A stretch of DNA of 64,000 bases from Patescibacteria group bacterium (lineage in GTDB: Bacteria > Patescibacteriota > Patescibacteriia > UBA10025 > JAHIVO01). This document shows positions 1 through 64,000 of this stretch, piece by piece. The DNA lies in the NCBI GenBank assembly GCA_041650915.1, contig JBAZKE010000001.1, forward strand, positions 547,097 through 611,096, given 5' to 3'. The first letter of the stretch is position 1, and each line of letters begins with the position of its first letter. The translations under genes were made by a program, and so were the position numbers. The notes under the pieces were generated by a model. That model was not told the origin of the DNA. It made no database searches and saw only the letters and a list, made by a program, of their open reading frames with translations.

Positions 1-1026
1 CATATATACTGTATCAGCATAGCTTGGAACATTTACGGTTTTGGTCAGATCAAGGAGGTGTACGTTGAAAGGACTGACTGTTTTTGGCCAGCATAAACCG
101 CTGCTGTCGCTGTGAAGTTCTGCGATTGCACCCATCGTTCTGCCAAGGCCGATACCATAGCATCCCATGAGAACCGGTTTCTGAATCCCATCTTCGTCAG
201 TAAATGTTAGATTGAATGAATCTGAAAATTTGGATTTGAGCGGGAAAATATTCCCAACTTCAATTGATTTTTTTTCTATCAAATCACTGTTGCCGCACTG
301 TGGACATTTTTTTTGTTCGTTGATAATCTCATCGTTTACCGCTGTACCGCATAATTGGCACAGATGGATTGTATCTTCTCCGGCCTCTGTAATCGTTTGG
401 AATTCATGTGAGTATTTTGAGAATGAGCCGCCGGATGCAAAAGTGAGATGGGTTTGCCCATCGAGGCCGACTCGTGAAAAGATTGTTCGGTACGCTACTT
501 TCACTTTTTCATAGTACGCCTCAAAATCTTTTTCGTCAGTATGGAAGGAGTAAAGATCCTTCATTAAAAATTCTCTCCCCCTGAGAATGCCGGATTTTGC
601 CCTCAATTCATTACGGAATTTTGTCTGTATCTGGTATAAGTACAGCGGCAGATCCCGGTAGGAATTGATATATTGTTTAGCAAGTGGGACGATGACTTCT
701 TCATGGCTTTGCCCAAGAACTAGCTCTTTGCCGGATGCGGAAAGGAGGTGGAAAAGGATATCTATGCCATCTCGTTTTGTGCGTTTGTAATTTTCAAGAG
801 GGTGTAATGCAGGCATGAAAAGCTCCTGCCCGCCGATGCCGTTGATTTCTTCCCTGATAATGTTTTCAATTTTTTTCAGTACTCTCCAGCCGAGCGGTAA
901 AAACGAGTAGACACCTGCAAAAAGTTTGCTGATGTACCCTGCTTGTTCGAGCAGCTGGGCATTGCGGGATACCTCTCCAGAAGGAGGTTTTCTCAGGGGC
1001 TTAAGGAAGTATTTTGATTGCTTCAT
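1..1026 (-). CDS. proS: Prolyl-tRNA synthetase, 5' part of the gene; the 3' end runs off the window start.
   Basis: Minus-strand translation from the ATG at 1024-1026 gives MKQSKYFLKPLRKPPSGEVSRNAQLLEQAGYISKLFAGVYSFLPLGWRVLKKIENIIREE..., a typical class II ProRS N-terminus and motif 1 region. There is no stop codon before position 1. Confidence 0.7.
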   Translation of the reverse strand, partial: MKQSKYFLKPLRKPPSGEVSRNAQLLEQAGYISKLFAGVYSFLPLGWRVLKKIENIIREEINGIGGQELFMPALHPLENYKRTKRDGIDILFHLLSASGKELVLGQSHEEVIVPLAKQYINSYRDLPLYLYQIQTKFRNELRAKSGILRGREFLMKDLYSFHTDEKDFEAYYEKVKVAYRTIFSRVGLDGQTHLTFASGGSFSKYSHEFQTITEAGEDTIHLCQLCGTAVNDEIINEQKKCPQCGNSDLIEKKSIEVGNIFPLKSKFSDSFNLTFTDEDGIQKPVLMGCYGIGLGRTMGAIAELHSDSSGLCWPKTVSPFNVHLLDLTKTVNVPSYADTVYM

Positions 1027-1053
1027 AATAGCATATAGAGTCAATGGGAACGG

Positions 1054-2217
1054 TCAAAATAACCGCAGAATATCTTTGAAAGTTACCAGTAGAACGATAA
1101 AAATTAGAATTAAAAAACCGATATTATGGATTGCCGCTTCAGTTTTTTGGTTCATGGCTTTACCGCGCAATTTTTCAATGGCAAGGAATAGCACCCTGCC
1201 ACCGTCGAGTGCCGGAAATGGAAGAAAATTGATAATGCCTAAGTTTATAGAAAGCAACGCGATAAACTGGAGGATATATATAAACCCGAGCTTCGCCACT
1301 TGTCCGGTCATTACCGCAATGCCGACCGGGCCGGCGATATCAACACCCGCTTGCTGCGTGATAACTAGATTTTTAATAATCTCGTAAAAAGCAATAATGA
1401 TCTGAACAGTAATCGAAACAGTCGTTTTTGCGCCCATCCAAATTGCTGCATACCAAGGATAGCTGACGTTTCCGACCTCTATCGATCCGATCCCGATTTG
1501 GCCGATGCCTTTGCCCTCTAAATCGGCCGGCGCAATTGAGTACGTAATTTCTTCGCCGCTCCGGCTGACAATGACGGTGATTTCCTCTCCAAGATGTTCG
1601 GCAGTATAGGCAGAAAGCTGGTCAGTGGTAGAAAATGATTTTCCGTCAAGGGAAACGATGGTATCGCCCATTTCTATGCCAGCTGCTTCAGCGGGGCTGT
1701 TTGCGCTTACCTCCAGAACTTGCAGCCGTTCATTGCTGACCGTTGCCGAACCTGAAAGTGAGCTGTCGAGAATGCTGGGAATTCCAATCCAAAAACCGAT
1801 AGAAATTATCACGTAGGCGAGTATAAAGTTCATTCCGACACCCGCCGAAAGAACTACCGCTCGCTTCCAGATTTTTTTGCTCGAGAAGCTGTCTTGCGCA
1901 TTTGGCTGATCGCCCTGCTCACCCTTAATTTTCACGAATCCACCGATGGGAATCCAGTTAAGAGAATAGATTGTCGAACGGTGTTCATCTTCAGGCGTTT
2001 TTCTGCCTTTGATTATTCTCCAAGCGCTGCGCTTACTCGTGCTGTTTCCCGATAACGGCTGGTTCAAGCGCTGTATTCCGACAATGCGGGGCGGAAAACC
2101 GAAACCGAATTCCTCTACTCCCATCTTCATTTTTTTTGCAGCACTAAAGTGCCCAAATTCATGGACAAAGATGGTTAAACCGAGTATAACGAGAAAGAGT
2201 GCGATGGTGAGCAGCAT
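1054..2217 (-). CDS. rseP: Site-2 protease of the M50 family (RseP-like) with a PDZ domain.
   Basis: Start MLLTIALFLVILGLTIFVHEFGHF gives the HExxH zinc motif inside TM1. A central PDZ-like segment follows. A C-terminal LDGG-type motif (PFPALDGGRVLF) is present. Confidence 0.8.
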   Translation of the reverse strand: MLLTIALFLVILGLTIFVHEFGHFSAAKKMKMGVEEFGFGFPPRIVGIQRLNQPLSGNSTSKRSAWRIIKGRKTPEDEHRSTIYSLNWIPIGGFVKIKGEQGDQPNAQDSFSSKKIWKRAVVLSAGVGMNFILAYVIISIGFWIGIPSILDSSLSGSATVSNERLQVLEVSANSPAEAAGIEMGDTIVSLDGKSFSTTDQLSAYTAEHLGEEITVIVSRSGEEITYSIAPADLEGKGIGQIGIGSIEVGNVSYPWYAAIWMGAKTTVSITVQIIIAFYEIIKNLVITQQAGVDIAGPVGIAVMTGQVAKLGFIYILQFIALLSINLGIINFLPFPALDGGRVLFLAIEKLRGKAMNQKTEAAIHNIGFLILIFIVLLVTFKDILRLF

Positions 2218-2227
2218 AGTGTGTGGG

Positions 2228-2779
2228 CTACAAGGTCATGATCTCCTTCTCTTTTTCTTCGCCAAGTTCTTTTGCTGATGTATTGTATTTATCAACGATT
2301 TTTTGCAGTTCCTTCTGTTGTAAATACATGTCGTCTTCAGAAATTTCACCTTTCGTTTTCTGATCTTTAATCGTACGCCAAATATCTTCACGAATGTTTC
2401 TGATGGTAATGCGCGATTCCTCAGTTTTTTGATTGGCAACTTTTGAGAGCTCTTTCCTGCGGTCTTCCGTCAGTGGCGGTATTGGGAGCCTTAGGAATGT
2501 GCCTTCGTTGACGGGATTAAGGCCAAGCTGCGAATTTTGGATCGCTTTTTCGATTTCTTTCAGCGCGTTTTTATCCCACGGCTGGATCAATATAGACTTG
2601 GCATCGGGAATACTAATAGTTGCCAATTGCTGCATTGGAGTTTTAGTGCCGTAATACTCGACCGGAATTTTTTCGACGAGTGAAGGATTCGCCCGTCCGG
2701 TGCGTATGGTATCGAGCTCATTTTTGAGATGATCAATGGCTTTTTCGAATTGAAGCTTTTTATCCTCGATAATGCTCAT
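2228..2779 (-). CDS. frr: Ribosome recycling factor.
   Basis: 183 aa. The motif NALKEIEKAIQNSQLGLNP...RLPIPPLTEDRRKEL is typical Frr. Confidence 0.85.
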   Translation of the reverse strand: MSIIEDKKLQFEKAIDHLKNELDTIRTGRANPSLVEKIPVEYYGTKTPMQQLATISIPDAKSILIQPWDKNALKEIEKAIQNSQLGLNPVNEGTFLRLPIPPLTEDRRKELSKVANQKTEESRITIRNIREDIWRTIKDQKTKGEISEDDMYLQQKELQKIVDKYNTSAKELGEEKEKEIMTL

Positions 2780-2799
2780 AAGATTTTTTAATAATATTT

Positions 2800-3855
2800 T
2801 TATTGGGGTAGCGGAACAGTCCCTAAAAATACGACATTTTCACGGTAGGGATCATTAGCAAGATAATTGATCGTACGAAGGGTTTGCACGGTTTTTAATA
2901 CTTCCCATGTTTTCCCACGATCATCACTTTTCTGGAGAAGATTATTTACGCTAAAAATAATCTCATTATAGTTGTTTGGATTTTGAATTACCGTAGTGAT
3001 TGGAATTTTTTGAAAATCGAATAAGGTTGGCACTACTTCCCAAGTATTCGCACCGTCAAAGCTTCTGACAATCCCCCCTTCGGTTCCTAAGATAATATTT
3101 TCAGTCTGTGGGTCGAAATCGAGCCACCGAATCTTCTGCCCCCTGTCAAAACTTTCAAGGTTTTTCTCTAGGGCAGTCCAGGTTGATCCGCCGTCCGAAG
3201 ATTTTGAAATTCCCTTCGTAGGACCAAGATTCGTAAATGCATAGAGAACATTCCTGTTTTTTGTACTGATGTGGAGTTGCAGTATTTGCGTTGTAGACCA
3301 GTCGAGCAATTCCCAGGTATTTCCATAGTCAAAGCTTTTGATTAACCCGGAGGTGGTTGCAGCGTATACGATATTTGGGCTGAATGGATCGACGAGAATT
3401 GCGACGATGGACTGGCTTGGCCTGGTTTCTTGGTAAATATCTTTCCACGTGATTCCACCGTCAACGCTTTTTCTGATGAAAATTCCTTCAGTAACGTAGA
3501 GCACGTCATTGTTGCGCGAATCAATTGACATGCTGTTGTAGGTACCGCCTGCAAGGCCTGTAGGCGTCCATTGGTTTCCGGCATTCGTTGATTTATAGAT
3601 ACCAGCCCCATAGGTAATAAGATAAACTATATTTTCATCTGCCGGATCAAATCGAATGAAGTTAGTTCCTACGCTGGCGATGGATGCACCTTCGTTATTG
3701 ACGAAAGCTTTTTGTTCCCACGTATCTCCGAAATTATACGATATGAAGACGCCACCATCGGGCGACGACTGCGTGCCTGCGATAGAACATCCGTTCAGTA
3801 CCGTTGCGGCGAGTAAAAGGAAGATGATGAGGCTGATGTTCTGAAAGGTTTTCAT
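2800..3855 (-). CDS. BNR/Asp-box repeat beta-propeller lipoprotein (Ycf48/sortilin-like).
   Basis: Several SxDxGxTW motifs are present (SDDGGSTWT, SVDGGITWK, SFDYGNTWE, SFDGANTWE, SDDRGKTWE). The N-terminus is a lipoprotein signal MKTFQNISLIIFLLLAATVLNGC. The ORF track starts at 3885, but the start at 3855 is preferred because it removes the overlap with holB. Confidence 0.55.
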   Translation of the reverse strand: MKTFQNISLIIFLLLAATVLNGCSIAGTQSSPDGGVFISYNFGDTWEQKAFVNNEGASIASVGTNFIRFDPADENIVYLITYGAGIYKSTNAGNQWTPTGLAGGTYNSMSIDSRNNDVLYVTEGIFIRKSVDGGITWKDIYQETRPSQSIVAILVDPFSPNIVYAATTSGLIKSFDYGNTWELLDWSTTQILQLHISTKNRNVLYAFTNLGPTKGISKSSDGGSTWTALEKNLESFDRGQKIRWLDFDPQTENIILGTEGGIVRSFDGANTWEVVPTLFDFQKIPITTVIQNPNNYNEIIFSVNNLLQKSDDRGKTWEVLKTVQTLRTINYLANDPYRENVVFLGTVPLPQ

Positions 3856-3859
3856 ACGA

Positions 3860-4903
3860 TTAGATTGTGAGAACAAGGTGCTCAAGAATAATTGTTGGAT
3901 TAACTGACTTTGCGAGCAGGCTTCTTGATTTCGATATTATATCAATTGAACGTACGAGTCGGCTATTAGTAAACATCGCAGCCAATTTCTTGATGGTGTT
4001 ATTTTGTGAGCTATTGACCACCTGGGAAATGCCTGATCGGACCAGGTAAACATCTCGCAGGAGTGAAAGCCAGTCTTTCAGCGTTTCATCAATTTGGTTA
4101 ATGCCTGTTTCTTCTTTTTGCCCGACCAATTTTGAAACGGCCTCAAAACGTCCAATAATGCTGGATTTTAAAACAGTGAGCAAAATATTGATCCTCTCTG
4201 TGCGCTGTTGAACAAAAGAGGTATCAGATAAAGCATTTATTGCTATACCCGGTTTTCCATTCGCGAGCTTTGCGAGAACGCGGGCATCCGTCGTTGGTGT
4301 TCCGCGGGTGATAAGCCAATTTTCTATCTGGTGTGTCGGGAGTACGCTACATTGAAGCTGAAGGCAGCGCGATACGATTGTAGGCGGGATTAAGTTTTTG
4401 TTTTCCGCAATGAGAAAGAAAACAGTTTTCCCTAAAGGTTCCTCCAGCGTCTTGAGCAAGGCATTCGCGGCCTCTTCAGAAAGGTTTTCTGCTCCATTGA
4501 TGATCGCGATTTTATAACTTGCGAGAAAAGAGCGTAAAGAAAGTTTGTGCTGCAAATGGCGGATTTGCTGGATGCTGATGTTTTTTTTGTCAAAATTGCA
4601 TGAAATAATATCTACGTCGGCATGAATATTTTTTTCGATTTGTTCGCAGTTAGGGCATATGCCACAGGGCTTTTTTTGGGACTGTGTGCATAGGATTGAT
4701 TTTGCGGCTGTGAGCGCAATCCGGTACTTGCCGATGTGCTGAGGGCCGAGTAAAAGGTATGCTTGGCCAAGTGTATCCGTTGCGATACACGACTGGAGAT
4801 ATGTTTTAATCGGGCTATGTCCGAGGATTGGCCAGTTAAACAAAGCTTGTGATCGGGTTACCATTGGTCTGATTCGAGTGCTTATACTGCAAGTATAGTA
4901 CAC
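3860..4903 (-). CDS. holB: DNA polymerase III delta-prime subunit.
   Basis: Contains an LLLGPQHIGK P-loop-like box, a CGICPNCEQI zinc module and an SRC motif (IVSRCLQLQ). The true start may be M14 at 4864. Confidence 0.6.
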   Translation of the reverse strand: MYYTCSISTRIRPMVTRSQALFNWPILGHSPIKTYLQSCIATDTLGQAYLLLGPQHIGKYRIALTAAKSILCTQSQKKPCGICPNCEQIEKNIHADVDIISCNFDKKNISIQQIRHLQHKLSLRSFLASYKIAIINGAENLSEEAANALLKTLEEPLGKTVFFLIAENKNLIPPTIVSRCLQLQCSVLPTHQIENWLITRGTPTTDARVLAKLANGKPGIAINALSDTSFVQQRTERINILLTVLKSSIIGRFEAVSKLVGQKEETGINQIDETLKDWLSLLRDVYLVRSGISQVVNSSQNNTIKKLAAMFTNSRLVRSIDIISKSRSLLAKSVNPTIILEHLVLTI

Positions 4904-4980
4904 ATCAGAGTACCATAAAAGTCTCTATTTTGCAAGAAGGATTTGTATCCGCGGATAGGGATACAAGTATTTTTCAAATC

Positions 4981-6177
4981 CTAACGCTTGAGCAAGTGTA
5001 TCATTTGGACCGCACTTTCGTGCCAGGAAAACTCTTTAGAACGTTTGCGCCCCCGTTCTATGAGCGCAGTACGATAGCCATCGTCCGTCAATACACGATT
5101 GATACCGTTGGCGATTGATTGCGGATCGTCCGGATCTACGAGCATCGCCGCATCCCCGGCGACTTCTTTCATTGCTCCCCGGTTCGATGTAATGACAGGG
5201 GTGCCGCACGACATTGATTCAATGATTGGGATACCAAAACCCTCATACCGTGAAGGGAAGATAAACATTTTCGCTCCACACATTAGGAACGGCAGGTCGA
5301 TTTCGTCCACCCAACCGGGTAGAATAACATCGTCGTCGAGCCGTTCCGATAGAATACTTTTTTTAATTGCATCAAACCCATAGCCCGGTTTTCCGGCCAA
5401 AACAAGTTTTACGCTGTCAGAGTTTTGCTGGCGTTTATACAAAGAAAAACCTTTTATGATAGTATCTACGTTTTTTTTGTATTCGATCCGACCGATATAT
5501 AAAATATAAGAGCTGAAAATAGAGTATTTACGTACAATGCAATTTATTCGTGTTTGATCCTCTCGACGATAGTACTGTTTTCCAGGGGCGGGATAAACTA
5601 CATGAATACGGTCGCCTGCGATCGTAAGTTTTTTCTGGATTTCCCTTTTTGAAAATTCAGAAACTGTAGTAATAGCTGACGCTTTTTTTTTGGCAAGGCG
5701 GGCAGACCAGCGATGGTAGTCAAGCTCGGTCGTGCTGTAGCTACCGCACGAAATAATTTTTACCAGTAGCTTGATGAGGGATTTGAGGATTTTATTGTTC
5801 GGTCCGATGGTCTTTGTGGAGTATAAGTGTGCGTATTCTTCAAACCCGACATCGTGCAGCGTGGTCACTGTCTTTTTTGGGCATATGACCGGGATCGTAT
5901 GCGCAGGCACAAAGAGTGCGTCAGGCTTCCTCACGAGCATCTCGAGAGCAAGCCGAAGCTGTGTCCATAGAATTTTCGGTGGCCACGTAAGTACCCTACT
6001 GGAAAAATTTGGGGGTAATTTTGAGAGCTCGCCCTTGAGCTCTTCCTTCGAATATAAAATAAACTGATCACGCGGATCAGCTACTTTTTTTATTTCCTCA
6101 ATAAGATAGAAAGCGTACCACTCCGTACCCGTTTTGCAGTCTACGTTGGCACGTGAAGCGTCAATCCCAATAATCAT
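4981..6177 (-). CDS. Glycosyltransferase, family 4 (GT-B, Glycos_transf_1).
   Basis: C-terminal EGFGIPIIESMSCGTPVITSNRGAMKEVAG is the GT4 signature region. Confidence 0.7.
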   Translation of the reverse strand: MIIGIDASRANVDCKTGTEWYAFYLIEEIKKVADPRDQFILYSKEELKGELSKLPPNFSSRVLTWPPKILWTQLRLALEMLVRKPDALFVPAHTIPVICPKKTVTTLHDVGFEEYAHLYSTKTIGPNNKILKSLIKLLVKIISCGSYSTTELDYHRWSARLAKKKASAITTVSEFSKREIQKKLTIAGDRIHVVYPAPGKQYYRREDQTRINCIVRKYSIFSSYILYIGRIEYKKNVDTIIKGFSLYKRQQNSDSVKLVLAGKPGYGFDAIKKSILSERLDDDVILPGWVDEIDLPFLMCGAKMFIFPSRYEGFGIPIIESMSCGTPVITSNRGAMKEVAGDAAMLVDPDDPQSIANGINRVLTDDGYRTALIERGRKRSKEFSWHESAVQMIHLLKR

Positions 6178-7184
6178 TATCGTGTGGACAAAATGCTCTT
6201 TTTATACGATTCAAGGTTTTCAAGCGCGATGCCGGTCCCTTTGGCTACACAAAGATGGGCTTCATCAGTAACGTACGCAGGAATCCCAGTTGCCTGTGAG
6301 AGCAGTTTATCCATGTTCCGCAGCAGTGCTGTTCCGCCAGAGAGCACCATTCCTTTATCCATGATATCCGCTGAAAGTTCCGGTGGCGTTTCCTGCAGCA
6401 CAGATTTCACTGCCTGTATGATCCCTGCAAGCTCATCCTGAATCGCTTCGGTGACGTCATCGCTTTCGACGGTTACAGTCCTCGGGAGCCCCTGCACGGA
6501 ATCCCTTCCCCTCACCTCCATGTACAGTTTCTCCTCGAGCGGGAGCGCAGAGCCGACCTGGATTTTTAAATCCTCAGCCGTCCGTTCTCCGATGGCGAGG
6601 TTGTACTTTTTTCTGGTAAATTCTTGGATAGCCGCATCAAATTTGTTTCCTCCTACTCTGACGGAGGCGTTCGCAACAATGCCGCCGAGTGATATTACCG
6701 CGACTTCAGAAGTGCCGCCGCCCATATCGACGATCATATGCCCCGATGCAGACCCGATGGGTATGTTTGCCCCGATCGCCGCTGCGACTGGCTCTTTGAT
6801 AATATAGGCCGCTTTTGCGCCTGCTTGCAGAGTCGCTTCGATGACGGCGCGGCGTTCCGTGGAGGTAATGCCTGCCGGAACCGCAATCATAACCTCCGGC
6901 CGGAAAAAACGCACCCCGCCGAGCGCCTTATTGATAAAATATTTGAGCATTGCCTCGGTGGTTTTGTAATCAGCGATCACGCCATCTTTGAGCGGGCGCG
7001 ACGCAACGATTGTATCGGGCGTCCGGCCGAGCATTTCCTTCGCTTCGTTGCCAACGGCCATGACTTTTTTATCAAGCAAGGATATCGCAACGACTGACGG
7101 TTCATTAATAACAATGCCACGACCGGGTATATAAACAAGCGAGTAGGTTGTGCCCAGATCGACACCCAGCTTTTTTGAAAACAT
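6177..7184 (-). CDS. mreB: Rod-shape-determining actin homolog MreB.
   Basis: Motifs LGVDLGTTYSLVY and MIVDMGGGTSEVAVISLGG, plus the full-length actin-fold phosphate and adenosine motifs. Confidence 0.85.
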   Translation of the reverse strand: MFSKKLGVDLGTTYSLVYIPGRGIVINEPSVVAISLLDKKVMAVGNEAKEMLGRTPDTIVASRPLKDGVIADYKTTEAMLKYFINKALGGVRFFRPEVMIAVPAGITSTERRAVIEATLQAGAKAAYIIKEPVAAAIGANIPIGSASGHMIVDMGGGTSEVAVISLGGIVANASVRVGGNKFDAAIQEFTRKKYNLAIGERTAEDLKIQVGSALPLEEKLYMEVRGRDSVQGLPRTVTVESDDVTEAIQDELAGIIQAVKSVLQETPPELSADIMDKGMVLSGGTALLRNMDKLLSQATGIPAYVTDEAHLCVAKGTGIALENLESYKKSILSTR

Positions 7185-7193
7185 ATGATGTAG

Positions 7194-9149
7194 TTACAGT
7201 TCAACGGTTACTTCTCTATCCTCGGAAAGCTCTGTTGTGATCAGTATACCATTATCAACGGATATAGTTCCGTTGTCAAGGCCGGTAACCGACTGCGGTT
7301 GTTCATCAAGCTCGAGGTTGATGGTGAGAGGATAGTTAGCTGCGCCGGCTTGTTTTTGGAAGAGAAGGCCGTAGGAGCCATCTGCAATCGCGGCACTGAC
7401 TGTATTTGGCAGTTTATATTTAAACGTGAGGGTCCTCTGCTCATCCGGCTCAACGCAAATAAACGTACCAAAAACGGTCTTGCCGACCTCTTCCCCCTTG
7501 TCGATGCTCCCTTCTTCGTTAATTTTACAATCAACCATTGAACCGTCCGAAGTCAGCAGTTCAGAGCCAAGTGGAACGTATACCCGCACGTACGATCTGT
7601 AGCGGGTCGTTTTCCACGTGATAGATCCGACATTGTGATACGTTATAGCAATATCAGCGATGGTATTATTTCCGTCTCTGCGGACGCGGTAGTCAATTGA
7701 ACGTTCAACCGCAGGATCGGTTTTAAGGCTGGCGAGATTTGCATCGATAATTGCGACGGAATCAATCATCGCTTCCCGTATTGCCCCTCCCCAGTTTTCT
7801 TTTAAAATAAATTCTTGCACATATTGGTCCTTGGAGAAAATAAGAATTTGTTTTTCAGTGACATCTTTTGTAAATACTTTCCAAAGATCCGGCCATTTGC
7901 TCTTCGGCAGGTCGAGTATGCTATCGAGGATTTTTGACGAGAGAACACCGATTATTTCTTTTCTCTCGCTTTCCTCGAGCCCCTGGCGAAGAAAACCCTG
8001 CTCAACCTGGTACTGTAGCGTATCAATGAGGTTTTCTTGCGTAAATGTTAACCCGTTTACGCTGATTTCTCCGGTAAGGGTAAGCAATGATTGGATAAAT
8101 GTGGGCGTGACCGCAATAATACCGTCAATATTTTCCTCTGGGCCGCGTTCCTCATGGTAGAACCACTCCGCCTTTTCCGCAGTTGTGGGAAAATCCGGTG
8201 ACCAGTTAGAATCCCGGAAAAACCATTCAAATACCGCATTGTAGCGCGTCAGCGGCCAGGGAGGTTCAACGCTGAGCCATGCTTCCGCCGGTTTGTCTAT
8301 ATTATATGAATTATCGGTTGTAAATTCCGTGATCTCACCATTTTTAATTTTTAATATGCCGTACGTACCGATGAAGCCGCCGGTCGGACGAAGTTCCGTG
8401 TTGTTTTGGAGGAGGAAGAGGTAGGTTTTTTCATCGGGATAACCCGCGATTGAAGGAATTATCTGGCTCGCTGAGATTGCCTGGTCGATTGCAGACTGAA
8501 TGGATGGTACATTCTCCTTGAGAGGTTCGGCAGCGTCCTGCAGCTTGCCAATAAGTCCGCTGTCAGGGATTTGATTGATTAAAACAACCGCATCATCGAT
8601 CAGTGCTTTTGACGCTTCCAATTCCGGTTTTGCATCATGAATTGATTTCAGGAGCTGTTCAGTCTGCTCCTCGGTCAGCGTACTGAGGCTGATCTCTTCC
8701 TCCTGCTGGAGCGGAATGACGATGCCGATAACGAGATCATTGATTTTTTTAATAGACTCTCCAGTCACGATGCCTGCTTGCAATAGATTATCGAGCGCTG
8801 ATATCTGGGAGCCGATAAGCGGGATAAAGCGGAGCCATTTAAATTTATTAAATTCAGCATCAGCCTGCTGGAAATGACCAACTGCGCTCACGAGGGAATA
8901 GTGTGCCAGCGTGAATTCCTGTGCGAGAAGCTCATCCTGTGCTCTTAAAAAATCATCACGTCCCTGAATGCCATGCTCATATACGAGCGTTGCGGGTTTT
9001 TTATACACAAAAAATAAACTGCTAAAAATGGCAAGTACGGCACCGATAACAACGAGAGCGATTGTTATGTATCGTTTCCTTTTTGATGCTGTTTTTTTCT
9101 GTTTGGTCTTAATCGAAAAAATATTTTTATCGATTTTTTTGATTTTCAT
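7194..9149 (-). CDS. Membrane-anchored DUF4012-like protein.
   Basis: N-terminal TM helix (ITIALVVIGAVLAIFSSLFFVY). The central LRPTGGFIGTYGILK motif is recalled as characteristic of the DUF4012 family, which is usually found beside cell-wall glycan genes. This assignment is from memory, not a search. Confidence 0.4.
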   Translation of the reverse strand: MKIKKIDKNIFSIKTKQKKTASKRKRYITIALVVIGAVLAIFSSLFFVYKKPATLVYEHGIQGRDDFLRAQDELLAQEFTLAHYSLVSAVGHFQQADAEFNKFKWLRFIPLIGSQISALDNLLQAGIVTGESIKKINDLVIGIVIPLQQEEEISLSTLTEEQTEQLLKSIHDAKPELEASKALIDDAVVLINQIPDSGLIGKLQDAAEPLKENVPSIQSAIDQAISASQIIPSIAGYPDEKTYLFLLQNNTELRPTGGFIGTYGILKIKNGEITEFTTDNSYNIDKPAEAWLSVEPPWPLTRYNAVFEWFFRDSNWSPDFPTTAEKAEWFYHEERGPEENIDGIIAVTPTFIQSLLTLTGEISVNGLTFTQENLIDTLQYQVEQGFLRQGLEESERKEIIGVLSSKILDSILDLPKSKWPDLWKVFTKDVTEKQILIFSKDQYVQEFILKENWGGAIREAMIDSVAIIDANLASLKTDPAVERSIDYRVRRDGNNTIADIAITYHNVGSITWKTTRYRSYVRVYVPLGSELLTSDGSMVDCKINEEGSIDKGEEVGKTVFGTFICVEPDEQRTLTFKYKLPNTVSAAIADGSYGLLFQKQAGAANYPLTINLELDEQPQSVTGLDNGTISVDNGILITTELSEDREVTVEL

Positions 9150-10026
9150 GCGGAAGTTCTTTACCGGAATATTTAAAGCAGTACTTGATCCAAGAAAATA
9201 TATGTACCCTGGTCAGCCTGTTAAATAGTATGCTCCTGATGCCGCCTTTTGAAGCCGATCCGCGGCTATGATAGTGCACGATTTCAATGTCATGAATATA
9301 AAATATTGACCACCCATTTTCCCAAAATCGTCTGCACCAGTCGACATCTTCAAAGTACATAAAAAAACGTTCATCCATGAGCCCGACTTGCTTGATCGCT
9401 TCATTGCGAACGAGCAGACCGGTTCCAATAACCCAATCAACAGGTTTTGTTTCATTGTGGTCCCAGTCGAGCATGAGGTACTCTCTGATTGCTTTTTTTG
9501 CCGTCGGTAATTTGCCGAGAAAACTGCGCCGGTACAGCGGGTACAGCAGTTTTGGAAAAGTGCACGTGGATGCTTGCGTAGTTCCGTTCGGATTGATGAG
9601 TTTGGGGCCAGCCAGTCCTACGTCTTTGTGCATCTCCATGAACCTAAACATGCGTTCGCACGCTTGCCCCTGAACGATCGTCGTGTCCATGTTGAGTATC
9701 AGATAGTATCGGCACTCAATTGATTTTATCCCGATGTTTACGGCCCGAGCATATCCGCGATTCTGTTCGAGCGGTATCAGCCGGATCGACGGGAATGTTT
9801 CCCGTACCATGTCAGAACTCCCGTCGTTTGAGGCATTGTCAACGACAATAACCTTGTAGGTAAGTTTAGTATTTTCGAGGTTCTTAAAAAGCGATTTCAG
9901 GCACTGCCTGAGCAGGCCGCGGGCATTGAAATTTACTACTACGATTGACAGATCGAGCATATGCCATGGACTATAAAAACGGTACCGAATGGTATCAATT
10001 GTATCAGCAATGCCAGTTTCAATCAA
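9127..10026 (-). CDS. Glycosyltransferase, family 2.
   Basis: LSIVVVNFN...VIVVDNASNDGS and a DxD-like LILNMD. An alternative start is M23 at 9960. Confidence 0.7.
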   Translation of the reverse strand: MIETGIADTIDTIRYRFYSPWHMLDLSIVVVNFNARGLLRQCLKSLFKNLENTKLTYKVIVVDNASNDGSSDMVRETFPSIRLIPLEQNRGYARAVNIGIKSIECRYYLILNMDTTIVQGQACERMFRFMEMHKDVGLAGPKLINPNGTTQASTCTFPKLLYPLYRRSFLGKLPTAKKAIREYLMLDWDHNETKPVDWVIGTGLLVRNEAIKQVGLMDERFFMYFEDVDWCRRFWENGWSIFYIHDIEIVHYHSRGSASKGGIRSILFNRLTRVHIFSWIKYCFKYSGKELPHENQKNR

Positions 10027-11537
10027 GTGCTGCGGGCCTTCTTAATTTGGGATTCATGTAAAAGAGTCGGATTCGCGATAGCGGCGAGCAATACGATTAA
10101 AAGTATGCCGAGCGGGTGGTTAAGGTACGGCGTCGTAGCGTGCGTCACGACAAGAGCAATGAGACAGAAAATAAAACCGGTTACTACAACCGAGTACGCC
10201 GGATGGCCATTTAAAGTGAGGGCAATTATGCTTTTTTTCAAGATACGGATCAGAAGCCACAAATACGCAAACAAACCCACAACGCCAATTTTTACGAGTA
10301 TATCGAGGTAACCCCATTCGAACGAGTAAGTTGTATACCATCCGCTATTGAGATCCTTTGTTCTTGGGTCGAGCGTTTGGTAACTGACAGTTTGGGCAAA
10401 TCCTGATCCGAAAATCGGATTTTCTAAATACTGATTAATGAGCGGGCGGAGCAGCTGAAATCTGCTCTTGGCAGCCGGTTCATCGGTCGTGATCCGTTTT
10501 TGGACGAGTGATACCGCGGATACTCCTCCCCTGCCTTCTCCTGGAAGGTGAACATTGACAATAGCGGTAATAATAAGGAAATCGAGCATAGTAACAAGGA
10601 GCATGAAGCCAGATATTTTTAACAGTTTTTTCAATCGAAGATTTCCTTTCCAAACCAGAAATGTAAAAAGTGTTGCTATCGTAACCGCGAGTGCAAGCCA
10701 AATACTGCGTGAAAAACTGATAATTATCGTAGTACTCGTGGCGATTGCTAGGAGCCATAGTGAAATATTTTCCAATGTATCGCGTTGTTGTCGAGGTATT
10801 TTAATAAGAATGATTATGGCAATTATGAGTGCAAAGAGCACCCATAAGTGACCCTGAAAAAAGATTCGATAATAAGCCGAAACGATGGGCGCAATTTCTC
10901 CAACACGGGTATCGCGCACCCATGTGTATACAAGCCGTATGAGGTTTTCATCAGTTTGGTGCGAGAAGTAAAAAAGCAGAAAAAAAGTTTTCAGGCAGAC
11001 GGCGGATACTGATGCGAACAGAATTTGCATGAGCTGTTTAATCTTGCTCCATGATGTAAGGACTGTTGGCCCAACGAGCATAAGCCCAAAGTATAGGTAT
11101 CCATTGATATCAAAAAAAACATTTTCTGCGCCGTTTCCCCTCAAAAAGCCAATAAAAGCGCCAAGCAGGAGTGTACCAAGAAATAAACAAAATGGAATAG
11201 TAATCCTGAGTGAAAAAAATTCAATCTTTTTATTTCTAATACTGTAAACTATCCAACCGATAAATACCGATACAAATATTGCAAGACGGATTGAAAATCG
11301 AAAATCGTACACGTCGTAAAAAAATAAATATCCAAAGGAGCCTATAAACAATTCAGTGCACGCGATCCAAAATCCGTACTCGATTTTCCAGATGCTGAGA
11401 AGGAGCACGACAATTGAAAAACAAATAAAAATAACAGTATTCAGCCATCCGTATATATGCCCGATAAACGAGAGGATTTCAGCAATAATGATGAGCCAAA
11501 ATGTTATCCGGTAGTATTTTGCAAAAAAGCTTTCCAT
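10023..11537 (-). CDS. Polytopic membrane protein, O-antigen ligase/polymerase (Wzy_C/WaaL)-like.
   Basis: 504 aa with at least 10 predicted TM helices. It lies inside a glycan cluster. A periplasmic loop sits between central TMs, as in the Wzy_C family. Confidence 0.4.
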   Translation of the reverse strand: MESFFAKYYRITFWLIIIAEILSFIGHIYGWLNTVIFICFSIVVLLLSIWKIEYGFWIACTELFIGSFGYLFFYDVYDFRFSIRLAIFVSVFIGWIVYSIRNKKIEFFSLRITIPFCLFLGTLLLGAFIGFLRGNGAENVFFDINGYLYFGLMLVGPTVLTSWSKIKQLMQILFASVSAVCLKTFFLLFYFSHQTDENLIRLVYTWVRDTRVGEIAPIVSAYYRIFFQGHLWVLFALIIAIIILIKIPRQQRDTLENISLWLLAIATSTTIIISFSRSIWLALAVTIATLFTFLVWKGNLRLKKLLKISGFMLLVTMLDFLIITAIVNVHLPGEGRGGVSAVSLVQKRITTDEPAAKSRFQLLRPLINQYLENPIFGSGFAQTVSYQTLDPRTKDLNSGWYTTYSFEWGYLDILVKIGVVGLFAYLWLLIRILKKSIIALTLNGHPAYSVVVTGFIFCLIALVVTHATTPYLNHPLGILLIVLLAAIANPTLLHESQIKKARST

Positions 11538-11540
11538 ACG

Positions 11541-12488
11541 CTATTTTCTTACTCGGCCGATTACGTTCCAGTGCCAGTTGAAAAAATTTATGACCGGGAT
11601 TTTTTCAATCACATTATCGATACCGGTGAATCGATCCTGGAGTTTGCGGGACGGGAGTATTTTTTTACCGGTTAGCCTGCTCCGAAACCTCAGGTATGAA
11701 TCATACCATTCGAGACTGTATTTGACAGGCTTAATTTCTACGATCTCAATATTATATTTTGTAAAGAGGGTTATAAAATCCTTTTTACTGAAACCTTTTG
11801 TTTTATCATCAGCTACTGAGTCGACCCCTCTATTCCTTTTTTTTCTGACGTACTTTTTTATTGGTGAAAGTGCCCGATAAATTGTTTTATACGGCCAGCT
11901 GTTCGGTTCGACGCCGAGTACGATGTAACCGCCGTTTTTCACAATCCTGTTCATTTCTTTAATACCTGCATCGGGACTTTCGATATGGTGAAACGCTGCT
12001 GCCATGAGTACGCCATCGACAGTGCTGTCTCCGAAGGGAAGCATGTGGGCGGCAGCACGAATAAATTCAACATTTGAACTCACATTCATTTTTTGTGCGA
12101 GTGTACGTGCAAACTGTAAAGCTCTGAGCGAAATATCAGTCGCGATTATCTGCCTGTCGCTATCCGCCATTTCGAGAATGTCAGCGCGTGTGCCGCATCC
12201 GAGTTCCACAATAGTAGCTCCACTCGGAAGATCGCGGAGAGGTTTGCGGAAATGTTCGTGAAAATAACTCGAACGATCGTTGAGGGGGCGCTCGCCTTCT
12301 TGTTCATACGTATAGTCCCAAAATTTTTCCTCAGTGCCTACAAAGCTATCTTTTGTCTTTGGGAGTGCATTCAGTATCCCATCTTCAAAACGGTACTGAG
12401 TGCCGCACTGTTGGCATAGCAAATAATCAAGGTGATCGATCAATGATACCTTACATGTCGGACAAATTAAAATTTTTCGGTATGACAT
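11541..12488 (-). CDS. Class I SAM-dependent methyltransferase with an N-terminal Trm112-like zinc ribbon.
   Basis: CPTCKVSL...CQQCG ribbon, followed by VELGCGTRADILEMAD motif I and a DGVLMAAAFHH post-I region. Confidence 0.65.
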   Translation of the reverse strand: MSYRKILICPTCKVSLIDHLDYLLCQQCGTQYRFEDGILNALPKTKDSFVGTEEKFWDYTYEQEGERPLNDRSSYFHEHFRKPLRDLPSGATIVELGCGTRADILEMADSDRQIIATDISLRALQFARTLAQKMNVSSNVEFIRAAAHMLPFGDSTVDGVLMAAAFHHIESPDAGIKEMNRIVKNGGYIVLGVEPNSWPYKTIYRALSPIKKYVRKKRNRGVDSVADDKTKGFSKKDFITLFTKYNIEIVEIKPVKYSLEWYDSYLRFRSRLTGKKILPSRKLQDRFTGIDNVIEKIPVINFFNWHWNVIGRVRK

Positions 12489-13411
12489 TATAAGTCCTTT
12501 CTTGATTTTTTAACTCTCAATAGCTGTACCACAATCGCAAGCAGCAGACTCAGCGGATATACTAACAGCAGTAGCAAGTATTCTTGAACTGAATGATGTT
12601 TAAAAAAATAATAGAGCATGCTTCGATTAAAAATCAGTTGTTTGGCAATTACGGTTTTTTTTGAAAAGCTCTTGCCTTTGTGGTGGATGACCGCTGTTGA
12701 TGCCGTATAGTAGGTTTTCCAGCCTTTTTTTATCGCACGTTTGCAAAAGTCAACTTCTTCATACCATATATAGAAGTGCTGATCGAGCAAGCCTACATCG
12801 TTAAGTGTTTTTCTGCGGATCATGAAGAAAGCGCCCATTACCTGATCGACATATCCCGATATATTATAATCCCAGTCATTATGGTAGTACCAGTGGATTG
12901 GTTTAAGGCGGGGAAAAAAATTGTGGAGCTTGAGCAGCATGATCATGTGTGACATAAATGTGGGAAACCGTCTGACTGAAGGTTGTAAACTTCCATCCGG
13001 ATTCACGAGCTTGCATCCGGCTATGCCGATGTCAGGCATGCGTTCCATTACCCGGAATGCCTTTTCGATGGAATTTTCGCGCAGTTCGGTATCGGGATTC
13101 ATGAGAAGAACATACGTACCTTTGGATTGTTTAATGGCCTGGTTGCAGGCTTGCGCAAATCCAATATTTTTTTGATTTTGAAGCAGAATCACTGTCGGAA
13201 AGTACTTCTTGACGGCTTCGGCAGAACCGTCGTCAGAAGCATTATCAACTACAAAAACCTCATACGTGAGGTTCTGTGTGTAATCAAGTATTGCCTGAAG
13301 GCAACGAGAGAGCTGGTCTTTTACCTTCCATGAAACAACGACGATAGATACATCCATATGGATGGATTCTACCCGATTTTCTGGTAGCATGCAATACGAT
13401 CCTCTACTCAA
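12488..13411 (-). CDS. Glycosyltransferase, family 2.
   Basis: VSIVVVSWKV...VFVVDNASDDGS. Start M19 at 13357 is possible. Confidence 0.7.
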   Translation of the reverse strand: MSRGSYCMLPENRVESIHMDVSIVVVSWKVKDQLSRCLQAILDYTQNLTYEVFVVDNASDDGSAEAVKKYFPTVILLQNQKNIGFAQACNQAIKQSKGTYVLLMNPDTELRENSIEKAFRVMERMPDIGIAGCKLVNPDGSLQPSVRRFPTFMSHMIMLLKLHNFFPRLKPIHWYYHNDWDYNISGYVDQVMGAFFMIRRKTLNDVGLLDQHFYIWYEEVDFCKRAIKKGWKTYYTASTAVIHHKGKSFSKKTVIAKQLIFNRSMLYYFFKHHSVQEYLLLLLVYPLSLLLAIVVQLLRVKKSRKDL

Positions 13412-14052
13412 CTGAAGAGCTTCCTAAAGCCGAGTTTGAGGATTTTAGCGACGCTGAATTTAGATATTCCTGTTCCAGTAAGTGGCGCTTCAAAAAGACG
13501 CCCTGGATACCAAATGCCGTGCATGCCTCGGTCAAGCATACGTTTCCAAAGATCCCAATCTTGAAAACGGCTTATCTCTTCATCAAAACCCAGGAAAGCT
13601 TCACGGCGTATCATGGACATCGTGCTAATGTAGTTTTCTTTTCGGAGTCGTTCCGGATCGAAAGGAAATAAATCAAAGGTATGCGGTCCAAATTTAAAGC
13701 TCGAATAGCAATAAGAGGCATCCGGATTGGATTCGAGTGTTTCCACCATACGTTCAACCATATCCGTATGCAAGTGGACATCCGAATCACAAAATAAAAT
13801 GTAAATGCCTTTTGAAATTTTAAACCCAGCATTTCGTGCTGCTGGCGCACCTTTATTTTCTTGGTTGAGGATCGTCAGTTTTTTACTATGCCGCTCTAGA
13901 ATTGTATGAGTCGCATCAGTAGACCCATCATTGACTGCGATAATTTCAATATTGTTGTACGTTTGATAAAAAATATCGTTTAGCGTCGACTCGAGAGTAC
14001 GGTGGGCGTTGTAGCATGGTACGATGACACTGACGAGAGGCCAATTGCTCAT
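13408..14052 (-). CDS. Glycosyltransferase, family 2 (short).
   Basis: VSVIVPCYNAHRTLESTL...IIAVNDGSTD...FCDSD. Confidence 0.7.
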   Translation of the reverse strand: MSNWPLVSVIVPCYNAHRTLESTLNDIFYQTYNNIEIIAVNDGSTDATHTILERHSKKLTILNQENKGAPAARNAGFKISKGIYILFCDSDVHLHTDMVERMVETLESNPDASYCYSSFKFGPHTFDLFPFDPERLRKENYISTMSMIRREAFLGFDEEISRFQDWDLWKRMLDRGMHGIWYPGRLFEAPLTGTGISKFSVAKILKLGFRKLFS

Positions 14053-15192
14053 GCGAGTACCTTATTGAGTTTTTTCACTTCTCTTTCCCACACGTAGGTG
14101 TTTTGGGCATGTTCCTTGCCTTGGCGTCCGAGTTTATGGGCATACTCCTTATCAGAAAGGATTTTCAAAATTGCTTCCGACAGTTCATGCGGGTCCTCCG
14201 GATTAATAAGGAGACCGGTTTGACCATCCTTGATCGCATCTGACACGCCACCAGTTTTTCCTCCAATGACTGGCTTGCCGAATAAATTTGCTTCGAGGTA
14301 AACCATTCCAAACCCTTCGACATCGATGACTTCTCCGCTCGAGTTTTTTAAAGCGCGTGAGGGCATGACAAAAACGCTCGAGCATCGATAAAAATACGGA
14401 AGTTCTTCATCCGATACTCGGTCAAATATTTTTACATATTCGTTGAGATGATTCTTTTTTATGAGCTCTTCGAGTATAGTCCGGTATGGCCCGTCTCCGA
14501 CGATGACGTACAGGAGGTTTGGAATTTTTTTAATAATCGACGGAAGTATCTTGAGGACAATATCGTGGCCTTTACGTTGTACGAGGTTACCGACGGTCAA
14601 GATTATTTTCTTGCCGTAAAAATTATGTTTATGGACTATGTAATCTAAGTATTGCTGATCGACATACGTGTCAACGAGGCCTTCTGGGGAAGGAAATACC
14701 GTTATAGTACGCCGAGGGTCCGATCCGAGCGTAATCGCTCTTGCCTGGGTATGGCTGCTGTTTGTGATGACGGCACTTGCATTTGATAGAATTTTTTTTA
14801 TAAGATACATTTTTCTGAATGATCTCCTCATGATGACAAGATCTTGCCCGTAAACATACACAAGGTATGGGATTTTATATCTTTTTTTTAATATGAGTGC
14901 AACGGTACCGATTGGTAAAATTTGGCCGACGTGAATCATCTGGATGCCCTCTCGTTCGATAATTGCTTTCAATTTTCTAAACAAAAAAATCCAACGCGGC
15001 CATACAAAAACTGATTCGCTTAGAACGCGCCGCCTGTAAATTTTCCAATCTGCAAGAGGTTCAAATTTTGATGGTTCAGTCAATACAACGATTTTATCAG
15101 GCGGCAGTTGGCTGCATACGTTCCAAAGAAATTTGCTGACCCCTCCACGGAGTGGCGGAAAGTAAAGGGTCACGAGCAGTGATTTTTTCATA
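14049..15192 (-). CDS. Glycosyltransferase, family 4.
   Basis: EGFGMVYLEANLFGKPVIGGKTGGVSDAIKDGQTGLL. The preferred start MKKSLLVTLYFPP has an ATG that overlaps the TGA stop of the wzx gene as ATATGA. The ORF track extends it to 15290. Confidence 0.7.
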
Positions 15193-16678
15193 TAAATTTC
15201 TTTAGTAGTGCATTGTAGAGCATAATGAAATCCGACCGTGTGACTCCCTTGAAAGCATAAAGTGCCGCAAAATAAACAATAGCTCCGCATGGAATAGAGA
15301 TGAATATTGATGTGCTATCTTTTAGCAGGAGAAGCACGATAGCCATGATTGACCCAGCAAGAAGTGCTTTCAAGAAAGCTTTAATGATTTTTTTACCATT
15401 GTACGGATTAATTTTACCGACCCACCGAAGCCCAAGGAAGAAAAGGACAAGGCCGCTTATGAGTGCGGCAGTTGCAGCACCATTGAATGAAAAACCGCGA
15501 ACCGCAACAAAATAAATATTAAGCGTTACGTTAATAAAAACGGTAATGCCCATGTTAATTGTGTTGACAACTTGCTTGTTGCATGCATTTAAAAACGCTC
15601 CGACGGGAAAGTTTAAAAAAATTACGACAAGTCCGACGATGAGTATCCGTAGCGGAATAATGGATGTTACGTAAGCCTCACCGGATATTTTAATAATGAG
15701 TTGGTCGGCCAATATAAAAATTCCAATAGAAATCGGGACCGCAATGACGGACAGATAGTGCATCGAGCGTTCGAATGTTTTCGCAAGCTTTTCTTTGGAG
15801 GAAATAAAGAATGCGCTCATTGCAGGGAAAATACTGATTGCAAATGCAGATGGGATAAATTCAAGAGCGTAAGTCAACTTATGGGAAACTGCATACCAGC
15901 CGACCGCACCTTGGCCTTCGACTATAAGCAGCATAAACCTATCAGTATAAGTATATATTTTTACAAAAATTGCCGTAATTGCAAATGGGAGCGCGGTTTT
16001 TATAAATGTTTTTATTATTGACATGTCCCAGCCAAAAGCGACCCGAATTTTTAATTTTTTTCTCAGCATTACATAAGAAAAAATAAAATTAAAGATGCTC
16101 CCAATGACAACTGCTACAAATAGTGCCTGTAATCCCCAATCAAATTTTAAGGATGCAACACCGAATAGGATTGTTAAAACTTGAGTCCCGATCATGCCGA
16201 GAGCTTCAAATTTCATATTCTGATGGCCGCGGAAGACTGCAAAAAAAGTTAAAGTGAAGGTGTCAAGAGCGACGATGAGCGCATCGAGGTATAATATTGT
16301 TTTGATCAGCTGCTGATTTTCCTCAAAACTGGAGAAGTTAGTGAAGAGGCCCATCCCGAGAATGATGATAAATGCGAAAATTGCTTTAACTGAAAGTACA
16401 TTAGAAAGATAATCTTCTGTTTTTTCCGGTTTGCGGGCAATTTCTCTGACAAGCACGACACTCAGGCTAAAATCAATGAGTATAAGTAAAATTGGGATCA
16501 GTGATTTTGCCGGGTCATACAGTCCAAAATCAACTGGTCCAATGACTCGGGCGATGTAAATGAAGTACACAAAAGACATGACCTTCTGTAGTACATATGC
16601 TACGGTCAGGTAACTTGTGTTCTTTAAAATCCTCTCTTGAGAATGGTGGCTGTCATTTTGTTGAGAGGGAGAGCCCAT
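15188..16678 (-). CDS. Polysaccharide flippase of the MOP/Wzx family.
   Basis: About 14 TM helices, with a typical Wzx N-terminus. Start M11 avoids overlap with rpsI; the ORF track start is 16708. Confidence 0.6.
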   Translation of the reverse strand: MGSPSQQNDSHHSQERILKNTSYLTVAYVLQKVMSFVYFIYIARVIGPVDFGLYDPAKSLIPILLILIDFSLSVVLVREIARKPEKTEDYLSNVLSVKAIFAFIIILGMGLFTNFSSFEENQQLIKTILYLDALIVALDTFTLTFFAVFRGHQNMKFEALGMIGTQVLTILFGVASLKFDWGLQALFVAVVIGSIFNFIFSYVMLRKKLKIRVAFGWDMSIIKTFIKTALPFAITAIFVKIYTYTDRFMLLIVEGQGAVGWYAVSHKLTYALEFIPSAFAISIFPAMSAFFISSKEKLAKTFERSMHYLSVIAVPISIGIFILADQLIIKISGEAYVTSIIPLRILIVGLVVIFLNFPVGAFLNACNKQVVNTINMGITVFINVTLNIYFVAVRGFSFNGAATAALISGLVLFFLGLRWVGKINPYNGKKIIKAFLKALLAGSIMAIVLLLLKDSTSIFISIPCGAIVYFAALYAFKGVTRSDFIMLYNALLKKFI

Positions 16679-16682
16679 CGGT

Positions 16683-17270
16683 TTATCGTTTTTGCCACTG
16701 CGGTGCACGCCTTGCCTTCTTTAATCCGTATTTTTTCCTTTCAACGACTCGAGGGTCACGGGTTAAAAGTTTTTGCGCTTTGAGGATCGGGCGACTATTT
16801 TTATCAATCTGCAATAGTATCCTGCTGATTCCAAGCCGAATACTCTCTGCCTGACCTCTCGTTCCGCCACCAGAAACTTTTATCGTATAGCGACCTTCCG
16901 TAAGTTTTCCGGTGAGTTTAAGCGGCTCTTTAATAATATTTTGAAATTGAAAGTACGGAAAATACTCACCGATCGGTTTACCGTTTATGATAATATCTCC
17001 TTGGCCATCCTTAAAAAAACGAACACGTGCGACCGCCGATTTACGCCTTCCAACAGAAAATTTGTATCCAAATTTTTTTTGTTTTGGCTTCGGCTGGATT
17101 TCCGCTTCAATATTTTCAATCGGTTGGGCGGCCCTTTTTTGCGGAATCAGAATATTCTTTTTGACAGCCTTCTTTTTCTGCGTCTTCGGCTTAGTAGATG
17201 TTCTAGGTAATTTTTTTACCTTCGTACCTGGCTTTTTGGAAATTTTGACTGTAGCTGATTTTATAGGCAT
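16683..17270 (-). CDS. rpsI: Ribosomal protein uS9 with a 65-aa Lys-rich N-terminal extension.
   Basis: The C-terminal 125 aa are canonical S9 (FSVGRRKSAVARV...GGGTRGQAESIRLGISRILL...DPRVVERKKYGLKKARRAPQWQKR). No ATG lies closer to the core. Confidence 0.8.
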   Translation of the reverse strand: MPIKSATVKISKKPGTKVKKLPRTSTKPKTQKKKAVKKNILIPQKRAAQPIENIEAEIQPKPKQKKFGYKFSVGRRKSAVARVRFFKDGQGDIIINGKPIGEYFPYFQFQNIIKEPLKLTGKLTEGRYTIKVSGGGTRGQAESIRLGISRILLQIDKNSRPILKAQKLLTRDPRVVERKKYGLKKARRAPQWQKR

Positions 17271-17273
17271 ACA

Positions 17274-17654
17274 TTATTGAAATTTTATCTGCTTGAGCAA
17301 TTGCCTTTTATGCCTGTTAGTAGGCAGCATATTGTCAAGAACCTTCAAAAAAAGTTGTCGGGGATTTTTTTGGTAAAGTTCTCTCCAAGAAGTTTTTTTA
17401 AGCCCTCCCGGATAACCACTCGAATGGAAAAATACAGTAGAATCAAGTTTTTTATCAGAAATTCTTGCCTTTTCGAGATTTATAATTGTAACTTGGATAT
17501 TCTGTAATTGGTTGGGTTCATATGATGCTAAGTGTTTGCCTCGGATAAGGGTAACGACAGAAGTAGCCAGCCTTCCGTAAGGTTTGCCAGTCGCATCAAT
17601 TTCGTATTTTGCCAGTTTTCCACCAGCAGGATTTTTTTTGTTATTTGATTTCAT
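17274..17654 (-). CDS. rplM: Ribosomal protein uL13.
   Basis: DATGKPYGRLATSVVTLIRGKH...HSSGYPGGLK. Confidence 0.85.
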   Translation of the reverse strand: MKSNNKKNPAGGKLAKYEIDATGKPYGRLATSVVTLIRGKHLASYEPNQLQNIQVTIINLEKARISDKKLDSTVFFHSSGYPGGLKKTSWRELYQKNPRQLFLKVLDNMLPTNRHKRQLLKQIKFQ

Positions 17655-17659
17655 GGTGA

Positions 17660-18010
17660 TTAAACAAACGTTAGTTTTACTGTCGGAGCGCCGTCTCCTT
17701 TTCGATTCCCGAGTTTAATTAGCTTCACATAGCCGCCTTTGCGTTCCTTATATGCTGGTGCAATATCTTTAATAATTTTTGTTGCGAGCGTATTACTTCC
17801 TAATGCTGTAATAAGTTGGCGGCGGGTTGCCAGCGTATCGGTTTTTCCGAGCGTAATAAGTTTTTCAATTTTTGATTTGATTACTTTTGCTTTTGTCTCG
17901 GTCGTGATGATGCTTCGGTGTTCAAAAAAAGAATAACACAAATTTTTAATAAGAGCCTTTCTATGTGAAGTGCCTCGATCTAAAGTTTTAGTTGTTTTTC
18001 GATGTCTCAT
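17660..18010 (-). CDS. rplQ: Ribosomal protein bL17.
   Basis: MRHRKTTKTLDRGTSHRKALIKNL...RKGDGAPTVKLTFV. Confidence 0.85.
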   Translation of the reverse strand: MRHRKTTKTLDRGTSHRKALIKNLCYSFFEHRSIITTETKAKVIKSKIEKLITLGKTDTLATRRQLITALGSNTLATKIIKDIAPAYKERKGGYVKLIKLGNRKGDGAPTVKLTFV

Positions 18011-18024
18011 GTAAAAACACTAAG

Positions 18025-18840
18025 TTATTCTTTTTTGGCTTTTACTTTTCTCTTTTTCTTTTTTTCTGGTTCTTCATTGATGGTTTCTTGTTCGCCAGAT
18101 TCAGTTTTGTCTTTCTTTGCTTTTTGCGTCGCAGGCGTTTGTTCTGCCGGCTGAATGCCAAAATTTGTAATTGCTTGGAAATGGTCTACCAGTATTGTAC
18201 TGGCTTCTTTCAATGCTTCCTCGGGAGTTATTGTGCCGTCAGTCGTAATGCTCATGATGACGCGATCGTAGTTTGTCATTTGTCCGACGCGTACGTTTTC
18301 AATGTTGTAATTAACATTTTTAATCGGCGTAAAAATCGAATCGATCGCAATGGTACCCAGAGGAAGTTTGTCCGTATCCATGTTTTCAACCTGGACGTAT
18401 CCTCTGCCAGCTTTTATGGTAAGTTCCATTTCAATTTCAGAATCTTTATCAGTAAGCGTAGCGATTTCCGCATCAGGGTTCGAAACTTCCGCTTCACTAG
18501 TGAGCTTGATATCTTTTGCAATAACCTTTTTTTGACCTTTTACCTTAAGTGTGGCTGTCGTTTCATCAGTACCGTGCAATTTGAATCCAATTTTTTTCAA
18601 ATTGAGGATTATTTCTACGATGTCTTCTTTAACTCCTGGAACTGTTGAAAATTCATGTGTGATACCTTTTATGCGAAAAGCGGTAATTGCAGCACCCGAC
18701 AACGAAGAAAGCAGTACGCGCCTGAGCGCATTACCAAGCGTATTGCCGTATCCAGGATAGCACGGTTCTATAATAAGATCTGCTTGGTGCTTGTCGGTGC
18801 TGTTCACCTGGTATTTATCTGGTAGTGGAAACGTTTCCAT
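18025..18840 (-). CDS. rpoA: RNA polymerase alpha subunit: N-terminal domain only, with a K/E-rich tail.
   Basis: The alpha-NTD signature GNTLGNALRRVLLSSLSGAAITAFRIKGITHEFS is present. The protein ends at 271 aa in QKAKKDKTESGEQE...KKKKRKVKAKKE, with no alpha-CTD helix-hairpin-helix. Confidence 0.8.
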   Translation of the reverse strand: METFPLPDKYQVNSTDKHQADLIIEPCYPGYGNTLGNALRRVLLSSLSGAAITAFRIKGITHEFSTVPGVKEDIVEIILNLKKIGFKLHGTDETTATLKVKGQKKVIAKDIKLTSEAEVSNPDAEIATLTDKDSEIEMELTIKAGRGYVQVENMDTDKLPLGTIAIDSIFTPIKNVNYNIENVRVGQMTNYDRVIMSITTDGTITPEEALKEASTILVDHFQAITNFGIQPAEQTPATQKAKKDKTESGEQETINEEPEKKKKRKVKAKKE

Positions 18841-18865
18841 ATCGATTAAAAACAGTTAGTTATTG

Positions 18866-19480
18866 TTATCGTGAATAAAATTCAATTATCATGGCAGTCT
18901 CAAACCCCTGGTTGAGCTCTTCTTTTGAAGGTGTACCGGTTATTTTGGCTTGAAGCTTGGAAATATCCTCAAACGTTAGCCACGATGGTAATTCCTTTAC
19001 TTTGATTGATTTTGAAATATCTCTAAAAAGAGGCTTAGTGATGCTCTTAGTTTTAATTTGCACAGAATCACCGGCACTAACGTGCAAAGAAGGAATTGTA
19101 TTTTTTCTTTGATTAACGAGTACGTGCCCATGGTTGACCATCTGCCGTGCGGCACTTCTTGTTTTAGCAATTTTTAATCTATACATTACATTATCGAGCC
19201 TCGTTTCAAGCAGCGTTACCAAATTCGCACCCGTATCTCCTTTCATCTGTTTTGCTTTATGGTAGTAGTTTCTGAATTGGCGCTCGAGTATCCCATAAAT
19301 TTTTCTCGCTTTTTGCTTTTCTCGGAGCTGCAGTCCGTATTCAGAGATTCTCTGCCTGCCTTTTGGCCCATGCATGCCAGGCCGATATGGCCGCTTGATA
19401 GCGGGACATTTAGGCGAGTCGCATAATCGCATGCCATATTGCCTGCAGAGTTTATGTTTTGGTTCTAAGTTTCTTCCCAT
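18866..19480 (-). CDS. rpsD: Ribosomal protein uS4.
   Basis: Starts MGRNLEPKHKLCRQYG (compare E. coli MARYLGPKLKLSRREG) and contains the S4 domain. The ORF track extends the start to 19531. Confidence 0.8.
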   Translation of the reverse strand: MGRNLEPKHKLCRQYGMRLCDSPKCPAIKRPYRPGMHGPKGRQRISEYGLQLREKQKARKIYGILERQFRNYYHKAKQMKGDTGANLVTLLETRLDNVMYRLKIAKTRSAARQMVNHGHVLVNQRKNTIPSLHVSAGDSVQIKTKSITKPLFRDISKSIKVKELPSWLTFEDISKLQAKITGTPSKEELNQGFETAMIIEFYSR

Positions 19481-19496
19481 AAAAGTATTTACTTCA

Positions 19497-19904
19497 TTAA
19501 ACCCGACGAACTTTCGGGGCGCGGCAGCCATTATGCGGGATCGGCGTCACGTCTTTTATTCCAACAACGGTGATATTATTCGCATTGAACGCACGAATAG
19601 CAGACTCTCTGCCGGATCCTACCCCTTTTACAAAAACATCCACGGTTTTAATACCGACAGCTTTTCCCTTTTCAGCAACATCAGCTACGATTGTACTTGC
19701 TGCATAGGGAGTTGCTTTTTTAGGACCTTTAAATCCTTTATGTCCCGCCGAAGACCAGGCGATAATATTTCCTTGCTGGTCTGCTATCGAAACGATAGTG
19801 TTGTTATAGGTTGCCTGAATATATGCCCTTCCGTGGCTGATGAAGGTCCGTTTTTTTTGCTTTGATTTCCGTTTAGGTTTAGTTTGCTTCGATGCTTTTT
19901 GCAT
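19497..19904 (-). CDS. rpsK: Ribosomal protein uS11.
   Basis: GRAYIQATYNNTIVSIADQQGN...SSAGHKGFKGPKKATPYAA. Confidence 0.85.
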   Translation of the reverse strand: MQKASKQTKPKRKSKQKKRTFISHGRAYIQATYNNTIVSIADQQGNIIAWSSAGHKGFKGPKKATPYAASTIVADVAEKGKAVGIKTVDVFVKGVGSGRESAIRAFNANNITVVGIKDVTPIPHNGCRAPKVRRV

Positions 19905-19925
19905 ATAATAAATTGGATAATCGCA

Positions 19926-20318
19926 CTATGTTTTATCAGCCGACTTGCGCCTGCCTGATCCCATTGTACGGCGTACATTTCCCCGAACAGAACGCGAATT
20001 AGTTTTGGTTCTTTGGCCGTGAACAGGGAGTCCTTTCAAATGGCGGATACCTCGATATGAGTTGGTCTCTTTGAGGCGTTTAATATTCAGCAGAATATCT
20101 CTTCGGAGCCCACCTTCAACTTTATATTTATTTTCAATAATGTCACGAAGCGCATTTACCTCTGACTGATCGAGTTTTTCAGCTCTCTTATCGGGATCAA
20201 CCTTTGCTTCGGTAAGAATAGTTCTGGCTCGGGTAGGGCCAACGCCAAAAATATACGTGAGTGCCACTTCAATGCGCTTATTTTGGGGGAGTGTGACTCC
20301 TGCGATACGTGCTGCCAT
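19926..20318 (-). CDS. rpsM: Ribosomal protein uS13.
   Basis: MAARIAGVTLPQNKRIEVALTYIFGVGPTRA. Confidence 0.85.
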   Translation of the reverse strand: MAARIAGVTLPQNKRIEVALTYIFGVGPTRARTILTEAKVDPDKRAEKLDQSEVNALRDIIENKYKVEGGLRRDILLNIKRLKETNSYRGIRHLKGLPVHGQRTKTNSRSVRGNVRRTMGSGRRKSADKT

Positions 20319-20327
20319 AAAGATTAA

Positions 20328-20441
20328 TTATCCTTGTCGTTGTTTATGCTTGGGGTTGCTACAAATTACATGCACTCTTTTTTTTCTCCTGATTACGCGG
20401 CATTTGGAGCACATCTTTTTTACTGATGATCGTACTTTCAT
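20328..20441 (-). CDS. rpmJ: Ribosomal protein bL36 (37 aa). It is absent from the ORF track because it is under 60 aa.
   Basis: Minus-strand translation gives [37 protein letters not shown] followed by TAA. This has the canonical L36 Cys/His pattern and the usual position between infA and rpsM. Confidence 0.85.
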
Positions 20442-20442
20442 A

Positions 20443-20712
20443 CTATTCTCGATAGGTAATTCTTCCCTTTGTTAAATCGTACGGCGTCATTTCTACCGTT
20501 ACTTTGTCTCCGGGCAATATGCGTATTTTAAACATTCTCATTTTACCGGACAAGTGCGCAAGAATAATATGGTCATTTTCAAGGCGTACTTTAAAAGTTG
20601 CTGAAGGTAGCAGTTCTTCCACGATACCGGTAACTTCAATAAAACCTTTCTTATTTTGTTTTGATGTTATGGATTTTTTTGTCTCCTTGCTATTATCCAT
20701 AACTAAGTTCAA
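20443..20712 (-). CDS. infA: Translation initiation factor IF-1.
   Basis: [60 protein letters not shown] is an S1-like OB fold. There is a short N-terminal extension. Confidence 0.85.
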
Positions 20713-20956
20713 AAAATTATTAAAAAAACTTGACTCGTAGTACTACAAAGGCAAGAAGTAAGTTTGATGCTCATTGGAAGTATTGATAAACTGAGTTTCT
20801 TGCCGAATGCTTGCTTGCTGATAAGTACGCCACTTATTGGAATGCTATAAGTGTTTGAAAAATGTGAATGTATTATATCCTCCGATTTTTTTTATGTCAA
20901 GCGCAAAGGCTGCTTGCGACGGTTGTAAAGATTTTTTTGCGCTAATATTAGCTATT

Positions 20957-22783
20957 TTAAGAAAGAATAGCTTTTATCCGGCGAATTCCGCTTGAAGACG
21001 ATTTTTCGGATTGAATGTGAAAATTACCGAGTTCTGACGTATTCTTCACATGTGGACCTCCGCACAATTCTTTAGAAAAATCACCTATAGAATAAACAGT
21101 AACTTTCTCAGGGTATTTTTCCTTAAAGAAAGAAAGTGCCCCGGATTTTACTGCATCGTCATAAGGCACTTCTTCGGAAGTTACCATGTAATTTTTTTTG
21201 ATGATCTCATTAACGAGGCGTTCTATTTTATTTTTTTCGTCTTCAGTCAATTTCGAATGGTGCTCAAAGTCAAAACGAAGCCGTTCGGGATTGATATCCG
21301 ATCCTTGCTGGCGAACATGAGGGCCAAGTACCGTACGGAGAGCCTGATGCAGTAGATGTGTGGCTGTGTGGTACCGTGTCATCAACGTTCTATCACTATC
21401 GGATAATTCTTTACTGTTTAGACCATGGCCGCCAAATTTATTTTCCGCCCCTGCACGTGAAAGTTTTTGGTGCTTCATAATTTCTCGGTGAAATCCTTCA
21501 CTATCGAATGTAAACCCTTCCCGCTTCAGCCGTTCTTCAGAAATTCCATACGTAGAATATAGGATAAAAGCTTCTTCCGCAGTTAATTTTCGCGTTGATG
21601 GCCCAGTAGAAACATCATGCTTAGTTTGAGTCTTGAGATGAATGATTTTATCAGCAATTTCGTGCACATTGAGGTTGAGTATTTTTTGATATCCAGACAA
21701 TTCTTTATTCATTTTTTCCGCTAAAGAATTTCGCTCTCGTTTGATCATCGGGTACTGCTTCTCATAAATTGACGCAACAGTATCGACAATTAAGGTTAGA
21801 TTAAAACGGGGATGCAAGTACTGATCGAGTGCACGCCGAAAAACTCTTCGTAGTATATATCCCTGCTCTTTATTACTGAAATTAATTCCATCAGATAATA
21901 AAAAAACCGATGCTTTAAAGTGATCGGCAGCAATACGGCAGCGGATAGCATCCTCAATCAAATTTGTAGAACCAAAATTGGGATCGTCTAAAATTAATTT
22001 TATGAGCGGTGAAAAAAGATCAGTTTCAAAAATGCTTTTTTTCCCCTGAAGAATCAGCGCAAGCCGTTCTAGTCCCATGCCAGTATCAATATTTTTACCA
22101 GGCAGTTCTTTAATTTTACCTCTGGCATCCATATGGAATTCCATGAAAACTAAATTCCATAATTCCATAAATCTGCCACACTCGCAATTTGGAAGGCACT
22201 GTTTTCCTCGTAAACAAGGTTTTCCGGTAAAATCATAGTGGAGTTCTGAACACGGGCCACATGGGCCTGATTTACCGGGAGGGCCCCACCAATTGTCATC
22301 CTTGCCAAAACCAATAATACGCTCAGTGGGCAAATATTTTTGCCAAAATTTAAAGGCCTCAGTATCTTTTGCAATTTCACTGCTTCCGCTATAATATGTT
22401 GCCCATAACTGATGTGGATTAATTTTTATAATTTTAGTCAGAAAAGTCCAAGAAAGATAAATGGCTTCTTCTTTGAAGTAATTTCCGATAGAAAAATTCC
22501 CAAGCATTTCAAAAAAAGTATTGTGGTACGGATCTCCTACTTCTTCAATATCCGAAGTTCTAAAAGACCGTTGTATGGAAACAAGCTTGGTGTTGCCAAA
22601 TTGTTTTTGAGCATCCTTAATTCCCATCAGATATGGCTTAAATTGCTGCATCCCTGCTGTTGTTAAAAGCACTGATGGATCATCTTGAGGCCACAGTGAA
22701 GAAGAATCAACTAAGGTATGCGAAAACTTCTTATTTTTTATAAAAAAACTTATAAATTTCTGCCGTATTTTATTGGAATTCAT
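20957..22783 (-). CDS. alaS: Alanyl-tRNA synthetase, short form (608 aa) lacking the C-Ala domain.
   Basis: The N-terminus has the WPQDDPSVLLTTAGMQQFKP class II core. The editing domain is present (HTATHLL...CGGPHV). The protein ends about 25 aa after it. Confidence 0.8.
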   Translation of the reverse strand: MNSNKIRQKFISFFIKNKKFSHTLVDSSSLWPQDDPSVLLTTAGMQQFKPYLMGIKDAQKQFGNTKLVSIQRSFRTSDIEEVGDPYHNTFFEMLGNFSIGNYFKEEAIYLSWTFLTKIIKINPHQLWATYYSGSSEIAKDTEAFKFWQKYLPTERIIGFGKDDNWWGPPGKSGPCGPCSELHYDFTGKPCLRGKQCLPNCECGRFMELWNLVFMEFHMDARGKIKELPGKNIDTGMGLERLALILQGKKSIFETDLFSPLIKLILDDPNFGSTNLIEDAIRCRIAADHFKASVFLLSDGINFSNKEQGYILRRVFRRALDQYLHPRFNLTLIVDTVASIYEKQYPMIKRERNSLAEKMNKELSGYQKILNLNVHEIADKIIHLKTQTKHDVSTGPSTRKLTAEEAFILYSTYGISEERLKREGFTFDSEGFHREIMKHQKLSRAGAENKFGGHGLNSKELSDSDRTLMTRYHTATHLLHQALRTVLGPHVRQQGSDINPERLRFDFEHHSKLTEDEKNKIERLVNEIIKKNYMVTSEEVPYDDAVKSGALSFFKEKYPEKVTVYSIGDFSKELCGGPHVKNTSELGNFHIQSEKSSSSGIRRIKAILS

Positions 22784-22858
22784 ATTTTTATTATAGATTA
22801 TTTTCAGTTTATCATATAAGTTTATTTATATAAAATTTCATATGCGTCGTAAAATATA

Positions 22859-23932
22859 TTATGTTATAACTCCCCCACCCAGAAGAACATTTCTCAAATA
22901 AAAAACTGCGAACTGTCCCGGAGTAATTGCACGTTGACTATGCTTAAAATTTACACATAAAAAATTACCTATTTTGTGTACAATGCACGCTTGAGCAGGC
23001 TGGCGATAGCGGATTTTTACGGAACACTTTAACGGAAATATCGGTTCGTTTCCAGCAATCCAATTAGCATGGCTTACTTGGGTAGTTTTCGAGTATAAAC
23101 TTTTATGCCGTAAGCCGTGAGCGACTATCAATTCGTTTTTTCGATGATTTTTTTGCACAATATAATATGGGATCCCCCCGCCAATTCCAATGCCATGACG
23201 TTGGCCGCACGTATATTGCATCAATCCCTGATGTACGCCAATAATTTTTCCGGAAGTGGAAATAATTTTTCCCGGTTTAGATTTAATGTGCTCATTAATA
23301 AATTGTTTAAACTTAATGTTCCCAATAAAACAAATTCCCTGACTATCTTTTTTATTGTGCACATGAAGTCCGGCGCGTCGAGCAATACTTCTGATGTATT
23401 CTTTTTTATACATGCCAACAGGAAACAATGAATAACGCAATTGCTGCTGATTTAACAAAGCCAGAAAATATGACTGATCCTTGTTTAAGTCTTTTGCCTT
23501 TTTTAGGATATTTCGTTCGTCTTTTCCATGTAATTCAGTTATTTTTTGAACATAGTGTCCCGTCGCAATATAATTTGCACCGAGTTTGCGCATTTTATCG
23601 AGAAATACTCCAAATTTAATTTCACGATTGCAGAGCATATCAGGATTTGGGGTAATCCCGTTCTTATATCCATTAAGTAGGTAGGATACAATTTTTTTTC
23701 TATATTCATCCTCGAATATTTCAACCCGTGAAGGTATGCGTATTGTTTTGCAGATGATATGAAAATCTTTTAAATCCTTTTTCCAAGGGCATATACCCGA
23801 GAATGGATCGCTCCAATTCTTCATATACACACCAATTACTTTATATCCTTGCCTTTTCAACAGCAGAGCGGCAACAGAAGAATCCACGCCTCCGGACATT
23901 GCTACAAACACGTTTTTATTAATTTTTGGCAT
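22859..23932 (-). CDS. mnmA: tRNA-specific 2-thiouridylase.
   Basis: The PP-loop VFVAMSGGVDSSVAA, catalytic cysteines and the overall length match MnmA. Confidence 0.85.
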   Translation of the reverse strand: MPKINKNVFVAMSGGVDSSVAALLLKRQGYKVIGVYMKNWSDPFSGICPWKKDLKDFHIICKTIRIPSRVEIFEDEYRKKIVSYLLNGYKNGITPNPDMLCNREIKFGVFLDKMRKLGANYIATGHYVQKITELHGKDERNILKKAKDLNKDQSYFLALLNQQQLRYSLFPVGMYKKEYIRSIARRAGLHVHNKKDSQGICFIGNIKFKQFINEHIKSKPGKIISTSGKIIGVHQGLMQYTCGQRHGIGIGGGIPYYIVQKNHRKNELIVAHGLRHKSLYSKTTQVSHANWIAGNEPIFPLKCSVKIRYRQPAQACIVHKIGNFLCVNFKHSQRAITPGQFAVFYLRNVLLGGGVIT

Positions 23933-23988
23933 AGCTTAAACCATCTTTACAGGTCAATCTGCAGATATTCATTTAAAATTCAACAAAA

Positions 23989-25293
23989 TTATAAATTATC
24001 TATAACTTCTTTAAGAAATTTCATTCTTGGAGAAACAAATTCATCCTGGGTAATTCTAGAAGCCGCATACATTGCATTTTGTGTTTTATGTTTTTGCCGG
24101 TGCTGGTATTTTCTTGGATAGTTATTTTCGATGCTTCCATTAGGAAGTATAAATACGCTGTATTTTTTTAGCATTTCAATTAAGCTCACTTCCGGTTCTG
24201 TAAATCTCATCTGAATTTTTTTCTGAATAATATTAAGGCCGGTATCATAAAGAGCATCGCGATCAAGTAAAACACAGTATGGCAAATCAAAAAGATCAAG
24301 AACATCCGTATATACGTCAATATTACTCTTACCGTAAACTTGGATTACCTTAATATCTTTTGTACCAGTATAAAATTTATTAATTAATTCCCGCATTAAA
24401 ATGTGATCAGACGGTCCTTCCACGAGCAGGACTTTATCCGCAAAAAACATTTCAGTATTATCGGCATTAAGCTCCTGTCTCAGTCTCTCGTAATTTATCC
24501 TTTTTCCGGTGAGTCTTGGAGAGTGAACTTTAGTAGTGTCACCTTCTTTTGTTACGCGAAAAATTCGGTGTAAATTTTCTGGACGAACGAAATTTGTCGA
24601 GTGGGTCGTTAAAAAAATTTGATTATCCAGGTTTCTTTCCTCCAAAATACTTATAAGTTTCTTAATAAGTGCTGGATGGAGGTGCACTTCAGGTTCTTCG
24701 AGTAATAAAACGGAGTATACTGGGTGGAAGAGGTACAAGAGTATTTTAAAAACCTGCCGAAATCCCGCACCGAGGCGCTCGTAGGGGCGCGTGGCGCCTT
24801 CATGCTCAATCGTGCTTGAAGTGAACAGTTTTCTATCGATCATAATTTGGGGAATGTACTGCTGCAATGTACGATGAAACAGCTCAAATTGATCGGGATA
24901 TTGTACTACTAAACTCTCAAAATCATGCTGCACTTTTTGAATTGAAAGATGATCAGTGGCGCATATTCTTACCATACGGCTAGATAGAATTTCCTTGCCT
25001 TTGTCAGGTGAAATTTCTTTGTCATCAAGCAAAAATTTTGTAAGATCCGCGAGTTGTACCACGTCGAGTATGCTTTTTTTTCGATCGAGCGTCAGACTAA
25101 AACTAGCATGAATATCACACTCTGGATCATGAAGCCGGATGCTGTTTCCGTTGTAAAGCCTGTAGATTGAATCTAAAATGTTTGTTTTGCCTGCATTATT
25201 TGCCCCAATAAAAATATGCAGAATACCCAGGTCATGCAGAACCAGTTTTTTTATGCTCTTATACCTGTTGATGGTGATTTTTTCAAGACGCAT
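23989..25293 (-). CDS. Compact OLD-family nuclease: ABC-type ATPase fused to a TOPRIM domain.
   Basis: Walker A is FIGANNAGKTNILDS. Walker B is VLLLEEPEVHLHP, with an H-loop at TTHS. The C-terminal TOPRIM has KVLLVEGPSDHIL (catalytic Glu) and a DxD in VLLDRDALYD. Confidence 0.7.
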   Translation of the reverse strand: MRLEKITINRYKSIKKLVLHDLGILHIFIGANNAGKTNILDSIYRLYNGNSIRLHDPECDIHASFSLTLDRKKSILDVVQLADLTKFLLDDKEISPDKGKEILSSRMVRICATDHLSIQKVQHDFESLVVQYPDQFELFHRTLQQYIPQIMIDRKLFTSSTIEHEGATRPYERLGAGFRQVFKILLYLFHPVYSVLLLEEPEVHLHPALIKKLISILEERNLDNQIFLTTHSTNFVRPENLHRIFRVTKEGDTTKVHSPRLTGKRINYERLRQELNADNTEMFFADKVLLVEGPSDHILMRELINKFYTGTKDIKVIQVYGKSNIDVYTDVLDLFDLPYCVLLDRDALYDTGLNIIQKKIQMRFTEPEVSLIEMLKKYSVFILPNGSIENNYPRKYQHRQKHKTQNAMYAASRITQDEFVSPRMKFLKEVIDNL

Positions 25294-25304
25294 TTCTAAA
25301 AAAT

Positions 25305-25757
25305 TTACGCATACAGTTTATAAAAAAAATCTTCCAATGCGCTACGTTGTGCTTGGTTTGGACTGATTTTAGTTCTCTTTTTTTTAATTCTTTTTATCGC
25401 ATCTTGAGGCGTAAGACCGTAGTGAAGAATATAGTATGCTGCAACTAAAGTTGGCGCGCGTCAGCGTCCTTCGTTACAATGAACATAGCAGCGCATTTTT
25501 TGTGCAATGAGGTCTTCAATAAAATGTGATCCGATCATGAGCTGCACAGGAGACGGAGCAGTAAAATCAACTGTCGGAAGCCACAAAAATGATTCAACGC
25601 CTGATGGTGAATCTTCTTTTTCCTGCTGAAGGTCAATATCAGCTTTAATCCCCTTTTTTAAAAGCAACTCAAAATGTTTTTTACAGCAAATGCTGGTGCC
25701 GATATACAAGTACGGTTCGATGCGCGTATAGTTCAAATGGCGTTCGTTGGTTGTCAT
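25305..25757 (-). pseudogene. Dual-specificity (Cys-based, CX5R) protein phosphatase gene interrupted by one in-frame TGA in the P-loop.
   Basis: The ORF 25461-25757 ends ...YVHCNEGR then TGA. Reading through in the same frame continues RAPTLVAAYYILHYGLTPQDAIKRIKKKRTKISPNQAQRSALEDFFYKLYA then TAA at 25305. The readthrough reconstitutes a canonical 150-aa DSP (HCxxGx[G]R + AYLM-like helix). The TGA occupies the conserved Gly position, so it is one substitution from GGA. Confidence 0.6.
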
Positions 25758-25850
25758 GAATATCGTATCTTAATGGAATAAATTGACTATAGCATGTATA
25801 TGCATCATTAAAAAGGCTGTGGAGACAAGCTTGCGTCCCCCTCCAGATAA

Positions 25851-27644
25851 CTAATCTAGCTGGATTTTTTGTCCTGGTTGGATTGGTTTACCTGGTTGTG
25901 CATGTGTTTCTGGAATGGATTTTCGGGCTTTATGCTGAAAAGGTTTATTCGTCCGAAGCATCGTCGGTGAAGACTTCATTGTATGATCAGTTATCTTACC
26001 CCTGCTCTTAAACGGTTTGGGTTGCATTGAAAACGCTTCGCTTAGTGAAATTTCTTTTTCCGGGCCTTGGACACTAACAGTTTCAAGATCACGAATAGGT
26101 ATATATTCCTTTTTTTTCTTTTCCGGTGGAAGTTTAGAAATTTTACTTATTTCAGGAGCAGAAAATGAGCGAATTGGAGGCGGATTTTGGCCATTCTTTT
26201 TTTGTGAAGCGTGGATTTTTTCAACAAATTGGTTATCCGCTTCTGCCATTGCCTTATGCATTTCGTGAACTCCGCTCCAGCGCATGATTTTATCTTCAAC
26301 AAGCTCTCGTGATTTACTATACCGTTCGCGTGAAACACTTAAAATTTTATTCTTGTTATTAGTTTTGCCTGTAAGCGGAGGCAGTGTTTTTGCGGAAAAA
26401 GGTTCTGAAGCTACCCCGTCTATCATCAGCTTCATGTAAACATTATACTTCGTTAAATTAAGAAGATCCTCCTCCATAAAAATCGGATAAAATTCTTTCG
26501 CAAGAAATTCAGCATCGGCGGCTCCGACGCGAAAACAGACAATAGTACCGATATTACCGAATACCGCGGCACGGACAGTCTCATCAAGCTGCTCGACGTA
26601 TTGATGGGCGATTATTAAATTAAGCCTGTATTTTCGCGCTTCCGATAAAATGCTCGCGAAGCTTTCAGTGGCAAAATTTTGGAATTCATCTACATACAGG
26701 TAGAAATCCTCTCGCTCATTTTCTGGTATATCGACTCTGCTCATCGCTGCGAGTTGGAGCCTGGTAATCATCATGGCACCGAGCAGAGATGAACTGTCTT
26801 CTCCGATTCTACCTTTCGAAAAATTAAGCAAAAGAATCTTTTTGTTATCCATTATTTCACGCAAATCAATGGTGCTTTTTGGCTGACCGACGATATTACG
26901 GATAACAGAACTCGATAAGAATTGCCCAACCTTATTCTGGATTGGGGCAATTGCCTCATTTCGAAATCGGTCATTATATCCGGCATATTCATCAACCCAA
27001 AAACTTTTTACAATCGGATCCGTGACTTTATCGATGACCTTCTTTCTATACTTTTTATCGACGAGAATGCGGGAAATACCGAGCATTGTCGAGCCTGGAT
27101 ACTCGAGCAGTGCAAGTATGCAATTATTGAGGATATATTCCATTCGGGCGCTCCATACCCCTTCCCATATTTTTGTAAAGACGCCCATGAGCCCAGATGC
27201 AACAAGGTGGCGCTGGTCGGGATCGACATTTTCCAGAACATTAAATCCGATGGGATACTCCAGGTCTGCCGGATTGAAATAGACCACATCATTAACCCGG
27301 TATGATGGTATGTAGTCGATAACCTTTTCAACGAGATCGCCATGCGGATCAACGAGCGCCAAACCCCGGCCTGCGCGAATATCCGAAATGACCATGTTTT
27401 CAATCACGGTTGTTTTTCCCATGCCTGTCTTGCCAATCAGATACATATGCCGACGCCTATCATCAACTCTAATGCCGAATTTTCGTGCTAAATTTCGAAA
27501 ATTCGTTTCGGCGAAGGGTGTTATTTCTCTTTCGAGGTCGGCTGTCATGGTTGTATTAAGCTGTCGGTAAATTTGGCGGCGGTACTCCTTTTTGTTCTGC
27601 AGGTGGCATGGCAATCCGCCCAAGCCTCTCCGGTGCTTGCTCAA
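25851..27644 (-). CDS. TrwB/TraD/VirD4-family (type IV coupling protein-like) P-loop ATPase: soluble, with a long basic disordered C-terminal tail.
   Basis: HMYLIGKTGMGKTTVIENMVISDIRAGRGLALVDPHGDL parallels TrwB Walker A plus the VIVDPNGD box. Walker B is FYLYVDEFQNF. There is no N-terminal TM. The start could be M33 at 27548. Confidence 0.55.
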   Translation of the reverse strand: MSKHRRGLGGLPCHLQNKKEYRRQIYRQLNTTMTADLEREITPFAETNFRNLARKFGIRVDDRRRHMYLIGKTGMGKTTVIENMVISDIRAGRGLALVDPHGDLVEKVIDYIPSYRVNDVVYFNPADLEYPIGFNVLENVDPDQRHLVASGLMGVFTKIWEGVWSARMEYILNNCILALLEYPGSTMLGISRILVDKKYRKKVIDKVTDPIVKSFWVDEYAGYNDRFRNEAIAPIQNKVGQFLSSSVIRNIVGQPKSTIDLREIMDNKKILLLNFSKGRIGEDSSSLLGAMMITRLQLAAMSRVDIPENEREDFYLYVDEFQNFATESFASILSEARKYRLNLIIAHQYVEQLDETVRAAVFGNIGTIVCFRVGAADAEFLAKEFYPIFMEEDLLNLTKYNVYMKLMIDGVASEPFSAKTLPPLTGKTNNKNKILSVSRERYSKSRELVEDKIMRWSGVHEMHKAMAEADNQFVEKIHASQKKNGQNPPPIRSFSAPEISKISKLPPEKKKKEYIPIRDLETVSVQGPEKEISLSEAFSMQPKPFKSRGKITDHTMKSSPTMLRTNKPFQHKARKSIPETHAQPGKPIQPGQKIQLD

Positions 27645-28965
27645 GTGGCAGGTCTATCGGTGCTTGTGCTTTCTTCGAATCAACTTTTTGCACGGACGGT
27701 ACTTTAACGTCGATAATCGGAAAGTGCCATATCGTCGCGAGTTCTTCGATATTGAGAACATAATTTTTCCGTCCCCTCCATAAACTCCGATAGCGGTAAG
27801 ACCAGAGTAGCCGCCGTTTTCTAGCTAATAACCTTGATTTTGCAAATAAAAATTTTGCCCTTGAAAATGTTTTCATATCTGGTCTGAATCCATTTGTATT
27901 CTGCGCGGCAAACTGATGAACAGTTCCGATAACGCCATCGAGTCCTTTTGAAAGCTGGGCGTTCTTTTTTTTTGCTCCGTAAATCATCCGCAGTTTTGAT
28001 TCATATCCAATTTTTGAAATTTTCATTCCTATCGCCTCGACAATATCCCGCTCTGCCGGTGATAAGTGCTGCATTTGGCTTGGCCAGTCCTGTATATTAC
28101 GCTGGCGTTGTGGCCCTTCCATTTCAGTAGGAGGTATTATTGAAGCGGTGAATGATTCTGACAATCCTTTCCCAATTTCTCTCGGAAAATAAAGCCAATC
28201 GGCGACCGATTTTGCGCCATCTTTTTTACCAATAAGTTTATTGATAAGCGATATACCTTTTTGCTTCCAATCTTCTGTGACCGGAGAAATGACTAGCTGA
28301 TACCAAAGATGCTCACCCGGACCCATTCTGCTCAGTATCTCCATGAGAGAAGCCATCGGATCTAAAAACTTTTGTGATAGGCTGTGTTCAAAATTCGGGT
28401 ACGTCTTAATCGGATAAAGATAATTATGGGCAAGCTTGAATTCCGTTCCCCAGACGTCGTATTCGGGATGGGGCAACTCAAGCGGTTTCGGAAGCATATC
28501 GATGTAATCTTCGACTTCCGTGATTTCTGCTTCAGGGTATTGGGCATAAATCGCGGCTTCAACTAGATCTCTGAATTTTACCGGGGTTCGTATTAGAAAT
28601 TGAATATATCCTTCAATGCTGACGATTTCCAGGCTGACCCCGAGCTGAGTTTTCCCTTCGACAAATCTTTCATACAAATCGTACGTTCGAATAAATCCAA
28701 AAATATGCGAAAATATATGTTCGACAGCTTTCGGGCTCTGCTCGTTGCCCCGGGGGATATCAATAGCAAGCAGGACAAAAGGTATTTTTGACTGATACTT
28801 ATTCTGTATATAAAGTACCCAACCTTCCCAACCGCCCCATAGGGAAACGATAATAACTATAATCCAGCCCCCGTGCAAAAATAAAAAAAACATAGCACCA
28901 AAGGGGCTGCCAACATCGGGAAATAAAGTAAGTGCTTGATCTGGTCCTACGACAAATGGATTCAT
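27556..28965 (-). CDS. Hypothetical membrane-anchored protein (N-terminal TM helices plus a roughly 400-aa soluble domain). It is the partner of the coupling-protein-like ATPase.
   Basis: The N-terminus FGAMFFLFLHGGWIIVIIVSLWGGWEGWVLY is hydrophobic. There are no recognisable catalytic motifs, and the C-terminus is basic. It lies 15 bp downstream of the regulator gene and abuts the ATPase gene. Confidence 0.4.
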   Translation of the reverse strand: MNPFVVGPDQALTLFPDVGSPFGAMFFLFLHGGWIIVIIVSLWGGWEGWVLYIQNKYQSKIPFVLLAIDIPRGNEQSPKAVEHIFSHIFGFIRTYDLYERFVEGKTQLGVSLEIVSIEGYIQFLIRTPVKFRDLVEAAIYAQYPEAEITEVEDYIDMLPKPLELPHPEYDVWGTEFKLAHNYLYPIKTYPNFEHSLSQKFLDPMASLMEILSRMGPGEHLWYQLVISPVTEDWKQKGISLINKLIGKKDGAKSVADWLYFPREIGKGLSESFTASIIPPTEMEGPQRQRNIQDWPSQMQHLSPAERDIVEAIGMKISKIGYESKLRMIYGAKKKNAQLSKGLDGVIGTVHQFAAQNTNGFRPDMKTFSRAKFLFAKSRLLARKRRLLWSYRYRSLWRGRKNYVLNIEELATIWHFPIIDVKVPSVQKVDSKKAQAPIDLPLEQAPERLGRIAMPPAEQKGVPPPNLPTA

Positions 28966-28980
28966 GTTGATCGTAGTTTG

Positions 28981-30102
28981 CTAGGATGGGACAGCAAGAC
29001 TGTACGTACCATCCTCATTTTTTTTGAATTTTGTTTTATCCGTAAGAGCAAGATGAATCGTATTTTTTTTAACGATTCTTTGTTCGAGCACTTTCTCAAC
29101 AAGCTGCGATCGAGTTAACGATTCGCTAGATCTATTGAGAATGTCAATCAGTACATTGGAAACAACGCCAGGTTTATAACCCCACTCTTTCAGTGCATAG
29201 ATTCCTCGTCCGACGAGAACATATCTGCTGTTGAGAATAAGTTCATTGTGCACCGTGGGCGGATAGGCTTTACGGGTATCAAATTTGACTTCGTTTATTT
29301 TTTGAGCAATCTCTGTAAAGTGCATTGGTTTCCCATGCCGCTTTAAAACCAGATAAATTTTATCATTCATTCTTTTTGGAACAATGCTGCCCCATTCCTT
29401 CAACCCAAATTCATCAAATGGATTTCTTGATATACTATTGCTCATATTCAAGTATGACGTAACAGCTTCCTCGGTAAGCAACTGCGGATTATGTTTAAAT
29501 AAATCTGTTTCCTTAAATTGCGAAAGAATCGAACTTATTGTTGCCGGCTTGCCATTTTTTGCGATAGTATCGAAGAGCGTCTTAATAGAATCTCTTATTA
29601 AATGTATCGGGGCATGAGAAAGCTGCCAGGATTGCTTAAAAACTTCATCGGGTCTTATAGTTTTAAATTTCTTTTTTAAAAGTTCTGAAATAACAAATAA
29701 AATATTTTGCCGGTTCATTTGGCTGTCGCCTACGACCTGTAAAAGTTCAGCGAGCAGATCGTTTTCTTCCATGGCCGCACCGTGTTGTTCGAGAACCGAA
29801 TAAACAGTATTTTCGATCGAAGCGATAAGTTCATTGAAGTTTTTAAGCTGGCTAATTTTTTGTATAGCGGTTTTTTCAATTTGACGAATTCTTTCCCTGG
29901 TAACTTTATAGGTCGCACCGATTTCTTCGAGAGTCTCTTTTTCTTTCCCGAGTAATCCGAATCTGCGACGAAGAACATCTTCTTCGCGTGTAGTAAGGGC
30001 CTTTAAGAGCTGAGAGACGGTATCGCTTGGATTGAACTGCTCGATTTGATTTGTTTTTTTACTGGAGATAACCTTATCCAGTATTGAATTTCCCTCTTCC
30101 AT
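28981..30102 (-). CDS. Putative transcription factor: N-terminal sigma-70 region 4 (4.1-4.2 HTH) and a C-terminal HARE-HTH-like winged helix.
   Basis: Residues about 35-90, DTVSQLLKALTTREEDVLRRRFGLLGKEKETLEEIGATYKVTRERIRQIEKTAIQKI, closely resemble RpoD region 4. The C-terminal KIYLVLKRHGKPMHFTEIAQKI...NSRYVLVGRGIYALKEWG resembles the HARE-HTH of the RNAP delta subunit and restriction enzymes. Confidence 0.5.
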   Translation of the reverse strand: MEEGNSILDKVISSKKTNQIEQFNPSDTVSQLLKALTTREEDVLRRRFGLLGKEKETLEEIGATYKVTRERIRQIEKTAIQKISQLKNFNELIASIENTVYSVLEQHGAAMEENDLLAELLQVVGDSQMNRQNILFVISELLKKKFKTIRPDEVFKQSWQLSHAPIHLIRDSIKTLFDTIAKNGKPATISSILSQFKETDLFKHNPQLLTEEAVTSYLNMSNSISRNPFDEFGLKEWGSIVPKRMNDKIYLVLKRHGKPMHFTEIAQKINEVKFDTRKAYPPTVHNELILNSRYVLVGRGIYALKEWGYKPGVVSNVLIDILNRSSESLTRSQLVEKVLEQRIVKKNTIHLALTDKTKFKKNEDGTYSLAVPS

Positions 30103-30143
30103 ATAGGTCGTAATAATGCGTGTTCAAACTTAACTACGTGTTT

Positions 30144-30172
30144 AGTATAGCATACTTTTATTATTGTGTCAA
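30144..30172 (-). promoter_or_regulatory. Near-consensus sigma-70 promoter for the sigma-r4/HARE-HTH regulator gene.
   Basis: On the minus strand: TTGACA (complement of 30167-30172), 17 bp, then TATACT (complement of 30144-30149). This lies about 40 nt upstream of the ATG at 30102. Confidence 0.45.
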
Positions 30173-30266
30173 GATAATTCATCGTTGTAACATATTTTTT
30201 AATTTTAAGCAAGTGAACTATGGAAAAAAAAATCGCCCCATTTACGAAACGAATCTAGCAACGTTT

Positions 30267-31172
30267 TTAAATTGTTTTTTTTCGGTTTATAAAATTATGC
30301 CACACAATAAGAAATGGGCTTGCTACAAATATAGAAGAGTACGTTCCGACAATAATACCTACAATGAGGGCTAATGTGAAATTCGCTATAGATTGACCGC
30401 CAAATAAGTAGAGAGCAAGTAAAACAAGCAGAGTTGTTAATGATGTGTTAATTGATCGGATAAGTGTTTGATTAACGCTTTCATTGACTACTTCTTCAAA
30501 AGTTCTTTGGTAGCTAATTTTTAGACGTTCACGTATGCGATCGTAAACAACGATTGTATCATGAACGGAAAATCCTAATATAGTGAGAATTGCGGTAATA
30601 AAAAGCATATCGATTTCCGTGTTGAAAAATTTTCCCATGATTGCAAAAAAACCAATAACGATGGTGATATCATGAAGAAGTGCGAGGGTCGCGCCAAATC
30701 CGTAAACCCAGGATTTCACTGCTCCACTTGCTACTTTTCGAAACGCGAATGAGATATACAGTATGATAAAAATGAGTACTAATACAATTGCAATGATAGC
30801 CCGATTACGGAGCCCTCGTCCGATAGTCGGACCGATTGATTCAAAGCTCTGTTCTGTTACGGATCCGTATTCCTGGTTCAGGTTTTCCAAAATAATTTCT
30901 CGTGCAGAATTATCGATTTCCCTGAGACGCAGCGTCATATCTGTTTCACCGATGGGTTGAACGCGAACAGCTCCATATTGAAGCTTATCGACAGCTTCCT
31001 CGACCGATTGAGCTGCAGGCCGGTCTTGATTGAATTTAACCTGCATGAGAGTACCGCCAGTAAAATCAATGCCAAGTTTCAACCCTCCAGACAAAATCGC
31101 AACTATACTTGTAGCAATCATGATACCGGAGATGGTAAACCAAATTTTTCTATTTTGAATGATTTTAAACAT
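30267..31172 (-). CDS. secF: Protein translocase subunit SecF.
   Basis: GIDFTGGTLMQVKF opening and six TM helices, with the SecDF C-terminal domain. Confidence 0.85.
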   Translation of the reverse strand: MFKIIQNRKIWFTISGIMIATSIVAILSGGLKLGIDFTGGTLMQVKFNQDRPAAQSVEEAVDKLQYGAVRVQPIGETDMTLRLREIDNSAREIILENLNQEYGSVTEQSFESIGPTIGRGLRNRAIIAIVLVLIFIILYISFAFRKVASGAVKSWVYGFGATLALLHDITIVIGFFAIMGKFFNTEIDMLFITAILTILGFSVHDTIVVYDRIRERLKISYQRTFEEVVNESVNQTLIRSINTSLTTLLVLLALYLFGGQSIANFTLALIVGIIVGTYSSIFVASPFLIVWHNFINRKKTI

Positions 31173-32853
31173 TTGTACTATTCAGCTTTGATTTTAGTGC
31201 AGGATTTGACCAGCTAAACCAGTGTGGATGTTTTTCGAGCCATTGTGATACTGAAAGTCGCAAAAAAGTTCTGGTAATTGTAATTGCTGAAAACATACTC
31301 ACGACGACACCAATGCCAAGTGTAATTGCAAATCCTTTCATGATACTTGTACCGAACCACGCGAGAATAATGCAGGTGATAATACTTGAAATATTTGAGT
31401 CTCGTATGGATGGCCAGGCGCGATTGAAACCTTCTTCTACTGCTACTTTAAGGGGCTTCCCCGTACGTAGCTCTTCACGGGAACGCTCAAAAATCAATAC
31501 ATTAGCGTCTACTGCCATTCCAATTGATAGGATAAATCCCGCAATACCCGCGAGCGTAAGAGTTATCGGAATCAGCTTAAAAAGGGCAAGAATCAAAAGT
31601 GCGTAAACGATGAGCGCCAATACCGATAATAATCCAGGCAGGCGATAGTATATAATCATGAACAGTGCGACGAGTATAAGCCCTACCAACCCCGCGAAAA
31701 AACTTTTTTGGATTGACTGCTCTCCGAGCGTAGCTCCAATATTTTGTTGTGATACGAGCGTAATCGGTACTGGCAGTGCTCCAGCATTGAGCCGCTGTGC
31801 GAGTAGCTTAGCTTCTTCAAGAGAAAAACTACCGGAAATGACTGCATTTCCATCACGAATAGGTTCATTGACTCGAGGCAGTGAAATTGGAGAGCCATCA
31901 AGGTATATGCCAACAATTTTATTGACATTGCGTTCCGTGATTTGTGAAAATAATTCCTTGCCTTCCGTATCGAATTCGAGTGATACCTGTGGTTCGTTTG
32001 TATTCGGATCAAATGCAACGGCAGACCGGCTAAGATTTTTTCCCGAGAGTTCGGTATTAGCAAAATCTGTATACCCTTCGGTTGATTGCTTGGAAAAAAG
32101 TATATGGCTCGCTTGCGCCTGGTCACCATCAATTGCTGTTTTTTTTATGATGTGGTAGCCAAACTCTGTTTCAACAATCTGCGGATAGACTTCACCAATT
32201 ATAGCTTGGTCAAAAACAGTATTTGCAAATTCTGGCACCATCATATCGCGTGTGAAAAAACCGAGATCTCCGCCTCGTTGTTCGCCAGTATCAGCATCTT
32301 TGTTTCCTGGATCTTGGCTATATTCATTAGCGAGTGCACCAAAATCCGCACCGGGAGCTGTTGCGAGTGCGAGTACACTCTCAGCTTGCTTTTTTGATTC
32401 TTCATTAAGGGTGATTATCGCAGTTTTTTCTTCTTCTGTTGGCTCAACAGTCACTTCTTCTTTAAATTCGAGCAGCGGGGTCTCTCCTATCATTTGAATA
32501 GCTTCAGAAATATTGGTGATGCCTGCAAGTTCAACAATGATGCGCCATTGGCTTCCCGCTTGATTTGTCTGAACAAAAGGTTCCGATACGCCGAAAGCAT
32601 TTACCCGATTTTCTATGACATCACGCACGCCCTCAAGCGCGGCCGCCTTGTCGCTTTCTTCAATTTGTGAGGTGTCCGCATCATATACGAGGTTGGTACC
32701 ACCGAGTAAGTCAAGCCCGAGGTGCACTTTTACCTCACGAAAAAAAGTGCCAATCTTGATATCGGGTCCACTCGGATAGTCAATAAATCCAGCTACAACT
32801 GTTAATACAACGATACCTGCAAATGTAAGCCAAACTTTCTTACGCAAAGTCAT
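31165..32853 (-). CDS. secD: Protein translocase subunit SecD with an embedded parvulin-type PPIase-like domain in the periplasmic P1 region.
   Basis: The SecD core is present (LGLDLLGGTNLVY; C-terminal six-TM bundle). Residues about 135-260, ...ALATAPGADFGALANEYSQDPGNKDADTGEQRGGDLGFFTRDMMVPEFANTVFDQAIIGEVYPQIVETEFGYHIIKK..., match the PrsA/SurA parvulin signature. Confidence 0.8.
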   Translation of the reverse strand: MTLRKKVWLTFAGIVVLTVVAGFIDYPSGPDIKIGTFFREVKVHLGLDLLGGTNLVYDADTSQIEESDKAAALEGVRDVIENRVNAFGVSEPFVQTNQAGSQWRIIVELAGITNISEAIQMIGETPLLEFKEEVTVEPTEEEKTAIITLNEESKKQAESVLALATAPGADFGALANEYSQDPGNKDADTGEQRGGDLGFFTRDMMVPEFANTVFDQAIIGEVYPQIVETEFGYHIIKKTAIDGDQAQASHILFSKQSTEGYTDFANTELSGKNLSRSAVAFDPNTNEPQVSLEFDTEGKELFSQITERNVNKIVGIYLDGSPISLPRVNEPIRDGNAVISGSFSLEEAKLLAQRLNAGALPVPITLVSQQNIGATLGEQSIQKSFFAGLVGLILVALFMIIYYRLPGLLSVLALIVYALLILALFKLIPITLTLAGIAGFILSIGMAVDANVLIFERSREELRTGKPLKVAVEEGFNRAWPSIRDSNISSIITCIILAWFGTSIMKGFAITLGIGVVVSMFSAITITRTFLRLSVSQWLEKHPHWFSWSNPALKSKLNSTNV

Positions 32854-32941
32854 ACATAAAAAAATACACAGTCAAACGCTACCGTTAGTACTGTCCAGTA
32901 TACCAAAAGAAAGCCACAAAAGCTATCTGTGGATAATCATA

Positions 32942-34342
32942 CTACTCCTGCACGAAAACTCTTGCGCCAATTGGCGTAGCATTATAAAGCCATTCAGCGT
33001 TGGGATACGAAATATTTACACAGCCATGGCTCATTCGGTGCCCAAAATTATTATGCCAATAAGCACCATGGAGCAGTCTTGAGCCGTCGAATCTCATGTT
33101 CCAGAGGGTATTCGGAAGGTAGTAATCCGGTCCGGAATACAGTTTACTGAAAATCTTTTGAGAAATCGTGAAATCACCCGGGAGAGTTGGCGTGCCGGGA
33201 AGCCCGGTGGAAACAAGGAATGTATTGACCAATTCATCGTTATCAAACGCCCACAATCGTTGCTCGGAAAGGTCAACCAGAATTTTATCGACAATGCCAT
33301 CGCCATTTTTACGTCCAGGGACGGCAAGAATTTCGCCATAACCATCTTTATCAATATCGCCTGCAGCGGGAAATATACCGCCTCGAAATTCTGATTCGTA
33401 CGGAAATAAATCATTCTTTAATCTGCCATTTGCTTCAAAAACTTTTATATGAGGGCCGCCGCCGCTGTTAGCTGCCACAATAATTTCATCGTATCCATCT
33501 GCATCCAAGTCTCCGGCGGCAACGTTAACTCCCCTGGTAAATGAATCAGGGAACGCTTTAAATTCAGCGATGATATAATCTTGTTGAACATTTACGATTT
33601 TTATCCAAGCGACATCGCCGGTTTGAACGGCAAACACCAATTCATCACTTCCTCCGTTTACTTCAGCCGAGGCGATGCTTACTCCTCCGGTAAATTCAGG
33701 ATGGAATGGAAAAATATTGGTAGGAAGTTTCTCGCCAAATCTATTAAAAGCGTACACACGAGGTTCTACGCCCGCCGATGGTGCAATTATGATCTCAGGT
33801 AATCCGGCTGCGTCTATATCAGCGACGGCAATGTTGATGCCGGATTTAATCGCAGGATCGAGTGCAAAGAAACCCGGAGTAAAGATTGGCTTGCCATATC
33901 GGTTAAATATCCTTATGTGTGATGCACCATCCGACTTTGGAGCTGTGATAATTTCAGAAAAACCGTCGCCATCCAGATCAGCACATGCTATATTTACCCC
34001 TCCTTTAAAATTTTGTTCATAAGCAAAAAAGCCGGGAGTAAATTTTGGATTTCCAAATGCATCAAAAACTCGAACTTGTGGTCCTCCGCCCAGACCTGCA
34101 CCGAGTACTATTTCTTCATACCCATTACTGTCAAGATTACAAACTGCAATTGAAGCTCCTCCCTGAAAATTGTGCGCGAATCCTAAAAAAGCCCTTTCAA
34201 ATGATAGTGGGTGTGTACTAAAAATTTTAACTTCGGGGCTCCTGAAATCCGTAGCGTACGTGCTCAACGGTAATATAAGAAGAAGGGCTGTGATAAATAT
34301 CGCACACCCTAAGTATATCGTATTTAAGCTAATTTTACCCAT
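32942..34342 (-). CDS. Secreted FG-GAP/VCBS-repeat beta-propeller fused to a C-terminal YkuD-type L,D-transpeptidase domain.
   Basis: N-terminal signal/TM. There are six or seven repeats of the form ADLDGDGFSEIITA, GDLDADGYDEIIVA and GDIDKDGYGEILAV. The C-terminal HGAYWHNNFGHRMSHGCVNIS is the LDT catalytic His...Ser-His-Gly-Cys motif. Confidence 0.65.
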   Translation of the reverse strand: MGKISLNTIYLGCAIFITALLLILPLSTYATDFRSPEVKIFSTHPLSFERAFLGFAHNFQGGASIAVCNLDSNGYEEIVLGAGLGGGPQVRVFDAFGNPKFTPGFFAYEQNFKGGVNIACADLDGDGFSEIITAPKSDGASHIRIFNRYGKPIFTPGFFALDPAIKSGINIAVADIDAAGLPEIIIAPSAGVEPRVYAFNRFGEKLPTNIFPFHPEFTGGVSIASAEVNGGSDELVFAVQTGDVAWIKIVNVQQDYIIAEFKAFPDSFTRGVNVAAGDLDADGYDEIIVAANSGGGPHIKVFEANGRLKNDLFPYESEFRGGIFPAAGDIDKDGYGEILAVPGRKNGDGIVDKILVDLSEQRLWAFDNDELVNTFLVSTGLPGTPTLPGDFTISQKIFSKLYSGPDYYLPNTLWNMRFDGSRLLHGAYWHNNFGHRMSHGCVNISYPNAEWLYNATPIGARVFVQE

Positions 34343-34364
34343 ATTTTTCTTTTTATTTAATTAG

Positions 34365-34393
34365 AGTATAGCATAATTATTATTATTTGTAAA
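34365..34393 (-). promoter_or_regulatory. Candidate sigma-70 promoter for the FG-GAP/LDT gene.
   Basis: Minus strand: TTTACA (34388-34393), 17 bp, TATACT (34365-34370). This is 23 nt upstream of the ATG at 34342. Confidence 0.4.
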
Positions 34394-34471
34394 GAAATTG
34401 GTATTCTGAAATAAAAATATTTCTGCTCATGCAGTACTATGCCGTCAGCAAAAAGTATAATTTGTATATGG

Positions 34472-35008
34472 CTAAATTACCGACTGAATTTTTTTCTGCA
34501 ATGATCCTATTGTTTTCTCGATTTTCGGCAAGATTGTTTTATCAGCAAATGATCCGCCATTAGTAAAAGCATTTTTAGCATTCGGAAAGTATAATATTGG
34601 CATAATAATTTTCATTTCCAAATACGTTAAAACGGGGATAAAATTCTCTACTGCTCTTGAACCGCCAAAAGAACCCGAAGATACGCCACAAATTAAAATT
34701 GGTTTATTCTTAAACTCATTTTTTGATCGGTCAAATAAAAGTTTTAATTCACCTGGATATCCGCGGTTATATTCCGGCATTATTAGGAAATAGGCATCAG
34801 CGGCCCGCAATATCAAACGGAGTTTTTTTCCTTCACGATTTTCTTGCCACGGAGGGACTGTAAACGTAACTGGAAATTTTTTTACGTCGAGAATTGATGC
34901 GGATATTCCTTTCCTATTTTTTAGAATATCATATACCGCATGAGCAACTTTTTCTGATTGGCTGCCTTTTCTTCCCGTTCCAAGGATTACTAAGATAGAA
35001 ATTTTCAT
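34472..35008 (-). CDS. NADPH-dependent FMN reductase / flavodoxin-like oxidoreductase.
   Basis: MKISILVILGTGRKGSQSEKVA...PEYNRGYPGELK are the flavodoxin-like fold motifs. Confidence 0.55.
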   Translation of the reverse strand: MKISILVILGTGRKGSQSEKVAHAVYDILKNRKGISASILDVKKFPVTFTVPPWQENREGKKLRLILRAADAYFLIMPEYNRGYPGELKLLFDRSKNEFKNKPILICGVSSGSFGGSRAVENFIPVLTYLEMKIIMPILYFPNAKNAFTNGGSFADKTILPKIEKTIGSLQKKIQSVI

Positions 35009-35026
35009 TGTGTGATAGAAATAATT

Positions 35027-37768
35027 TTATTTTTTTAATTGCTCTAGTATATTGCCGAGCTCATTTATTTCACTTCCATACGTACCCCAATCCCCCATTC
35101 GCTGTGCTTCAATTGCATTTTGGTAGTGTTCAAGCGCCTTCGATACCAATTCTTCTGAAGTTGAACTATCTTCAGCAGGCTGTTCTGGCATTATTGCGAT
35201 TGCTGCGGAAGAACCACTTCCAAAAATTTGATTTAACGCCTTTTCTAATGTTTCATCCATGGCAATTCGACTTTCATAAGCAACGATTACGCGCTTAAGC
35301 TCAGGAATTTTTCCGCCTTCAGCCCTGAGGTAAAGAGGTCTGACATACAGGAGAGATTCTTCTATCGGTATCACGAGCAAATTACCTTGGATAACTTCAG
35401 AGCCGTGCTGATCCCAGAGTGATATCTGCTTTGATATATCCGCATCCTGGCTAATGCGATTTACGATCTGTTTTGGCCCGAATACAAGGGTTTGTTTCGG
35501 AAAACGGTAAACAACAAGTTCACCGTAATGATCACCGTCAGCACGGGCAACTATCCAAGCTGACAAGTTATCCTTGCTCCTCGGCGTATACGGCAGCATG
35601 AGAATAAACTCCTCCGTTTCTTCCTGCGGAAGCTTCATAATCATATGCCGCATCATCGGATCTGTTTGTTCATCACTGACTTGCGGAACTTCCCATTTAT
35701 CTTCCTTGTTATAGAATACTTGCGGTTGCTCCATATGGTAGGTCTCATAGAGCATTGTTTGGTACCTAAAAATATCTTCAGGATATCGAATATGCTTTTT
35801 TAAGTCTTCTGGCATTTCTTGGATCGGCTGAAATACTCCCGGAAATATTTTTGCATAGACTTGAATAATTGGATCACCAGGATCAGATATATAGAAATCC
35901 ATGCTGCCATCGTACGCATCAATTACTGCTTTCACCGAATTTCTGATGTAGTTGATAGTACCATAGCTTGGAGTTGCTGTGTTGTATGCGGTAGCGATTT
36001 CCGGGGCGATATTCGTTACATATTCAGCATAGGGATATGCATCGCCAGTCGTATATGCGTCATATATCCACTTAAGCTTGCCGCCTTCTGTTATAACGAG
36101 ATATGGATCGCTATCGAGATTAAGAAATGGCACGACAGTTTTCATTCTCTCAGTAATATTCCTGCGCATGAGTACCTTACTTTCTGATGAAATGTCATTT
36201 GAAAGAAAAATTTTCAAGGAACTGAATCGGGCTGCAAAGAGCGCCTTTTTTAGTATTGAATCAATCGCAATGCCGCTATCACCGATGTATTCACTGTAGA
36301 CATTCTCTTCTCCGGATGGGTAATTAAATTCATCAGCTTTAGTATTTACAAAAACATAATCCGACGATAATTCTCCAAAATATATTTCAGGCCTGGTTAC
36401 CTGGATTGTATCTACGTTCGATACCGGCGGCAAATCTTTTACAAATAAGAGCGGTAAGCCTTCCGCCGTCACTTCATTGACGGGGCCGAGTGCAACGCCG
36501 AATCCATGGGTAAAGGTAAGCCGCTCATTGATAAACGTTGCAGATGGTAAGCTCGCCGTATTGAGCTCCCGCGGAGACAGCATTGTTTGCCGGTATTCAT
36601 CATCAATTACATACCGGTCATTGTCAACTGAAACGAAATCGTAGTATGTTCGTATTTCCTGTAATTGTCCGAAAGTATCGAGTAAAGGCCCCCTGTCCCA
36701 TAGTCGGATATTCTTGATTGTCAACTCATTATTTTTAATATCGTCAGATGTGAGTTGTATGGAATCGGACGTTAATTCCCTTTTTATTACAGTATCGATT
36801 TTATACGCTTTTCGGGTTGCGGCAATGTTTTTTTCGATGTACTCTGTTTCTTTAACGAGCTCATTCGGCAGTACTATAAGTTTTTGTATGATCATTGGGT
36901 AGATAGGAATTCCGATAATTGCAACTGCAAAATATATAGCAATCGAAGTAATAAGTACCTTCCTAATACTGGTAAAAATATTGATAAAAAAAAGTACAGC
37001 GGTAATGGCAGCAATACCGCATAAAATCCACAGGAGCGGAAGACGAGCTACGACGTCTGTATAGCTGGCCCCGGTAAATGGACCAGTGGTAGAGTAGAGC
37101 AAATCAGTCATGCCGACGAAATACGTTTTCGATGCGAGCAAGCTAAACACAAAAAAGAGCAAAAATGAAAAGTGGGCTGAGACGTGGCGTTCAATTTTTA
37201 AAGAAACCCGCTTAAGAGAAAACATGCCACGAGAAAGGTACAGAATTCCCGCGCCTATAAGTGACAATATGAGTGCGCTCATGAGGTAAGAATAGATAAG
37301 CTTAACGAAAGGTAAAACAAAAAAGTAAAAAGAAATATCCCGTCCAAAAAGCGAATCTTCAGTTCCAAATGGCACGCGGTTAAAAAATTGGAGTACTGAT
37401 TGCCACGATGTTGACGCGGCAATGCCAGTTAAAAGCGCAATAACCAGAGCAATGGGGATAAGAATGCGAAAGGTAAGCTTACCAATTTCAATGCCTCTAA
37501 ACCTGAACAAGCTACTGTTAACCGCGTTTGAATATTTTGCAGCAATTTTTTTTGCGATATATACATTAACGAGCAACAGCCCAAAAAAAAGTACGGAAAC
37601 CGTAATACCAAGAAGGAGTTTTGTTAAAACTATTGTTGTAAACAAGGACGAATACCCCTCTGAAGAAAACCATATCCAATCAGTACTAAATGAAATAGTT
37701 GCTGGAAGAACACCCAGTAAAAATAATAAAATGATCACTAATGTGGCAAAACGTTTCCCTTTTCTCAT
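35027..37768 (-). CDS. UPF0182-family large membrane protein.
   Basis: 913 aa. Seven N-terminal TM helices start with a TDWIWFSSEGYSSLF motif and are followed by a roughly 650-aa soluble domain. The assignment is from recall of family architecture. Confidence 0.5.
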   Translation of the reverse strand: MRKGKRFATLVIILLFLLGVLPATISFSTDWIWFSSEGYSSLFTTIVLTKLLLGITVSVLFFGLLLVNVYIAKKIAAKYSNAVNSSLFRFRGIEIGKLTFRILIPIALVIALLTGIAASTSWQSVLQFFNRVPFGTEDSLFGRDISFYFFVLPFVKLIYSYLMSALILSLIGAGILYLSRGMFSLKRVSLKIERHVSAHFSFLLFFVFSLLASKTYFVGMTDLLYSTTGPFTGASYTDVVARLPLLWILCGIAAITAVLFFINIFTSIRKVLITSIAIYFAVAIIGIPIYPMIIQKLIVLPNELVKETEYIEKNIAATRKAYKIDTVIKRELTSDSIQLTSDDIKNNELTIKNIRLWDRGPLLDTFGQLQEIRTYYDFVSVDNDRYVIDDEYRQTMLSPRELNTASLPSATFINERLTFTHGFGVALGPVNEVTAEGLPLLFVKDLPPVSNVDTIQVTRPEIYFGELSSDYVFVNTKADEFNYPSGEENVYSEYIGDSGIAIDSILKKALFAARFSSLKIFLSNDISSESKVLMRRNITERMKTVVPFLNLDSDPYLVITEGGKLKWIYDAYTTGDAYPYAEYVTNIAPEIATAYNTATPSYGTINYIRNSVKAVIDAYDGSMDFYISDPGDPIIQVYAKIFPGVFQPIQEMPEDLKKHIRYPEDIFRYQTMLYETYHMEQPQVFYNKEDKWEVPQVSDEQTDPMMRHMIMKLPQEETEEFILMLPYTPRSKDNLSAWIVARADGDHYGELVVYRFPKQTLVFGPKQIVNRISQDADISKQISLWDQHGSEVIQGNLLVIPIEESLLYVRPLYLRAEGGKIPELKRVIVAYESRIAMDETLEKALNQIFGSGSSAAIAIMPEQPAEDSSTSEELVSKALEHYQNAIEAQRMGDWGTYGSEINELGNILEQLKK

Positions 37769-37854
37769 ATATGTTTAATAAATATATTAAATAAACCAAT
37801 AAATTTGATATACGCAGGCTAAAATGAGATTGAATGATAAATATCTCATAATTT

Positions 37855-38136
37855 TTAATTTGTGCCTTTTTTGCGTTTACATAGTGAACGTTTTTCCACG
37901 TATACTATTTTCCACCAGACGAGACCCAATAAGTAGCCGGCAATGCCGCCAACAACTACTAAAGAGTATACGACAATTGGCGGAAGCGAGCATGCGGCAT
38001 AACCAAAATATTGGTACCACGTTACTTGCGATGCATGCCGGAGATACAGCAATTCAGCAATAGTATGAATAATAGTGCTGCATACGATGCCAAGGAAAAT
38101 TGTTAAACATACATAGGTGATCTTTTTATAATTCAT
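37855..38136 (-). CDS. Small hypothetical membrane protein (two or three TM helices).
   Basis: ORF with hydrophobic helices and a short basic tail. Confidence 0.3.
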   Translation of the reverse strand: MNYKKITYVCLTIFLGIVCSTIIHTIAELLYLRHASQVTWYQYFGYAACSLPPIVVYSLVVVGGIAGYLLGLVWWKIVYVEKRSLCKRKKGTN

Positions 38137-38272
38137 GCATTAATTGTATCATATTGTGATGTAATTCCAAGCAATAAAAAACGGCTGGAATATCATATGT
38201 ATCATGCCGTATATGAAACATTCTACGTACAAAAAATTAACGATCCGTAGTCTTCATTGAAATAAACAAGAT

Positions 38273-38638
38273 TTACACTTGGATCCTATCCAAAATTATT
38301 TTTATTAAATCTTCCAGCGTTACAATTCCACCGATCAGTTCCGCAGAAAGAATGCAGATCAATGAGCTGCCTGTTGTGAGGAAAATTGCGGGAAAATCAA
38401 CCGAAACAGACGGGTACTTTTTTTGAAACATATCCTTGTAAAAATATCGCACATCAATCGGTAGCGTTTCTGTAAATCGTTTCCATTCATTATTTTCACT
38501 GAGATTGTGCAAAATTAATTTTGAAAGGTTACAAGGAAACGTTTCAGGAATGATGTGACGATGAAAAAAATCAAATGCCTGATTAAAGGGCAGGCTTTTA
38601 GTATTGTAGACTACAATGAGTTGTTTTTGTCTTTCCAT
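38273..38638 (-). CDS. Hypothetical protein.
   Basis: Start MERQKQ avoids overlap with the upstream AKR gene; the ORF track start is 38662. No recognisable motif. Confidence 0.3.
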   Translation of the reverse strand: MERQKQLIVVYNTKSLPFNQAFDFFHRHIIPETFPCNLSKLILHNLSENNEWKRFTETLPIDVRYFYKDMFQKKYPSVSVDFPAIFLTTGSSLICILSAELIGGIVTLEDLIKIILDRIQV

Positions 38639-38643
38639 CGTTC

Positions 38644-39522
38644 TTACACACGTGGACCCCAAATAGTTTCTCCTCGTGGAAAATTTAAGTCAAGTAATTC
38701 AGCATCTTGTGCACTCAGCTGCCAACCCAGAGCTCCTACATTTTCTTCAATGTGATTTACATGAGAAGATCTGAATAAGGTTACCACATTTTTTTTACTG
38801 ATTATCCAATTCAGGGCGGTTTGCGCCGGTGTTTTACTGTACCGCTCTGCAATTTTTCTCAGCAGAGGATTTTGTAAAATTAACGTCGGCGATTCTGAAC
38901 TGTATTTGAGTGGTCGGTACGCGGTAATAATAATGTCATTTTTCGTACAGTATTCAAGCGTGCCAACCTCCTCATGTTCTCGGGCAGACAGGCTGTAATT
39001 TATTTGATTGACGACGATTTTATGATGTGAATATGCTTGTGCTTCTTGCAGTTTCATTGAACTAAAATTGCTGACTCCGATTGCCCGTATGGCTTTTGTT
39101 TCCAGTAAAAAATTCATTGCTTTCATCGTGTTCTCGAGTGGAATATCAGGATTTGGCGCATGGATAAGGTATAAATCCAGATAATCCGTTTTAAGGCGTT
39201 CGAGGCTTCTTTGGCAAGAGTTAATGAGGGTGTCGTATTCAAGATGGGCGGGCAGTACCTTACTCGTAATTTTTAAATCGGCTCTACGGTACGGAGTTAT
39301 GGCTGTCCCGATAATCTGTTCAGAATAACCTTGTGCGTAAACCTCGGCCGTATCAATGTGGGTGATGCCGAGATCAATTGCATATCGAATCGCTTCAATT
39401 TCAGCTTTTTCGTTCGATCGTAGATCGCGTTCATATTTTCCTCCGACTCCCCACGTTCCTAATCCTAGTACAGGAAGCGTGAACTGGCCTGATTTTTTTT
39501 CAGGAATATAAATTTTATCCAT
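38644..39522 (-). CDS. Aldo/keto reductase.
   Basis: LGLGTWGVGG...AIDLGITHIDTAEVYAQGYSEQIIG and the IGVSNF motif. Confidence 0.8.
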   Translation of the reverse strand: MDKIYIPEKKSGQFTLPVLGLGTWGVGGKYERDLRSNEKAEIEAIRYAIDLGITHIDTAEVYAQGYSEQIIGTAITPYRRADLKITSKVLPAHLEYDTLINSCQRSLERLKTDYLDLYLIHAPNPDIPLENTMKAMNFLLETKAIRAIGVSNFSSMKLQEAQAYSHHKIVVNQINYSLSAREHEEVGTLEYCTKNDIIITAYRPLKYSSESPTLILQNPLLRKIAERYSKTPAQTALNWIISKKNVVTLFRSSHVNHIEENVGALGWQLSAQDAELLDLNFPRGETIWGPRV

Positions 39523-40114
39523 ATTGTTGGGCTAAGAAAGTTCTGACTTTTTTAAAAACTATGCCGCGATGGCTGATTGAATCCTTTTCACGGTCCGATA
39601 ATTCGCTGAATGTTTTTTTGCAATTTTTTGGTATAAAAACTTGATCATACGGAAGATGAAAACGAATTTTGCCAGCTGGTTTCAATGCAATAGTTCCGGC
39701 AATGTTCCCACTGAATATAAATTCTTCTTTGTTTGGGGATATTAGCGCAACGATGCTTGTAAAACTGGCGGTGCGCTCTTTTTCAGCATACTGCTTCATT
39801 TTTTGCAATAAAAAATCACGAATCTGTTCGTCAGCAGCGTTATCCCCTGCCCAACGTGCGGAGTTGATGCCGGGATTTCCACCAAGACAATCAACAAAAA
39901 GGCCCGTATCTTCTGCAAGCACCCACTCGTTTATTTCCGCGGCAACTGTTCTTGCCTTAATAAGCGCATTTTGTACCAATGTCGACCCATTTTCGTTTGG
40001 TGCTATATGATAACCGACCTCATCTGCACTTAATACGTTGAATCTGCCGCTAGAAAGCAAAGAACGTATTTCTGAAAATTTTCCTGGATTGTGAGTTGCA
40101 ATGATCAGGTTCAT
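39515..40114 (-). CDS. rdgB: Non-canonical purine NTP pyrophosphatase (RdgB/Ham1).
   Basis: IIATHNPGKFSEI...EDTGLFVDCLGGNPGINSARWAG...FTSIVAL. Confidence 0.8.
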   Translation of the reverse strand: MNLIIATHNPGKFSEIRSLLSSGRFNVLSADEVGYHIAPNENGSTLVQNALIKARTVAAEINEWVLAEDTGLFVDCLGGNPGINSARWAGDNAADEQIRDFLLQKMKQYAEKERTASFTSIVALISPNKEEFIFSGNIAGTIALKPAGKIRFHLPYDQVFIPKNCKKTFSELSDREKDSISHRGIVFKKVRTFLAQQYG

Positions 40115-40116
40115 TC

Positions 40117-41808
40117 CTATATTTTATCAAGTGTTCTTTGATCATGGTTTTTCATTTTTTCCATCAATGTTGCGTCAAATTTTGTTGCTGTAATAATAGA
40201 AGCAAGATGCTCGCCACCAAGTAAGTGCGGCAGGACTACGTAATCAGCCCCTTCGCGATACAAGCGTTTAGCCTCCCAGATTGAATATGCGGTTACGATC
40301 ATAATCGGAACTTTTTTACTATGCCGCTTGATTTCAGCGATGCGTGCTAACAGTTGTGCGTTGTCCGCGTAACTCGGTATCGTTGATATTACGACATGGG
40401 CATTTTCGATATCAACCTCATCCTGTATTTCAGTGTCAGTGATATCACCAAAGTACACTCGATACCCTTCATTACGGAGTGCTCTCGCAATCACCGGATC
40501 AAATTCAACAATACTAAAACGCTTACTGTCGAGAGACCTCAGGAGGTGTCCACCAAGCCGGTGTGCACCGGCGAGGATTATGCCGTTCACTACCTTTTTG
40601 GGGTTAGGAAAGTTTTCCAGAGAATTTTTTCGTTCAAAAAACGACAGAAACCCACGAATGTGTTTATAAATTAATTCGTTATGCTGTATACAATATGTTG
40701 AGGTGATAAAAGTTACGATCCCGACTAGTGTAACCAATGATACATCTTGCGAAGTTACTTGACCGAGCGCGAAACCCATGGCCATCAAAATCAAACTGAA
40801 TTCTGAAATTTGTGCAACTGTTACACTCGAATAAAAGCTCGTTTTCTTTTTAAACCCGAGTATCCCCATAACAGTTAATACGATGATGGGATTGCCAATG
40901 ATTACAAAAACTGAAAGGATTATTGCTGGAACGAGGATTGACCCTATTTGTTCTATAACGAGAGTTGTTCCGAGCACAATAAAAAAAATGAGTATGAAAA
41001 AATCGCGCAACGGCCGCATCTGGGACGCAATTTGGTACTGTTCCAATGATTTTGCAAGGGCAACACCGGCGAGAAAACCGCCAATTTCAGTCGAGAGTCC
41101 AATAAAATCACTTGAGACAAAAGCGCTGATACCGAATGCCCATGCAACACTCGTTACAAAGAGGAGTTCATGCGATGTAGCCAATTTATCGAAAAGCCAT
41201 GGAAAAACCGTTTTTGAAAGCCAGTACGTAATTCCGAATAGTATGGCGCTTTTCGCAATTGTCATTAAAAAAGTAAGTAACTGCAGTGCGTGGTCCCCGG
41301 TTTGAAGTCCTGCGAGAAAGATGAGCATGAAAATTGCCACGATGTCTTGTACGATTAAAAAACCGACGACGATTCTCCCATACAACGTTTGAAGTTCCCT
41401 TTTTTCAGAAAGCAGCTTGACGACTAAAATGGTACTTGAAAAAGTAAGTGCCACCGAAATGTAGAGTGCCGGAATAGTATCAAATCCGAGTATTTTTACA
41501 ATTATAAAACCGACAAAAGCAGTGAATATGATCTGTGCAAATCCGGTAATGAGTGACGCTTTTCCGATCAGCTTGAAGTTATTAAATCGCATTTCAAGGC
41601 CAATCAGAAACAGCAGCAACGTCGTACCAAAGGTTGCCATAACCTCGAGTGTATGAACACTACTCGAGCTTAGTGCGCCGAATGTTGATATTAAAATTCC
41701 TGCTACGAGATACGCTACCAAAGTGGGCTGGCGTACTACTCTTGCCAGTATTCCGAGACCGGCTGCAATTGCTACGATAACAGTTATATCTGTAAATATT
41801 GGATTCAT
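40117..41808 (-). CDS. CPA2-family cation:proton antiporter with a C-terminal TrkA-N (RCK) domain.
   Basis: About 12 TM helices followed by an ILAGAHRLGGHLLRSL Rossmann-like domain. Confidence 0.75.
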   Translation of the reverse strand: MNPIFTDITVIVAIAAGLGILARVVRQPTLVAYLVAGILISTFGALSSSSVHTLEVMATFGTTLLLFLIGLEMRFNNFKLIGKASLITGFAQIIFTAFVGFIIVKILGFDTIPALYISVALTFSSTILVVKLLSEKRELQTLYGRIVVGFLIVQDIVAIFMLIFLAGLQTGDHALQLLTFLMTIAKSAILFGITYWLSKTVFPWLFDKLATSHELLFVTSVAWAFGISAFVSSDFIGLSTEIGGFLAGVALAKSLEQYQIASQMRPLRDFFILIFFIVLGTTLVIEQIGSILVPAIILSVFVIIGNPIIVLTVMGILGFKKKTSFYSSVTVAQISEFSLILMAMGFALGQVTSQDVSLVTLVGIVTFITSTYCIQHNELIYKHIRGFLSFFERKNSLENFPNPKKVVNGIILAGAHRLGGHLLRSLDSKRFSIVEFDPVIARALRNEGYRVYFGDITDTEIQDEVDIENAHVVISTIPSYADNAQLLARIAEIKRHSKKVPIMIVTAYSIWEAKRLYREGADYVVLPHLLGGEHLASIITATKFDATLMEKMKNHDQRTLDKI

Positions 41809-41828
41809 GGCGTGATTTTTAGTTTTTT

Positions 41829-42248
41829 TTATTCTCCAATTATTTTTATAAGAACTCGTTTTTCCCGCTGTCCGTCAAACTCACCGTAAAATACTTGTTC
41901 CCATGGCCCAAAATCGAGCAAACCGCGTGTTACTGCAATAGTAACCTCGCGACCCATGATCGTTCTTTTAAGGTGGGCGTGTGCGTTGTCTTCACCGGTC
42001 AAATTGTGCTTATACCGACCCACGTCTGATGGAACAACCTTTTCAAGCCAGGTTATATAGTCTTCTTTTAATCCTGGTTCTTCATCATTGATAAATACCG
42101 AAGCAGTAATGTGCATGGCATTTACTAGGCAGATTCCTTCTCGGATGCCTGCTCGATTAACAGCTTTTTTAACACTGTCAGTAATATTAATAATTTCAAT
42201 TTTATTATTTGTATTGAAATTAAGGTATTCCGTGTAAGACTTCATCAC
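41829..42248 (-). CDS. YjbQ/UPF0047-family protein (secondary thiamine-phosphate synthase-like).
   Basis: [21 protein letters not shown]...[19 protein letters not shown]. Confidence 0.7.
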
Positions 42249-42258
42249 AGTACACTCC

Positions 42259-42663
42259 CTATGCAGAAGACTTTAAAAGTATGGCAACGACTGCAAAAAT
42301 ACCCCAGTGGATTATAAATGCGGCTAAAACTAAACTATTGAGTCTCACGAATGATCTGTACTGCACATGCTGCATCGTTTTTCGGCATAAATTAACGATG
42401 AGCATGACTGTAATTCCGATGGTGTAGAGAGCCATAACGATACAGAGTGCAAATGCTATGATTTCAATTATACGCCCCTGAACTAAAAAAAACGCTGAAA
42501 CCCGTGTTGGATCTGCCCACCACAGTAACATTGCGTGAATCAACCAAATTTCAAATATCAACATACCCCACAATACTCCCATTATTGTCCAATGGATTGC
42601 CGCCTGTTTTTTAATTGCACTGTCACGCGAATTGGTAGCCTGATCTGAATGAGAATTGGGCAT
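42259..42663 (-). CDS. Small 4-TM hypothetical membrane protein.
   Basis: Hydropathy only. Confidence 0.3.
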
Positions 42664-42669
42664 AGGCGA

Positions 42670-43047
42670 TTATTCAAATACGATTGAAATGGAAATAAAA
42701 GTTGCTGCGATAAAAAAAACTAAAACTAAAATATTTAAAAAAATTAAGATCGGTAATTTGGCACGGTAGCCCTTCGTGCCGAGATAAAAACTGATAATAA
42801 CTGTATAGAGTACGATTAAAACATAAGAGTAGGACCACGTACTCGCATTTACAAGTGCACGCATATAGGATTGCGTCGATCCGAAAATAAGTATGACGGG
42901 CGTGAATAGCAATCCAAATACAGTCACCGACCATAGCAATCCGAGGGTAAAGTATGTAAAGAACTTTTTCCAAAAGCTAAAATCAGTCGCGACGTCTTTT
43001 TGGGATTTTGCATGAAACGTGTCGACTGAATTTTCCTTCTTTCTCAT
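42670..43047 (-). CDS. Small 4-TM hypothetical membrane protein.
   Basis: Hydropathy only. A near-consensus promoter lies immediately upstream. Confidence 0.3.
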   Translation of the reverse strand: MRKKENSVDTFHAKSQKDVATDFSFWKKFFTYFTLGLLWSVTVFGLLFTPVILIFGSTQSYMRALVNASTWSYSYVLIVLYTVIISFYLGTKGYRAKLPILIFLNILVLVFFIAATFISISIVFE

Positions 43048-43080
43048 GCACTGACAAGTTATCCCTTTCTTAACACAATG

Positions 43081-43109
43081 ATTATAGCATATTTCCTACA
43101 ATAAAACAA
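43081..43109 (-). promoter_or_regulatory. Candidate sigma-70 promoter for the small-membrane-protein/yjbQ/antiporter run.
   Basis: Minus strand: TTGTTT (43104-43109), 17 bp, TATAAT (43081-43086). An AAAGGGA RBS-like box lies before the ATG at 43047. Confidence 0.4.
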
Positions 43110-43384
43110 GCGAAACGATGGCAGGTATGCTTTACCCAGGAACGTTTAAATCGATATATCACGCGTATTCAACCAATATGTGACTATGATTGTACAGACG
43201 ACTATAGTGCACAGAAAGATAAAAACCGAAATTGCGTCTATACTATTCTAAATGAGTCCGCCAACTGTATCAAGACAAATTAACAAGATACATACTTATC
43301 ACAAGTAATATCTTTTTATCATTGCGATTGTATTGGCAATAACATACTAAATCAACTTGAAAATTACCCACATAATCAATTTGA

Positions 43385-44188
43385 TTATGTTGAAACGTCG
43401 CGCCTATTAAACCAGTAGAAGCCAAAGGCAGTGCAGCTGACTGCTACCGCAGCAAAAACCAACACATCCGTTAAATCAAGTGAATTATTGAGTAGGGCGT
43501 TTTCATAATCATAGTAATAAAAAAATGAAAAGAACTGTGCGTTTTCCCACTTTTCGCTTACGGATGACACAATTTGCATTACATACATGATAACCATCAT
43601 TCCGCCTATGATCATGAAAACTTTACTCCGCTCAGAGAAAATGACTGAGAGGAGCATGGCAATGCTGAACACAGCCCAGCCGAAAATGAAACAGAGCAGT
43701 GAAATTGATAAAAAATTTTCGATAGAATAATCCACATTATGCATGGTAGCGAGAGGGATGATCATAAACGTCGAAGCGACAATGAATAACGCCAATGCGC
43801 TCAATCCTACCAGGTATTTTCCGAAAAAAATTGAGATCCGCGATACGGGACGTGATAAAAGTATTTCAATAGTGCCTTTTTCGATTTCTGATGAAAAAGC
43901 AGCTGCTGCAATGCCTGCCACCATAAAAATGATCAGCACTGGAATCATGAGACTATATTGTTCCATCGCAAGAAAATTTTCTATTTTTGTAAAGCTTGCC
44001 TCAGAGATCGGGAACATATCCTTCAATGCAGGCGGGTAACTTTCCATGAGTGACAATATATTTTCTCCCATATCTTGCATTGTTGGAAACATAAGAATGT
44101 AGAGCCAAAGAAGCAGCACTCCCGAAATGCAAAAAATGAGTATAGAATATTTTCTGTCTTGTAACGTTCTGAGAAATATCGTTTTCAT
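43385..44188 (-). CDS. ABC-2-type transporter permease.
   Basis: Six TM helices, operonic with the ATPase. Confidence 0.65.
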   Translation of the reverse strand: MKTIFLRTLQDRKYSILIFCISGVLLLWLYILMFPTMQDMGENILSLMESYPPALKDMFPISEASFTKIENFLAMEQYSLMIPVLIIFMVAGIAAAAFSSEIEKGTIEILLSRPVSRISIFFGKYLVGLSALALFIVASTFMIIPLATMHNVDYSIENFLSISLLCFIFGWAVFSIAMLLSVIFSERSKVFMIIGGMMVIMYVMQIVSSVSEKWENAQFFSFFYYYDYENALLNNSLDLTDVLVFAAVAVSCTAFGFYWFNRRDVST

Positions 44189-44192
44189 AAAT

Positions 44193-45062
44193 CTATTCGT
44201 AATACTCTAGAAAGATGTCTTCAAGGGTTGCATGTTGAATTTCCACGTCATGTACGTTTAATGTACTGAGTTTTTTTAGAAGTGAATTCACGTCGCCCTT
44301 GACGGTGAGCATGATGCTTTTTGGTAGAATTTTTTTAATTTGGATTCCTTCGAATTGGAAAATTCTTTTATCAAATCCACTTTTAAAATCAATTGCTACC
44401 GAGTAGAGTCGCATTTCCTTGAGATTATGTATGCTTTCAGTTGCAACTATCTTCCCTTTTTTAATAATTCCGACACGGTGACAAATTCTGTCCACTTCAG
44501 CGAGGTTGTGGGAGGAAAAGAATACAGTCGTTCCTTGTTTGGTGACTTCTTCGATCAATTCGTAAGTTGTATTTTGCAGAAGCGGATCAAGGGCGTTTGT
44601 CGGTTCGTCCATAATAAGAATTTCTGGACGAGTCATAAATGCCATGACAATTCCGAGCTTTTGCTTATTGCCCGATGAGAGTGTTTTTACCTTTAAGCTA
44701 GGATCGAAATCAAAGCGTTTGCAAATTGATTGCGCGATATCATTATCGCCATTCAAGTTTTTTACGAAATCAATATGATCTTGGCCTGTCCACTTGTCGT
44801 AAAGCCGCAGCTGCCCGGATAGATAACCGATTTTTTTCTTGAGCTCAACGGAATTTTTCTGTGAGTCCATGCCAAGAATTCTAATTTCACCGCTGGTGGG
44901 TCGAATAAAATCCATCATGCAGCGGATGGTTGTCGTTTTGCCAGCACCATTGGGACCCAGAAAACCAAAAATTTCTCCTTTTTCTACACTAAAGCAGATG
45001 GCATCAACAGCCCTAACGTCCTTAAAGTGCTTTGATAAATTCTTTACTTCTATTACTCCCAT
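44193..45062 (-). CDS. ABC transporter ATP-binding protein.
   Basis: GPNGAGKTT Walker A, LSSGNKQKLGIVMA signature and ILIMDEPTNALD Walker B. Confidence 0.85.
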   Translation of the reverse strand: MGVIEVKNLSKHFKDVRAVDAICFSVEKGEIFGFLGPNGAGKTTTIRCMMDFIRPTSGEIRILGMDSQKNSVELKKKIGYLSGQLRLYDKWTGQDHIDFVKNLNGDNDIAQSICKRFDFDPSLKVKTLSSGNKQKLGIVMAFMTRPEILIMDEPTNALDPLLQNTTYELIEEVTKQGTTVFFSSHNLAEVDRICHRVGIIKKGKIVATESIHNLKEMRLYSVAIDFKSGFDKRIFQFEGIQIKKILPKSIMLTVKGDVNSLLKKLSTLNVHDVEIQHATLEDIFLEYYE

Positions 45063-45121
45063 AGTACTGAATCAATAAATTATTGATGTATTTGCCAAAT
45101 CGTTTTGTATAATTTTAGCAT

Positions 45122-45949
45122 TTATTTTGGAAAAGATCCATTGTATTTAAAAAACAGACGAATGTGAGAAAGCAGTTGATCGTGAAGTTTTGAGTTTGAA
45201 GCAATAATCGTATCATTCCAAAGGGCATTTTTACTTCGATAATTAAGAGTTTCTCCATGCAGGTTTGTAACCTTACCACCTGCCTCTTCCAATATAACCT
45301 GTCCACCGCACGTATCCCACTTGCCCATTTTATAGTGAGTTACCATAAAAAAGTCCGCATCACCAGATGCGACTTTTGCGAGCTTGAGCCCTGTGCTCCC
45401 TTCTGTGCTCTTTCTGAGCACTTTAAAACTTTTTTCAAGTCCGATAAGGGGGCGCGGTTCTCCAGCATGGTCAGCTACGGTCATGTGCGATGTGCTGATC
45501 ATCCCCGTCATACTGACTGAAAGCTTGCTCACGGAACTATCTCGCTGCATAAAAGCACCTTTACCTTTCTGAGCATAGTATAGCAGATTTCTAACTGGAG
45601 AAAATACCAGGCCAAATTCGGGATTTCCATCAATGCAAAGCCCAATTACAACGCAAAAACCGTCATTATCGCGAATAAAATTTTTTGTGCCATCGAGAGG
45701 ATCAACGAGCCACCACCGACCCCGCCCATCATATGATGTGCTCCCTTCTTCTGAGAGCACTCTATCTGCAGGAAACGCTTCAATAATTTTTTGTACAATG
45801 TAGTTATTTGTTTCCGTATCAGCGTCGGTCAGATAATCATAGCGCCCGTTTTTCGTAGCGTATTTTTTCGGTTTTTTAAAGTGCCTCAGCAAAATTTCGC
45901 CCGCCCCTATAGCGATGCTTTTTAATTTATTTACCATACAGGTGCGCAA
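45122..45949 (-). CDS. Inositol monophosphatase-family phosphatase (SuhB/CysQ-like).
   Basis: WWLVDPLDGTKNFI and WDTCGGQVILEEAGG. The start may be M5 at 45937. Confidence 0.7.
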   Translation of the reverse strand: MRTCMVNKLKSIAIGAGEILLRHFKKPKKYATKNGRYDYLTDADTETNNYIVQKIIEAFPADRVLSEEGSTSYDGRGRWWLVDPLDGTKNFIRDNDGFCVVIGLCIDGNPEFGLVFSPVRNLLYYAQKGKGAFMQRDSSVSKLSVSMTGMISTSHMTVADHAGEPRPLIGLEKSFKVLRKSTEGSTGLKLAKVASGDADFFMVTHYKMGKWDTCGGQVILEEAGGKVTNLHGETLNYRSKNALWNDTIIASNSKLHDQLLSHIRLFFKYNGSFPK

Positions 45950-46758
45950 TCTGAAGGAACTCCGTTACTTTCAGCACCGTTCCACGTGCAATCGATAACT
46001 CCGTCAGAATATGGTTGCAATTGGTAATCGACAACATCAATAGTGATGCATTCTGACTGCATAGACACATCATGGCAATCGAAACCATCACATATTTCCG
46101 AACAAAGATTGCCGAGGCAATATAATTCTGCAGTACCGATAACAGCATTGGTAACATCTACCTCATTGCATTTTTTTTGCGATTGATCAGGCTCGCGAAA
46201 AAAAATCCAGACAACAATACCAGTAAAAACTATTAATAAACAACCAAAAACGACGAGAATGACTAATGTGCGTGACGATTTTAATTTGGCTTTTTTTATT
46301 TCAGAAATTATTCGAGTGATGCCGATTTGTGAGAGTCGTTCTTTAACGACGTCCAAATTTGCCAGATTTTCGCAAGTACATTCCAATTCGACGTTATGGC
46401 TGCTGTTATCAAACCATAAAAAGTTTACCTGGACACCGGTACCTTGCCAGCCGTATGCTTGTTTAATAATCGATCTCGGTTTACCGGCCATTCTCGATCT
46501 CAGATTATGTTGCGCAGCATGGTCCGAACTTATGTCATTGATTACACGCTGGAAAACATTGCTGTTTTGTTTGAATATTTCTTGCTGGTATTGAGTGGTT
46601 CCACCGGATTCAATAAGGGTATCGTGCTGTTTTTCAATATCATTTTTTATTTCTGTCGACTGGACACTAGTCTCGTATAAAAATTCGAGATCATATGCAT
46701 TGATTATATGCTGTTTATCATCGGACTTTATTTCAAATTTGAGTGCGTACATTTCCAT
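45931..46758 (-). CDS. Hypothetical single-pass membrane protein with a Cys-rich extracytoplasmic C-terminal domain.
   Basis: Central TM LVILVVFGCLLIVFTGIVVWIFF. The C-terminal 90 aa carry more than 10 Cys (CNEVD...CLGNLCSEICDGFDCHD...CITID...CTWN...CAPVW). Confidence 0.35.
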   Translation of the reverse strand: MEMYALKFEIKSDDKQHIINAYDLEFLYETSVQSTEIKNDIEKQHDTLIESGGTTQYQQEIFKQNSNVFQRVINDISSDHAAQHNLRSRMAGKPRSIIKQAYGWQGTGVQVNFLWFDNSSHNVELECTCENLANLDVVKERLSQIGITRIISEIKKAKLKSSRTLVILVVFGCLLIVFTGIVVWIFFREPDQSQKKCNEVDVTNAVIGTAELYCLGNLCSEICDGFDCHDVSMQSECITIDVVDYQLQPYSDGVIDCTWNGAESNGVPSDCAPVW

Positions 46759-46764
46759 ACGATG

Positions 46765-47073
46765 CTACTGAGCAGTCGATGAGCACGAAGCACGCGAGGT
46801 GGTTTCATCAACATACTCGAGACAAGAACAAAATGAAGGCTCCCCTGTTATTTTGGTGCAGCTCGGTATTAAATTTTTTTCAGTATCACAGAGGCCTATA
46901 CAATCCGTATTTGTCTCACATGGTATGCTGGTTTTTCCAGGATTACCTAAAATACTTGGAGACGGCTCGATGATAATATTACTTGAAAACAAATCAGTGG
47001 TAAAAAAAAGTATACACATTATTCCAAAAGAAATAATGCACGCTGATAAAATGACGATGGCATTAGAATTCAT
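46765..47073 (-). CDS. Small exported or membrane-anchored Cys-rich protein.
   Basis: N-terminal hydrophobic segment followed by CETNTDCIGLCDTEKNLIPSCTKITGEPSFCSCLEYVDE, with 8 Cys in about 50 aa. Confidence 0.35.
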   Translation of the reverse strand: MNSNAIVILSACIISFGIMCILFFTTDLFSSNIIIEPSPSILGNPGKTSIPCETNTDCIGLCDTEKNLIPSCTKITGEPSFCSCLEYVDETTSRASCSSTAQ

Positions 47074-47220
47074 TGATATGATTTTATTTAAAAATTATGA
47101 CAGGCTATCATCTAAAAACTGGCTACTCCGGGGAATAAAAATTGAGCCAAAAAGATTATTCATTGTTTAATTATAACGCAATATCTAATTATATGCCAAT
47201 AAATACCAAAAATGTTTACG

Positions 47221-48456
47221 TTAAATATTGCTCATAGTGTTAACTGGATGTATATAATATTGCCGTAACTGAAAAATATTGGCCAAGAAGAGTATTATAA
47301 GCGAATAGAGCTGCATATCGAATTGATAAGTCCACTCGTGGTTTATGTTCTGTATCAGGGGATTTATTAACCATGGGGGCAAGGCTAAAAGTATAAACAG
47401 AATTATGATAAGTATTATCTGTATCTTTTCCCTATGTACCAGCGCAGAACGAAAAAGTACCACGAGCGGAAAGAGTGCCCAGATAAGGTGATGATGAAAA
47501 ATGTAGTTAGAAAAAAGCAGAGCCGCAAGGATAAGAAGTGATATTTCCAAATTGATTCCGTCTTGCGTCTTCTTTGAATTTTTTACAATATAAATAAAAA
47601 GTATGGCATAGAGAGCAATCACCAGCCATGGCATTGCATATGCAACGGATGGTAGATTAAAATTATTTGCAATGTGGATGGGTAAAGAAGGCCCGATCTC
47701 ACCATGAATCCAGTAACTGCCATTCAGAAGCGAGGGTAATATATTGAATGCAAATTTTATATAATAGTGCACCGCATGAAAACCGCCGATCATCATGGTA
47801 AATATTATTGATGTCAGGCCTATAACTATGGATCCAACGACTGCCCTAAATCTTTTTGTAACAAGCAAATATACAATTATAATCACTGGAAATATTTTTA
47901 TCAATGCCGCAACTGCAATTAACGCTCCAGCGGTAAAATCATACTTTTTAGCAAGTAAGGCAATTCCTCCGAGCATGAGCATTAATACAATCGTGTTGAT
48001 CTGGCCGAGGATCAATGAAAACCAATTTGGATAAAAAAATACAAAAGAAATCAGTACAACTAAAAAAATGAGAGAACGTTTTTCGGCTGGAAAAAAGAAT
48101 GTGAGCAGGTATGCGCTTGCAACAAGCGTAACGATACATATCAAAGTCCATACTACTACCGCAGTTTTAATTTCAGCCAACGAAAGTAGGTATATTGCCG
48201 CAGCTGGAAATGGCGGATAAAGGTATCGGTTTGCGCTTTTTGTATAGCCAAATAATTCGAGTTTCTCATTAATCGCGTTTGTGCTGTAGATATCACGTTT
48301 TTCGTTCATCAGTTCGGCGGCTGCATGGAGCGGCACGTAATCAATCGCGGTGATATCCATTGATAACGCCAGGGATATATACAGAAAGCCGCATGCTACT
48401 AGTGCGAGCAATACTGGTACGATTACAGTGTAATTACGCTTAATGAAATTAATCAT
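47221..48456 (-). CDS. Polytopic membrane glycosyltransferase-like protein (GT-C fold; DUF2029/GT87-like).
   Basis: 411 aa with about 11 TM helices. Its architecture and size resemble DUF2029 mannosyltransferases. Support is weak and motif-free. Confidence 0.3.
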   Translation of the reverse strand: MINFIKRNYTVIVPVLLALVACGFLYISLALSMDITAIDYVPLHAAAELMNEKRDIYSTNAINEKLELFGYTKSANRYLYPPFPAAAIYLLSLAEIKTAVVVWTLICIVTLVASAYLLTFFFPAEKRSLIFLVVLISFVFFYPNWFSLILGQINTIVLMLMLGGIALLAKKYDFTAGALIAVAALIKIFPVIIIVYLLVTKRFRAVVGSIVIGLTSIIFTMMIGGFHAVHYYIKFAFNILPSLLNGSYWIHGEIGPSLPIHIANNFNLPSVAYAMPWLVIALYAILFIYIVKNSKKTQDGINLEISLLILAALLFSNYIFHHHLIWALFPLVVLFRSALVHREKIQIILIIILFILLALPPWLINPLIQNINHEWTYQFDMQLYSLIILFLANIFQLRQYYIHPVNTMSNI

Positions 48457-49213
48457 GGCTATACGTCAGTCCAATGTAGGCAATCATCGCTTTCACTTTT
48501 TTCTTATCTTCTGAAATACGGTACGAAAAGTAATCATCAGAAGCGCACGCCGTGCAGTGCATACAGTCTTCAATGTTTTCTTTTTGGACACCGCCTGTAA
48601 TCATTTGCGATCGAATGATATTTGCTAAGTCAATATATATCGCTAGCCTATCTCTTTTTATGCATGACGGATATTTTATAAAAAATTGTTCGACATCGGA
48701 TTGCACTTTAAAATGGCACTGGCGTATCCCTGGCCCAATTCCGACGAGTAAGTTTCTAAGATCAATGCCCCTGAAATGAAGGAGTTCCAGCGCGTTATGA
48801 ACGATCCCGCCATGTATACTTCGCCATCCAGCATGAAGTATGCCGACGACGGAAGCAGAAGGTTGAAAAAGATAAACAGGAAAACAATCGGCAACCGTTA
48901 CCGATAAATATGCTCCAGGTGTGCTGGTCGCGAGCCCGTCAAAACCAGGAGCTGCCTGCAGAGTTTTATTGCGATCAATGAACGCAATCTTCGAACCATG
49001 TTCAAGACGGGCTGAAATTACGGATTGATAATCAATGTTTTTATTTTTAAAAAACGTTTTAACGTTACGTGATTCCGATGAACTTTTTAGCGCTTGAATC
49101 ACCTTCATATTCCCATCACTTCTATTAGAAATTCCGTACCGAACTTCTCGGTACTGATTGAAATGGGTAAAAGTTAGGACCATGTCCGTTTGGATTATCG
49201 TGCTAACCGGCAT
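48449..49213 (-). CDS. pgeF: Peptidoglycan editing factor PgeF (YfiH/DUF152, purine nucleoside phosphorylase-like).
   Basis: TVADCFPVYLF and ILHAGWRSIHGGIV are the hallmark Cys/His motifs. Confidence 0.75.
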   Translation of the reverse strand: MPVSTIIQTDMVLTFTHFNQYREVRYGISNRSDGNMKVIQALKSSSESRNVKTFFKNKNIDYQSVISARLEHGSKIAFIDRNKTLQAAPGFDGLATSTPGAYLSVTVADCFPVYLFQPSASVVGILHAGWRSIHGGIVHNALELLHFRGIDLRNLLVGIGPGIRQCHFKVQSDVEQFFIKYPSCIKRDRLAIYIDLANIIRSQMITGGVQKENIEDCMHCTACASDDYFSYRISEDKKKVKAMIAYIGLTYSHD

Positions 49214-49240
49214 GTAATAATCGATGAAAACAAAAACCAG

Positions 49241-52018
49241 CTAGGATAAATCTTTTCCGTGGCACTTCTTGTACTTTTTGCCGGATCCGCATGGACAGGG
49301 ATCATTCCTTCCTACTTTCTTTCCGTCTTTATTCATCAAATTACCGCCCGCTGTCTGTGTAGTTCCACCGACAATCTGAGTGCTCGATGACAAGGCCTGT
49401 TCCGATGAACTGAGCGTATCATTCTGATATGGAGTATCCTGCGCGTCGTGGGCAGTCTTTGCAGGAGCAGAAAGGCGGTGCTGCGCTGAGGCCATTGGAG
49501 TCTGCTTAACTTGGTTTGCAACGGAAACTTTAAAAATTGTGTAAACTACATTTTTCTGGATATTATTGATGAGTTCGTTGAAGAGACGGTACCCCTCTTT
49601 TTTGTACTCGATAAGCGGGTCCCGCTGGCCATAACCGCGTAAGCCAATACCCTTCCGCATATGGTCCATCATATCGAGGTGTTCAATCCAAAGAGTGTCA
49701 ATTGCCCGCAAGTAGACTGCTAATTCGACACGGCTGACGATTGATTTTTCTCCAATTTTTTTGGAAAAAATACTATAAGCATTTTCTGCTAACTTTATAA
49801 AGTACTGGATCAATGAGGTACGCGCTGCTGCGTCTTGAAGTTTATCGCCTGCCTTTTCTCGGATATCTTCGAGTCTAATGCGATCTTTGAGGTCTACAGG
49901 AAAAATCGTATCAATCACTTCATATATTTCATCAATATTCCAGGTTTTTTCATCCTCTGTTGAAGTATGGAAAGAAACAATTTGCTCAATTTCATTTTCA
50001 ACAAGCTTCATGATTACTTCACGGAGTGAGGATTTCGGGGAATCAGCGGATATCGCAGTTCCTTCGACTGCTTCGAGAATACCATGACGCTGCCGATAAA
50101 TTACCTCACGGTGTTTATTGATGACATCATCGTATTCGACCAAGTGTTTCCTAATATCAAAATTATGGCCTTCAACTTTTTTTTGGGCCGACTCGATGGA
50201 TTTGCTGATCATTTTATTTTCGATTGGCATATCATCGGGTACGCCGAGACGGTCCATCAAGCCTTTCATCCTATCTGAACCGAAAATTCTCATGAGATCA
50301 TCTTCCATCGAAATGAAAAATTGGGATGAGCCAGGGTCTCCCTGCCGTCCGGCACGGCCTCTCAGTTGGTTGTCAATGCGCCTCGATTCATGGCGTTCTG
50401 TACCGATCACGTGCAACCCGCCAACCTGCTTGACGCGCTCTTGCACATCAAGACCAGCGTTCGTGCCTCCGAGGATAATATCAACGCCACGTCCGGCCAT
50501 ATTTGTCGCGAGAGTTACTTTGCCTGGTTCACCGGCGCTGCTGATGATCGCGGCTTCACGTTCGTGATTTTTTGCGTTCAGTATGCTGTGTTCGATACCT
50601 TCACGTTCGAGAAGAGTACTAAGTAATTCGTTTTTCTCGATCGAAATTGTACCTATTAAGACAGGTTGTCCTGCCTCGACTCGTACTTTCACTTCTCTGA
50701 CGATAGCCTGATATTTTCCTGCCGCGGTTTTATAGATTGAATCGGGTTTATCTTTCCGGATGAGGGGCTTATTCGTCGGCACCTCGACGACATCAAGATT
50801 ATAAATTTTATGAAATTCTTCTGCTTCCGTCGCGGCAGTGCCGGTCATGCCTGACAGCTTTTTGTACATCCTAAAATAATTCTGAAAAGTGATTGTTGCC
50901 ATTGTGCGGCTCTCACGTTTGATATCAACGTTCTCCTTCGCCTCAATAGCTTGGTGGAGCCCTTCCGAATATCTCCTGCCAAACATGAGCCGGCCAGTGA
51001 ACTCATCGACGATCACTACCTCTCCCTCTTTGACAACGTAATCCTTATCTTTCTTAAAAAGTGCCCGAGCACGGAGCGCCTGTTCGATATGGTGTACCGT
51101 TTCGATCCCTTCCGCTTCATAAATATTCCCGATGCCGAGCAGTTTTTCCATTTTATTGATACCAGATTCAGTCAGCGTCGCAGCACGCATTTTTTCATCA
51201 ATATTGTAGTCATTTACTTCATCAAGCTGAGCGACCATCTTTGCAAACGTGTAATATCGATCAGTTGATTCTTCCGCCGGTGCGGAGATGATGAGCGGAG
51301 TCCGCGCTTCATCAATGAGTATGCTGTCGACTTCATCGACAATAGCGTAGTGCAATTCACGCTGTACCCTGTGCGTGAGAGAAGGAACCATATTATCACG
51401 CAGATAGTCGAATCCAAATTCATTATTCGTGCCGTACGTAACATCAGCTGCGTATGCTTCTTTACGTGTGACCGGCTTCAAGTGCTGCAGGCGTTCATCG
51501 AGTACGTCGTGCTCTGAATATTCAGGATCGAGAAGGAAGGCTTTTTCGTGCGTAATACAACCCACAGAAACGCCGAGTTTCTGTAACGCAATGCCGTACC
51601 ATCCCGCATCTCTACGTGACAAGTAATCATTGACGGTTACGACGTGTACGCCTTTGCCAACAAGCGAATTGACATAGGCCGACATTGCAGCTGAAAGCGT
51701 TTTGCCTTCGCCAGTTTTTTGTTCTGCGATATGGCCTTGATGTAGTACCACCGCCGCTACGAGTTGGACGTCAAACGCGCGCTGCTGAACGGTGCGTCTA
51801 ATTGATTCACGTATCGTTGCGAGTGCTTCCGGTAAAATTTGCTCTACAGTCTCTCCTTTTTTAAGCCTATTCCGAAATTGCTCGGTCCGTAAGGCCAGGT
51901 CATCGTCTGAAAGCTTAGAGAAGGTAGGCTCGATTTCATTGACCTTCTGAACTGTGGATGTGTATGTTTTTAAAACCCGCTTATTGGAATCCCCGAAAAT
52001 TTTTTCTATCAACCCCAT
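49241..52018 (-). CDS. secA: Preprotein translocase ATPase SecA.
   Basis: Full-length, 925 aa. DEAD-like motor motifs are present. The C-terminal zinc finger is CPCGSGKKYKKCHG. Confidence 0.9.
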   Translation of the reverse strand: MGLIEKIFGDSNKRVLKTYTSTVQKVNEIEPTFSKLSDDDLALRTEQFRNRLKKGETVEQILPEALATIRESIRRTVQQRAFDVQLVAAVVLHQGHIAEQKTGEGKTLSAAMSAYVNSLVGKGVHVVTVNDYLSRRDAGWYGIALQKLGVSVGCITHEKAFLLDPEYSEHDVLDERLQHLKPVTRKEAYAADVTYGTNNEFGFDYLRDNMVPSLTHRVQRELHYAIVDEVDSILIDEARTPLIISAPAEESTDRYYTFAKMVAQLDEVNDYNIDEKMRAATLTESGINKMEKLLGIGNIYEAEGIETVHHIEQALRARALFKKDKDYVVKEGEVVIVDEFTGRLMFGRRYSEGLHQAIEAKENVDIKRESRTMATITFQNYFRMYKKLSGMTGTAATEAEEFHKIYNLDVVEVPTNKPLIRKDKPDSIYKTAAGKYQAIVREVKVRVEAGQPVLIGTISIEKNELLSTLLEREGIEHSILNAKNHEREAAIISSAGEPGKVTLATNMAGRGVDIILGGTNAGLDVQERVKQVGGLHVIGTERHESRRIDNQLRGRAGRQGDPGSSQFFISMEDDLMRIFGSDRMKGLMDRLGVPDDMPIENKMISKSIESAQKKVEGHNFDIRKHLVEYDDVINKHREVIYRQRHGILEAVEGTAISADSPKSSLREVIMKLVENEIEQIVSFHTSTEDEKTWNIDEIYEVIDTIFPVDLKDRIRLEDIREKAGDKLQDAAARTSLIQYFIKLAENAYSIFSKKIGEKSIVSRVELAVYLRAIDTLWIEHLDMMDHMRKGIGLRGYGQRDPLIEYKKEGYRLFNELINNIQKNVVYTIFKVSVANQVKQTPMASAQHRLSAPAKTAHDAQDTPYQNDTLSSSEQALSSSTQIVGGTTQTAGGNLMNKDGKKVGRNDPCPCGSGKKYKKCHGKDLS

Positions 52019-52065
52019 TGGGCTTTTTTTCGTTAATTGGTTGTTTGAGGCAGCTGAGTAATGTA

Positions 52066-52094
52066 ATTCTATATGTTTTTGAGCTTTTTTACAA
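52066..52094 (-). promoter_or_regulatory. Candidate sigma-70 promoter for secA.
   Basis: Minus strand: TTGTAA (52089-52094), 17 bp, TAGAAT (52066-52071). This sits in the 138-bp murB-secA gap. Confidence 0.35.
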
Positions 52095-52156
52095 GGATGC
52101 TGCTCTCGTTGCTAAACGTGATTGAGCGACCAAAATAAAAACTTTTTAACAATCGT

Positions 52157-53059
52157 TTAAAAACCAACATACTCAAACTCTTCTTGAAGCTGAATGCCAA
52201 ATTGGTCACGTACCTGCTGTTTAATGTAGCTGACAAGTATGACAATATCCTCGGCAGTAGCATTTCCTGTGTTGATGATGTAGTTTGCGTGGTCACGCGA
52301 CACTTGAGCTCCGCCAATTTTTTTTCCACGGAGTCCAGCGCGATCTATTACCTCCCACGCTTTCTCTGTAGGAGTATTTTTAAAAATTGAGCCAATGCTG
52401 CCTTGCACTTTCGGCTGGTATTTTCTTTTTTCCAAATGCACACTTATTCGACGCTGTATCGCGGCAGGATCATCACGGTGAAGCGTTAGGCGGACCGTGA
52501 GCACTGTACTGACATTAGACCCCTTAAAACGGCTCAATCGATAGGAAAAATCACACTGACTTTTTTGGTATAAAATCAATGTTCCATCTTGTTGCATGAT
52601 ATCAACTGAATTCACTATTGAACTGATCCATTGTTCTGACGTTCCTGCATTTCCGACGATAGCACCTCCGAGCGATCCCGGAATGCTGATGAGAAATTCC
52701 ATGCCTGATAAATTATATTCAAGAGCCTTACGGACAACTTTTTGAAGCAGTGCGCCCGATTCTGCTATGATGGTATATCCATCGATTGCTATGCCAGAGT
52801 TTTCTGCTTTTATGACAAGCCCTTCAAAACCTTTATCGGATACGAGTATATTGCTTCCGCCGCCGATGATAAAGAAAGCTACACCATTCTGACGTGCGGA
52901 CGTAACGGCCTTCATCAATTCATAATTCGTTTTCGCGATGTAGAATAGGCTTGCAGGGCCCCCAACGTGGAATGTTGTGTAATCCGAAAGTAAAATATCG
53001 TCTCGGATTCCGGGAAGCGACTTTTTTAATTTTTTTACACTGTTAACATCCATAGTCAC
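52157..53059 (-). CDS. murB: UDP-N-acetylenolpyruvoylglucosamine reductase.
   Basis: FAD-binding FHVGGPASLF...FIIGGGSNIL. Confidence 0.85.
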   Translation of the reverse strand: MTMDVNSVKKLKKSLPGIRDDILLSDYTTFHVGGPASLFYIAKTNYELMKAVTSARQNGVAFFIIGGGSNILVSDKGFEGLVIKAENSGIAIDGYTIIAESGALLQKVVRKALEYNLSGMEFLISIPGSLGGAIVGNAGTSEQWISSIVNSVDIMQQDGTLILYQKSQCDFSYRLSRFKGSNVSTVLTVRLTLHRDDPAAIQRRISVHLEKRKYQPKVQGSIGSIFKNTPTEKAWEVIDRAGLRGKKIGGAQVSRDHANYIINTGNATAEDIVILVSYIKQQVRDQFGIQLQEEFEYVGF

Positions 53060-53078
53060 CTTTTAATTGCAGTGTATA

Positions 53079-54458
53079 TCAAATTACAGCAAGCAATCTG
53101 CCGCTGACGTCTGTAATCGTGCCTGCGCCCATCGTGATCACGACGTCTCCTCTTTTCTTCCGCGCCGTAAAGTGCTTGATCGCATCGTTAAAATTTTTCG
53201 CATAGTGCACTGGCTGGTTCCGTTTGCCTATTTCTGCTGCAAGATCCTTTGCAGTCCGTTTGGCTTTCAATTCCCTTCCTGCAACTTTATAGGTATCCGT
53301 AATAATAAGCTGGTCGCAATCGGTAAATGCGCCTCTGAAGGATGTAAAAAGCGATTCAGTACGGTGTGCGCTATGGGGCTGAAAAATGCACCAAATCCTC
53401 CTGTTCGCAAAAAAATCTTTTGCCGTCCGGAGGGTTTCTTTAATTGCAGTCGGATGATGAGCGTAATCATCCACGACGGTAATCCCGTTTTTGGTTCCTT
53501 TAATTTCAAAACGCCTGGCGGCTCCGCCATAGGATCGCAAACCGGCTGCAATGTGTTCAGTGCGTATTCCGAACATATAGGCAAGTGACGCTGCAGCGAG
53601 GGCATTTAAAACATTATGCCTGCCGTGCTGCAGTATGGAAAGATCAAATTTATCAATACCAGACACTGAGAACAACGTAAATTTATCTTTCCGTAAAATA
53701 TTCGTTACGTGCAAATCGCCAAACCCAATGCCGTATGTGATAATCTTGCACGGAGCGCCTTCGACAGCGCGGATCGAGTTACTGTCCATGATATTTACCG
53801 CGATGCAGCCTCCGCGTGGCATCCGCTTGATGAGCGCCTTGAATGCGCGTACGATAGCTTCTTCATCTTTATAGACATCGAGGTGGTCTGCTTCAATGTT
53901 ATTTACGATCAAGCCGTATGGCCGGTAGCTGTGAAAAGCCTTTTTATATTCATCGCCTTCGATGATAAAGTGCCGTCCGAGGCCGACGCGAGCATTGCCT
54001 TGAAACGCATCAATGTGTGCACCGACTATGACAGTAGGATCCAGCCCGGCAGCGATTAAAATATGAGCCAGCATCGAAGTAGTCGTGCTTTTGCCATGAG
54101 TACCCGTTACGACAAGCTGAATATAGGATTTCATCAGCTGCCCCATAAACTCAGGGTAGGTCAACGATGGGATCCCGAGCTTTTGTCCCTTTTTTAGTTC
54201 GGGATTATCCGATGCTAGAGCGTTTGAAAATACGATTAAGTCCGCATCTTTGGGCACGTTCGAAGCGCTATGTTTTCCAATAATACAAGTAATCCCCTCT
54301 TTATTGAGCTGCCTGGTCAGTCCTGTTTGCGTGATGTCTGAACCGGTAACCCGCATTCCAAATGCATGAGAAATACGTGCAGCCGCAGAAATTCCTATCC
54401 CGCCAATTCCAATAAAATGAATGGCATGGCATTTTTCAAGTTGTACTATTTTTTGCAT
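53079..54458 (-). CDS. murC: UDP-N-acetylmuramate--L-alanine ligase.
   Basis: HFIGIGGIGISAAARI and VTGTHGKSTTTSM, a Mur ligase P-loop. Confidence 0.85.
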   Translation of the reverse strand: MQKIVQLEKCHAIHFIGIGGIGISAAARISHAFGMRVTGSDITQTGLTRQLNKEGITCIIGKHSASNVPKDADLIVFSNALASDNPELKKGQKLGIPSLTYPEFMGQLMKSYIQLVVTGTHGKSTTTSMLAHILIAAGLDPTVIVGAHIDAFQGNARVGLGRHFIIEGDEYKKAFHSYRPYGLIVNNIEADHLDVYKDEEAIVRAFKALIKRMPRGGCIAVNIMDSNSIRAVEGAPCKIITYGIGFGDLHVTNILRKDKFTLFSVSGIDKFDLSILQHGRHNVLNALAAASLAYMFGIRTEHIAAGLRSYGGAARRFEIKGTKNGITVVDDYAHHPTAIKETLRTAKDFFANRRIWCIFQPHSAHRTESLFTSFRGAFTDCDQLIITDTYKVAGRELKAKRTAKDLAAEIGKRNQPVHYAKNFNDAIKHFTARKKRGDVVITMGAGTITDVSGRLLAVI

Positions 54459-55513
54459 AGACCGATTATCGCCTGAGCAATCTTTTGTGCTGCATCCGTT
54501 TTTCCGAGCGTTCGTATCGTTTTAGAAAGTGTTTGCAACTCAACCTTATTTGCCTGCAAGTTCCTGATAGTTTCTACAAAATGTTTCGCCGTAGCAGTAT
54601 CCTGTTCTATGACTAAAACCGCGCTTCTATCTAAAAAGTACTGTGCGTTGTCCTCTTGGTGGGAGTTCGGCAGAGGAATGAGTATGGAAGGCTTGCCAAG
54701 ATGCATTAACTCGGTACAGGTAGAAATACCCGCTCTCGCGACAACGATGGAAGCAAGCGCATATGCATCCGGCATGCGTTCGGCCATAAATTCCCTTTGG
54801 ATATAACGGCTATTATCCTGGAGTTGTATGGATTTGCCTGCTCCGGTGATATGAATAATTTGAAAATTTTTCGTTAATTCACCAATTGATTGGCATACTA
54901 ATTGGTTTATAAAACGCGCACCCGTACCGCCACCCATTATTAAAATTGTCGGAATTTTTTCATCAAATTTATATTGCGAAATTGCACGCATCGGATTGCC
55001 ATTAAGAATATCCGGGCGGAACGGATTGCCGGTAAGGCTTGTTTTGCGTGCATTAAAGAATCGAGTCGAAATGTCAAATGAAACGGTTATGTGCCCGGCA
55101 ATCCATGCCGTAAGCCTATTGGAAAGTGAAGGACGAATATCTTGCTGGTGGATTAACACAGGGATATTGAGCAGTTTTGCGGCATAGATAACAGGTACTC
55201 CAACGTAGCTCCCCGCACTCACTACGGCAGAAGGCTTATAGCTTACCAAAATTTTTAAAGATTGGAAAAAACCGATTGCAATGAGCACGATGTCCAAAAT
55301 ATTACGAAAATCAAAGTAACGCCGAAGCTTACCGCAAAAAATCGATGTGAACCGAATTCCATGCTGTTCAACGATGCTCTTTTCCGGATTTCCGGAGATC
55401 GTGCCGATAAAAAGCAAGTCTGAATCAGGAAGATTTTTTTTCAGTTCATGGTAAACGGAAATTAACGGGATAACTGAGCCGGCCGTACCTCCGCCAGCGA
55501 ATACAAATTTCAT
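54446..55513 (-). CDS. murG: Lipid II synthase MurG.
   Basis: FAGGGTAGSVIPLISV and a C-terminal GT28 domain. Confidence 0.85.
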   Translation of the reverse strand: MKFVFAGGGTAGSVIPLISVYHELKKNLPDSDLLFIGTISGNPEKSIVEQHGIRFTSIFCGKLRRYFDFRNILDIVLIAIGFFQSLKILVSYKPSAVVSAGSYVGVPVIYAAKLLNIPVLIHQQDIRPSLSNRLTAWIAGHITVSFDISTRFFNARKTSLTGNPFRPDILNGNPMRAISQYKFDEKIPTILIMGGGTGARFINQLVCQSIGELTKNFQIIHITGAGKSIQLQDNSRYIQREFMAERMPDAYALASIVVARAGISTCTELMHLGKPSILIPLPNSHQEDNAQYFLDRSAVLVIEQDTATAKHFVETIRNLQANKVELQTLSKTIRTLGKTDAAQKIAQAIIGLCKK

Positions 55514-56619
55514 GAGTTTTTTATTTGCTTAGAAATATTGATAAGAATGCCGATTGCAATTAAAGAAGTGGCGAGCGCAGAACTGCCATAACTAATGAAT
55601 GGAAGTGGTATACCCGTAAGTGGCAGGAGTGTAACCATGGCAGCAATATTGATAAAGGCTTGGAGCACGATCCACGATACGATGCCAACCGAAACGAGTT
55701 TTCCAAACGTGTCGGGAGCTTTTTTTGCTATCTGCAGTCCGCGGTATAAAAAAGAAATAAATAGTATAATCAGCGCAATCGAAAAAAAGAGTCCCAACTC
55801 TTCAGCAATGACTGCAAAAATTGAGTCTCCGGTAACTTCCGGCAGGTACAAATATTTTTGCCGTGAATGTCCGAGGCCGAGGCCGAAAAGGCCGCCGCTG
55901 CCGATAGCGAGTAATGCCTGATTAATATGGTAGCCAACGCCTTGCGGATCCAGTGCTGGATTAAGGAATACCGTCAAGCGTGCCGCGCGGTATGGAGCAA
56001 TTTTAATGAGTACTAAAAATAAACCTGTTGCCCCGAGCATTATCCATGCCAAGTGCTTGATTGGGGCGCCAGCAATAAAAAAGATGGCTACTCCAGTGAT
56101 TGCGATAACAGTCATTGTTCCCATATCGGGCTGAAGCATGATAAGGAATATTATCGATCCGAGTATGATCAAGAAGGGAACCAGCCCATACGCAGCCTCT
56201 TTTATCCCCTCTTTATTCTTAGCAAATAGTACGGACAAATACAAAATAAAGGTCAGCTTCAGTACTTCAGTGGGCTGCAGGAGTGTAAATCCCAAATTGA
56301 TCCAGCGCCGTGCCCCACCGTACTCGAATCCAATTCCTGGAATAAATACAGCGAGTAGCAATAAAATATTTATAACGAGGATCGGCAGTGCGAGTTTACT
56401 CCATAAGTGGTAATCGATCTTTGATGCGATCAAGAACCCAATAATTCCAAGTAAAACGCCAAATAGAAGCTGATGTTTTAAAAAATAGTTACTATCACCG
56501 TACTTATCAAAGGCAAGCACAGAACTTGCTGAAGACAGCATAATTAATCCATACACAACGATAATGCCTATGATAATAAGAATTGCATAATCCGGTTTAT
56601 GTAGTCTGGTTTGTGCCAT
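55510..56619 (-). CDS. ftsW: SEDS-family peptidoglycan polymerase (FtsW/RodA).
   Basis: Ten TM helices. PDMGTMTVIAI and GGARRWINLGF motifs. It ends on a TGA stop. Confidence 0.8.
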   Translation of the reverse strand: MAQTRLHKPDYAILIIIGIIVVYGLIMLSSASSVLAFDKYGDSNYFLKHQLLFGVLLGIIGFLIASKIDYHLWSKLALPILVINILLLLAVFIPGIGFEYGGARRWINLGFTLLQPTEVLKLTFILYLSVLFAKNKEGIKEAAYGLVPFLIILGSIIFLIMLQPDMGTMTVIAITGVAIFFIAGAPIKHLAWIMLGATGLFLVLIKIAPYRAARLTVFLNPALDPQGVGYHINQALLAIGSGGLFGLGLGHSRQKYLYLPEVTGDSIFAVIAEELGLFFSIALIILFISFLYRGLQIAKKAPDTFGKLVSVGIVSWIVLQAFINIAAMVTLLPLTGIPLPFISYGSSALATSLIAIGILINISKQIKNS

Positions 56620-58014
56620 TTAATGGAGGTTATGAACTGCTTTCTTAAACCGGTTACCCCGATCAAATTCGTTCAAGAAAAGGCCAAAACTTGCCGCACC
56701 GGGAGATAAAACAATACTATCCTCGAATGCTGATTCTGATCTTGCCAGCATAAGAGCTTCCGCAAGTGACGCTACGACCACATACTTGGTGTAACGGACA
56801 GAATTAAAAGCCGATTTTATTTTTTCTGATGCGGTACCGGGTAGTAGGACCGTAAATTTTACTTTCGATTTAATTTCCTTCGCCATCGCTAAGTAATGTA
56901 GCTTTTTATCTGCGCCACCCGCAATAAGCACTATTCCATTTTTTATTGTCCTGAGAGCAGCGCAGGTTGCGTCGGGTATTGTTGCAGCGGAATCATTGTA
57001 GTAGCGCCTTCCGTGGAGCACCCGTACGAGTTCTAGTCGATGAGGGATGCCGTTAAACCCTTTGACGGCAGATTGGATAATTAATTGCGGCACGTGCAGT
57101 ATTTTTGCTACTGCGATACCGGCCATTACATTTTCAGCATTATGCATGCCAGGCATTCCGATATCTTTCAGGGAAATAACCGGATTCGATTTACCGTGAG
57201 AGGAAAAATAAATCCAGCCATGACGGATAAAACATGCCATTCCTCTCGAAATCGCCCTTGTAGACACCCACGCTACACGGGCTGATGAACTGACTGCGAT
57301 TTGCTTCGACAGTTTGTTAGTATCGTTTGCTATGATGAATTGTTTATTCGTTTGATGTTGAGTAATCAGTTTTTTTGATTTCACATACGATGTTAGCGTA
57401 CGGTACCGGTTCATATGGTCCCTCATGATATTCGTGATAACTGCAATATCAGGCCCCCACTTCAGATGGCTGATATCTTCGAGTTGCCATGATGAAAGTT
57501 CGAGCACGACCGGTGTGCTGCGATTCGCTTTGCTTAGAATTGTAAGCGGTGAAATTTGGATATTGCCGGCTAAAAATGCATTAATGCCAGCTTTTTTGAG
57601 AATGTAAAAAATTAAAGAACTTGTCGTAGACTTGCCTTTTGTGCCGGTTACTGCAATTATCGGTGAAGAACAGTATTGTAAAAAAATGCTAATATCAGTT
57701 TCAATAGGCACCCCCGCACCGCGCGCGGTCGCGAGAAATTCAGAATTTTTCGGCACACCTGGATTTTTTATGATTAAATCTGCTTTTTTAAAATCCGATT
57801 TACGATGCTTGCCAAGCACATAACGGATAGGATATTTTTCCAGCCGCTTAATTGAAGGTAACAGTACGTTTCTATTCCGCAGGTCAGTTACAGTAACACG
57901 AGCGCCCTGGCATGCAAACCAGCGCGCTGATTCAAGGCCCCCGCCATGCAAACCTAAACCCATTACTAATACCTTTTTCCCCTTAAATGCGAACATTTGC
58001 TTAGCCATATGCAA
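56620..58014 (-). CDS. murD: UDP-N-acetylmuramoylalanine--D-glutamate ligase.
   Basis: VLVMGLGLHGGG and GTKGKSTTSSL. Confidence 0.85.
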   Translation of the reverse strand: MHMAKQMFAFKGKKVLVMGLGLHGGGLESARWFACQGARVTVTDLRNRNVLLPSIKRLEKYPIRYVLGKHRKSDFKKADLIIKNPGVPKNSEFLATARGAGVPIETDISIFLQYCSSPIIAVTGTKGKSTTSSLIFYILKKAGINAFLAGNIQISPLTILSKANRSTPVVLELSSWQLEDISHLKWGPDIAVITNIMRDHMNRYRTLTSYVKSKKLITQHQTNKQFIIANDTNKLSKQIAVSSSARVAWVSTRAISRGMACFIRHGWIYFSSHGKSNPVISLKDIGMPGMHNAENVMAGIAVAKILHVPQLIIQSAVKGFNGIPHRLELVRVLHGRRYYNDSAATIPDATCAALRTIKNGIVLIAGGADKKLHYLAMAKEIKSKVKFTVLLPGTASEKIKSAFNSVRYTKYVVVASLAEALMLARSESAFEDSIVLSPGAASFGLFLNEFDRGNRFKKAVHNLH

Positions 58015-58093
58015 AACAAAGTAGTCTATACTATACCATAAATTGCTCCTTTTTCAAGAAGTGGAGAGTCTAGCAGTTAAGCTTGTACAGCAG

Positions 58094-59143
58094 CTACTTG
58101 TCTACCAAAAAGAGGATGACCCCAACGACTGCACTTACGCCAGAAATAATCCAAAAGCGCATCACGATTTTCGGCTCAGTCCAACCTCTCGCCTCAAGAT
58201 GGTGGTGAAGCGGTGCGGACAAAAAAACTTTCTTTTTAAATATTTTTTTTCCAATAAGCTGGATAATAACCGACCCTGATACAATAACGAACGGCAATCC
58301 GATGATCGGCAAAAAAAGTGCGGAGTTTGTCATCATTGCCACAATACCGAGCGTGACACCAAGGGACATGGCCCCCGTATCACCCATAAAAAAACGCGCT
58401 GGGTTGATATTGAACCAAAGAAATGCGAGCAGGGCGCCGATTATGACACCACAAAAAGCGGCGAGATTATATCTTCCCTGCGCAAAAGCAATCGCACTGA
58501 ATGCTGCAAATGATGCGAGTAGCGTACCTCCCGACAGACCATCGAGGCCGTCAATTTCATTGACTGAAAAAGCAGTAGCGACAATTATAAAGATAAATAT
58601 TGGAATATACCAAAGGCCGATGTCATAGTTGCCGAGAAAAGGCACGTGAAGGGTAGTCCAATCGAGCTTAAAATAAAACCAATATGCGCCAAAAATCGCG
58701 ATGAGGATATAGATGATAAGCTTATGGCGGACGCGCAATCCTCCTCCTGAAGCACCAATCCCGCGGATGTTGAGCATATCGTCAAAAAGGCCGACAATCG
58801 CTGATGCAACCAGCGCGCCGAGTGGGAGCAGCGTCTCGGCCCGTGTTAAAAAATTGAGGCGGCGGATCCAGTCAATCTCTATGGTATTGCTCGTGACGAA
58901 AAACAATAGTGCAATAAAAAAAGTGCTGAGCCATATTAAAATGCCTCCCATAGTCGGGGTGCCAGATTTTGCCTCATGCAATTTAGAATAAATCGGAGTC
59001 TGTTCTGCTGAGCGTATCTTCTTTCCAAGCTTGAATTTATACAGGTAATGCGTCAGGAGCGGCGTCCAGCTGAACGTAACGACGAAAGTCAATGTTGTGA
59101 GTAAAAATATTTTTATGATATCAAAATTTTTTTCGAATCCCAT
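58094..59143 (-). CDS. mraY: Phospho-N-acetylmuramoyl-pentapeptide transferase.
   Basis: Ten TM helices. DDMLN, NEIDGLDGL and FMGDTGAMSLG motifs. Confidence 0.85.
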   Translation of the reverse strand: MGFEKNFDIIKIFLLTTLTFVVTFSWTPLLTHYLYKFKLGKKIRSAEQTPIYSKLHEAKSGTPTMGGILIWLSTFFIALLFFVTSNTIEIDWIRRLNFLTRAETLLPLGALVASAIVGLFDDMLNIRGIGASGGGLRVRHKLIIYILIAIFGAYWFYFKLDWTTLHVPFLGNYDIGLWYIPIFIFIIVATAFSVNEIDGLDGLSGGTLLASFAAFSAIAFAQGRYNLAAFCGVIIGALLAFLWFNINPARFFMGDTGAMSLGVTLGIVAMMTNSALFLPIIGLPFVIVSGSVIIQLIGKKIFKKKVFLSAPLHHHLEARGWTEPKIVMRFWIISGVSAVVGVILFLVDK

Positions 59144-59148
59144 AACGC

Positions 59149-59532
59149 TTAACTATTTATTTCTATGATCAGGTAAGCTGCGGCCAAGAGGATCACTTGC
59201 AGCAGTACGCTCGTCCAGATTATCAACCTTCCCGCGATTTTATTGTATTTTCCAGCTGAACACGAAAGATATGCATTGAATGCTATAAAGACAAAGCCGG
59301 AAAGTGGCATGATATACATACGGTACCACGATCCGATTAGGTCGACACCAAAGTAAATGTTATAATGGAGATAAAATGGATCATGATCCGGCTGCACCTT
59401 CAGATAGAGGAATGCCCAGATCAGGAGATTAATGAAAAGTGCAGAAATGACGGCAACGAGCGAATTAGCATCGCGGAAACAAAAAGTTCCGGTTCCCCTC
59501 TTTATTTGAAACATTTGCTTATTAAATTGCAT
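59149..59532 (-). CDS. Small hypothetical membrane protein.
   Basis: Hydropathy only. Its 5' end overlaps the divergent plus-strand gene, so start M9 or M15 is more likely than 59556. Confidence 0.3.
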   Translation of the reverse strand: MQFNKQMFQIKRGTGTFCFRDANSLVAVISALFINLLIWAFLYLKVQPDHDPFYLHYNIYFGVDLIGSWYRMYIMPLSGFVFIAFNAYLSCSAGKYNKIAGRLIIWTSVLLQVILLAAAYLIIEINS

Positions 59533-61329
59533 ACTCAGCGTCTTACAAAAAAACAAATTTTTATCGTCGGGGCATTGCTCGGGATGATGTTTGTGTTTGA
59601 ATTAACATCATCATTAACAGAATCTCAAACCGTTGATGAGGGCACTCACCTTGCAGCGGGATATAGTTATTTAATAAAACGTGATTTCCGCATGAATGTG
59701 GAACATCCACCGCTTCTCAAAGAACTTTCGGCCATACCGCTTGTAGTTGCCGATGGTTTGATTGATTCTCCATTCGATAAAAAAGGCTGGGCTGCAGATG
59801 ATCAGTGGCAATTTGCGAGAGATCTTCTTTACGATGGAGGAATGCATGCCGATACCATTTTACTGCTTGCGAGGCTCCCTATGATGCTCGTGAGCATTAT
59901 TCTCGGCCTGTTTATTTTTCTGTGGTCTCGTGAACTTTTTGGCACTACAGCGGGTTTCTTTTCTCTTTTTCTGTATTCGCTATCACCGAATTTTATTGCA
60001 CACTCAAGGTATGTTACCACTGATGTTGGCTTATCGCTATTCTTCTTTTTAACCTTATACTATTTTCATAAATATCTCAAGCGTGGCAATCGGAAAAACA
60101 TGGTTCTCACAGCTGTTTTTCTTGGCTGTGCGCTTGTTAGCAAATTTTCAGCGGTCATCCTTGTGCCTATCCTGATGCTGCTGCAAATCTTCTATCTTCT
60201 GAAGTCAAAAAACCGCATTACTGCAGTAAGTATAAAAAAATTTATCACAAATGGACTGATAGTCTTCGCGATTATTGGACTTGTCATCATGAGTGCCTAC
60301 CTTTTTGAATTTAAAATTCCGATCGATGATCCGGATGTCCAGTACCAATTCGCACGCAGAGATTCGCTGCTCGCCACTAGCGATTTAAGCAATGAAAATA
60401 TACTTTCTCAAAAAATTATACCACTCGCCGATCCAACCAAACCATTCGGTTCGTTTATCGAATGGTTTGCTCATAACGTTCCCGTTCCGGCATATTCTTA
60501 TTTTAAAGGTTTGTGGAGCGTTTATACGCACAACCTTTACGGGCATACGTCCTACTTGCTTGGACAACACTCAGAATTTGGATGGTGGTACTATTTCCCA
60601 GTGGCTTTTTTAATCAAAACCCCAATTTCTACACAAATTTTTTTACTTTTACTGCTTGTGTTCGGCATATCATACTTTTTCCGGAAAAATAGTGCTGGCA
60701 CGCCTTTTTATCAAAAATTACGCTCAATTTCAATGCAATGGTATATATTGATACTCCCGCCAGTCATTTATTTTCTCTTCAGCATGAACTCACATCTTAA
60801 TCTTGGAGTACGGCATATTTTTCCAATCTATCCGTTTGTTTTTGTCCTTTGCGGATTTTTACTTACTGTTAAAATGAAAAAGCTGCACAAGCCCTATCGC
60901 ATGAGTATCGTGCTGCTTACGCTCTTTTACGCATTTTCATCCGTGGCAACCTACCCAAACTACTTGGCATATTTTAATGAAGCGATCGGGGGTCCAAAAA
61001 ATGGATCGGATTTTCTAGTTGATTCTAACATTGATTGGGGCCAAAGTGCAAAACAACTCAAGCAATACATGCTTGACCGAAATATCGAATACGTTTGCAT
61101 AAGCTATTTTGGGCAGGCAAATCTTAGCTACTACGGCATTGACTACCGCTATTTGCCTGATACTGAAAATTATCAGGGTACCAGCAAATTAAATTGTGTT
61201 GTTGCTATTAGCGTGACCAGTCTCCTGTCAAAAGACCATAAATACTCATGGCTTCAATCATTCAAGCCGGATGATATGGTCGGCTACTCAATTTTTATTT
61301 ACGATTTCTCAGAAAAACTTTCATTATAA
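59365..61329 (+). CDS. GT-C-fold membrane glycosyltransferase (GT39/GT83, PMT/ArnT-like, lipid-carrier dependent).
   Basis: The first periplasmic loop after TM1 has DEGTHLAAGYSYL (DE motif), followed by about 11 TM helices and a C-terminal soluble domain. The true start is probably near 59513-59540, possibly a TTG. Confidence 0.55.
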   Translation: MEIKWIMIRLHLQIEECPDQEINEKCRNDGNERISIAETKSSGSPLYLKHLLIKLHTQRLTKKQIFIVGALLGMMFVFELTSSLTESQTVDEGTHLAAGYSYLIKRDFRMNVEHPPLLKELSAIPLVVADGLIDSPFDKKGWAADDQWQFARDLLYDGGMHADTILLLARLPMMLVSIILGLFIFLWSRELFGTTAGFFSLFLYSLSPNFIAHSRYVTTDVGLSLFFFLTLYYFHKYLKRGNRKNMVLTAVFLGCALVSKFSAVILVPILMLLQIFYLLKSKNRITAVSIKKFITNGLIVFAIIGLVIMSAYLFEFKIPIDDPDVQYQFARRDSLLATSDLSNENILSQKIIPLADPTKPFGSFIEWFAHNVPVPAYSYFKGLWSVYTHNLYGHTSYLLGQHSEFGWWYYFPVAFLIKTPISTQIFLLLLLVFGISYFFRKNSAGTPFYQKLRSISMQWYILILPPVIYFLFSMNSHLNLGVRHIFPIYPFVFVLCGFLLTVKMKKLHKPYRMSIVLLTLFYAFSSVATYPNYLAYFNEAIGGPKNGSDFLVDSNIDWGQSAKQLKQYMLDRNIEYVCISYFGQANLSYYGIDYRYLPDTENYQGTSKLNCVVAISVTSLLSKDHKYSWLQSFKPDDMVGYSIFIYDFSEKLSL

Positions 61330-61331
61330 TT

Positions 61332-61360
61332 TTGACTAGAGCGCTAGAATGTGATATAAT
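61332..61360 (+). promoter_or_regulatory. Consensus sigma-70 promoter for pilB-pilC.
   Basis: TTGACT at 61332-61337, a 17-bp spacer, then TATAAT at 61355-61360. The pilB ATG is 22 nt downstream at 61383. Confidence 0.5.
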
Positions 61361-61382
61361 ATATCCACCTTAACGGAAAAAA

Positions 61383-63116
61383 ATGCTGCCAAATAAAGAA
61401 ATTCAATTGATTCTATCTCAGAGCGATATTATTGAAAAAGATCAGCTTAATGATGCTATTAAAAAAGTGAGCGAGGAAAATTCGGATTTTACCCAATATA
61501 TCATAGAAAAAAATCTCGTATCCGAAAATGTGCTCTTTGAAACGATAGCAAATTACTACAAACTGCCTTTCATCGACCTCAGGCGGAGTACGATCAGAAA
61601 AGATATTCTCATGACTATTCCTGAGACGATCGTTCAAACGTACCAAATTGCCGCCTATGATAAAAATGAAACCGACCTCCAAGTCGCAACCGTAGATCCC
61701 AAAAATCTCCAAATAATTGATTTTCTCAGAAAAAAAACAGGGTTAAAAATAAAAGTCGCCGTAACGACTTTTTCAAGCATAAAAGAAGTAATTTCCCAGT
61801 ACCATAAAGGCCTTTCGTCAGAATTTAAAAAAATTTCAAAAGGCGAAGTCGATACAGCGGACGGCTCTCAGCAAGCAGACCTAAAACAACTTGCACAGGA
61901 CCTCCCGATTGTACGCATAGTTGATACGCTGCTCGAATACGCCATTTTCGAGGGAGCCTCAGATATTCATATTGAACCGACTGAAAAAGATTTAGCGATA
62001 CGATACCGCATCGACGGCATTCTGCGCGAAGTCATGCGGCTGCCCAAAAAACTGCAACCCGGTGTTACTGCGAGAATTAAAATTTTATCGAATTTAAAAA
62101 TCGATGAGCATCGTCTTCCCCAGGATGGGCGTTTTAAAATTTCCACTTCAGAATATAAAATTTCATTTCGCGTATCAATAATTCCCGTGTTCGATGGCGA
62201 AAAAATCGTTTTGCGCCTGCTCAATGAATCCAGCAAAATTTTGACGCTTGAACAAATAGGTTTTCAGCTGAAAGCCCTTGAAATAGTAAACGCGAATACG
62301 AAAAAACCACAGGGAATGATATTGGTAACAGGCCCGACCGGCAGCGGAAAAACGACCACACTCTATACACTGATGAATATGGTCAATGACCCTGGCGTTA
62401 ACATCGCAACGATCGAGGATCCGATTGAGTACCGTATGCCGCGCGTTAACCAAAGCCAGGTCAACCCTCGGATCGGTTTTACGTTTGCCGGCGGACTTCG
62501 GGCACTCTTACGCCAGGATCCAAATATTATTATGGTTGGAGAGATACGCGATGGGGAAACTGCTGAAATTGCGACTCATGCTGCGATGACCGGCCACCTC
62601 GTGCTCTCAACACTCCATACGAATGATGCAGTTACGACTCTCCCCCGTCTTGAGGAGATGGGCGTCCCCCCGTTTTTAATTGGGTCAACGACCAATGTCG
62701 TTATTGCGCAGCGACTTGTCAGAAAAATATGCATGAACTGCATTCATAGTTTCACTCTTTCAAAGAAGGCGATTGATGAACTGAAAAAAAAGGTTAATAT
62801 TGATTCTATTATTAAAGTTCTCGAACAGCAGGGCATTATCCTTTCGTCGGAAACTCCTGTCGAATCGCTCCTTTTTTACGAAGGAAAGGGCTGCAAGCAG
62901 TGCAACGGCTCAGGATATAAAGGAAGAATGGGCATTTTTGAGGTGCTTGAGATTACAGATACTATTGCAAGGCTCATCACTGAAAAAGCGCCAGAGCAGA
63001 CAATATTAGCGGAAGCAAGAAAAAATGGAATGCTCACCATGATAGAAGACGGCTTTATTAAAGCAAAAAATGGTGCGACCTCCATTGCAGAAGTGCTTCG
63101 CGTAACCAAAGATTAA
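61383..63116 (+). CDS. pilB: Type IV pilus / type II secretion assembly ATPase (GspE/PilB family).
   Basis: VTGPTGSGKTTTLY Walker A, the GEIRD box and the tetracysteine CMNC...CKQCNGSG. A consensus promoter lies upstream. Confidence 0.85.
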   Translation: MLPNKEIQLILSQSDIIEKDQLNDAIKKVSEENSDFTQYIIEKNLVSENVLFETIANYYKLPFIDLRRSTIRKDILMTIPETIVQTYQIAAYDKNETDLQVATVDPKNLQIIDFLRKKTGLKIKVAVTTFSSIKEVISQYHKGLSSEFKKISKGEVDTADGSQQADLKQLAQDLPIVRIVDTLLEYAIFEGASDIHIEPTEKDLAIRYRIDGILREVMRLPKKLQPGVTARIKILSNLKIDEHRLPQDGRFKISTSEYKISFRVSIIPVFDGEKIVLRLLNESSKILTLEQIGFQLKALEIVNANTKKPQGMILVTGPTGSGKTTTLYTLMNMVNDPGVNIATIEDPIEYRMPRVNQSQVNPRIGFTFAGGLRALLRQDPNIIMVGEIRDGETAEIATHAAMTGHLVLSTLHTNDAVTTLPRLEEMGVPPFLIGSTTNVVIAQRLVRKICMNCIHSFTLSKKAIDELKKKVNIDSIIKVLEQQGIILSSETPVESLLFYEGKGCKQCNGSGYKGRMGIFEVLEITDTIARLITEKAPEQTILAEARKNGMLTMIEDGFIKAKNGATSIAEVLRVTKD

Positions 63117-63117
63117 T

Positions 63118-64000
63118 ATGCCTGAATTCAATTATACCGCCCGGACAATGGACGGGAAGCTCGAGAAGGGTAAGATGAACATGAAGGATGAAAAAACCCT
63201 CTCAGGATACCTGAAAGGGAAGAATTTAATTTTGACTTCAGCTTCACCCGTTAAGAAGGTTAGTAGATTTTCCTTGCAAGCAATTCTTAGTTCGATGTCT
63301 AGAATCCCAGTCGTGCAGAAAATTTTCTTTACGCAGAACCTTTCTATTATGGTAAAAACGGGTTTCCCGCTCGCGCACGCGATGAAAACACTGGCCAATC
63401 AAACAACAAACAAGCAATTTAAGGTGATCATCACTGAAATTCAGCACGACGTAGAGAGTGGCATTTCATTTTCAAATGCCCTCGCAAAGCACCCAAAAGT
63501 CTTTTCAGAGTTATTTATCAATATGATCGCCGCCGGAGAGGTCAGCGGTAAACTCGATGAAATACTTATATACCTCACCACACAGATGAAAAAGGATCAT
63601 GCACTGATCGCTAAAGTCCGTTCGGCCATGATGTATCCGTCTGTTGTCATCGTAGCCATGTTTGGCATCGGTATTATCATGATGGTCACCGTGATCCCAC
63701 AGTTGACTGGCATCTATGCTGAATCCGGAGCAGAGCTTCCTCTTCCCACAAAGCTGATTATCTGGCTGAGTGACTTTTTGATTCATTTTGGAATTTATGC
63801 CCTTGGGGGAGGTATTTTGGCATTTTACGGATTTATCCGGCTAAAAAAGACCCAGAAAGGAAAATACTACTTGCATTTCATTTTGCTCAAGCTGCCACTC
63901 ATATCAACGATTATTAAAAAAATCAATATAACACGTTTTACACGAACACTAAGTTCGCTTTTAAAGACTGACATCCCAATTGTTCAAACCCTGCAAATAA
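63118..64000 (+). CDS. pilC: Type IV pilus platform protein (GspF/PilC family), 5' part of the gene.
   Basis: Starts 1 nt after the pilB stop. Shows the first GspF repeat (VVQKIFFTQNLSIMVKTGFPLAHAM...) and runs off the window end. Confidence 0.75.
   Translation, partial: MPEFNYTARTMDGKLEKGKMNMKDEKTLSGYLKGKNLILTSASPVKKVSRFSLQAILSSMSRIPVVQKIFFTQNLSIMVKTGFPLAHAMKTLANQTTNKQFKVIITEIQHDVESGISFSNALAKHPKVFSELFINMIAAGEVSGKLDEILIYLTTQMKKDHALIAKVRSAMMYPSVVIVAMFGIGIIMMVTVIPQLTGIYAESGAELPLPTKLIIWLSDFLIHFGIYALGGGILAFYGFIRLKKTQKGKYYLHFILLKLPLISTIIKKINITRFTRTLSSLLKTDIPIVQTLQI

Follow-up and report, generated by a model that had tools for sequence, protein, structure and literature searches.

A putative split coupling protein in a conserved operon beside secDF of Patescibacteria, with clade-specific phosphatase and OLD neighbours

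Coupling proteins and the setting of the locus

Homologues of VirD4-type coupling proteins (T4CPs) are numerous in Patescibacteria, with 5,713 reported from 2,918 genomes, yet only 148 of them are encoded near virB4 (PMC12102498). T4CP genes are often distant from virB4 in bona fide systems too, and the VirB4 proteins of Patescibacteria form a separate monophyletic clade (PMC12102498). In Southlakia epibionticum the T4CP homologue was dispensable in Tn-seq and other T4SS genes were essential, and Quinonero-Coronel et al. (2025) left exaptation of the T4CP homologues open (PMC12102498). The dispensability in S. epibionticum argues against an obligatory T4SS role and, if the Southlakia protein is an orthologue of the ATPase described below, is odd beside the very high conservation of the latter. 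Orphan T4CPs of Patescibacteria are thus already known. We found no published description of a split form, a VirB4-like partner or a phylum-wide operon, and PMC12102498 makes no mention of the split form, of such a partner or of a sigma4/HARE operon beside secDF.

The stretch analysed here, referred to as the window, is 64 kb of a Patescibacteria (CPR) chromosome whose own clade is Kerfeldbacteria-like. Five minus-strand ORFs exactly fill positions 23989-30102 (Table 1), where an earlier note on this DNA had placed them. The gaps between them (15, 7, 93 and 12 nt) essentially matched the short gaps it had given, the flanks it had named, mnmA with alaS after the block and secF with secD before it, were recovered, and profile searches supported the domain assignments of all five proteins. 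The genes are co-oriented, as it had stated, but this carries no information, since the minus strand carries almost all genes between 1054 and 59556. Its description of the five genes as interrupting a housekeeping array did not hold, because three of them are themselves part of that conserved array.

Table 1. Features of the locus, in window coordinates.
Feature	Position	Strand	Basis or remark
Sigma70_r4 and HARE-HTH protein, trio gene 1	28981-30102	minus	373 aa ORF, profile search
DUF8128 (PF26449) membrane protein, trio gene 2	27556-28965	minus	469 aa, one long N-terminal helix
T4CP-like ATPase, trio gene 3	25851-27548	minus	565 aa; TrwB_AAD_bind, DUF87, TraG-D_C
Dual-specificity Cys-phosphatase pseudogene	25306-25757	minus	150 codons, one in-frame TGA at 25461-25463
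OLD nuclease	23989-25293	minus	434 aa; AAA_21/AAA_15 and OLD-like_TOPRIM
secD and secF, conserved neighbours upstream of trio	30267-32853	minus	neighbourhood comparison
mnmA, downstream flank	22859-23932	minus	neighbourhood comparison
alaS, downstream flank	20957-22783	minus	neighbourhood comparison
Terminator-like hairpin and T-run just past secF	30233-30252	minus	8-bp stem then TTTTTTTTTC
Near-consensus sigma-70-type promoter TTGACA-17-TATACT, extended-10 TG	30144-30172	minus	11/12 consensus matches
Possible extended -10 element TGcTATAGT	25786-25794	minus	read by eye, 29 nt upstream of phosphatase ATG

The hairpin and T-run past secF separate secDF from the trio. The near-consensus promoter reported earlier before the first gene was confirmed as a consensus match, and this predicted site sits 42 nt upstream of the sigma4/HARE gene. 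The window held 18 promoter-like sites where shuffles gave an expectation of 17, so that this site is distinguished by its quality alone. The extended -10 element was missed by the two-hexamer promoter scan; it would possibly give the phosphatase and OLD genes a transcript of their own.

The ATPase, DUF8128 and sigma4/HARE genes

The ORF finder called the start of the ATPase at a TTG (27644) that overlaps the upstream gene, but translation probably begins at the ATG at 27548. The protein matched the Pfam families TrwB_AAD_bind (44.8 bits, cut-off 20.5; residues 61-367) and TraG-D_C (25.2 bits, cut-off 22), as well as the SXT_TraD and CD1115 VirD4-like models, and its family profile found TrwB (2e-7) and DotL (1.5e-5) in the PDB. 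It therefore has the TrwB-type P-loop nucleotide-binding domain and shares its motor with the T4CPs TrwB, VirD4 and TraD. The Walker A (GKTGMGKT) and Walker B (YVDEFQNF) motifs were invariant among the aligned relatives, and the C-terminal tail of about 130 aa was variable and of low complexity. A single-sequence AF2 model was unusable (pLDDT 36.8). More than 529 relatives were found at 55-75% identity, all of them in Patescibacteria MAGs. No VirB4 family match (CagE_TrbE_VirB or AAA_10) was obtained for the ATPase in Pfam or NCBIfam. Neither a relaxase nor VirB4 was among the ORFs of at least 560 aa in the 64-kb window, all of which were identified, and within the window the ATPase is not encoded together with relaxase and/or mating-pair-formation genes. 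In this it resembles most orphan T4CP homologues of PMC12102498, being chromosomal with neither virB4 nor a relaxase nearby. Membership in MADS, suggested by the PADLOC mad8 model, was rejected since only the generic ATPase core matched; the five-gene block held no methyltransferase or other MADS or MZA genes.

Unlike T4CPs, which carry a two-helix anchor at the N-terminus of the same chain, the ATPase has no transmembrane anchor of its own: its Walker A motif starts at residue 39, with no hydrophobic stretch before it. The membrane helix belongs instead to the protein encoded by the separate upstream gene, which also brings a large cytoplasmic domain, VirB4-like in fold. This protein is Pfam DUF8128 (PF26449); it had no match in NCBIfam, PADLOC or the Pfam set searched. 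One long helix (residues 21-60) is followed by alpha/beta domains. Its best fold matches were all VirB4/TrwK, and fold matching gave it the fold of the VirB4 N-terminal domain, the aligned part of VirB4 being unreported by the tools. A sequence-profile comparison with TrwK found no significant similarity, and the N-domain assignment thus rests on the fold scores and on collinearity in the fused proteins described below. On these grounds we read DUF8128 as the probable membrane anchor and N-domain of a split coupling protein. It differs from the N-domain of VirB4/TrwK (R388) and from the TrsD-type stand-alone VirB4-N-like proteins in having no detectable sequence similarity to them, in carrying its own membrane helix and in being partnered by a motor of T4CP type, not of VirB4 type.

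The first gene of the trio encodes an N-terminal sigma-70 region 4 HTH (residues 32-83; Sigma70_r4, 53.6 bits), a middle part that varied between relatives in the alignment, and a highly conserved C-terminal HARE-HTH or RNAP-delta-like winged helix (HARE-HTH, 36.6 bits) with a further conserved stretch, at about 240-370. These two recognisable domains are like those of the RNAP delta subunit (RpoE, HARE-HTH) and of sigma-70 region 4. Unlike either delta or sigma, the protein joins both in one chain through a variable linker, and it has neither sigma regions 2 or 3 nor the acidic tail of delta. It is not a sigma-70 factor, since region 2 is absent and the RpoD and RpoS models scored far below their cut-offs. 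It was also rejected as an RNAP delta subunit, with 40.8 bits for TIGR04567 against a cut-off of 42 and no acidic C-terminal tail in the translation. Membership in MZA was rejected as well, since the PADLOC MzaA match was limited to sigma region 4 (residues 22-92) and the NCBIfam MzaA model gave 65 bits against a cut-off of 800.

The trio formed part of a syntenic array, secD-secF-[sigma4/HARE]-[DUF8128]-[T4CP-like ATPase], in related genomes. In 70 of 78 genomes the gene immediately before the ATPase was DUF8128, with a median gap of about 9 nt over 71 loci; in the other 8, DUF8128 was absent from that position. The sigma4/HARE gene preceded DUF8128 in 52 of 66 loci, and secD and secF both preceded the trio in 43 of 80. 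This fixed operon with a sigma4/HARE-HTH gene beside secDF sets the pair apart from the orphan T4CPs as described so far. Median identity at these loci was 66% for the ATPase core, 64% for infA, 60% for rpsM and 40% for alaS, where the ATPase figures are inflated because the 80 loci were picked by ATPase similarity. From this neighbourhood comparison, the trio appears to be an ancient operon across the ultra-small Patescibacteria.

Fused forms of the pair were found both within and outside Patescibacteria. In another Patescibacterium (locus L083), DUF8128 (1e-23) and the ATPase (8e-120) are joined in one protein of 833 aa. A conjugative-type Bacillota plasmid, that of Shouchella clausii (NZ_CP012476), encodes an 883-aa “DUF87 domain-containing protein” in which both modules recur in unchanged order, DUF8128 at aa 48-313 (5.5e-14) and the ATPase at aa 327-864 (2e-53), by HMMs built from Patescibacteria proteins. 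Only the ATPase module was detected in an 812-aa T4CP of Embleya (NZ_CP108778). The Shouchella gene adjoins a replication-relaxation family gene and conjugal transfer genes; the Embleya gene is clustered with genes for a PrgI family protein, NlpC/P60, a 644-aa ATP-binding protein and a replication-relaxation family protein. The Shouchella and Embleya proteins are thus single chains on plasmids, beside relaxase-type (replication-relaxation) genes, whereas the modules in the window are split, chromosomal, relaxase-less and placed behind a sigma4/HARE gene. The fusions in L083 and in the Bacillota plasmid suggest that the pair is a split version of a “long” monoderm coupling protein. The adjacency, the short median gap and the two independent fusions also bear out the view that the membrane protein and the ATPase act together.

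The phosphatase pseudogene and the OLD nuclease

The phosphatase gene belongs to the dual-specificity fold family (Pfam Tc-R-P, 36 bits, cut-off 27) and had no PADLOC model match. The single in-frame stop noted earlier was found again. The loop reads HCNEGR-stop-RAPT, with the TGA in place of the nearly invariant glycine of HCxxGxGR, and the gene accordingly has no uninterrupted HCX5R(S/T) catalytic loop. Glycine occupies this position in 16/16 aligned relatives, and a single change from GGA to TGA would explain the stop. In this genome TGA serves as an ordinary stop codon (7 of 51 genes). The phosphatase is probably inactivated here by this nonsense change in the catalytic loop; an assembly error could explain the stop.

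The OLD gene is intact and short. Its product has an N-terminal ABC-type ATPase (AAA_21, 76.6 bits; AAA_15, 71.9 bits) and a C-terminal Toprim domain (OLD-like_TOPRIM, 59.4 bits, cut-off 23.2) with the catalytic acidic residues, as expected of the OLD family, and the motifs GANNAGKT, LLLEEPEVHLHP, LLVEGPSD and LLDRD were read from the translation. It matched PADLOC Old (4.5e-36) and, in the PDB, class-1 OLD 6p74 (1e-11) and GajA (4.5e-10). The order of ABC-type ATPase and Toprim is that of class 1 OLD (P2 Old; Thermus scotoductus OLD, 6p74) and of GajA, than which it is about 140 aa shorter. Its neighbours are the phosphatase pseudogene and mnmA. No partner of class 2-4 OLDs (the UvrD-like helicase GajB, a retron RT/ncRNA, or the DUF4435 protein AriB) was adjacent, in which it differs from the GajA of Gabija and from other partnered OLDs, and Gabija, retron-associated and PARIS membership was rejected for this reason. 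The retron Eco8 effector model gave 72 bits against a cut-off of 250, and an Rfam scan of the 64-kb window returned no matches. From its domains, the protein is most likely a class-1-like DNA-cutting enzyme of defence or DNA maintenance. Unlike genes of typical defence islands, it is fixed at one chromosomal position clade-wide and diverges like housekeeping genes.

The OLD and phosphatase genes were limited to the clade of the window, with three of the 80 ATPase-retrieved loci carrying them. All own-clade loci examined had both genes in the same order, at 51-65% identity, similar to mnmA and alaS. Within the clade, intervening genes can set them apart, both from the trio and from one another. 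Elsewhere, either gene has relatives that are not accompanied by the other. Judged from this distribution, the two genes appear to be lineage-specific, vertically inherited neighbours unrelated to the trio.

One block or two parts

We consider it probable, at about 0.7, that the block consists of two unrelated, vertically inherited parts, a split-T4CP trio operon (25851-30102) and a clade-specific phosphatase/OLD pair (23989-25757). DUF8128 would supply the single membrane helix and the cytoplasmic domain of VirB4-like fold of the split T4CP, and the downstream gene its TrwB/VirD4-type ATPase motor. Anchored by DUF8128, the ATPase may assemble at the membrane as an NTP-driven ring that would receive and push a substrate, either DNA or protein. 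Such a ring may feed a relaxase-less Patescibacteria T4SS encoded elsewhere, or may act alone. The sigma4/HARE protein may be a partner that binds nucleic acid or RNA polymerase, or a regulator.

The earlier note had proposed that all five genes could form a single module of a new kind, perhaps decayed, which had been inserted between mnmA and secF and would serve in defence against phages or plasmids or in the handling of DNA. The short intergenic gaps, the good promoter before the block, the recurrence of the five-gene order in the window's own clade and the matches of three proteins in PADLOC (MzaA, mad8/HerA and Old/GajA) are consistent with this proposal, which is nevertheless highly improbable and was already largely refuted by the co-occurrence analysis. 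The OLD and phosphatase genes are missing from 77 of the 80 loci, where the trio, found phylum-wide, is nearly universal; insertions split the block within the clade, and each of the two genes is found elsewhere without the other or the trio. They and the trio thus hold individual syntenic positions, the pattern that the note itself had named as speaking against its proposal. The reading of the whole block as an anti-phage system is likewise unsupported, since the MzaA match (far under its cut-off) and the mad8/HerA match cover single domains only. Nor does it look inserted or mobile. The absence of integrase and transposase from the block, already noted, was confirmed; no flanking repeats were found, and no tRNA that could serve as a target occurs in the 64-kb window. 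The compositional deviation that had been suggested as a check was absent, GC and GC3 of the block matching the flanks and lying within 1.6 sd of the window mean. All five genes diverge like their housekeeping neighbours, and the distribution follows descent.

A narrower grouping would make the phosphatase and OLD genes a two-gene system, half-decayed here, in which the phosphatase regulates the nuclease or senses for it. The two genes are adjacent, with gaps of 11-150 nt, in the window and in loci L001, L002, L081/L082, L094 and L095. At least 13 contigs are apparently common to both match lists, which suggests that both genes occur together, and the possible extended -10-like element precedes the pair. 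We regard such a system as rather unlikely. In L096 two opposite-strand genes lie between them, the phosphatase overlapping the ATPase stop and the OLD gene abutting mnmA. Some phosphatase relatives have no OLD gene with them and adjoin PMSR and rubrerythrin, or lie close to mnmA. For OLD relatives at about 40% identity the partner is DUF6938 instead. The OLD gene is intact in the window where the phosphatase is dead, and no PADLOC model recognises the phosphatase. It is more doubtful still that DUF8128 and the ATPase form a divergent split VirB4, the energising ATPase of a T4SS, and not a coupling protein. The VirB4/TrwK fold matches of DUF8128 would fit this, as would the fused forms of 833-883 aa, which have the size of VirB4 and its layout of N-domain and motor. 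However, the motor matched TrwB_AAD_bind, TraG-D_C, SXT_TraD, CD1115 VirD4-like, and TrwB and DotL in the PDB, and no VirB4 model. The Embleya cluster contains both this type of T4CP and a 644-aa ATP-binding protein (not compared with VirB4 models), and a separate monophyletic VirB4 clade has been described for Patescibacteria (PMC12102498).

The reading as a split T4CP leaves room for a trio unrelated to any T4SS, that is, a self-contained machine exapted from a T4CP. Such a machine could, for instance, move DNA or tether it at the membrane during uptake, segregation or export, and the sigma4/HARE protein would then be the subunit that recognises DNA or RNAP. We hold this reading to be unlikely, if less so than the preceding alternatives. 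Only 148 of the 5,713 Patescibacteria T4CP homologues are near virB4, and the Southlakia homologue is dispensable where the T4SS is essential (PMC12102498); against this, bona fide systems often have their T4CP gene at a distance from virB4 (PMC12102498). The 64-kb window has no VirB4-sized ATPase or relaxase, but the fused homologues were found in conjugation-type clusters. The ATPase is conserved like ribosomal proteins and the HTH protein is constantly linked to the DUF8128-ATPase pair. Together they give an FtsK-like layout of membrane part, motor and winged-helix DNA reader. Transcriptome papers on the Saccharibacterium TM7x reportedly mention FtsK, however, so that a replacement role is not required, and the substrate is a matter of inference. 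There is thus a small chance that the trio is a Patescibacteria-specific, T4SS-independent translocation machine. It would then be a split coupling protein that has been domesticated, with a VirB4-like domain close to the membrane, and its HTH protein would pick out DNA, or RNA polymerase engaged in transcription, to be handled there at the expense of ATP. If this were true, the ribosomal-protein-like conservation of the ATPase would reflect a core need of an epibiotic, biosynthetically poor lifestyle, such as the acquisition, export or segregation of nucleic acids.

Genes of the block and their setting

Five co-oriented open reading frames with short gaps and a near-consensus promoter had been described in the earlier note, and all were recovered at the same positions, on the minus strand, with spacings, in order, of 15, 7, 93 and 12 nt. 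However, the minus strand encodes nearly all genes between 1054 and 59556, and the gaps between them are very short; ribosomal protein genes, SecA, SecDF, a murein ligase cluster and a polysaccharide cluster are among them. In this genome, a shared orientation and close spacing are thus the norm and no evidence of modules. The 64-kb window had no tRNA or Rfam matches.

Features of the block and of the remaining window
Feature	Position	Strand	Description
sigma4/HARE-HTH protein	28981-30102	minus	373 aa; Sigma70_r4 (residues 32-83) and HARE-HTH
membrane protein	27556-28965	minus	469 aa; Pfam DUF8128 (PF26449), from precomputed annotation
T4CP-like ATPase	25851-27548	minus	565 aa; TrwB_AAD_bind, DUF87, TraG-D_C; PDB TrwB, DotL
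phosphatase	25306-25757	minus	150 codons; dual-specificity Cys phosphatase; in-frame TGA (25461-25463) in HCNEGR*RAPT
OLD nuclease	23989-25293	minus	434 aa; AAA_21/AAA_15 and OLD-like_TOPRIM; PADLOC Old 4.5e-36
promoter-like site	30172-30144	minus	TTGACA-17-TATACT with extended-10 TG; consensus match
terminator-like hairpin	30252-30233	minus	directly 3' of secF
SecA	49241-52018
UPF0182 membrane protein	35027-37768		913 aa; 926 bits
FG-GAP/YkuD protein	32942-34342		466 aa; L,D-transpeptidase-type; directly upstream of secD
DUF4012 protein	7194-9149		651 aa; within Wzy/polysaccharide-synthesis cluster
PilB-type ATPase	61383-63116	plus	T2SSE/MshEN; near window end

The sigma4/HARE-HTH protein scored 40.8 bits, marginally below the NCBIfam cut-off of 42 for the RNA-polymerase delta subunit. 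Its C-terminal HARE-HTH and the stretch following it (about residues 240-370) were the most conserved part; the region-4 helix-turn-helix was also conserved and the middle was variable. Homology with plasmid replication-relaxation proteins was not detected. The family name of the DUF8128 protein comes from precomputed hits only, as local copies of Pfam, NCBIfam and PADLOC gave no match even at E = 10. For the ATPase, the ATG at 27548, 7 nt past the upstream stop, is the likely start, in preference to an overlapping TTG at 27644. Elsewhere in the window, the FG-GAP/YkuD protein is kept beside secD in the close relatives L001-L006, and the PilB-type ATPase belongs to type IV pilus machinery, not to a type IV secretion system (T4SS).

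Inheritance of the five genes

The ATPase was searched against one genome per GTDB species. More than 529 relatives were found, every one in Patescibacteria MAGs, some of which bear automatic organism names that are unreliable. The 80 best-matching loci (55-75% identity) were probed by tblastn and HMM searches with the five proteins of the block and with the flanking genes. Of the 78 loci having enough sequence, 70 had DUF8128 immediately 5' of the ATPase, at a median gap of about 9 nt; in the other eight it was not adjacent. The sigma4/HARE gene was upstream of DUF8128 in 52 of 66 loci, and secD and secF were found upstream of the position of that gene in 43 of 80. OLD and phosphatase were found in only three of these ATPase-selected loci (L001-L003).

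Among the eight loci without an adjacent DUF8128, five (L015, L021, L027, L029 and L032) encode, a few genes upstream of the ATPase, a conserved protein of some 730 aa that matches no Pfam family; three of these five also have an upstream NUDIX protein (about 190 aa). The upstream gene was ftsZ in L069 and an MraY-like glycosyltransferase in L030.

The closest named relatives of the window's DUF8128 protein are from Candidatus Kerfeldbacteria, and further loci of the window's Kerfeldbacteria-like clade (L081/82, L094-L096) were obtained via protein identity. The clade keeps the order trio-phosphatase-OLD-mnmA-alaS, with separations: three LiaF-like genes stand between ATPase and phosphatase in L095, and two opposite-strand genes between phosphatase and OLD in L096. 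In the next closest genomes (L004-L006) the ATPase is followed by mnmA within 0.1-1 kb, without OLD or phosphatase. The ATPase-mnmA interval is a small gene-gain hotspot in the clade (L095, 4594-6458; L096, 4897-6842), the L095 inserts being membrane genes and both L096 inserts being unassigned in function.

Within the clade, identities of OLD (51-56%) and phosphatase (58-65%) were like those of mnmA (54-59%) and alaS (57-61%). The earlier note had proposed checking the block for deviating composition; for each of the five genes, GC and GC3 deviated from the window mean by no more than 1.6 sd and matched those of the neighbours. No repeats flanked the block. An island was therefore dropped, composition, repeats and tRNA each being negative, and so was a phage origin, with a single partial match among 2.9 million viral contigs. 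Given the restriction of OLD and phosphatase to one clade, their separations within the clade, their housekeeping-like divergence, the matching GC and GC3 and the lack of flanking repeats, the block is a vertically inherited composite of an ancient trio and two separable clade-specific neighbours, and not an insertion. The observation behind the earlier note thus holds, and its interpretation does so in part: DUF8128 and ATPase do co-occur, but OLD and phosphatase rarely accompany them and the trio is distributed far more widely, so that a single five-gene novel defence island is not supported.

The position of the phosphatase stop is occupied by Gly in 16 of 16 aligned relatives, within HCxxGxGRAPT, and one GGA to TGA change would explain it. 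Some CPR lineages read UGA as Gly. Such recoding was rejected here, because TGA is an ordinary stop in this genome (ending 7 of 51 genes) and table 11 leaves long ORFs uninterrupted. A pseudogene is the most likely reading, an assembly error being the alternative, and the deposited annotation calls a 98-aa fragment here. In OLD, the Walker A, Walker B-type and Toprim acidic motifs read from the translation were intact, and its PDB matches were class-1 OLD 6p74 and GajA. Since it is without the partners that define classes 2-4, it is classed from its sequence as class-1-like, though about 140 aa shorter than the solved examples.

That phosphatase and OLD form a two-gene system is improbable, as each occurs without the other in relatives and the pair is split by the opposite-strand genes of L096. 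Phosphatase relatives without OLD were found near mnmA, or next to genes for PMSR and rubrerythrin. OLD relatives of about 40% identity, from Komeilibacteria among other lineages, are located elsewhere; there, a DUF6938 protein of about 445 aa has a stop overlapping the OLD start by 4 nt (L088, 4676-7281; L089 and L090, 4655-7350), and the pair is followed by an EamA transporter. DUF6938 had no match in PADLOC, and DUF6938 with OLD could be an undescribed two-gene OLD system. In the window and in seven loci of its clade (L001-L003, L081, L094-L096) OLD lies beside mnmA, and housekeeping proteins of the clade are just 55-60% identical. A position kept for so long is atypical if OLD is a defence gene, as presumed, and is a hint of a role on DNA closer to housekeeping in these reduced genomes.

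DUF8128 and the ATPase as a probable split coupling protein

The phylum-wide adjacency with tiny gaps, together with two fusions, shows at the level of sequence that DUF8128 and the ATPase correspond to two halves of one protein. In the Patescibacteria locus L083, residues 67-391 of an 833-aa protein resemble DUF8128 (1e-23) and residues 400-817 the ATPase (8e-120, 44% identity). On a plasmid of Shouchella clausii (Bacillota), an 883-aa "DUF87 domain-containing protein" matched both HMMs, that of DUF8128 over residues 48-313 (5.5e-14) and that of the ATPase over residues 327-864 (2e-53); its gene adjoins genes for conjugal transfer and one of the replication-relaxation family. With its motor 44% identical to the window ATPase, the L083 protein probably represents a second paralogous Patescibacteria lineage. 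Its gene (3531-6032, minus strand) adjoins dnaX fragments and is near a phosphatase relative and mnmA.

The motor is of the T4CP type by family and PDB matches; Pfam, NCBIfam and PDB all pointed to T4CP and not to VirB4. Walker A (GKTGMGKT) and Walker B (YVDEFQNF) were invariant in 22 aligned homologues. Median identity of the ATPase core was 66%, a figure inflated by the choice of loci through ATPase similarity, against 60% for rpsM, 64% for infA and 40% for alaS in the same loci. A single-sequence structure prediction of the ATPase (pLDDT 36.8) was discarded. Most orthologues outside the clade carry a zinc-ribbon-like CxxC...F.PDG.RPV.CK.C in the variable C-terminal tail (for example in L010, L022 and L067); the tail of the window ATPase (25851-26250) is Cys-free, Lys/Pro-rich and without this motif. 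An 812-aa T4CP of the same type was found on an Embleya plasmid, clustered with a PrgI family protein, a 644-aa ATP-binding protein, a replication-relaxation family protein and an NlpC/P60 protein. The closest relative seen outside Patescibacteria is a 395-aa stand-alone core homologue (40% identity, HMM 7e-123) on Sulfitobacter mediterraneus plasmid NZ_CP081110 (L091, 5986-7173), lying among recombinase/transposase genes without DUF8128.

At E <= 0.001, the DUF8128 family comprised 3,148 clusters (50% identity) among 1.84 billion library proteins. The AlphaFold2 model of DUF8128, built from 34 homologues (pLDDT 77.5), showed a single long helix near the N-terminus (21-60) and, after it, alpha/beta domains. 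The only strong Foldseek matches were ten chains of R388 TrwK/VirB4, eight with E <= 0.001 (best 1.2e-05) and probability 1.00, the two others with 0.96 and 0.91. Single-sequence and profile searches of the PDB gave no match and aligning the DUF8128 profile with R388 TrwK by hhalign gave no significant score, so the link to VirB4 is structural only. The VirB4 C-domain is homologous with T4CP motors. From this homology, and from the fusions being collinear with an N-domain followed by a motor, we infer that the match would fall in the VirB4 N-terminal domain. The pair thus consists of a membrane-anchored VirB4-N-like protein and a T4CP-type ATPase with intact predicted catalytic motifs, translationally close here and fused elsewhere.

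Relation to type IV secretion

DUF8128 and the ATPase may assemble as a membrane-bound, NTP-driven ring, acting as a substrate receptor or translocase. Such a ring could serve a relaxase-less Patescibacteria T4SS encoded elsewhere, or work alone, and the sigma4/HARE protein may be a DNA- or RNAP-binding partner or regulator. Replacement of FtsK by the trio was considered and down-weighted; FtsK is reportedly mentioned in TM7x transcriptome papers. That the fused homologues on plasmids lie among conjugation genes speaks for a link to the T4SS and counts against the trio being an independent machine. That alternative, which we consider rather unlikely, draws on the extreme conservation of the ATPase and on the report of Quinonero-Coronel et al. 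2025 (PMC12102498), where only 148 of 5,713 VirD4-type T4CP homologues from 2,918 Patescibacteria genomes were near virB4, and where the Southlakia epibionticum homologue was non-essential in Tn-seq while other T4SS genes were essential. Relaxases were nearly absent from Patescibacteria in the same study, and exaptation of the T4CP homologues "cannot be ruled out" (PMC12102498). The window ATPase is evidently one of these orphan homologues. In the literature, which was incompletely covered, no paper was found on DUF8128, the split architecture, a VirB4-like partner fold or the sigma4/HARE operon, and the main text of Wang et al. 2023 does not mention T4CP.

At the core of the block is a coupling protein that has been split and domesticated; its partner is VirB4-like, and the operon occurs across the phylum. 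For annotation, short-gapped, co-oriented CPR genes should not be taken for islands. Patescibacteria account for much of bacterial diversity and rely on host cells, and their T4SS is reportedly the first shown to be essential for its own carrier bacterium. The orphan T4CP is here a two-gene split protein whose partner was hitherto a Pfam DUF entry only. The split pair, the VirB4-like fold and the phylum-wide operon with the sigma4/HARE protein suggest how T4CP and VirB4 architectures relate, and offer genetics a concrete unit to test in Saccharibacteria, which have become tractable.

What the first reader, a model, noticed from the sequence alone, without database searches (positions are those of the whole stretch)
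23989..25293. Minimal 434-aa OLD-family nuclease (ABC ATPase + TOPRIM) with no helicase partner
**What the sequence shows**
Walker A (GANNAGKT), Walker B (LLLEEPEVHLHP), the TOPRIM Glu (LLVEGPSD) and the DxD (LLDRDALYD) are all intact, so the protein is probably active.

**How it compares with known OLD proteins**
OLD proteins such as P2 Old, Gabija GajA and class 2 OLD with UvrD are typically 520-600 aa. They often pair with a helicase. This one is markedly shorter and its only tight neighbour is a phosphatase gene 11 nt upstream. This could be a new, reduced class of OLD system.
Basis: partly seen in the sequence, partly recalled or inferred. Interest (0 to 1): 0.7.

Follow-up and report, generated by a model that had tools for sequence, protein, structure and literature searches.

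The report
Compact stand-alone OLD nuclease in CPR bacteria
This gene encodes an intact but unusually short member of the OLD family of ATP-driven nucleases; it belongs to a small, already catalogued but unstudied branch found only in ultra-small bacteria and archaea, and it sits among housekeeping genes, not in a phage-defence island.

Summary

The protein is short for one main reason. The helical "dimerization" insert in the ATPase is cut from four helices to a two-helix hairpin (Walker A to Walker B is 163 aa, against 242 in TsOLD). It also lacks the class 2 C-terminal additions.

It is not a one-off. It belongs to a discrete family of about 16 clusters at 50% identity, 417-484 aa long. That family includes the Patescibacteria and DPANN sequences published as uncharacterised clade "U2" (Yang et al. 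2025).

No helicase, reverse transcriptase or other partner is conserved. The upstream phosphatase is lineage-specific, absent in one close relative, and interrupted here by an in-frame TGA in its active site. Lacking a helicase is simply the Class 1 condition.

The gene is syntenic next to mnmA/alaS in 6 of 6 close relatives and diverges at housekeeping rates. It is patchy across CPR bacteria and absent from the viral, phage and plasmid collections searched.

Verdict: a real, probably active, compact stand-alone OLD nuclease. It is a new structural variant of a known kind. Whether its role is defence or a Cran1-like housekeeping function is unresolved.

The parts
23989..25293 (-). Gene for the 434-aa compact OLD-family nuclease (ABC ATPase residues ~1-275, TOPRIM ~285-434); NCBI protein MFA5134683.1
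25183..25206 (-). Walker A / P-loop GANNAGKT (G30-T37; catalytic K36)
   Evidence: G30, N32, G35 and K36 are invariant in 65 of 65 family members. K36 corresponds to TsOLD K34 and P2 K37.
24856..24942 (-). Reduced insert in the ATPase domain: a two-helix hairpin (residues 118-131 and 133-146), followed by a lower-confidence loop (~147-161). It occupies the place of the four-helix dimerization domain of TsOLD.
   Evidence: Secondary structure and pLDDT of the AF2 model. Spacing statistics. TsOLD description. The correspondence rests on position in the chain and on spacing, not on a residue-level superposition.
24760..24777 (-). ABC signature-like motif RLGAGF (R173-F178)
   Evidence: G175 and G177 are invariant; F178 is conserved in 61 of 65. 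It aligns with LGLGIQ of TsOLD.
24673..24708 (-). Walker B + D-loop LLLEEPEVHLHP (E199 Walker B position, E200 catalytic Glu, H206 D-loop His)
   Evidence: E200, E202 and H206 are invariant; position 199 is D/E/N. The offsets match P2 D299/H306.
24598..24609 (-). H-loop TTHS (H231)
   Evidence: H231 is conserved in 64 of 65. It corresponds to TsOLD H310 and P2 H332.
24406..24429 (-). TOPRIM Glu motif LLVEGPSD (E292 metal A, D296 metal B)
   Evidence: E292, G293, S295 and D296 are invariant. They align with TsOLD E377 and D381.
24244..24270 (-). TOPRIM DxD motif LLDRDALYD (D344, D346; metal A)
   Evidence: Invariant in 65 of 65. Aligns with TsOLD D431 and D433.
24085..24138 (-). C-terminal active-site segment GSIENNYPRKYQ...K (S387-x-E389 metal B; R394/K395 and K403 are candidate catalytic basic residues)
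   Evidence: E389, P393 and K403 are invariant; 394/395 are R/K in most members. The S-x-E pattern and a basic residue ~7 aa after it match TsOLD S478/E480/R487. Assignment of the basic residue is inferred.
25305..25757 (-). Context, not a functional part: dual-specificity phosphatase frame ending 11 nt upstream of OLD, interrupted by an in-frame TGA at 25461-25463 in the HCxxGxGR loop
   Evidence: Sequence. Pfam Tc-R-P/DSPc. Alignment with four intact 152-163-aa orthologues.
22859..23932 (-). Context: mnmA (tRNA 2-thiouridylase), 56 nt downstream on the same strand; adjacent to the OLD gene in all six close relatives
   Evidence: Pfam. Synteny.

Best explanation
**What it is.** The gene encodes a catalytically intact, compact, stand-alone OLD-family enzyme. 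An N-terminal ABC-type ATPase is fused to a C-terminal TOPRIM two-metal nuclease. It belongs to the small CPR/DPANN branch of the family, published as uncharacterised clade U2.

**Shown.**
- The fold, all ATPase motifs and all six metal ligands are present and invariant across the family.
- The helical insert in the ATPase is reduced to a two-helix hairpin.
- There is no conserved partner gene.
- In this lineage the gene is inherited next to mnmA/alaS. It diverges at the same rate as those housekeeping genes.

**Inferred mechanism** (by homology with TsOLD, P2 Old and GajA).
- Two ATPase heads engage head-to-head around ATP, using the conserved Walker A, RLGxGF signature, D-loop and H-loop.
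- This nucleotide cycle gates the TOPRIM site. That site uses E292/D344/D346 (metal A) and D296/S387/E389 (metal B), plus a conserved basic residue, to nick or cleave a nucleic acid (DNA, or a structured RNA such as tRNA).
- With the constitutive dimerization domain largely gone, dimerization is probably transient and ATP-driven.

**Inferred role.** Most likely a single-gene, Class-1-style nucleic-acid surveillance or defence nuclease that has become a stable chromosomal resident of a small genome. A domesticated non-defence role is the main alternative.
For: **Identity**
- Pfam, PADLOC and PDB sequence hits.

**Activity plausible**
- K36, E200, E202, H206, E292, D296, D344, D346, E389 and K403 are invariant in 65 of 65 relatives at 37-61% identity. 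H231 is conserved in 64 of 65.
- They map onto the mutationally validated TsOLD and P2 residues.

**Compactness localised**
- Walker A to Walker B is 163 aa (family median 162), against 303 in other OLD representatives and 242 in TsOLD.
- TOPRIM Glu to C-terminus is 142 aa, against 208 in other representatives and about 148 in TsOLD.

**Discrete family**
- The family profile finds about 16 full-length 50%-identity clusters of 417-484 aa.
- A DPANN tier of 526-538 aa follows. Scores then drop to E~1e-50 for ordinary OLDs of 600-720 aa.

**Clade U2**
- 42% identity, E 1e-94, to OIP80295.1.
- Profile hits P0127, P0130, P0135 and P0266 are the published U2 sequences OGY85351.1, MBI2427004.1, MBU0666826.1 and OIP80295.1.

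**Stand-alone**
- Neighbours differ between sub-lineages: phosphatase; DUF6938; metG; efflux pumps; glycogen genes. None is a helicase, RT or nuclease partner.

**Defence-like features**
- Characterised bacterial OLDs are described as acting in phage defence or phage-phage interference.
- Distribution across CPR bacteria is patchy. Only 3 of 80 loci anchored on the conserved VirD4-like gene carry it.
Against: - There is no experimental data for this clade. Substrate, oligomeric state and ATP dependence are all inferred.
- The context argues against a typical mobile defence gene. The 64-kb window holds only housekeeping genes.
- Synteny with mnmA/alaS holds in 6 of 6 close relatives. Mean pairwise identity (57%) is like mnmA (59%) and alaS (62%).
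- The reading frame overlaps or abuts housekeeping genes in other lineages.
- No family member was found on IMG/VR viral contigs, GenBank phages or plasmids.
- A precedent exists for a vertically inherited, essential, non-defence OLD: Cran1.
- The reduced insert could change or abolish dimerization. Cran1 is monomeric.
Confidence: 0.55

Rival explanations
1. Domesticated housekeeping OLD. The compact U2 enzyme has a non-defence cellular job in ultra-small symbionts. Candidates are chromosome or replication-associated nicking (Cran1-like), or processing or turnover of a stable RNA such as tRNA. This would explain its stable position among translation genes.
For: - The OLD-mnmA-alaS arrangement is kept in 6 of 6 relatives at only 54-62% protein identity.
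- The divergence rate equals that of housekeeping neighbours.
- Stop/start overlaps or tight junctions with metG (L088), DUF6938 (group B) and the phosphatase (L007, L008).
- No defence genes were seen in the window or at any of the about 30 loci examined.
- None was found on viral, phage or plasmid sequences.
- Cran1 precedent.
- P2 Old cleaves tRNA, and the OLD active site mirrors RNase M5.
Against: - The gene is absent from most CPR lineages that keep the same flanking block, so it is not a universal core function.
- The position differs between sub-lineages.
- Class 1 OLDs in general are solitary and lie outside defence islands, so the context does not discriminate.
- The link to tRNA genes may only reflect the density of housekeeping genes in a ~0.7-Mb genome.
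Confidence: 0.3
2. Two-gene phosphatase-OLD module. The upstream dual-specificity phosphatase regulates or partners the nuclease, as GajB or AriB do in other classes.
For: - The phosphatase gene lies directly upstream (overlapping, or up to 150 nt away) in five genomes of the closest sub-lineage: window, L001, L002, L007 and L008.
Against: - It is absent in close relative L087, where two unrelated small ORFs sit upstream.
- It is absent in all group B and C loci.
- An HMM of the phosphatase finds it in only 1 of 80 further CPR loci.
- In this window it carries a premature TGA at the active-site Gly plus an A-to-E change in the P-loop, while the OLD gene is intact.
Confidence: 0.04
3. Accessory nuclease of the conserved CPR sigma-r4/HARE-HTH - DUF8128 - VirD4/TrwB-like ATPase apparatus. 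It would, for example, process DNA that this machinery translocates.
For: - Same strand and same apparent transcription unit in the window.
- An 11/12 sigma-70-like promoter lies upstream of the block, and no terminator-like site was found between the block and the OLD gene.
- The arrangement recurs in the closest relatives.
Against: - The three-gene block occurs in most of 80 CPR loci without any OLD nearby.
- Most OLD family members (groups B and C) are not near such a block.
- Promoter and terminator scans found no more sites than in shuffled sequence.
Confidence: 0.05
4. Degenerate remnant: a decaying OLD gene that has lost its dimerization domain and no longer functions.
For: - About 90 aa shorter than TsOLD.
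- The neighbouring phosphatase gene looks broken.
Against: - The same compact architecture is conserved in more than 100 relatives of 408-480 aa.
- All catalytic residues are invariant.
- The predicted fold is confident and compact.
- The frame is intact.
Confidence: 0.03

Closest known systems
Uncharacterised OLD clade U2 of Yang et al. 2025 (EMBO Rep, PMC12796447): 4 Patescibacteria + 6 DPANN sequences
   Same: Same sequence family. 42% identity (E 1e-94) to OIP80295.1 and 40% to MFA5030183.1. The family profile retrieves the published U2 members at E 1e-97 to 1e-149, before the drop to ordinary OLDs. It shares the hallmark ELNADNxEMFFAD...LLVEGxSD motif and the CPR/DPANN host range.
   Different: At 434 aa it lies at the short end. 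U2 CPR members are 459-484 aa and the DPANN member identified is 526 aa. Walker A to Walker B is 163 aa against 187-213 and ~253. The paper lists the clade but, in the parts read, says nothing about its architecture, context or function.
Class 1 OLD, Thermus scotoductus OLD (PDB 6P74)
   Different: About 91 aa shorter. Nearly all of the difference lies in the insert that forms TsOLD's four-helix constitutive dimerization domain, which here is a two-helix hairpin. The signature-like motif is conserved (RLGxGF), whereas it is degenerate in Class 1. Only 17-19% identical.
P2 Old (archetype Class 1) and Vibrio cholerae Class 1 OLD
   Same: Stand-alone ATPase-TOPRIM nucleases. The catalytic residues shown by mutation to be essential in P2 Old (K37, D299, H306, H332, E398, D453, D455, E402, D541, E543) all have counterparts here.
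   Different: P2 Old is prophage-borne. The V. cholerae enzyme is reported to mediate phage defence. Both act in phage conflict, by tRNA cleavage (P2) or DNA nicking (V. cholerae). This gene is chromosomal, syntenic with housekeeping genes, and was not found on viral or plasmid sequences.
Class 2 OLD / Gabija GajA
   Different: No adjacent GajB/UvrD-like helicase. About 140 aa shorter. The TOPRIM-to-C-terminus length argues against the class 2 helical additions.
Cran1 (Sulfolobales clade U11)
   Same: An OLD-family protein that is inherited vertically within a lineage and lies outside defence islands. It is a precedent for an essential, non-defence, possibly monomeric OLD.
   Different: Different clade and domain of life, and about 55 kDa. 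No direct sequence comparison was made here. Essentiality and cell-cycle regulation are unknown for the CPR protein.
Class 4 OLD / PARIS (AriA + AriB) and Class 3 retron OLDs
   Same: Related ABC ATPase and TOPRIM modules. AriA and retron Eco8 models hit weakly.
   Different: ATPase and TOPRIM are fused here, not split as in PARIS. There is no reverse transcriptase nearby, as retron OLDs would have.

Membership tests
OLD family (ATPase-TOPRIM nucleases) | N-terminal ABC-type ATPase with Walker A Lys, acidic Walker B, D-loop His and H-loop His | tested here: met
   K36, E199/E200, H206 and H231 are present. K36, E200 and H206 are invariant, H231 is conserved in 64 of 65, and position 199 is D/E/N. 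Pfam AAA_21/AAA_15. Mapped to TsOLD and P2 residues.
OLD family (ATPase-TOPRIM nucleases) | C-terminal TOPRIM domain with metal A (Glu + DxD) and metal B (Asp/Glu + S-x-E) ligands | tested here: met
   PF20469 at 5e-16. E292, D344, D346, D296 and E389 are invariant. S387 is S/D/T/A across the family. Aligned to TsOLD E377/D431/D433/D381/S478/E480.
OLD family (ATPase-TOPRIM nucleases) | Full-length fold like solved OLD structures | tested here: met
OLD family (ATPase-TOPRIM nucleases) | ATP hydrolysis and metal-dependent nuclease activity | not testable with these tools
   Needs purified protein.
Class 1 OLD | Single gene without a conserved partner (context definition) | tested here: met
   No recurring partner across about 30 loci. 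Neighbours differ by lineage.
Class 1 OLD | Four-helix dimerization domain inserted in the ATPase (TsOLD architecture), length ~520-590 aa | tested here: not met
   Only two helices (118-146) occupy the insert. Walker A to Walker B is 163 aa against 242 (Ts) and 262 (P2). Total length is 434 aa.
Class 1 OLD | Placement in the Class 1 clade of the family tree | tested here: not met
   No tree was built here. However, the nearest relatives are the sequences that Yang et al. 2025 place in the separate clade U2.
Class 2 OLD (Gabija GajA) | [quoted passage not shown] | tested here: not met
   No helicase domain in any ORF of 150 aa or more in the 64-kb window, nor next to the relatives.
Class 2 OLD (Gabija GajA) | Extra helical insert / C-terminal helical domain in the TOPRIM region | tested here: not met
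   TOPRIM Glu to C-terminus is 142 aa, like TsOLD (~148). The longer OLD representatives have a median of 208.
Class 3 OLD (retron effector) | Adjacent reverse transcriptase and msr/msd ncRNA | tested here: not met
   No RT domain in the window or in relatives' loci. The retron Eco8 NCBIfam model scores 72 bits against a cut-off of 250. No ncRNA search was run.
Class 4 OLD (PARIS AriA/AriB) | ATPase and TOPRIM encoded as separate proteins | tested here: not met
   Both domains are in one 434-aa polypeptide.
Clade U2 (Yang et al. 2025) | Close sequence relationship to listed U2 members | tested here: met
   BLASTP 42% identity, E 1e-94, to OIP80295.1. E 1e-11 to 1e-12 to U3 and U4 examples. Published U2 sequences are among the top hits of the family profile.
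Clade U2 (Yang et al. 2025) | Hosts are Patescibacteria (CPR) or DPANN archaea | tested here: met
   The source is a Patescibacteria MAG. All named close relatives are CPR. U2 composition.
Cran1-like (clade U11) non-defence OLD | Vertical inheritance and conservation within a lineage | tested here: inconclusive
   Syntenic in 6 of 6 close relatives with housekeeping-like divergence. The sample is small and the gene is absent from most other CPR lineages. No species-tree reconciliation was done.
Cran1-like (clade U11) non-defence OLD | Essentiality, cell-cycle-dependent expression, chromatin association | not testable with these tools
   Experimental properties.

The most novel reading that the evidence does not exclude
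The compact U2 OLDs would be a domesticated, vertically inherited nuclease peculiar to ultra-small episymbionts (CPR bacteria and DPANN archaea). They would do a non-defence job, such as replication or chromosome-associated nicking as in Cran1, or tRNA/rRNA processing given the recurrent adjacency to mnmA, alaS and metG. They would work without the constitutive dimerization domain, through ATP-driven transient head engagement. This would make them a structurally and functionally distinct OLD class.
Probability: 0.2. Interest if true: 0.7.

Novelty: new variant of a known kind. Interest (0 to 1): 0.4.

Why it matters
**Context.** OLD nucleases are one of the most widespread defence-associated enzyme families. 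How the ATPase controls the nuclease, and what solitary (Class 1-type) OLDs do, are still open questions.

**What this lineage offers.** It is the smallest natural ATPase-TOPRIM architecture seen in this work. Every catalytic residue is kept but most of the dimerization domain is gone.
- It is a natural minimal construct for testing whether constitutive dimerization is needed for ATP-gated cleavage.
- It is an attractive target for structural work.

**Biological interest.** The family is confined to CPR and DPANN organisms, which have tiny genomes and little room for dispensable genes. The gene also sits stably among translation genes. Together these raise the testable possibility of a second non-defence OLD function after Cran1.

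**If it is defence after all.** It would be one of the few defence genes stably retained in CPR genomes.

Tried and rejected
1. **Alternative genetic code (table 25, UGA = Gly).** This was suggested by the phosphatase TGA falling on an invariant Gly. Rejected: TGA ends 10 of 51 long ORFs. Several of these are classic ATGA stop/start overlaps, for example at 10023-10026, 13408-13411 and 14049-14052.
2. **Phosphatase as functional partner.** Rejected on distribution and on the premature stop.
3. **DUF6938 as a general partner.** An HMM finds it only in the Komeilibacteria-like sub-lineage and not in the window.
4. **Link to the DUF8128/VirD4-like block.** That block is widespread in CPR bacteria without OLD.
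5. **Congruence test.** Spearman correlation of pairwise identities between OLD and its neighbours in group B gave rho 0.18-0.37. This is uninformative because most pairs are equally distant.
6. **Mobile-element origin.** There were no close hits in IMG/VR (best 1e-20, partial), none in GenBank phages, and only distant partial hits in plasmids.
7. **Compositional anomaly.** GC of the gene region (0.37) matches its neighbours (0.36-0.39).
8. **Promoter and terminator scans.** Site counts were no higher than in shuffled sequence. Only one strong promoter-like site was found, upstream of the sigma-like gene.
9. **Tool failures.**
   - The look-up of encoding contigs had no record for the exact protein.
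   - The afdb50 structure library was unavailable.
10. **Not done.**
   - No homodimer prediction.
   - No tree of the whole OLD family.
Full report
**1. The observation**

The window carries a 434-codon ORF at 23989..25293 on the minus strand, starting with ATG and ending with TAA.
- GANNAGKT, residues 30-37
- LLLEEPEVHLHP, residues 196-207
- LLVEGPSD, residues 289-296
- LLDRDALYD, residues 342-350

Profile searches confirm what the motifs suggest:
- Pfam: AAA_21 (4.6e-21), AAA_15 (1e-19) and OLD-like_TOPRIM PF20469 (5e-16).
- PADLOC: the best model is 'Old' (4.5e-36), followed by many GajA models.
- NCBIfam: only sub-threshold hits, for example retron Eco8 effector at 72 bits against a cut-off of 250.
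- PDB by sequence: the best hit is the Class 1 OLD of Thermus scotoductus, 6p74 (1e-11), then GajA.

**2. Is it likely to be active?**

In an alignment of 65 relatives at 37-61% identity to the query, the invariant columns include the following:

| Element | Residues |
|---|---|
| Walker A | G30, N32, G35, K36 |
| Signature-like RLGxGF | G175, G177 |
| Walker B region | E200, E202 |
| D-loop | H206 |
| H-loop | H231 (64 of 65) |
| TOPRIM | E292, G293, S295, D296, D344, D346, E389 |
| Further basic residue | K403 |

- The HMMER alignment to 6p74 and the residue lists in Schiltz et al. 2020 give the mapping.
- E292/D344/D346 correspond to the TsOLD metal A ligands E377/D431/D433.
- D296/S387/E389 correspond to the metal B ligands D381/S478/E480.
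- K36 corresponds to Ts K34. E199 corresponds to the Walker B position (Ts E276, P2 D299).
- H206 and H231 fall at the same offsets from Walker B as the P2 D-loop H306 and H-loop H332.
- A conserved basic residue (R394/K395, or the invariant K403) is available for the role of Ts R487. This last assignment is inferred.
- Schiltz et al. found the ABC signature to be degenerate in Class 1 OLDs. Here the RLGxGF motif is well conserved, so the refutation condition about a missing signature motif is not met.

Activity is plausible but untested.

**3. Why it is short**

Motif spacing was measured in the family and in the closest non-family OLD representatives.

| Stretch | This protein | Family median | Non-family OLD reps (median) | TsOLD | P2 Old |
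|---|---|---|---|---|---|
| Walker A Lys to Walker B | 163 | 162 (range 142-187) | 303 | 242 | 262 |
| Walker B to TOPRIM Glu | 93 | 93 | 95 | ~101 | not computed |
| TOPRIM Glu to C-terminus | 142 | 142 | 208 | ~148 | not computed |

- The TsOLD and P2 values follow the published residue numbering.
- The roughly 90-aa deficit relative to TsOLD therefore lies almost wholly in the ATPase insert.
- In TsOLD that insert is a four-helix dimerization domain between beta8 and beta9.
- In the model, the equivalent stretch is a two-helix hairpin (118-131 and 133-146) followed by the only lower-confidence loop of the protein.
- Relative to class 2 enzymes the protein also lacks the extra TOPRIM and C-terminal helices.
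- The mapping of the hairpin onto the dimerization domain rests on chain position and spacing. I could not superpose coordinates.

**4. It belongs to a family, and that family is already in the literature**

The word-indexed search found 1172 hits. The best 120 are mostly 408-480 aa (three shorter fragments aside) and 37-60% identical. Every named one comes from Patescibacteria: Kerfeldbacteria, Komeilibacteria or Parcubacteria. The exact protein is NCBI MFA5134683.1, 'MAG: AAA family ATPase [Patescibacteria group bacterium]', on a 679,916-bp contig.

A profile of the family was searched against 1.84 billion 50%-identity representatives. It returned three tiers:
- about 16 full-length clusters of 417-484 aa (E below 1e-88);
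- a second tier of 526-538 aa (E 1e-67 to 1e-97);
- then an abrupt fall to E~1e-50 for ordinary OLDs of 600-720 aa.

The family is small and discrete within a superfamily of 86,111 representatives at E up to 1e-3.

Yang et al. 2025 (EMBO Rep, PMC12796447) published an OLD phylogeny with Classes 1-4 plus eleven uncharacterised clades, U1-U11. Their Dataset EV1 lists clade U2 as four Patescibacteria and six DPANN archaeal sequences.
- The window protein is 42% identical (E 1e-94) to U2 member OIP80295.1 and 40% to MFA5030183.1.
- Against U3 and U4 examples it scores only E 1e-11 to 1e-12.
- Four of the profile hits are literally the published U2 sequences:
  - P0127 = OGY85351.1
  - P0130 = MBI2427004.1
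  - P0135 = MBU0666826.1 (Nanoarchaeota, 526 aa)
  - P0266 = OIP80295.1

The protein therefore belongs to that clade, at its short end. In the parts of the paper I read, the clade is only mentioned as one of three with both bacterial and archaeal members.

**5. Genomic context**

All neighbours are on the same strand. In the direction of transcription the order is: secD, secF, a sigma-70 region 4 / HARE-HTH protein, DUF8128, a VirD4/TrwB-like ATPase, the phosphatase, OLD, mnmA, alaS, infA, and ribosomal protein and rpoA genes.

Pfam scans of every ORF of 150 aa or more in the 64-kb window find only housekeeping functions. These include RseP, RRF, holB, MreB, a polysaccharide cluster, SecDF, SecA, MurB/C/D/G, FtsW, MraY and PilB. 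There is no helicase, restriction-modification system, reverse transcriptase or other defence gene. GC content shows no anomaly.

Relatives fall into three context groups.

*Group A* (window, L001, L002, L007, L008; OLD 54-62% identical)
- All keep the whole block from the sigma-like gene to alaS.
- Two further metagenome loci join this group. L094 has the full arrangement. L087 lacks the phosphatase but keeps OLD 5 nt upstream of mnmA.
- Mean pairwise identities:

| Protein | Mean pairwise identity |
|---|---|
| OLD | 57% |
| mnmA | 59% |
| alaS | 62% |
| DUF8128 | 61% |
| phosphatase | 62% |

- The OLD gene therefore diverges like its housekeeping neighbours.

*Group B* (Komeilibacteria-like, 12 loci)
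- The arrangement is DUF6938 - OLD - EamA - a glycoside-hydrolase-like gene.
- The DUF6938 stop often overlaps the OLD start.
- Four more loci keep OLD-EamA-hydrolase without an adjacent DUF6938.

*Group C*
- OLD lies next to efflux pumps, glycogen genes or membrane proteins.

In L088 the OLD start overlaps the stop of metG. No partner recurs across the groups.

A scan anchored on the very conserved VirD4-like ATPase returned 80 CPR loci. Most keep the sigma-like/DUF8128/VirD4-like block and many have mnmA-alaS downstream. Only three carry the OLD gene. The gene is therefore stable within lineages but patchy across CPR bacteria. No close family member occurs on IMG/VR viral contigs (best partial hit 1e-20), in GenBank phages, or on plasmids.

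**6. The phosphatase**

- The frame 25305-25757 does end 11 nt before the OLD start.
- It contains an in-frame TGA at 25461-25463.
- In four intact orthologues (152-163 aa) that codon is the invariant Gly of HCNAGxGRAP. The window reads HCNEGR*RAP.
- UGA is a genuine stop elsewhere in the window, in ATGA overlaps. This is therefore a nonsense mutation, an assembly error or read-through, not genetic code 25.
- Identity on both sides of the stop (61-62%) equals that between intact orthologues. If the mutation is real, it is recent.
- Combined with its restricted distribution, this rules the phosphatase out as an obligatory partner.

**7. How it most likely works**

*Shown:* fold, motifs, conservation, solitary context, lineage-level synteny.

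*Inferred from established OLD biochemistry (TsOLD, P2 Old, GajA):*
- The ABC heads bind ATP at a composite site formed by head-to-head engagement.
- The nucleotide state controls a two-metal TOPRIM active site that nicks or cleaves a nucleic acid.
- The constitutive dimerization domain is reduced while the signature-like motif is well conserved. I therefore expect transient, ATP-driven dimerization and not a permanent dimer. Cran1, which is monomeric, shows that OLDs can do without a stable dimer.
- The substrate cannot be deduced. DNA nicking or exonuclease activity (TsOLD, V. cholerae OLD, Cran1) and tRNA cleavage (P2 Old, PARIS AriB) are both precedented.

**8. Role**

*For a Class-1-style defence or surveillance nuclease:*
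- Characterised bacterial OLDs are described as serving phage defence or phage-phage interference.
- The distribution across CPR bacteria is patchy.
- The position differs between sub-lineages.

*For a domesticated housekeeping role:*
- Strict synteny and housekeeping-like divergence.
- Junctions with translation genes.
- Absence from mobile elements and defence islands.
- Restriction to two groups of genome-reduced symbionts.
- The Cran1 precedent.

Class 1 OLDs in general are solitary and lie outside defence islands, so context alone does not decide. My estimates are about 0.95 that this is a functional OLD-family ATPase-nuclease, about 0.55 for the full best explanation (with the defence-type role), and about 0.3 for a non-defence role.

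**9. Comparison and novelty**

- It works like a Class 1 OLD and meets the family-defining features.
- It fails the Class 1 architectural feature (the four-helix dimerization domain).
- By transfer from the published tree, it also fails Class 1 phylogenetic placement.
- It fails the defining features of Classes 2, 3 and 4.
- It is a member of the published but uncharacterised clade U2.

I rate it a new variant of a known kind. It is a minimal OLD architecture in a catalogued, unstudied clade. Interest is moderate (0.4). It is useful as a minimal model of ATPase-TOPRIM coupling and as a candidate second non-defence OLD, but it is not surprising to a specialist who knows the 2025 phylogeny.

Noticed in passing
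window 25305-25757 (-), stop codon at 25461-25463: The dual-specificity phosphatase gene upstream of OLD has an in-frame TGA. It falls exactly on the invariant Gly (GGA in orthologues' position) of the HCNAGxGRAP catalytic loop, and the same loop also carries an Ala-to-Glu change. Four orthologues are intact (152-163 aa). Identity on both sides of the stop is undiminished. This is a recent nonsense mutation, an assembly error or read-through. It is not code 25, since TGA is a real stop elsewhere.
   Followed up: partly
window 25851-30102 (-); loci L087-L166: A three-gene block (sigma-70 region 4 + HARE-HTH protein, DUF8128 membrane protein, VirD4/TrwB-like ATPase) recurs in most of 80 CPR metagenome loci. 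The ATPase is 55-75% identical across very divergent lineages, which makes it one of the most conserved proteins seen here. Its function is unknown. An 11/12 sigma-70-like promoter with an extended -10 TG sits at 30172-30144, just after a terminator-like hairpin at 30252-30233.
   Followed up: partly
window 27548-27644 (-): The mechanical ORF for the VirD4-like ATPase starts at TTG 27644 and overlaps DUF8128 by 89 nt. Orthologues begin at the Met corresponding to ATG 27548 (MTADLER...), which gives 565 aa and a 7-nt intergenic gap.
   Followed up: partly
window 31165-32853 (-); L001 510-2174; L002 347-2026: SecD carries an inserted PpiC-type peptidyl-prolyl isomerase (Rotamase_3) domain at about residues 150-239. 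It is conserved in the related genomes. This is an unusual translocon-chaperone fusion.
   Followed up: no
window 20957-22783 (-): Alanyl-tRNA synthetase is only 608 aa (catalytic + tRNA_SAD domains, no C-terminal DHHA1/C-Ala region). The related genomes have the same length (605-611 aa).
   Followed up: no
loci L003-L005, L011, L015, L017-L021, L023, L025: In the Komeilibacteria-like sub-lineage a ~445-aa DUF6938 protein lies directly upstream of the OLD gene. Its stop often overlaps or nearly abuts the OLD start. It is more conserved (mean 69.5% identity) than the OLD itself (52%). It is absent from the window and from the other sub-lineages.
   Followed up: partly
Yang et al. 2025 Dataset EV1 (PMC12796447, supplement 2, parts 11-12): Clade U2 of the published OLD phylogeny consists only of CPR bacteria (4) and DPANN archaea (6), two unrelated groups of ultra-small episymbionts. 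The ATPase insert shrinks stepwise. Walker A to Walker B is ~253 aa in the DPANN-type tier, 187-213 aa in the CPR U2 members, and 142-187 aa in the compact family.
   Followed up: partly
window 35027-37768 (-): A 913-aa UPF0182 family membrane protein (E 1.7e-278) is present. This is a large conserved protein of unknown function in a ~0.7-Mb genome.
   Followed up: no

Follow-up and report, generated by a model that had tools for sequence, protein, structure and literature searches.

A dual-specificity-family phosphatase gene in this Patescibacteria genome is interrupted at codon 99 by one in-frame TGA, where sister assemblies of the same population carry GGA. It is proposed that the TGA is a real, very young or still segregating GGA-to-TGA null allele, a reading to which we assign about an even chance; an error of consensus, assembly or sequencing in the MAG as deposited, which would leave the organism with GGA and an intact, functional gene, is a serious contender that falls somewhat short of an even chance. 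With either origin the finding is an ordinary one, and no recoding is involved.

The window, that is, the whole stretch of 64,000 nucleotides that was analysed, holds the gene on its minus strand (Table 1). Its ATG lies at 25757-25755, and the open reading frame runs for 98 codons to ...CYVHCNEGR before it meets the TGA, which is the sole break in 150 codons (context HCNEGR-(stop)-RAPT). The variant base is window position 25463, A on the plus strand and T on the coding strand. Past the TGA the frame stays open through a further 51 sense codons (RAPTLVAAYYILHYGL...EDFFYKLYA; in full, RAPTLVAAYYILHYGLTPQDAIKRIKKKRTKISPNQAQRSALEDFFYKLYA) to a TAA at 25307-25305; since these 51 open, conserved codons complete a domain, the continuation goes beyond chance and is not a random ORF. 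A preliminary description had placed a phosphatase gene at 25305-25757, split by one in-frame TGA at the P-loop glycine, and was exact in coordinates, strand and motif. In NCBI the 98-aa fragment is listed as hypothetical protein WC505_02735 (MFA5134684.1) on a contig of 679,916 bp that is also held in JGI/IMG. At the level of local sequence, G-R-G-R is encoded in the intact allele by two hexamers in tandem, GGACGC GGACGC, where the window reads GGACGC TGACGC (25455-25472, minus strand); the second hexamer opens with the variant base, which lies within a local GC-rich stretch.

Table 1. Coordinates of the phosphatase gene, its parts and the other genes referred to; positions are those of the window except in the last row, where they refer to the named loci.
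Feature	Position	Strand	Description	Basis
Phosphatase gene of dual-specificity fold, whole	25305..25757	-	150 codons plus TAA, broken at codon 99	Translation, Pfam DSPc, intact allele P0044
TGA at codon 99, last P-loop residue	25461..25463	-	Holds the sole mismatch in 20,453 aligned bases	
Standard-code ORF, 98-aa fragment	25461..25757	-	Retains Asp64 and Cys94; without Arg100 and three C-terminal helices	
Untranslated remainder, codons 100-150 plus TAA	25305..25460	-	Begins with P-loop Arg100; helices 100-113, 117-127 and 135-149	AlphaFold model
P-loop H93-C94-N-E-G97-R-(TGA)-R100	25458..25481	-	CX5R signature	Invariant residues, 43 sequences
General-acid loop W59-L-P-T-V-D64-F	25563..25583	-	PTPMT1 loop LRLSTVDMT aligns	Asp64 in 42/43 members
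FtsW	55510-56619		TGA-terminated	
MurC	53079-54458		TGA-terminated	
Wzx-like flippase	15188-16579		TGA-terminated	
OLD-family ATPase/TOPRIM nuclease	23989..25293	-	434 aa	Pfam AAA_21, AAA_15, OLD-like_TOPRIM; PADLOC Old 4.5e-36
TrwB/TraG-like coupling-type ATPase, upstream neighbour	25851..27548	-	565 aa in sister assembly; longest ORF to 27644	
Neighbour loci cited for the wider family	L066:6417-7793; L048:1233-2657; L032:4514-5953; L074:3566-5956; L075:6517-6840	- (L032)		

With glycine supplied at codon 99, the read-through product matches the Pfam DSPc profile (PF00782) across the stop, over residues 18-143 and profile positions 2-129 of 133, scoring 61.9 bits where the cut-off is 33.5 (E 6.9e-17), which bears out the claim that reading through yields a 150-aa CX5R phosphatase; the protein also matches Pfam PTP-NADK. 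A protein search returned 42 homologues, the named ones from Patescibacteria and all of them single proteins of 143-188 aa, and the only truncated protein among the 43 database matches is this genome's own 98-aa fragment. His93, Cys94, Gly97, Gly99 and Arg100 are invariant in the alignment of the 43-member family, and Asp64 is conserved in all members save one. The gene has the complete CX5R signature, HCNEGR(G)R, and the encoded 98-aa product lacks Arg100, which lies past the TGA. Scanning one genome per species revealed related genes in 170 species, which belong to the Patescibacteria and the DPANN archaea. The equivalent of codon 99 is GGN at every one of the 81 loci with a recognisable P-loop (GGA 29, GGC 25, GGT 17, GGG 10, TGA 0), a count biased against TGA insofar as one of the two scan patterns demanded Gly at this site, as the other, SFLWLP..D, did not. 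The comparison with orthologous loci that had been advised at the outset thus gave a glycine codon throughout and no two-gene orthologues.

The AlphaFold model of the intact allele (pLDDT 91.2, pTM 0.88) places a strand (89-93) before the P-loop (94-99) and starts a helix at Arg100. Among the best structural matches in Foldseek are PTPMT1 (TM 0.82, 30% identity) and DUSP23/VHZ (TM 0.85), followed by DUSP5, 8, 10 and 16 and the archaeal Tk-PTP; a profile search agrees with the structure, matching PTPMT1 at 4.8e-19. PTPMT1, a mitochondrial phosphatidylglycerophosphate phosphatase (PDB 3rgo, 3rgq), is the best match in sequence and fold combined and is likewise a minimal domain some 150 aa long, with a CX5R P-loop and a general-acid Asp loop that aligns. 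However, it has Ser (HCKAGRSRS) where the Patescibacteria family has the invariant Gly99 (HCNEGRGRAP), and no lipid-synthesis genes adjoin the Patescibacteria phosphatase. DUSP23/VHZ (2img, 4erc) and Tk-PTP (5z59, 5z5a, 5z5b) resemble it in fold (TM 0.76-0.85), in size and in an HCxxGxGR-type P-loop, but their identity is just 22-24%, and they are known enzymes acting on phosphoproteins, whereas the Patescibacteria protein is described from sequence and model. The gene is taken to be an ordinary, vertically inherited Cys-based phosphatase of dual-specificity fold with predicted activity. Its mechanism, by homology with the family, would be the standard one of the fold, in which the Cys94 thiolate acts as the nucleophile attacking the phosphate, the P-loop amides and Arg100 hold the phosphate, and Asp64 protonates the leaving group as the general acid.

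Across the wider family, the immediate neighbours of the phosphatase in 77 loci from Patescibacteria and DPANN archaea are repeatedly redox proteins, including a DsbD_TM+DUF3105 fusion (16 loci), a pyridine-nucleotide-disulphide oxidoreductase (13 loci) and an AhpC/TSA-redoxin+DUF3179 fusion (13 loci); a G6PD-6PGD fusion (seven loci) and an ArsR-type regulator (five loci) are further neighbours. Together with the PTP-NADK match, this gene context suggests that the family may be linked to thiol/NADPH redox or metalloid handling rather than to protein dephosphorylation. A literature search for DSP-PTPases connected with NAD found nothing.

The 90%-identity cluster of the 98-aa fragment contains a second member, P0044, a 150-aa protein from ENA and Logan assemblies that has Gly at position 99 and is otherwise identical to the read-through translation of the window. 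Its contig (ENA ERZ27247363, k141_417452, 540,316 bp) was taken with 10-kb flanks around the phosphatase and aligned with window positions 15305-35757: 20,452 of the 20,453 bases are identical, and the alignment is free of gaps. The one base that differs is window position 25463, where this sister locus (L002) has G on the coding strand and codon 99 is therefore GGA, the ancestral codon that had been supposed in the preliminary description. The intact protein occurs in the ENA and Logan assemblies, and the 98-aa fragment only in the NCBI/JGI copy of the 679,916-bp contig. Beyond the 20,453 bp, identity across the window was checked by exact look-up of eight proteins rather than by DNA; these eight, spread over 4981-55513, are residue-identical in NCBI/JGI and ENA, and seven of them also in Logan. 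As the sister locus agrees at all but one base and all eight sampled proteins are identical, the GGA and TGA versions are assigned to the same population, and GGA (ENA, Logan) versus TGA (NCBI, JGI) is the sole difference found. A 31-mer spanning the site, its variant base replaced by N, gave 0 matches in genome and metagenome contig collections, so the species is absent from those collections. As a separate observation, the glycosyltransferase at 4981-6177 (minus strand) is 295 aa in NCBI (MFA5134662.1) and 398 aa, from an upstream ATG, in JGI, ENA and Logan, which is a start-site annotation discrepancy.

For the null allele, we propose that one G-to-T change in the copy captured by the deposited MAG turned the GGA of Gly99 into TGA. 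As the organism reads TGA as a stop, translation would end after Arg98, and the 98-aa product, without the P-loop arginine and the last three helices, should be inactive. The T would then be present in real cells and not just in the consensus, and because an intact allele exists in an otherwise identical population, the TGA allele would be a very young or still segregating loss-of-function variant. The TGA allele shows no secondary decay, its downstream 51 codons being undecayed. Deep short-read assemblies seldom contain consensus bases that no read supports. The 680-kb contig has no indels relative to the MEGAHIT assembly, which argues for a deep and accurate consensus; an unsupported base would be unusual in such a consensus, and this favours a real T allele.

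Several of the same observations are also what an error in the deposited MAG would produce. The intact 150-aa protein is found in two other assemblies, ENA and Logan, both with G, although they may share reads with the MAG; over 20,453 bp nothing but the TGA differs, the eight other sampled proteins are identical, and the downstream 51 codons are free of decay. The change falls on a residue invariant in 43/43 sequences of a gene under purifying selection, and a change at an invariant residue of the catalytic loop is more readily expected from a process that selection does not steer, as an error would be, than from standing variation. The base change itself, G-to-T, is the one classically produced as an artefact when guanine is oxidised to 8-oxoguanine during library preparation. 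Against an error, the assembly is otherwise clean, with neither indels nor a further mismatch in 20 kb relative to an independent assembly, and the window contains no other broken gene. Nonsense changes make up about 5.6% of random substitutions in the phosphatase gene. The TGA resembles an ordinary nonsense allele or a consensus SNP in a MAG in being a single substitution, without secondary lesions, private to one assembly and accompanied by an intact allele, and no feature distinguishes it from them. Of the three origins first put forward, recent GGA-to-TGA pseudogenisation and error accordingly stand, and programmed readthrough falls, the stop being absent from the sister assembly and from 81/81 loci.

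The null allele could have wider consequences if it were a real segregating knock-out and if phosphatase and adjacent OLD nuclease made up a two-gene unit, a phosphatase-partnered OLD system in which switching off the phosphatase would alter OLD activity; we regard this as unlikely. The neighbour does belong to the OLD family, with an ABC-type ATPase at its N-terminus and a TOPRIM domain at its C-terminus. It starts on the same strand, 11 nt past the phosphatase TAA (in the closest relative, L001, the two genes overlap by 4 nt), and the two genes adjoin on the same strand in all nine closest relatives (L001, L003-L010), with gaps of 0-300 nt. The pairing asserted in the preliminary description therefore holds within this clade of nine but not across the phosphatase family, since OLD is not a neighbour of the phosphatase in more distant members. 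The adjacency is no proof of a functional link, because the whole block from SecF to AlaRS keeps its order. A promoter and terminator scan performed no better than on shuffled sequence and placed no terminator between phosphatase and OLD, and the OLD reviews consulted describe no phosphatase partner.

The same gene order bears on the suggestion that the locus is an island. The order SecF, sigma-r4/HARE-HTH, DUF8128, TrwB/TraG-like ATPase, phosphatase, OLD, MnmA and AlaRS is kept in the nine closest loci (L001, L003-L010), in all of which the TrwB-like ATPase lies upstream of the phosphatase. Amino-acid identities in these loci are similar for core genes and supposed "island" genes, as in L004 (SecF 63%, TrwB-like 69%, phosphatase 64%, OLD 53%, MnmA 61%, AlaRS 62%), and no marked GC shift was found at the locus. 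A mobile or defence island was rejected on these three grounds, and the comparison with the nine relatives points to a conserved chromosomal gene order shared with housekeeping genes. Two features of the block may be recorded for themselves. The stretch 25851-30102 (minus strand) encodes a sigma-70-region-4/HARE-HTH protein (373 aa), a DUF8128 protein (469 aa) and the TrwB/TraG-like ATPase (about 565 aa), and is kept upstream of the phosphatase in the clade amid housekeeping genes, with no other conjugation genes nearby. The AlaRS (20957-22783, minus strand) is 608 aa long, compared with the usual bacterial length of about 870 aa; this is not a truncation artefact, because the same length is called in the sister assembly.

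Functional readthrough, whether programmed or regulatory, in which a leaky UGA-C would let a near-cognate tRNA yield some full-length phosphatase, is in our judgement very improbable. UGA-C, the tetranucleotide found at codon 99, is the weakest (leaky) terminator context in E. coli, and the downstream frame is open and conserved. The context alone is weak evidence, and since the frame is that of the intact allele, its openness has a trivial explanation. Conservation of the stop is lacking, the codon being GGA in the sister assembly and GGN at the 81 related loci, and near-cognate decoding would mostly place a bulky Trp, Cys or Arg at the invariant glycine. The SECIS-like structure that the preliminary description proposed to seek downstream did not emerge, nor did a stimulatory one: the 81 nt around and after the TGA fold at -11.5 kcal/mol, more weakly than shuffled sequences do (mean -15.3, z = +1.41), and an Rfam scan of 24800-26300 gave just one snoRNA match, at chance level (E 0.93). 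A literature search on readthrough in Patescibacteria found nothing. Programmed readthrough was rejected on the missing conservation of the stop and the missing downstream structure.

The readings in which the TGA encodes an amino acid or separates two genes are scarcely credible. UGA is known to be read as Gly (code 25) in Gracilibacteria and Absconditabacteria of the Candidate Phyla Radiation (PMC4032931), and the present case resembles code 25 in having UGA exactly at a conserved, here invariant, Gly position in a genome of that radiation. It is unlike code 25 in that there is one such UGA in 19,452 codons, that TGA is a working terminator and that the gene has GGA in the same population. 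Stop usage in the 55 ORFs of the window is TAA 33, TAG 14 and TGA 8, the phosphatase included. The seven other genes that end with TGA encode FtsW, MurC, a Wzx-like flippase, an M50 protease, two glycosyltransferases and an O-antigen ligase; in five of them (FtsW, MurC, flippase, M50 protease and one glycosyltransferase) the Pfam match runs to the end of the profile, and two of the TGA stops overlap the start of the next gene as ATGA. The earlier statement that TGA is a genuine stop for ftsW, murC and wzx is thereby upheld, as is the conclusion drawn from it that code 25 provides no explanation: the 54 other ORFs contain 0 in-frame TGA in 19,452 sense codons, compared with 1,282 GGN. No tRNA genes were found in the window. 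Code 25 was rejected on these terminators, the lack of in-frame TGA and the GGA of the sister allele. A gene acquired from a code-25 donor among the Gracilibacteria or Absconditabacteria was likewise rejected, given vertical inheritance, conserved gene order and a divergence similar to that of MnmA and AlaRS. Selenocysteine, already judged doubtful in the preliminary description, is contradicted by the lack of a SECIS-like hairpin after the TGA and by the homologues, none of which has Cys at codon 99, Gly being found in 43/43 members and GGN in 81/81 loci. Two separate genes are excluded by the single-protein homologues and by the downstream piece (25305..25460), which is not a gene of its own because its sole in-frame start-like codon is a TTG at codon 141. 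Taken together, code 25, selenocysteine, programmed readthrough and two genes are rejected because TGA is a terminator here, there is neither a hairpin nor a downstream start, and the sister allele has GGA.

The main value of the analysis is one of clean-up: what seems to be UGA recoding of a catalytic glycine in a bacterium of the Candidate Phyla Radiation comes down to one base change private to one assembly, and the phosphatase TGA should not be used to infer anything about genetic code or islands. The appropriate annotation is a dual-specificity-family phosphatase, disrupted or simply intact, in place of a hypothetical protein of 98 aa. Should the allele be real, a loss-of-function variant of this phosphatase would co-exist with the intact gene in an otherwise clonal population.
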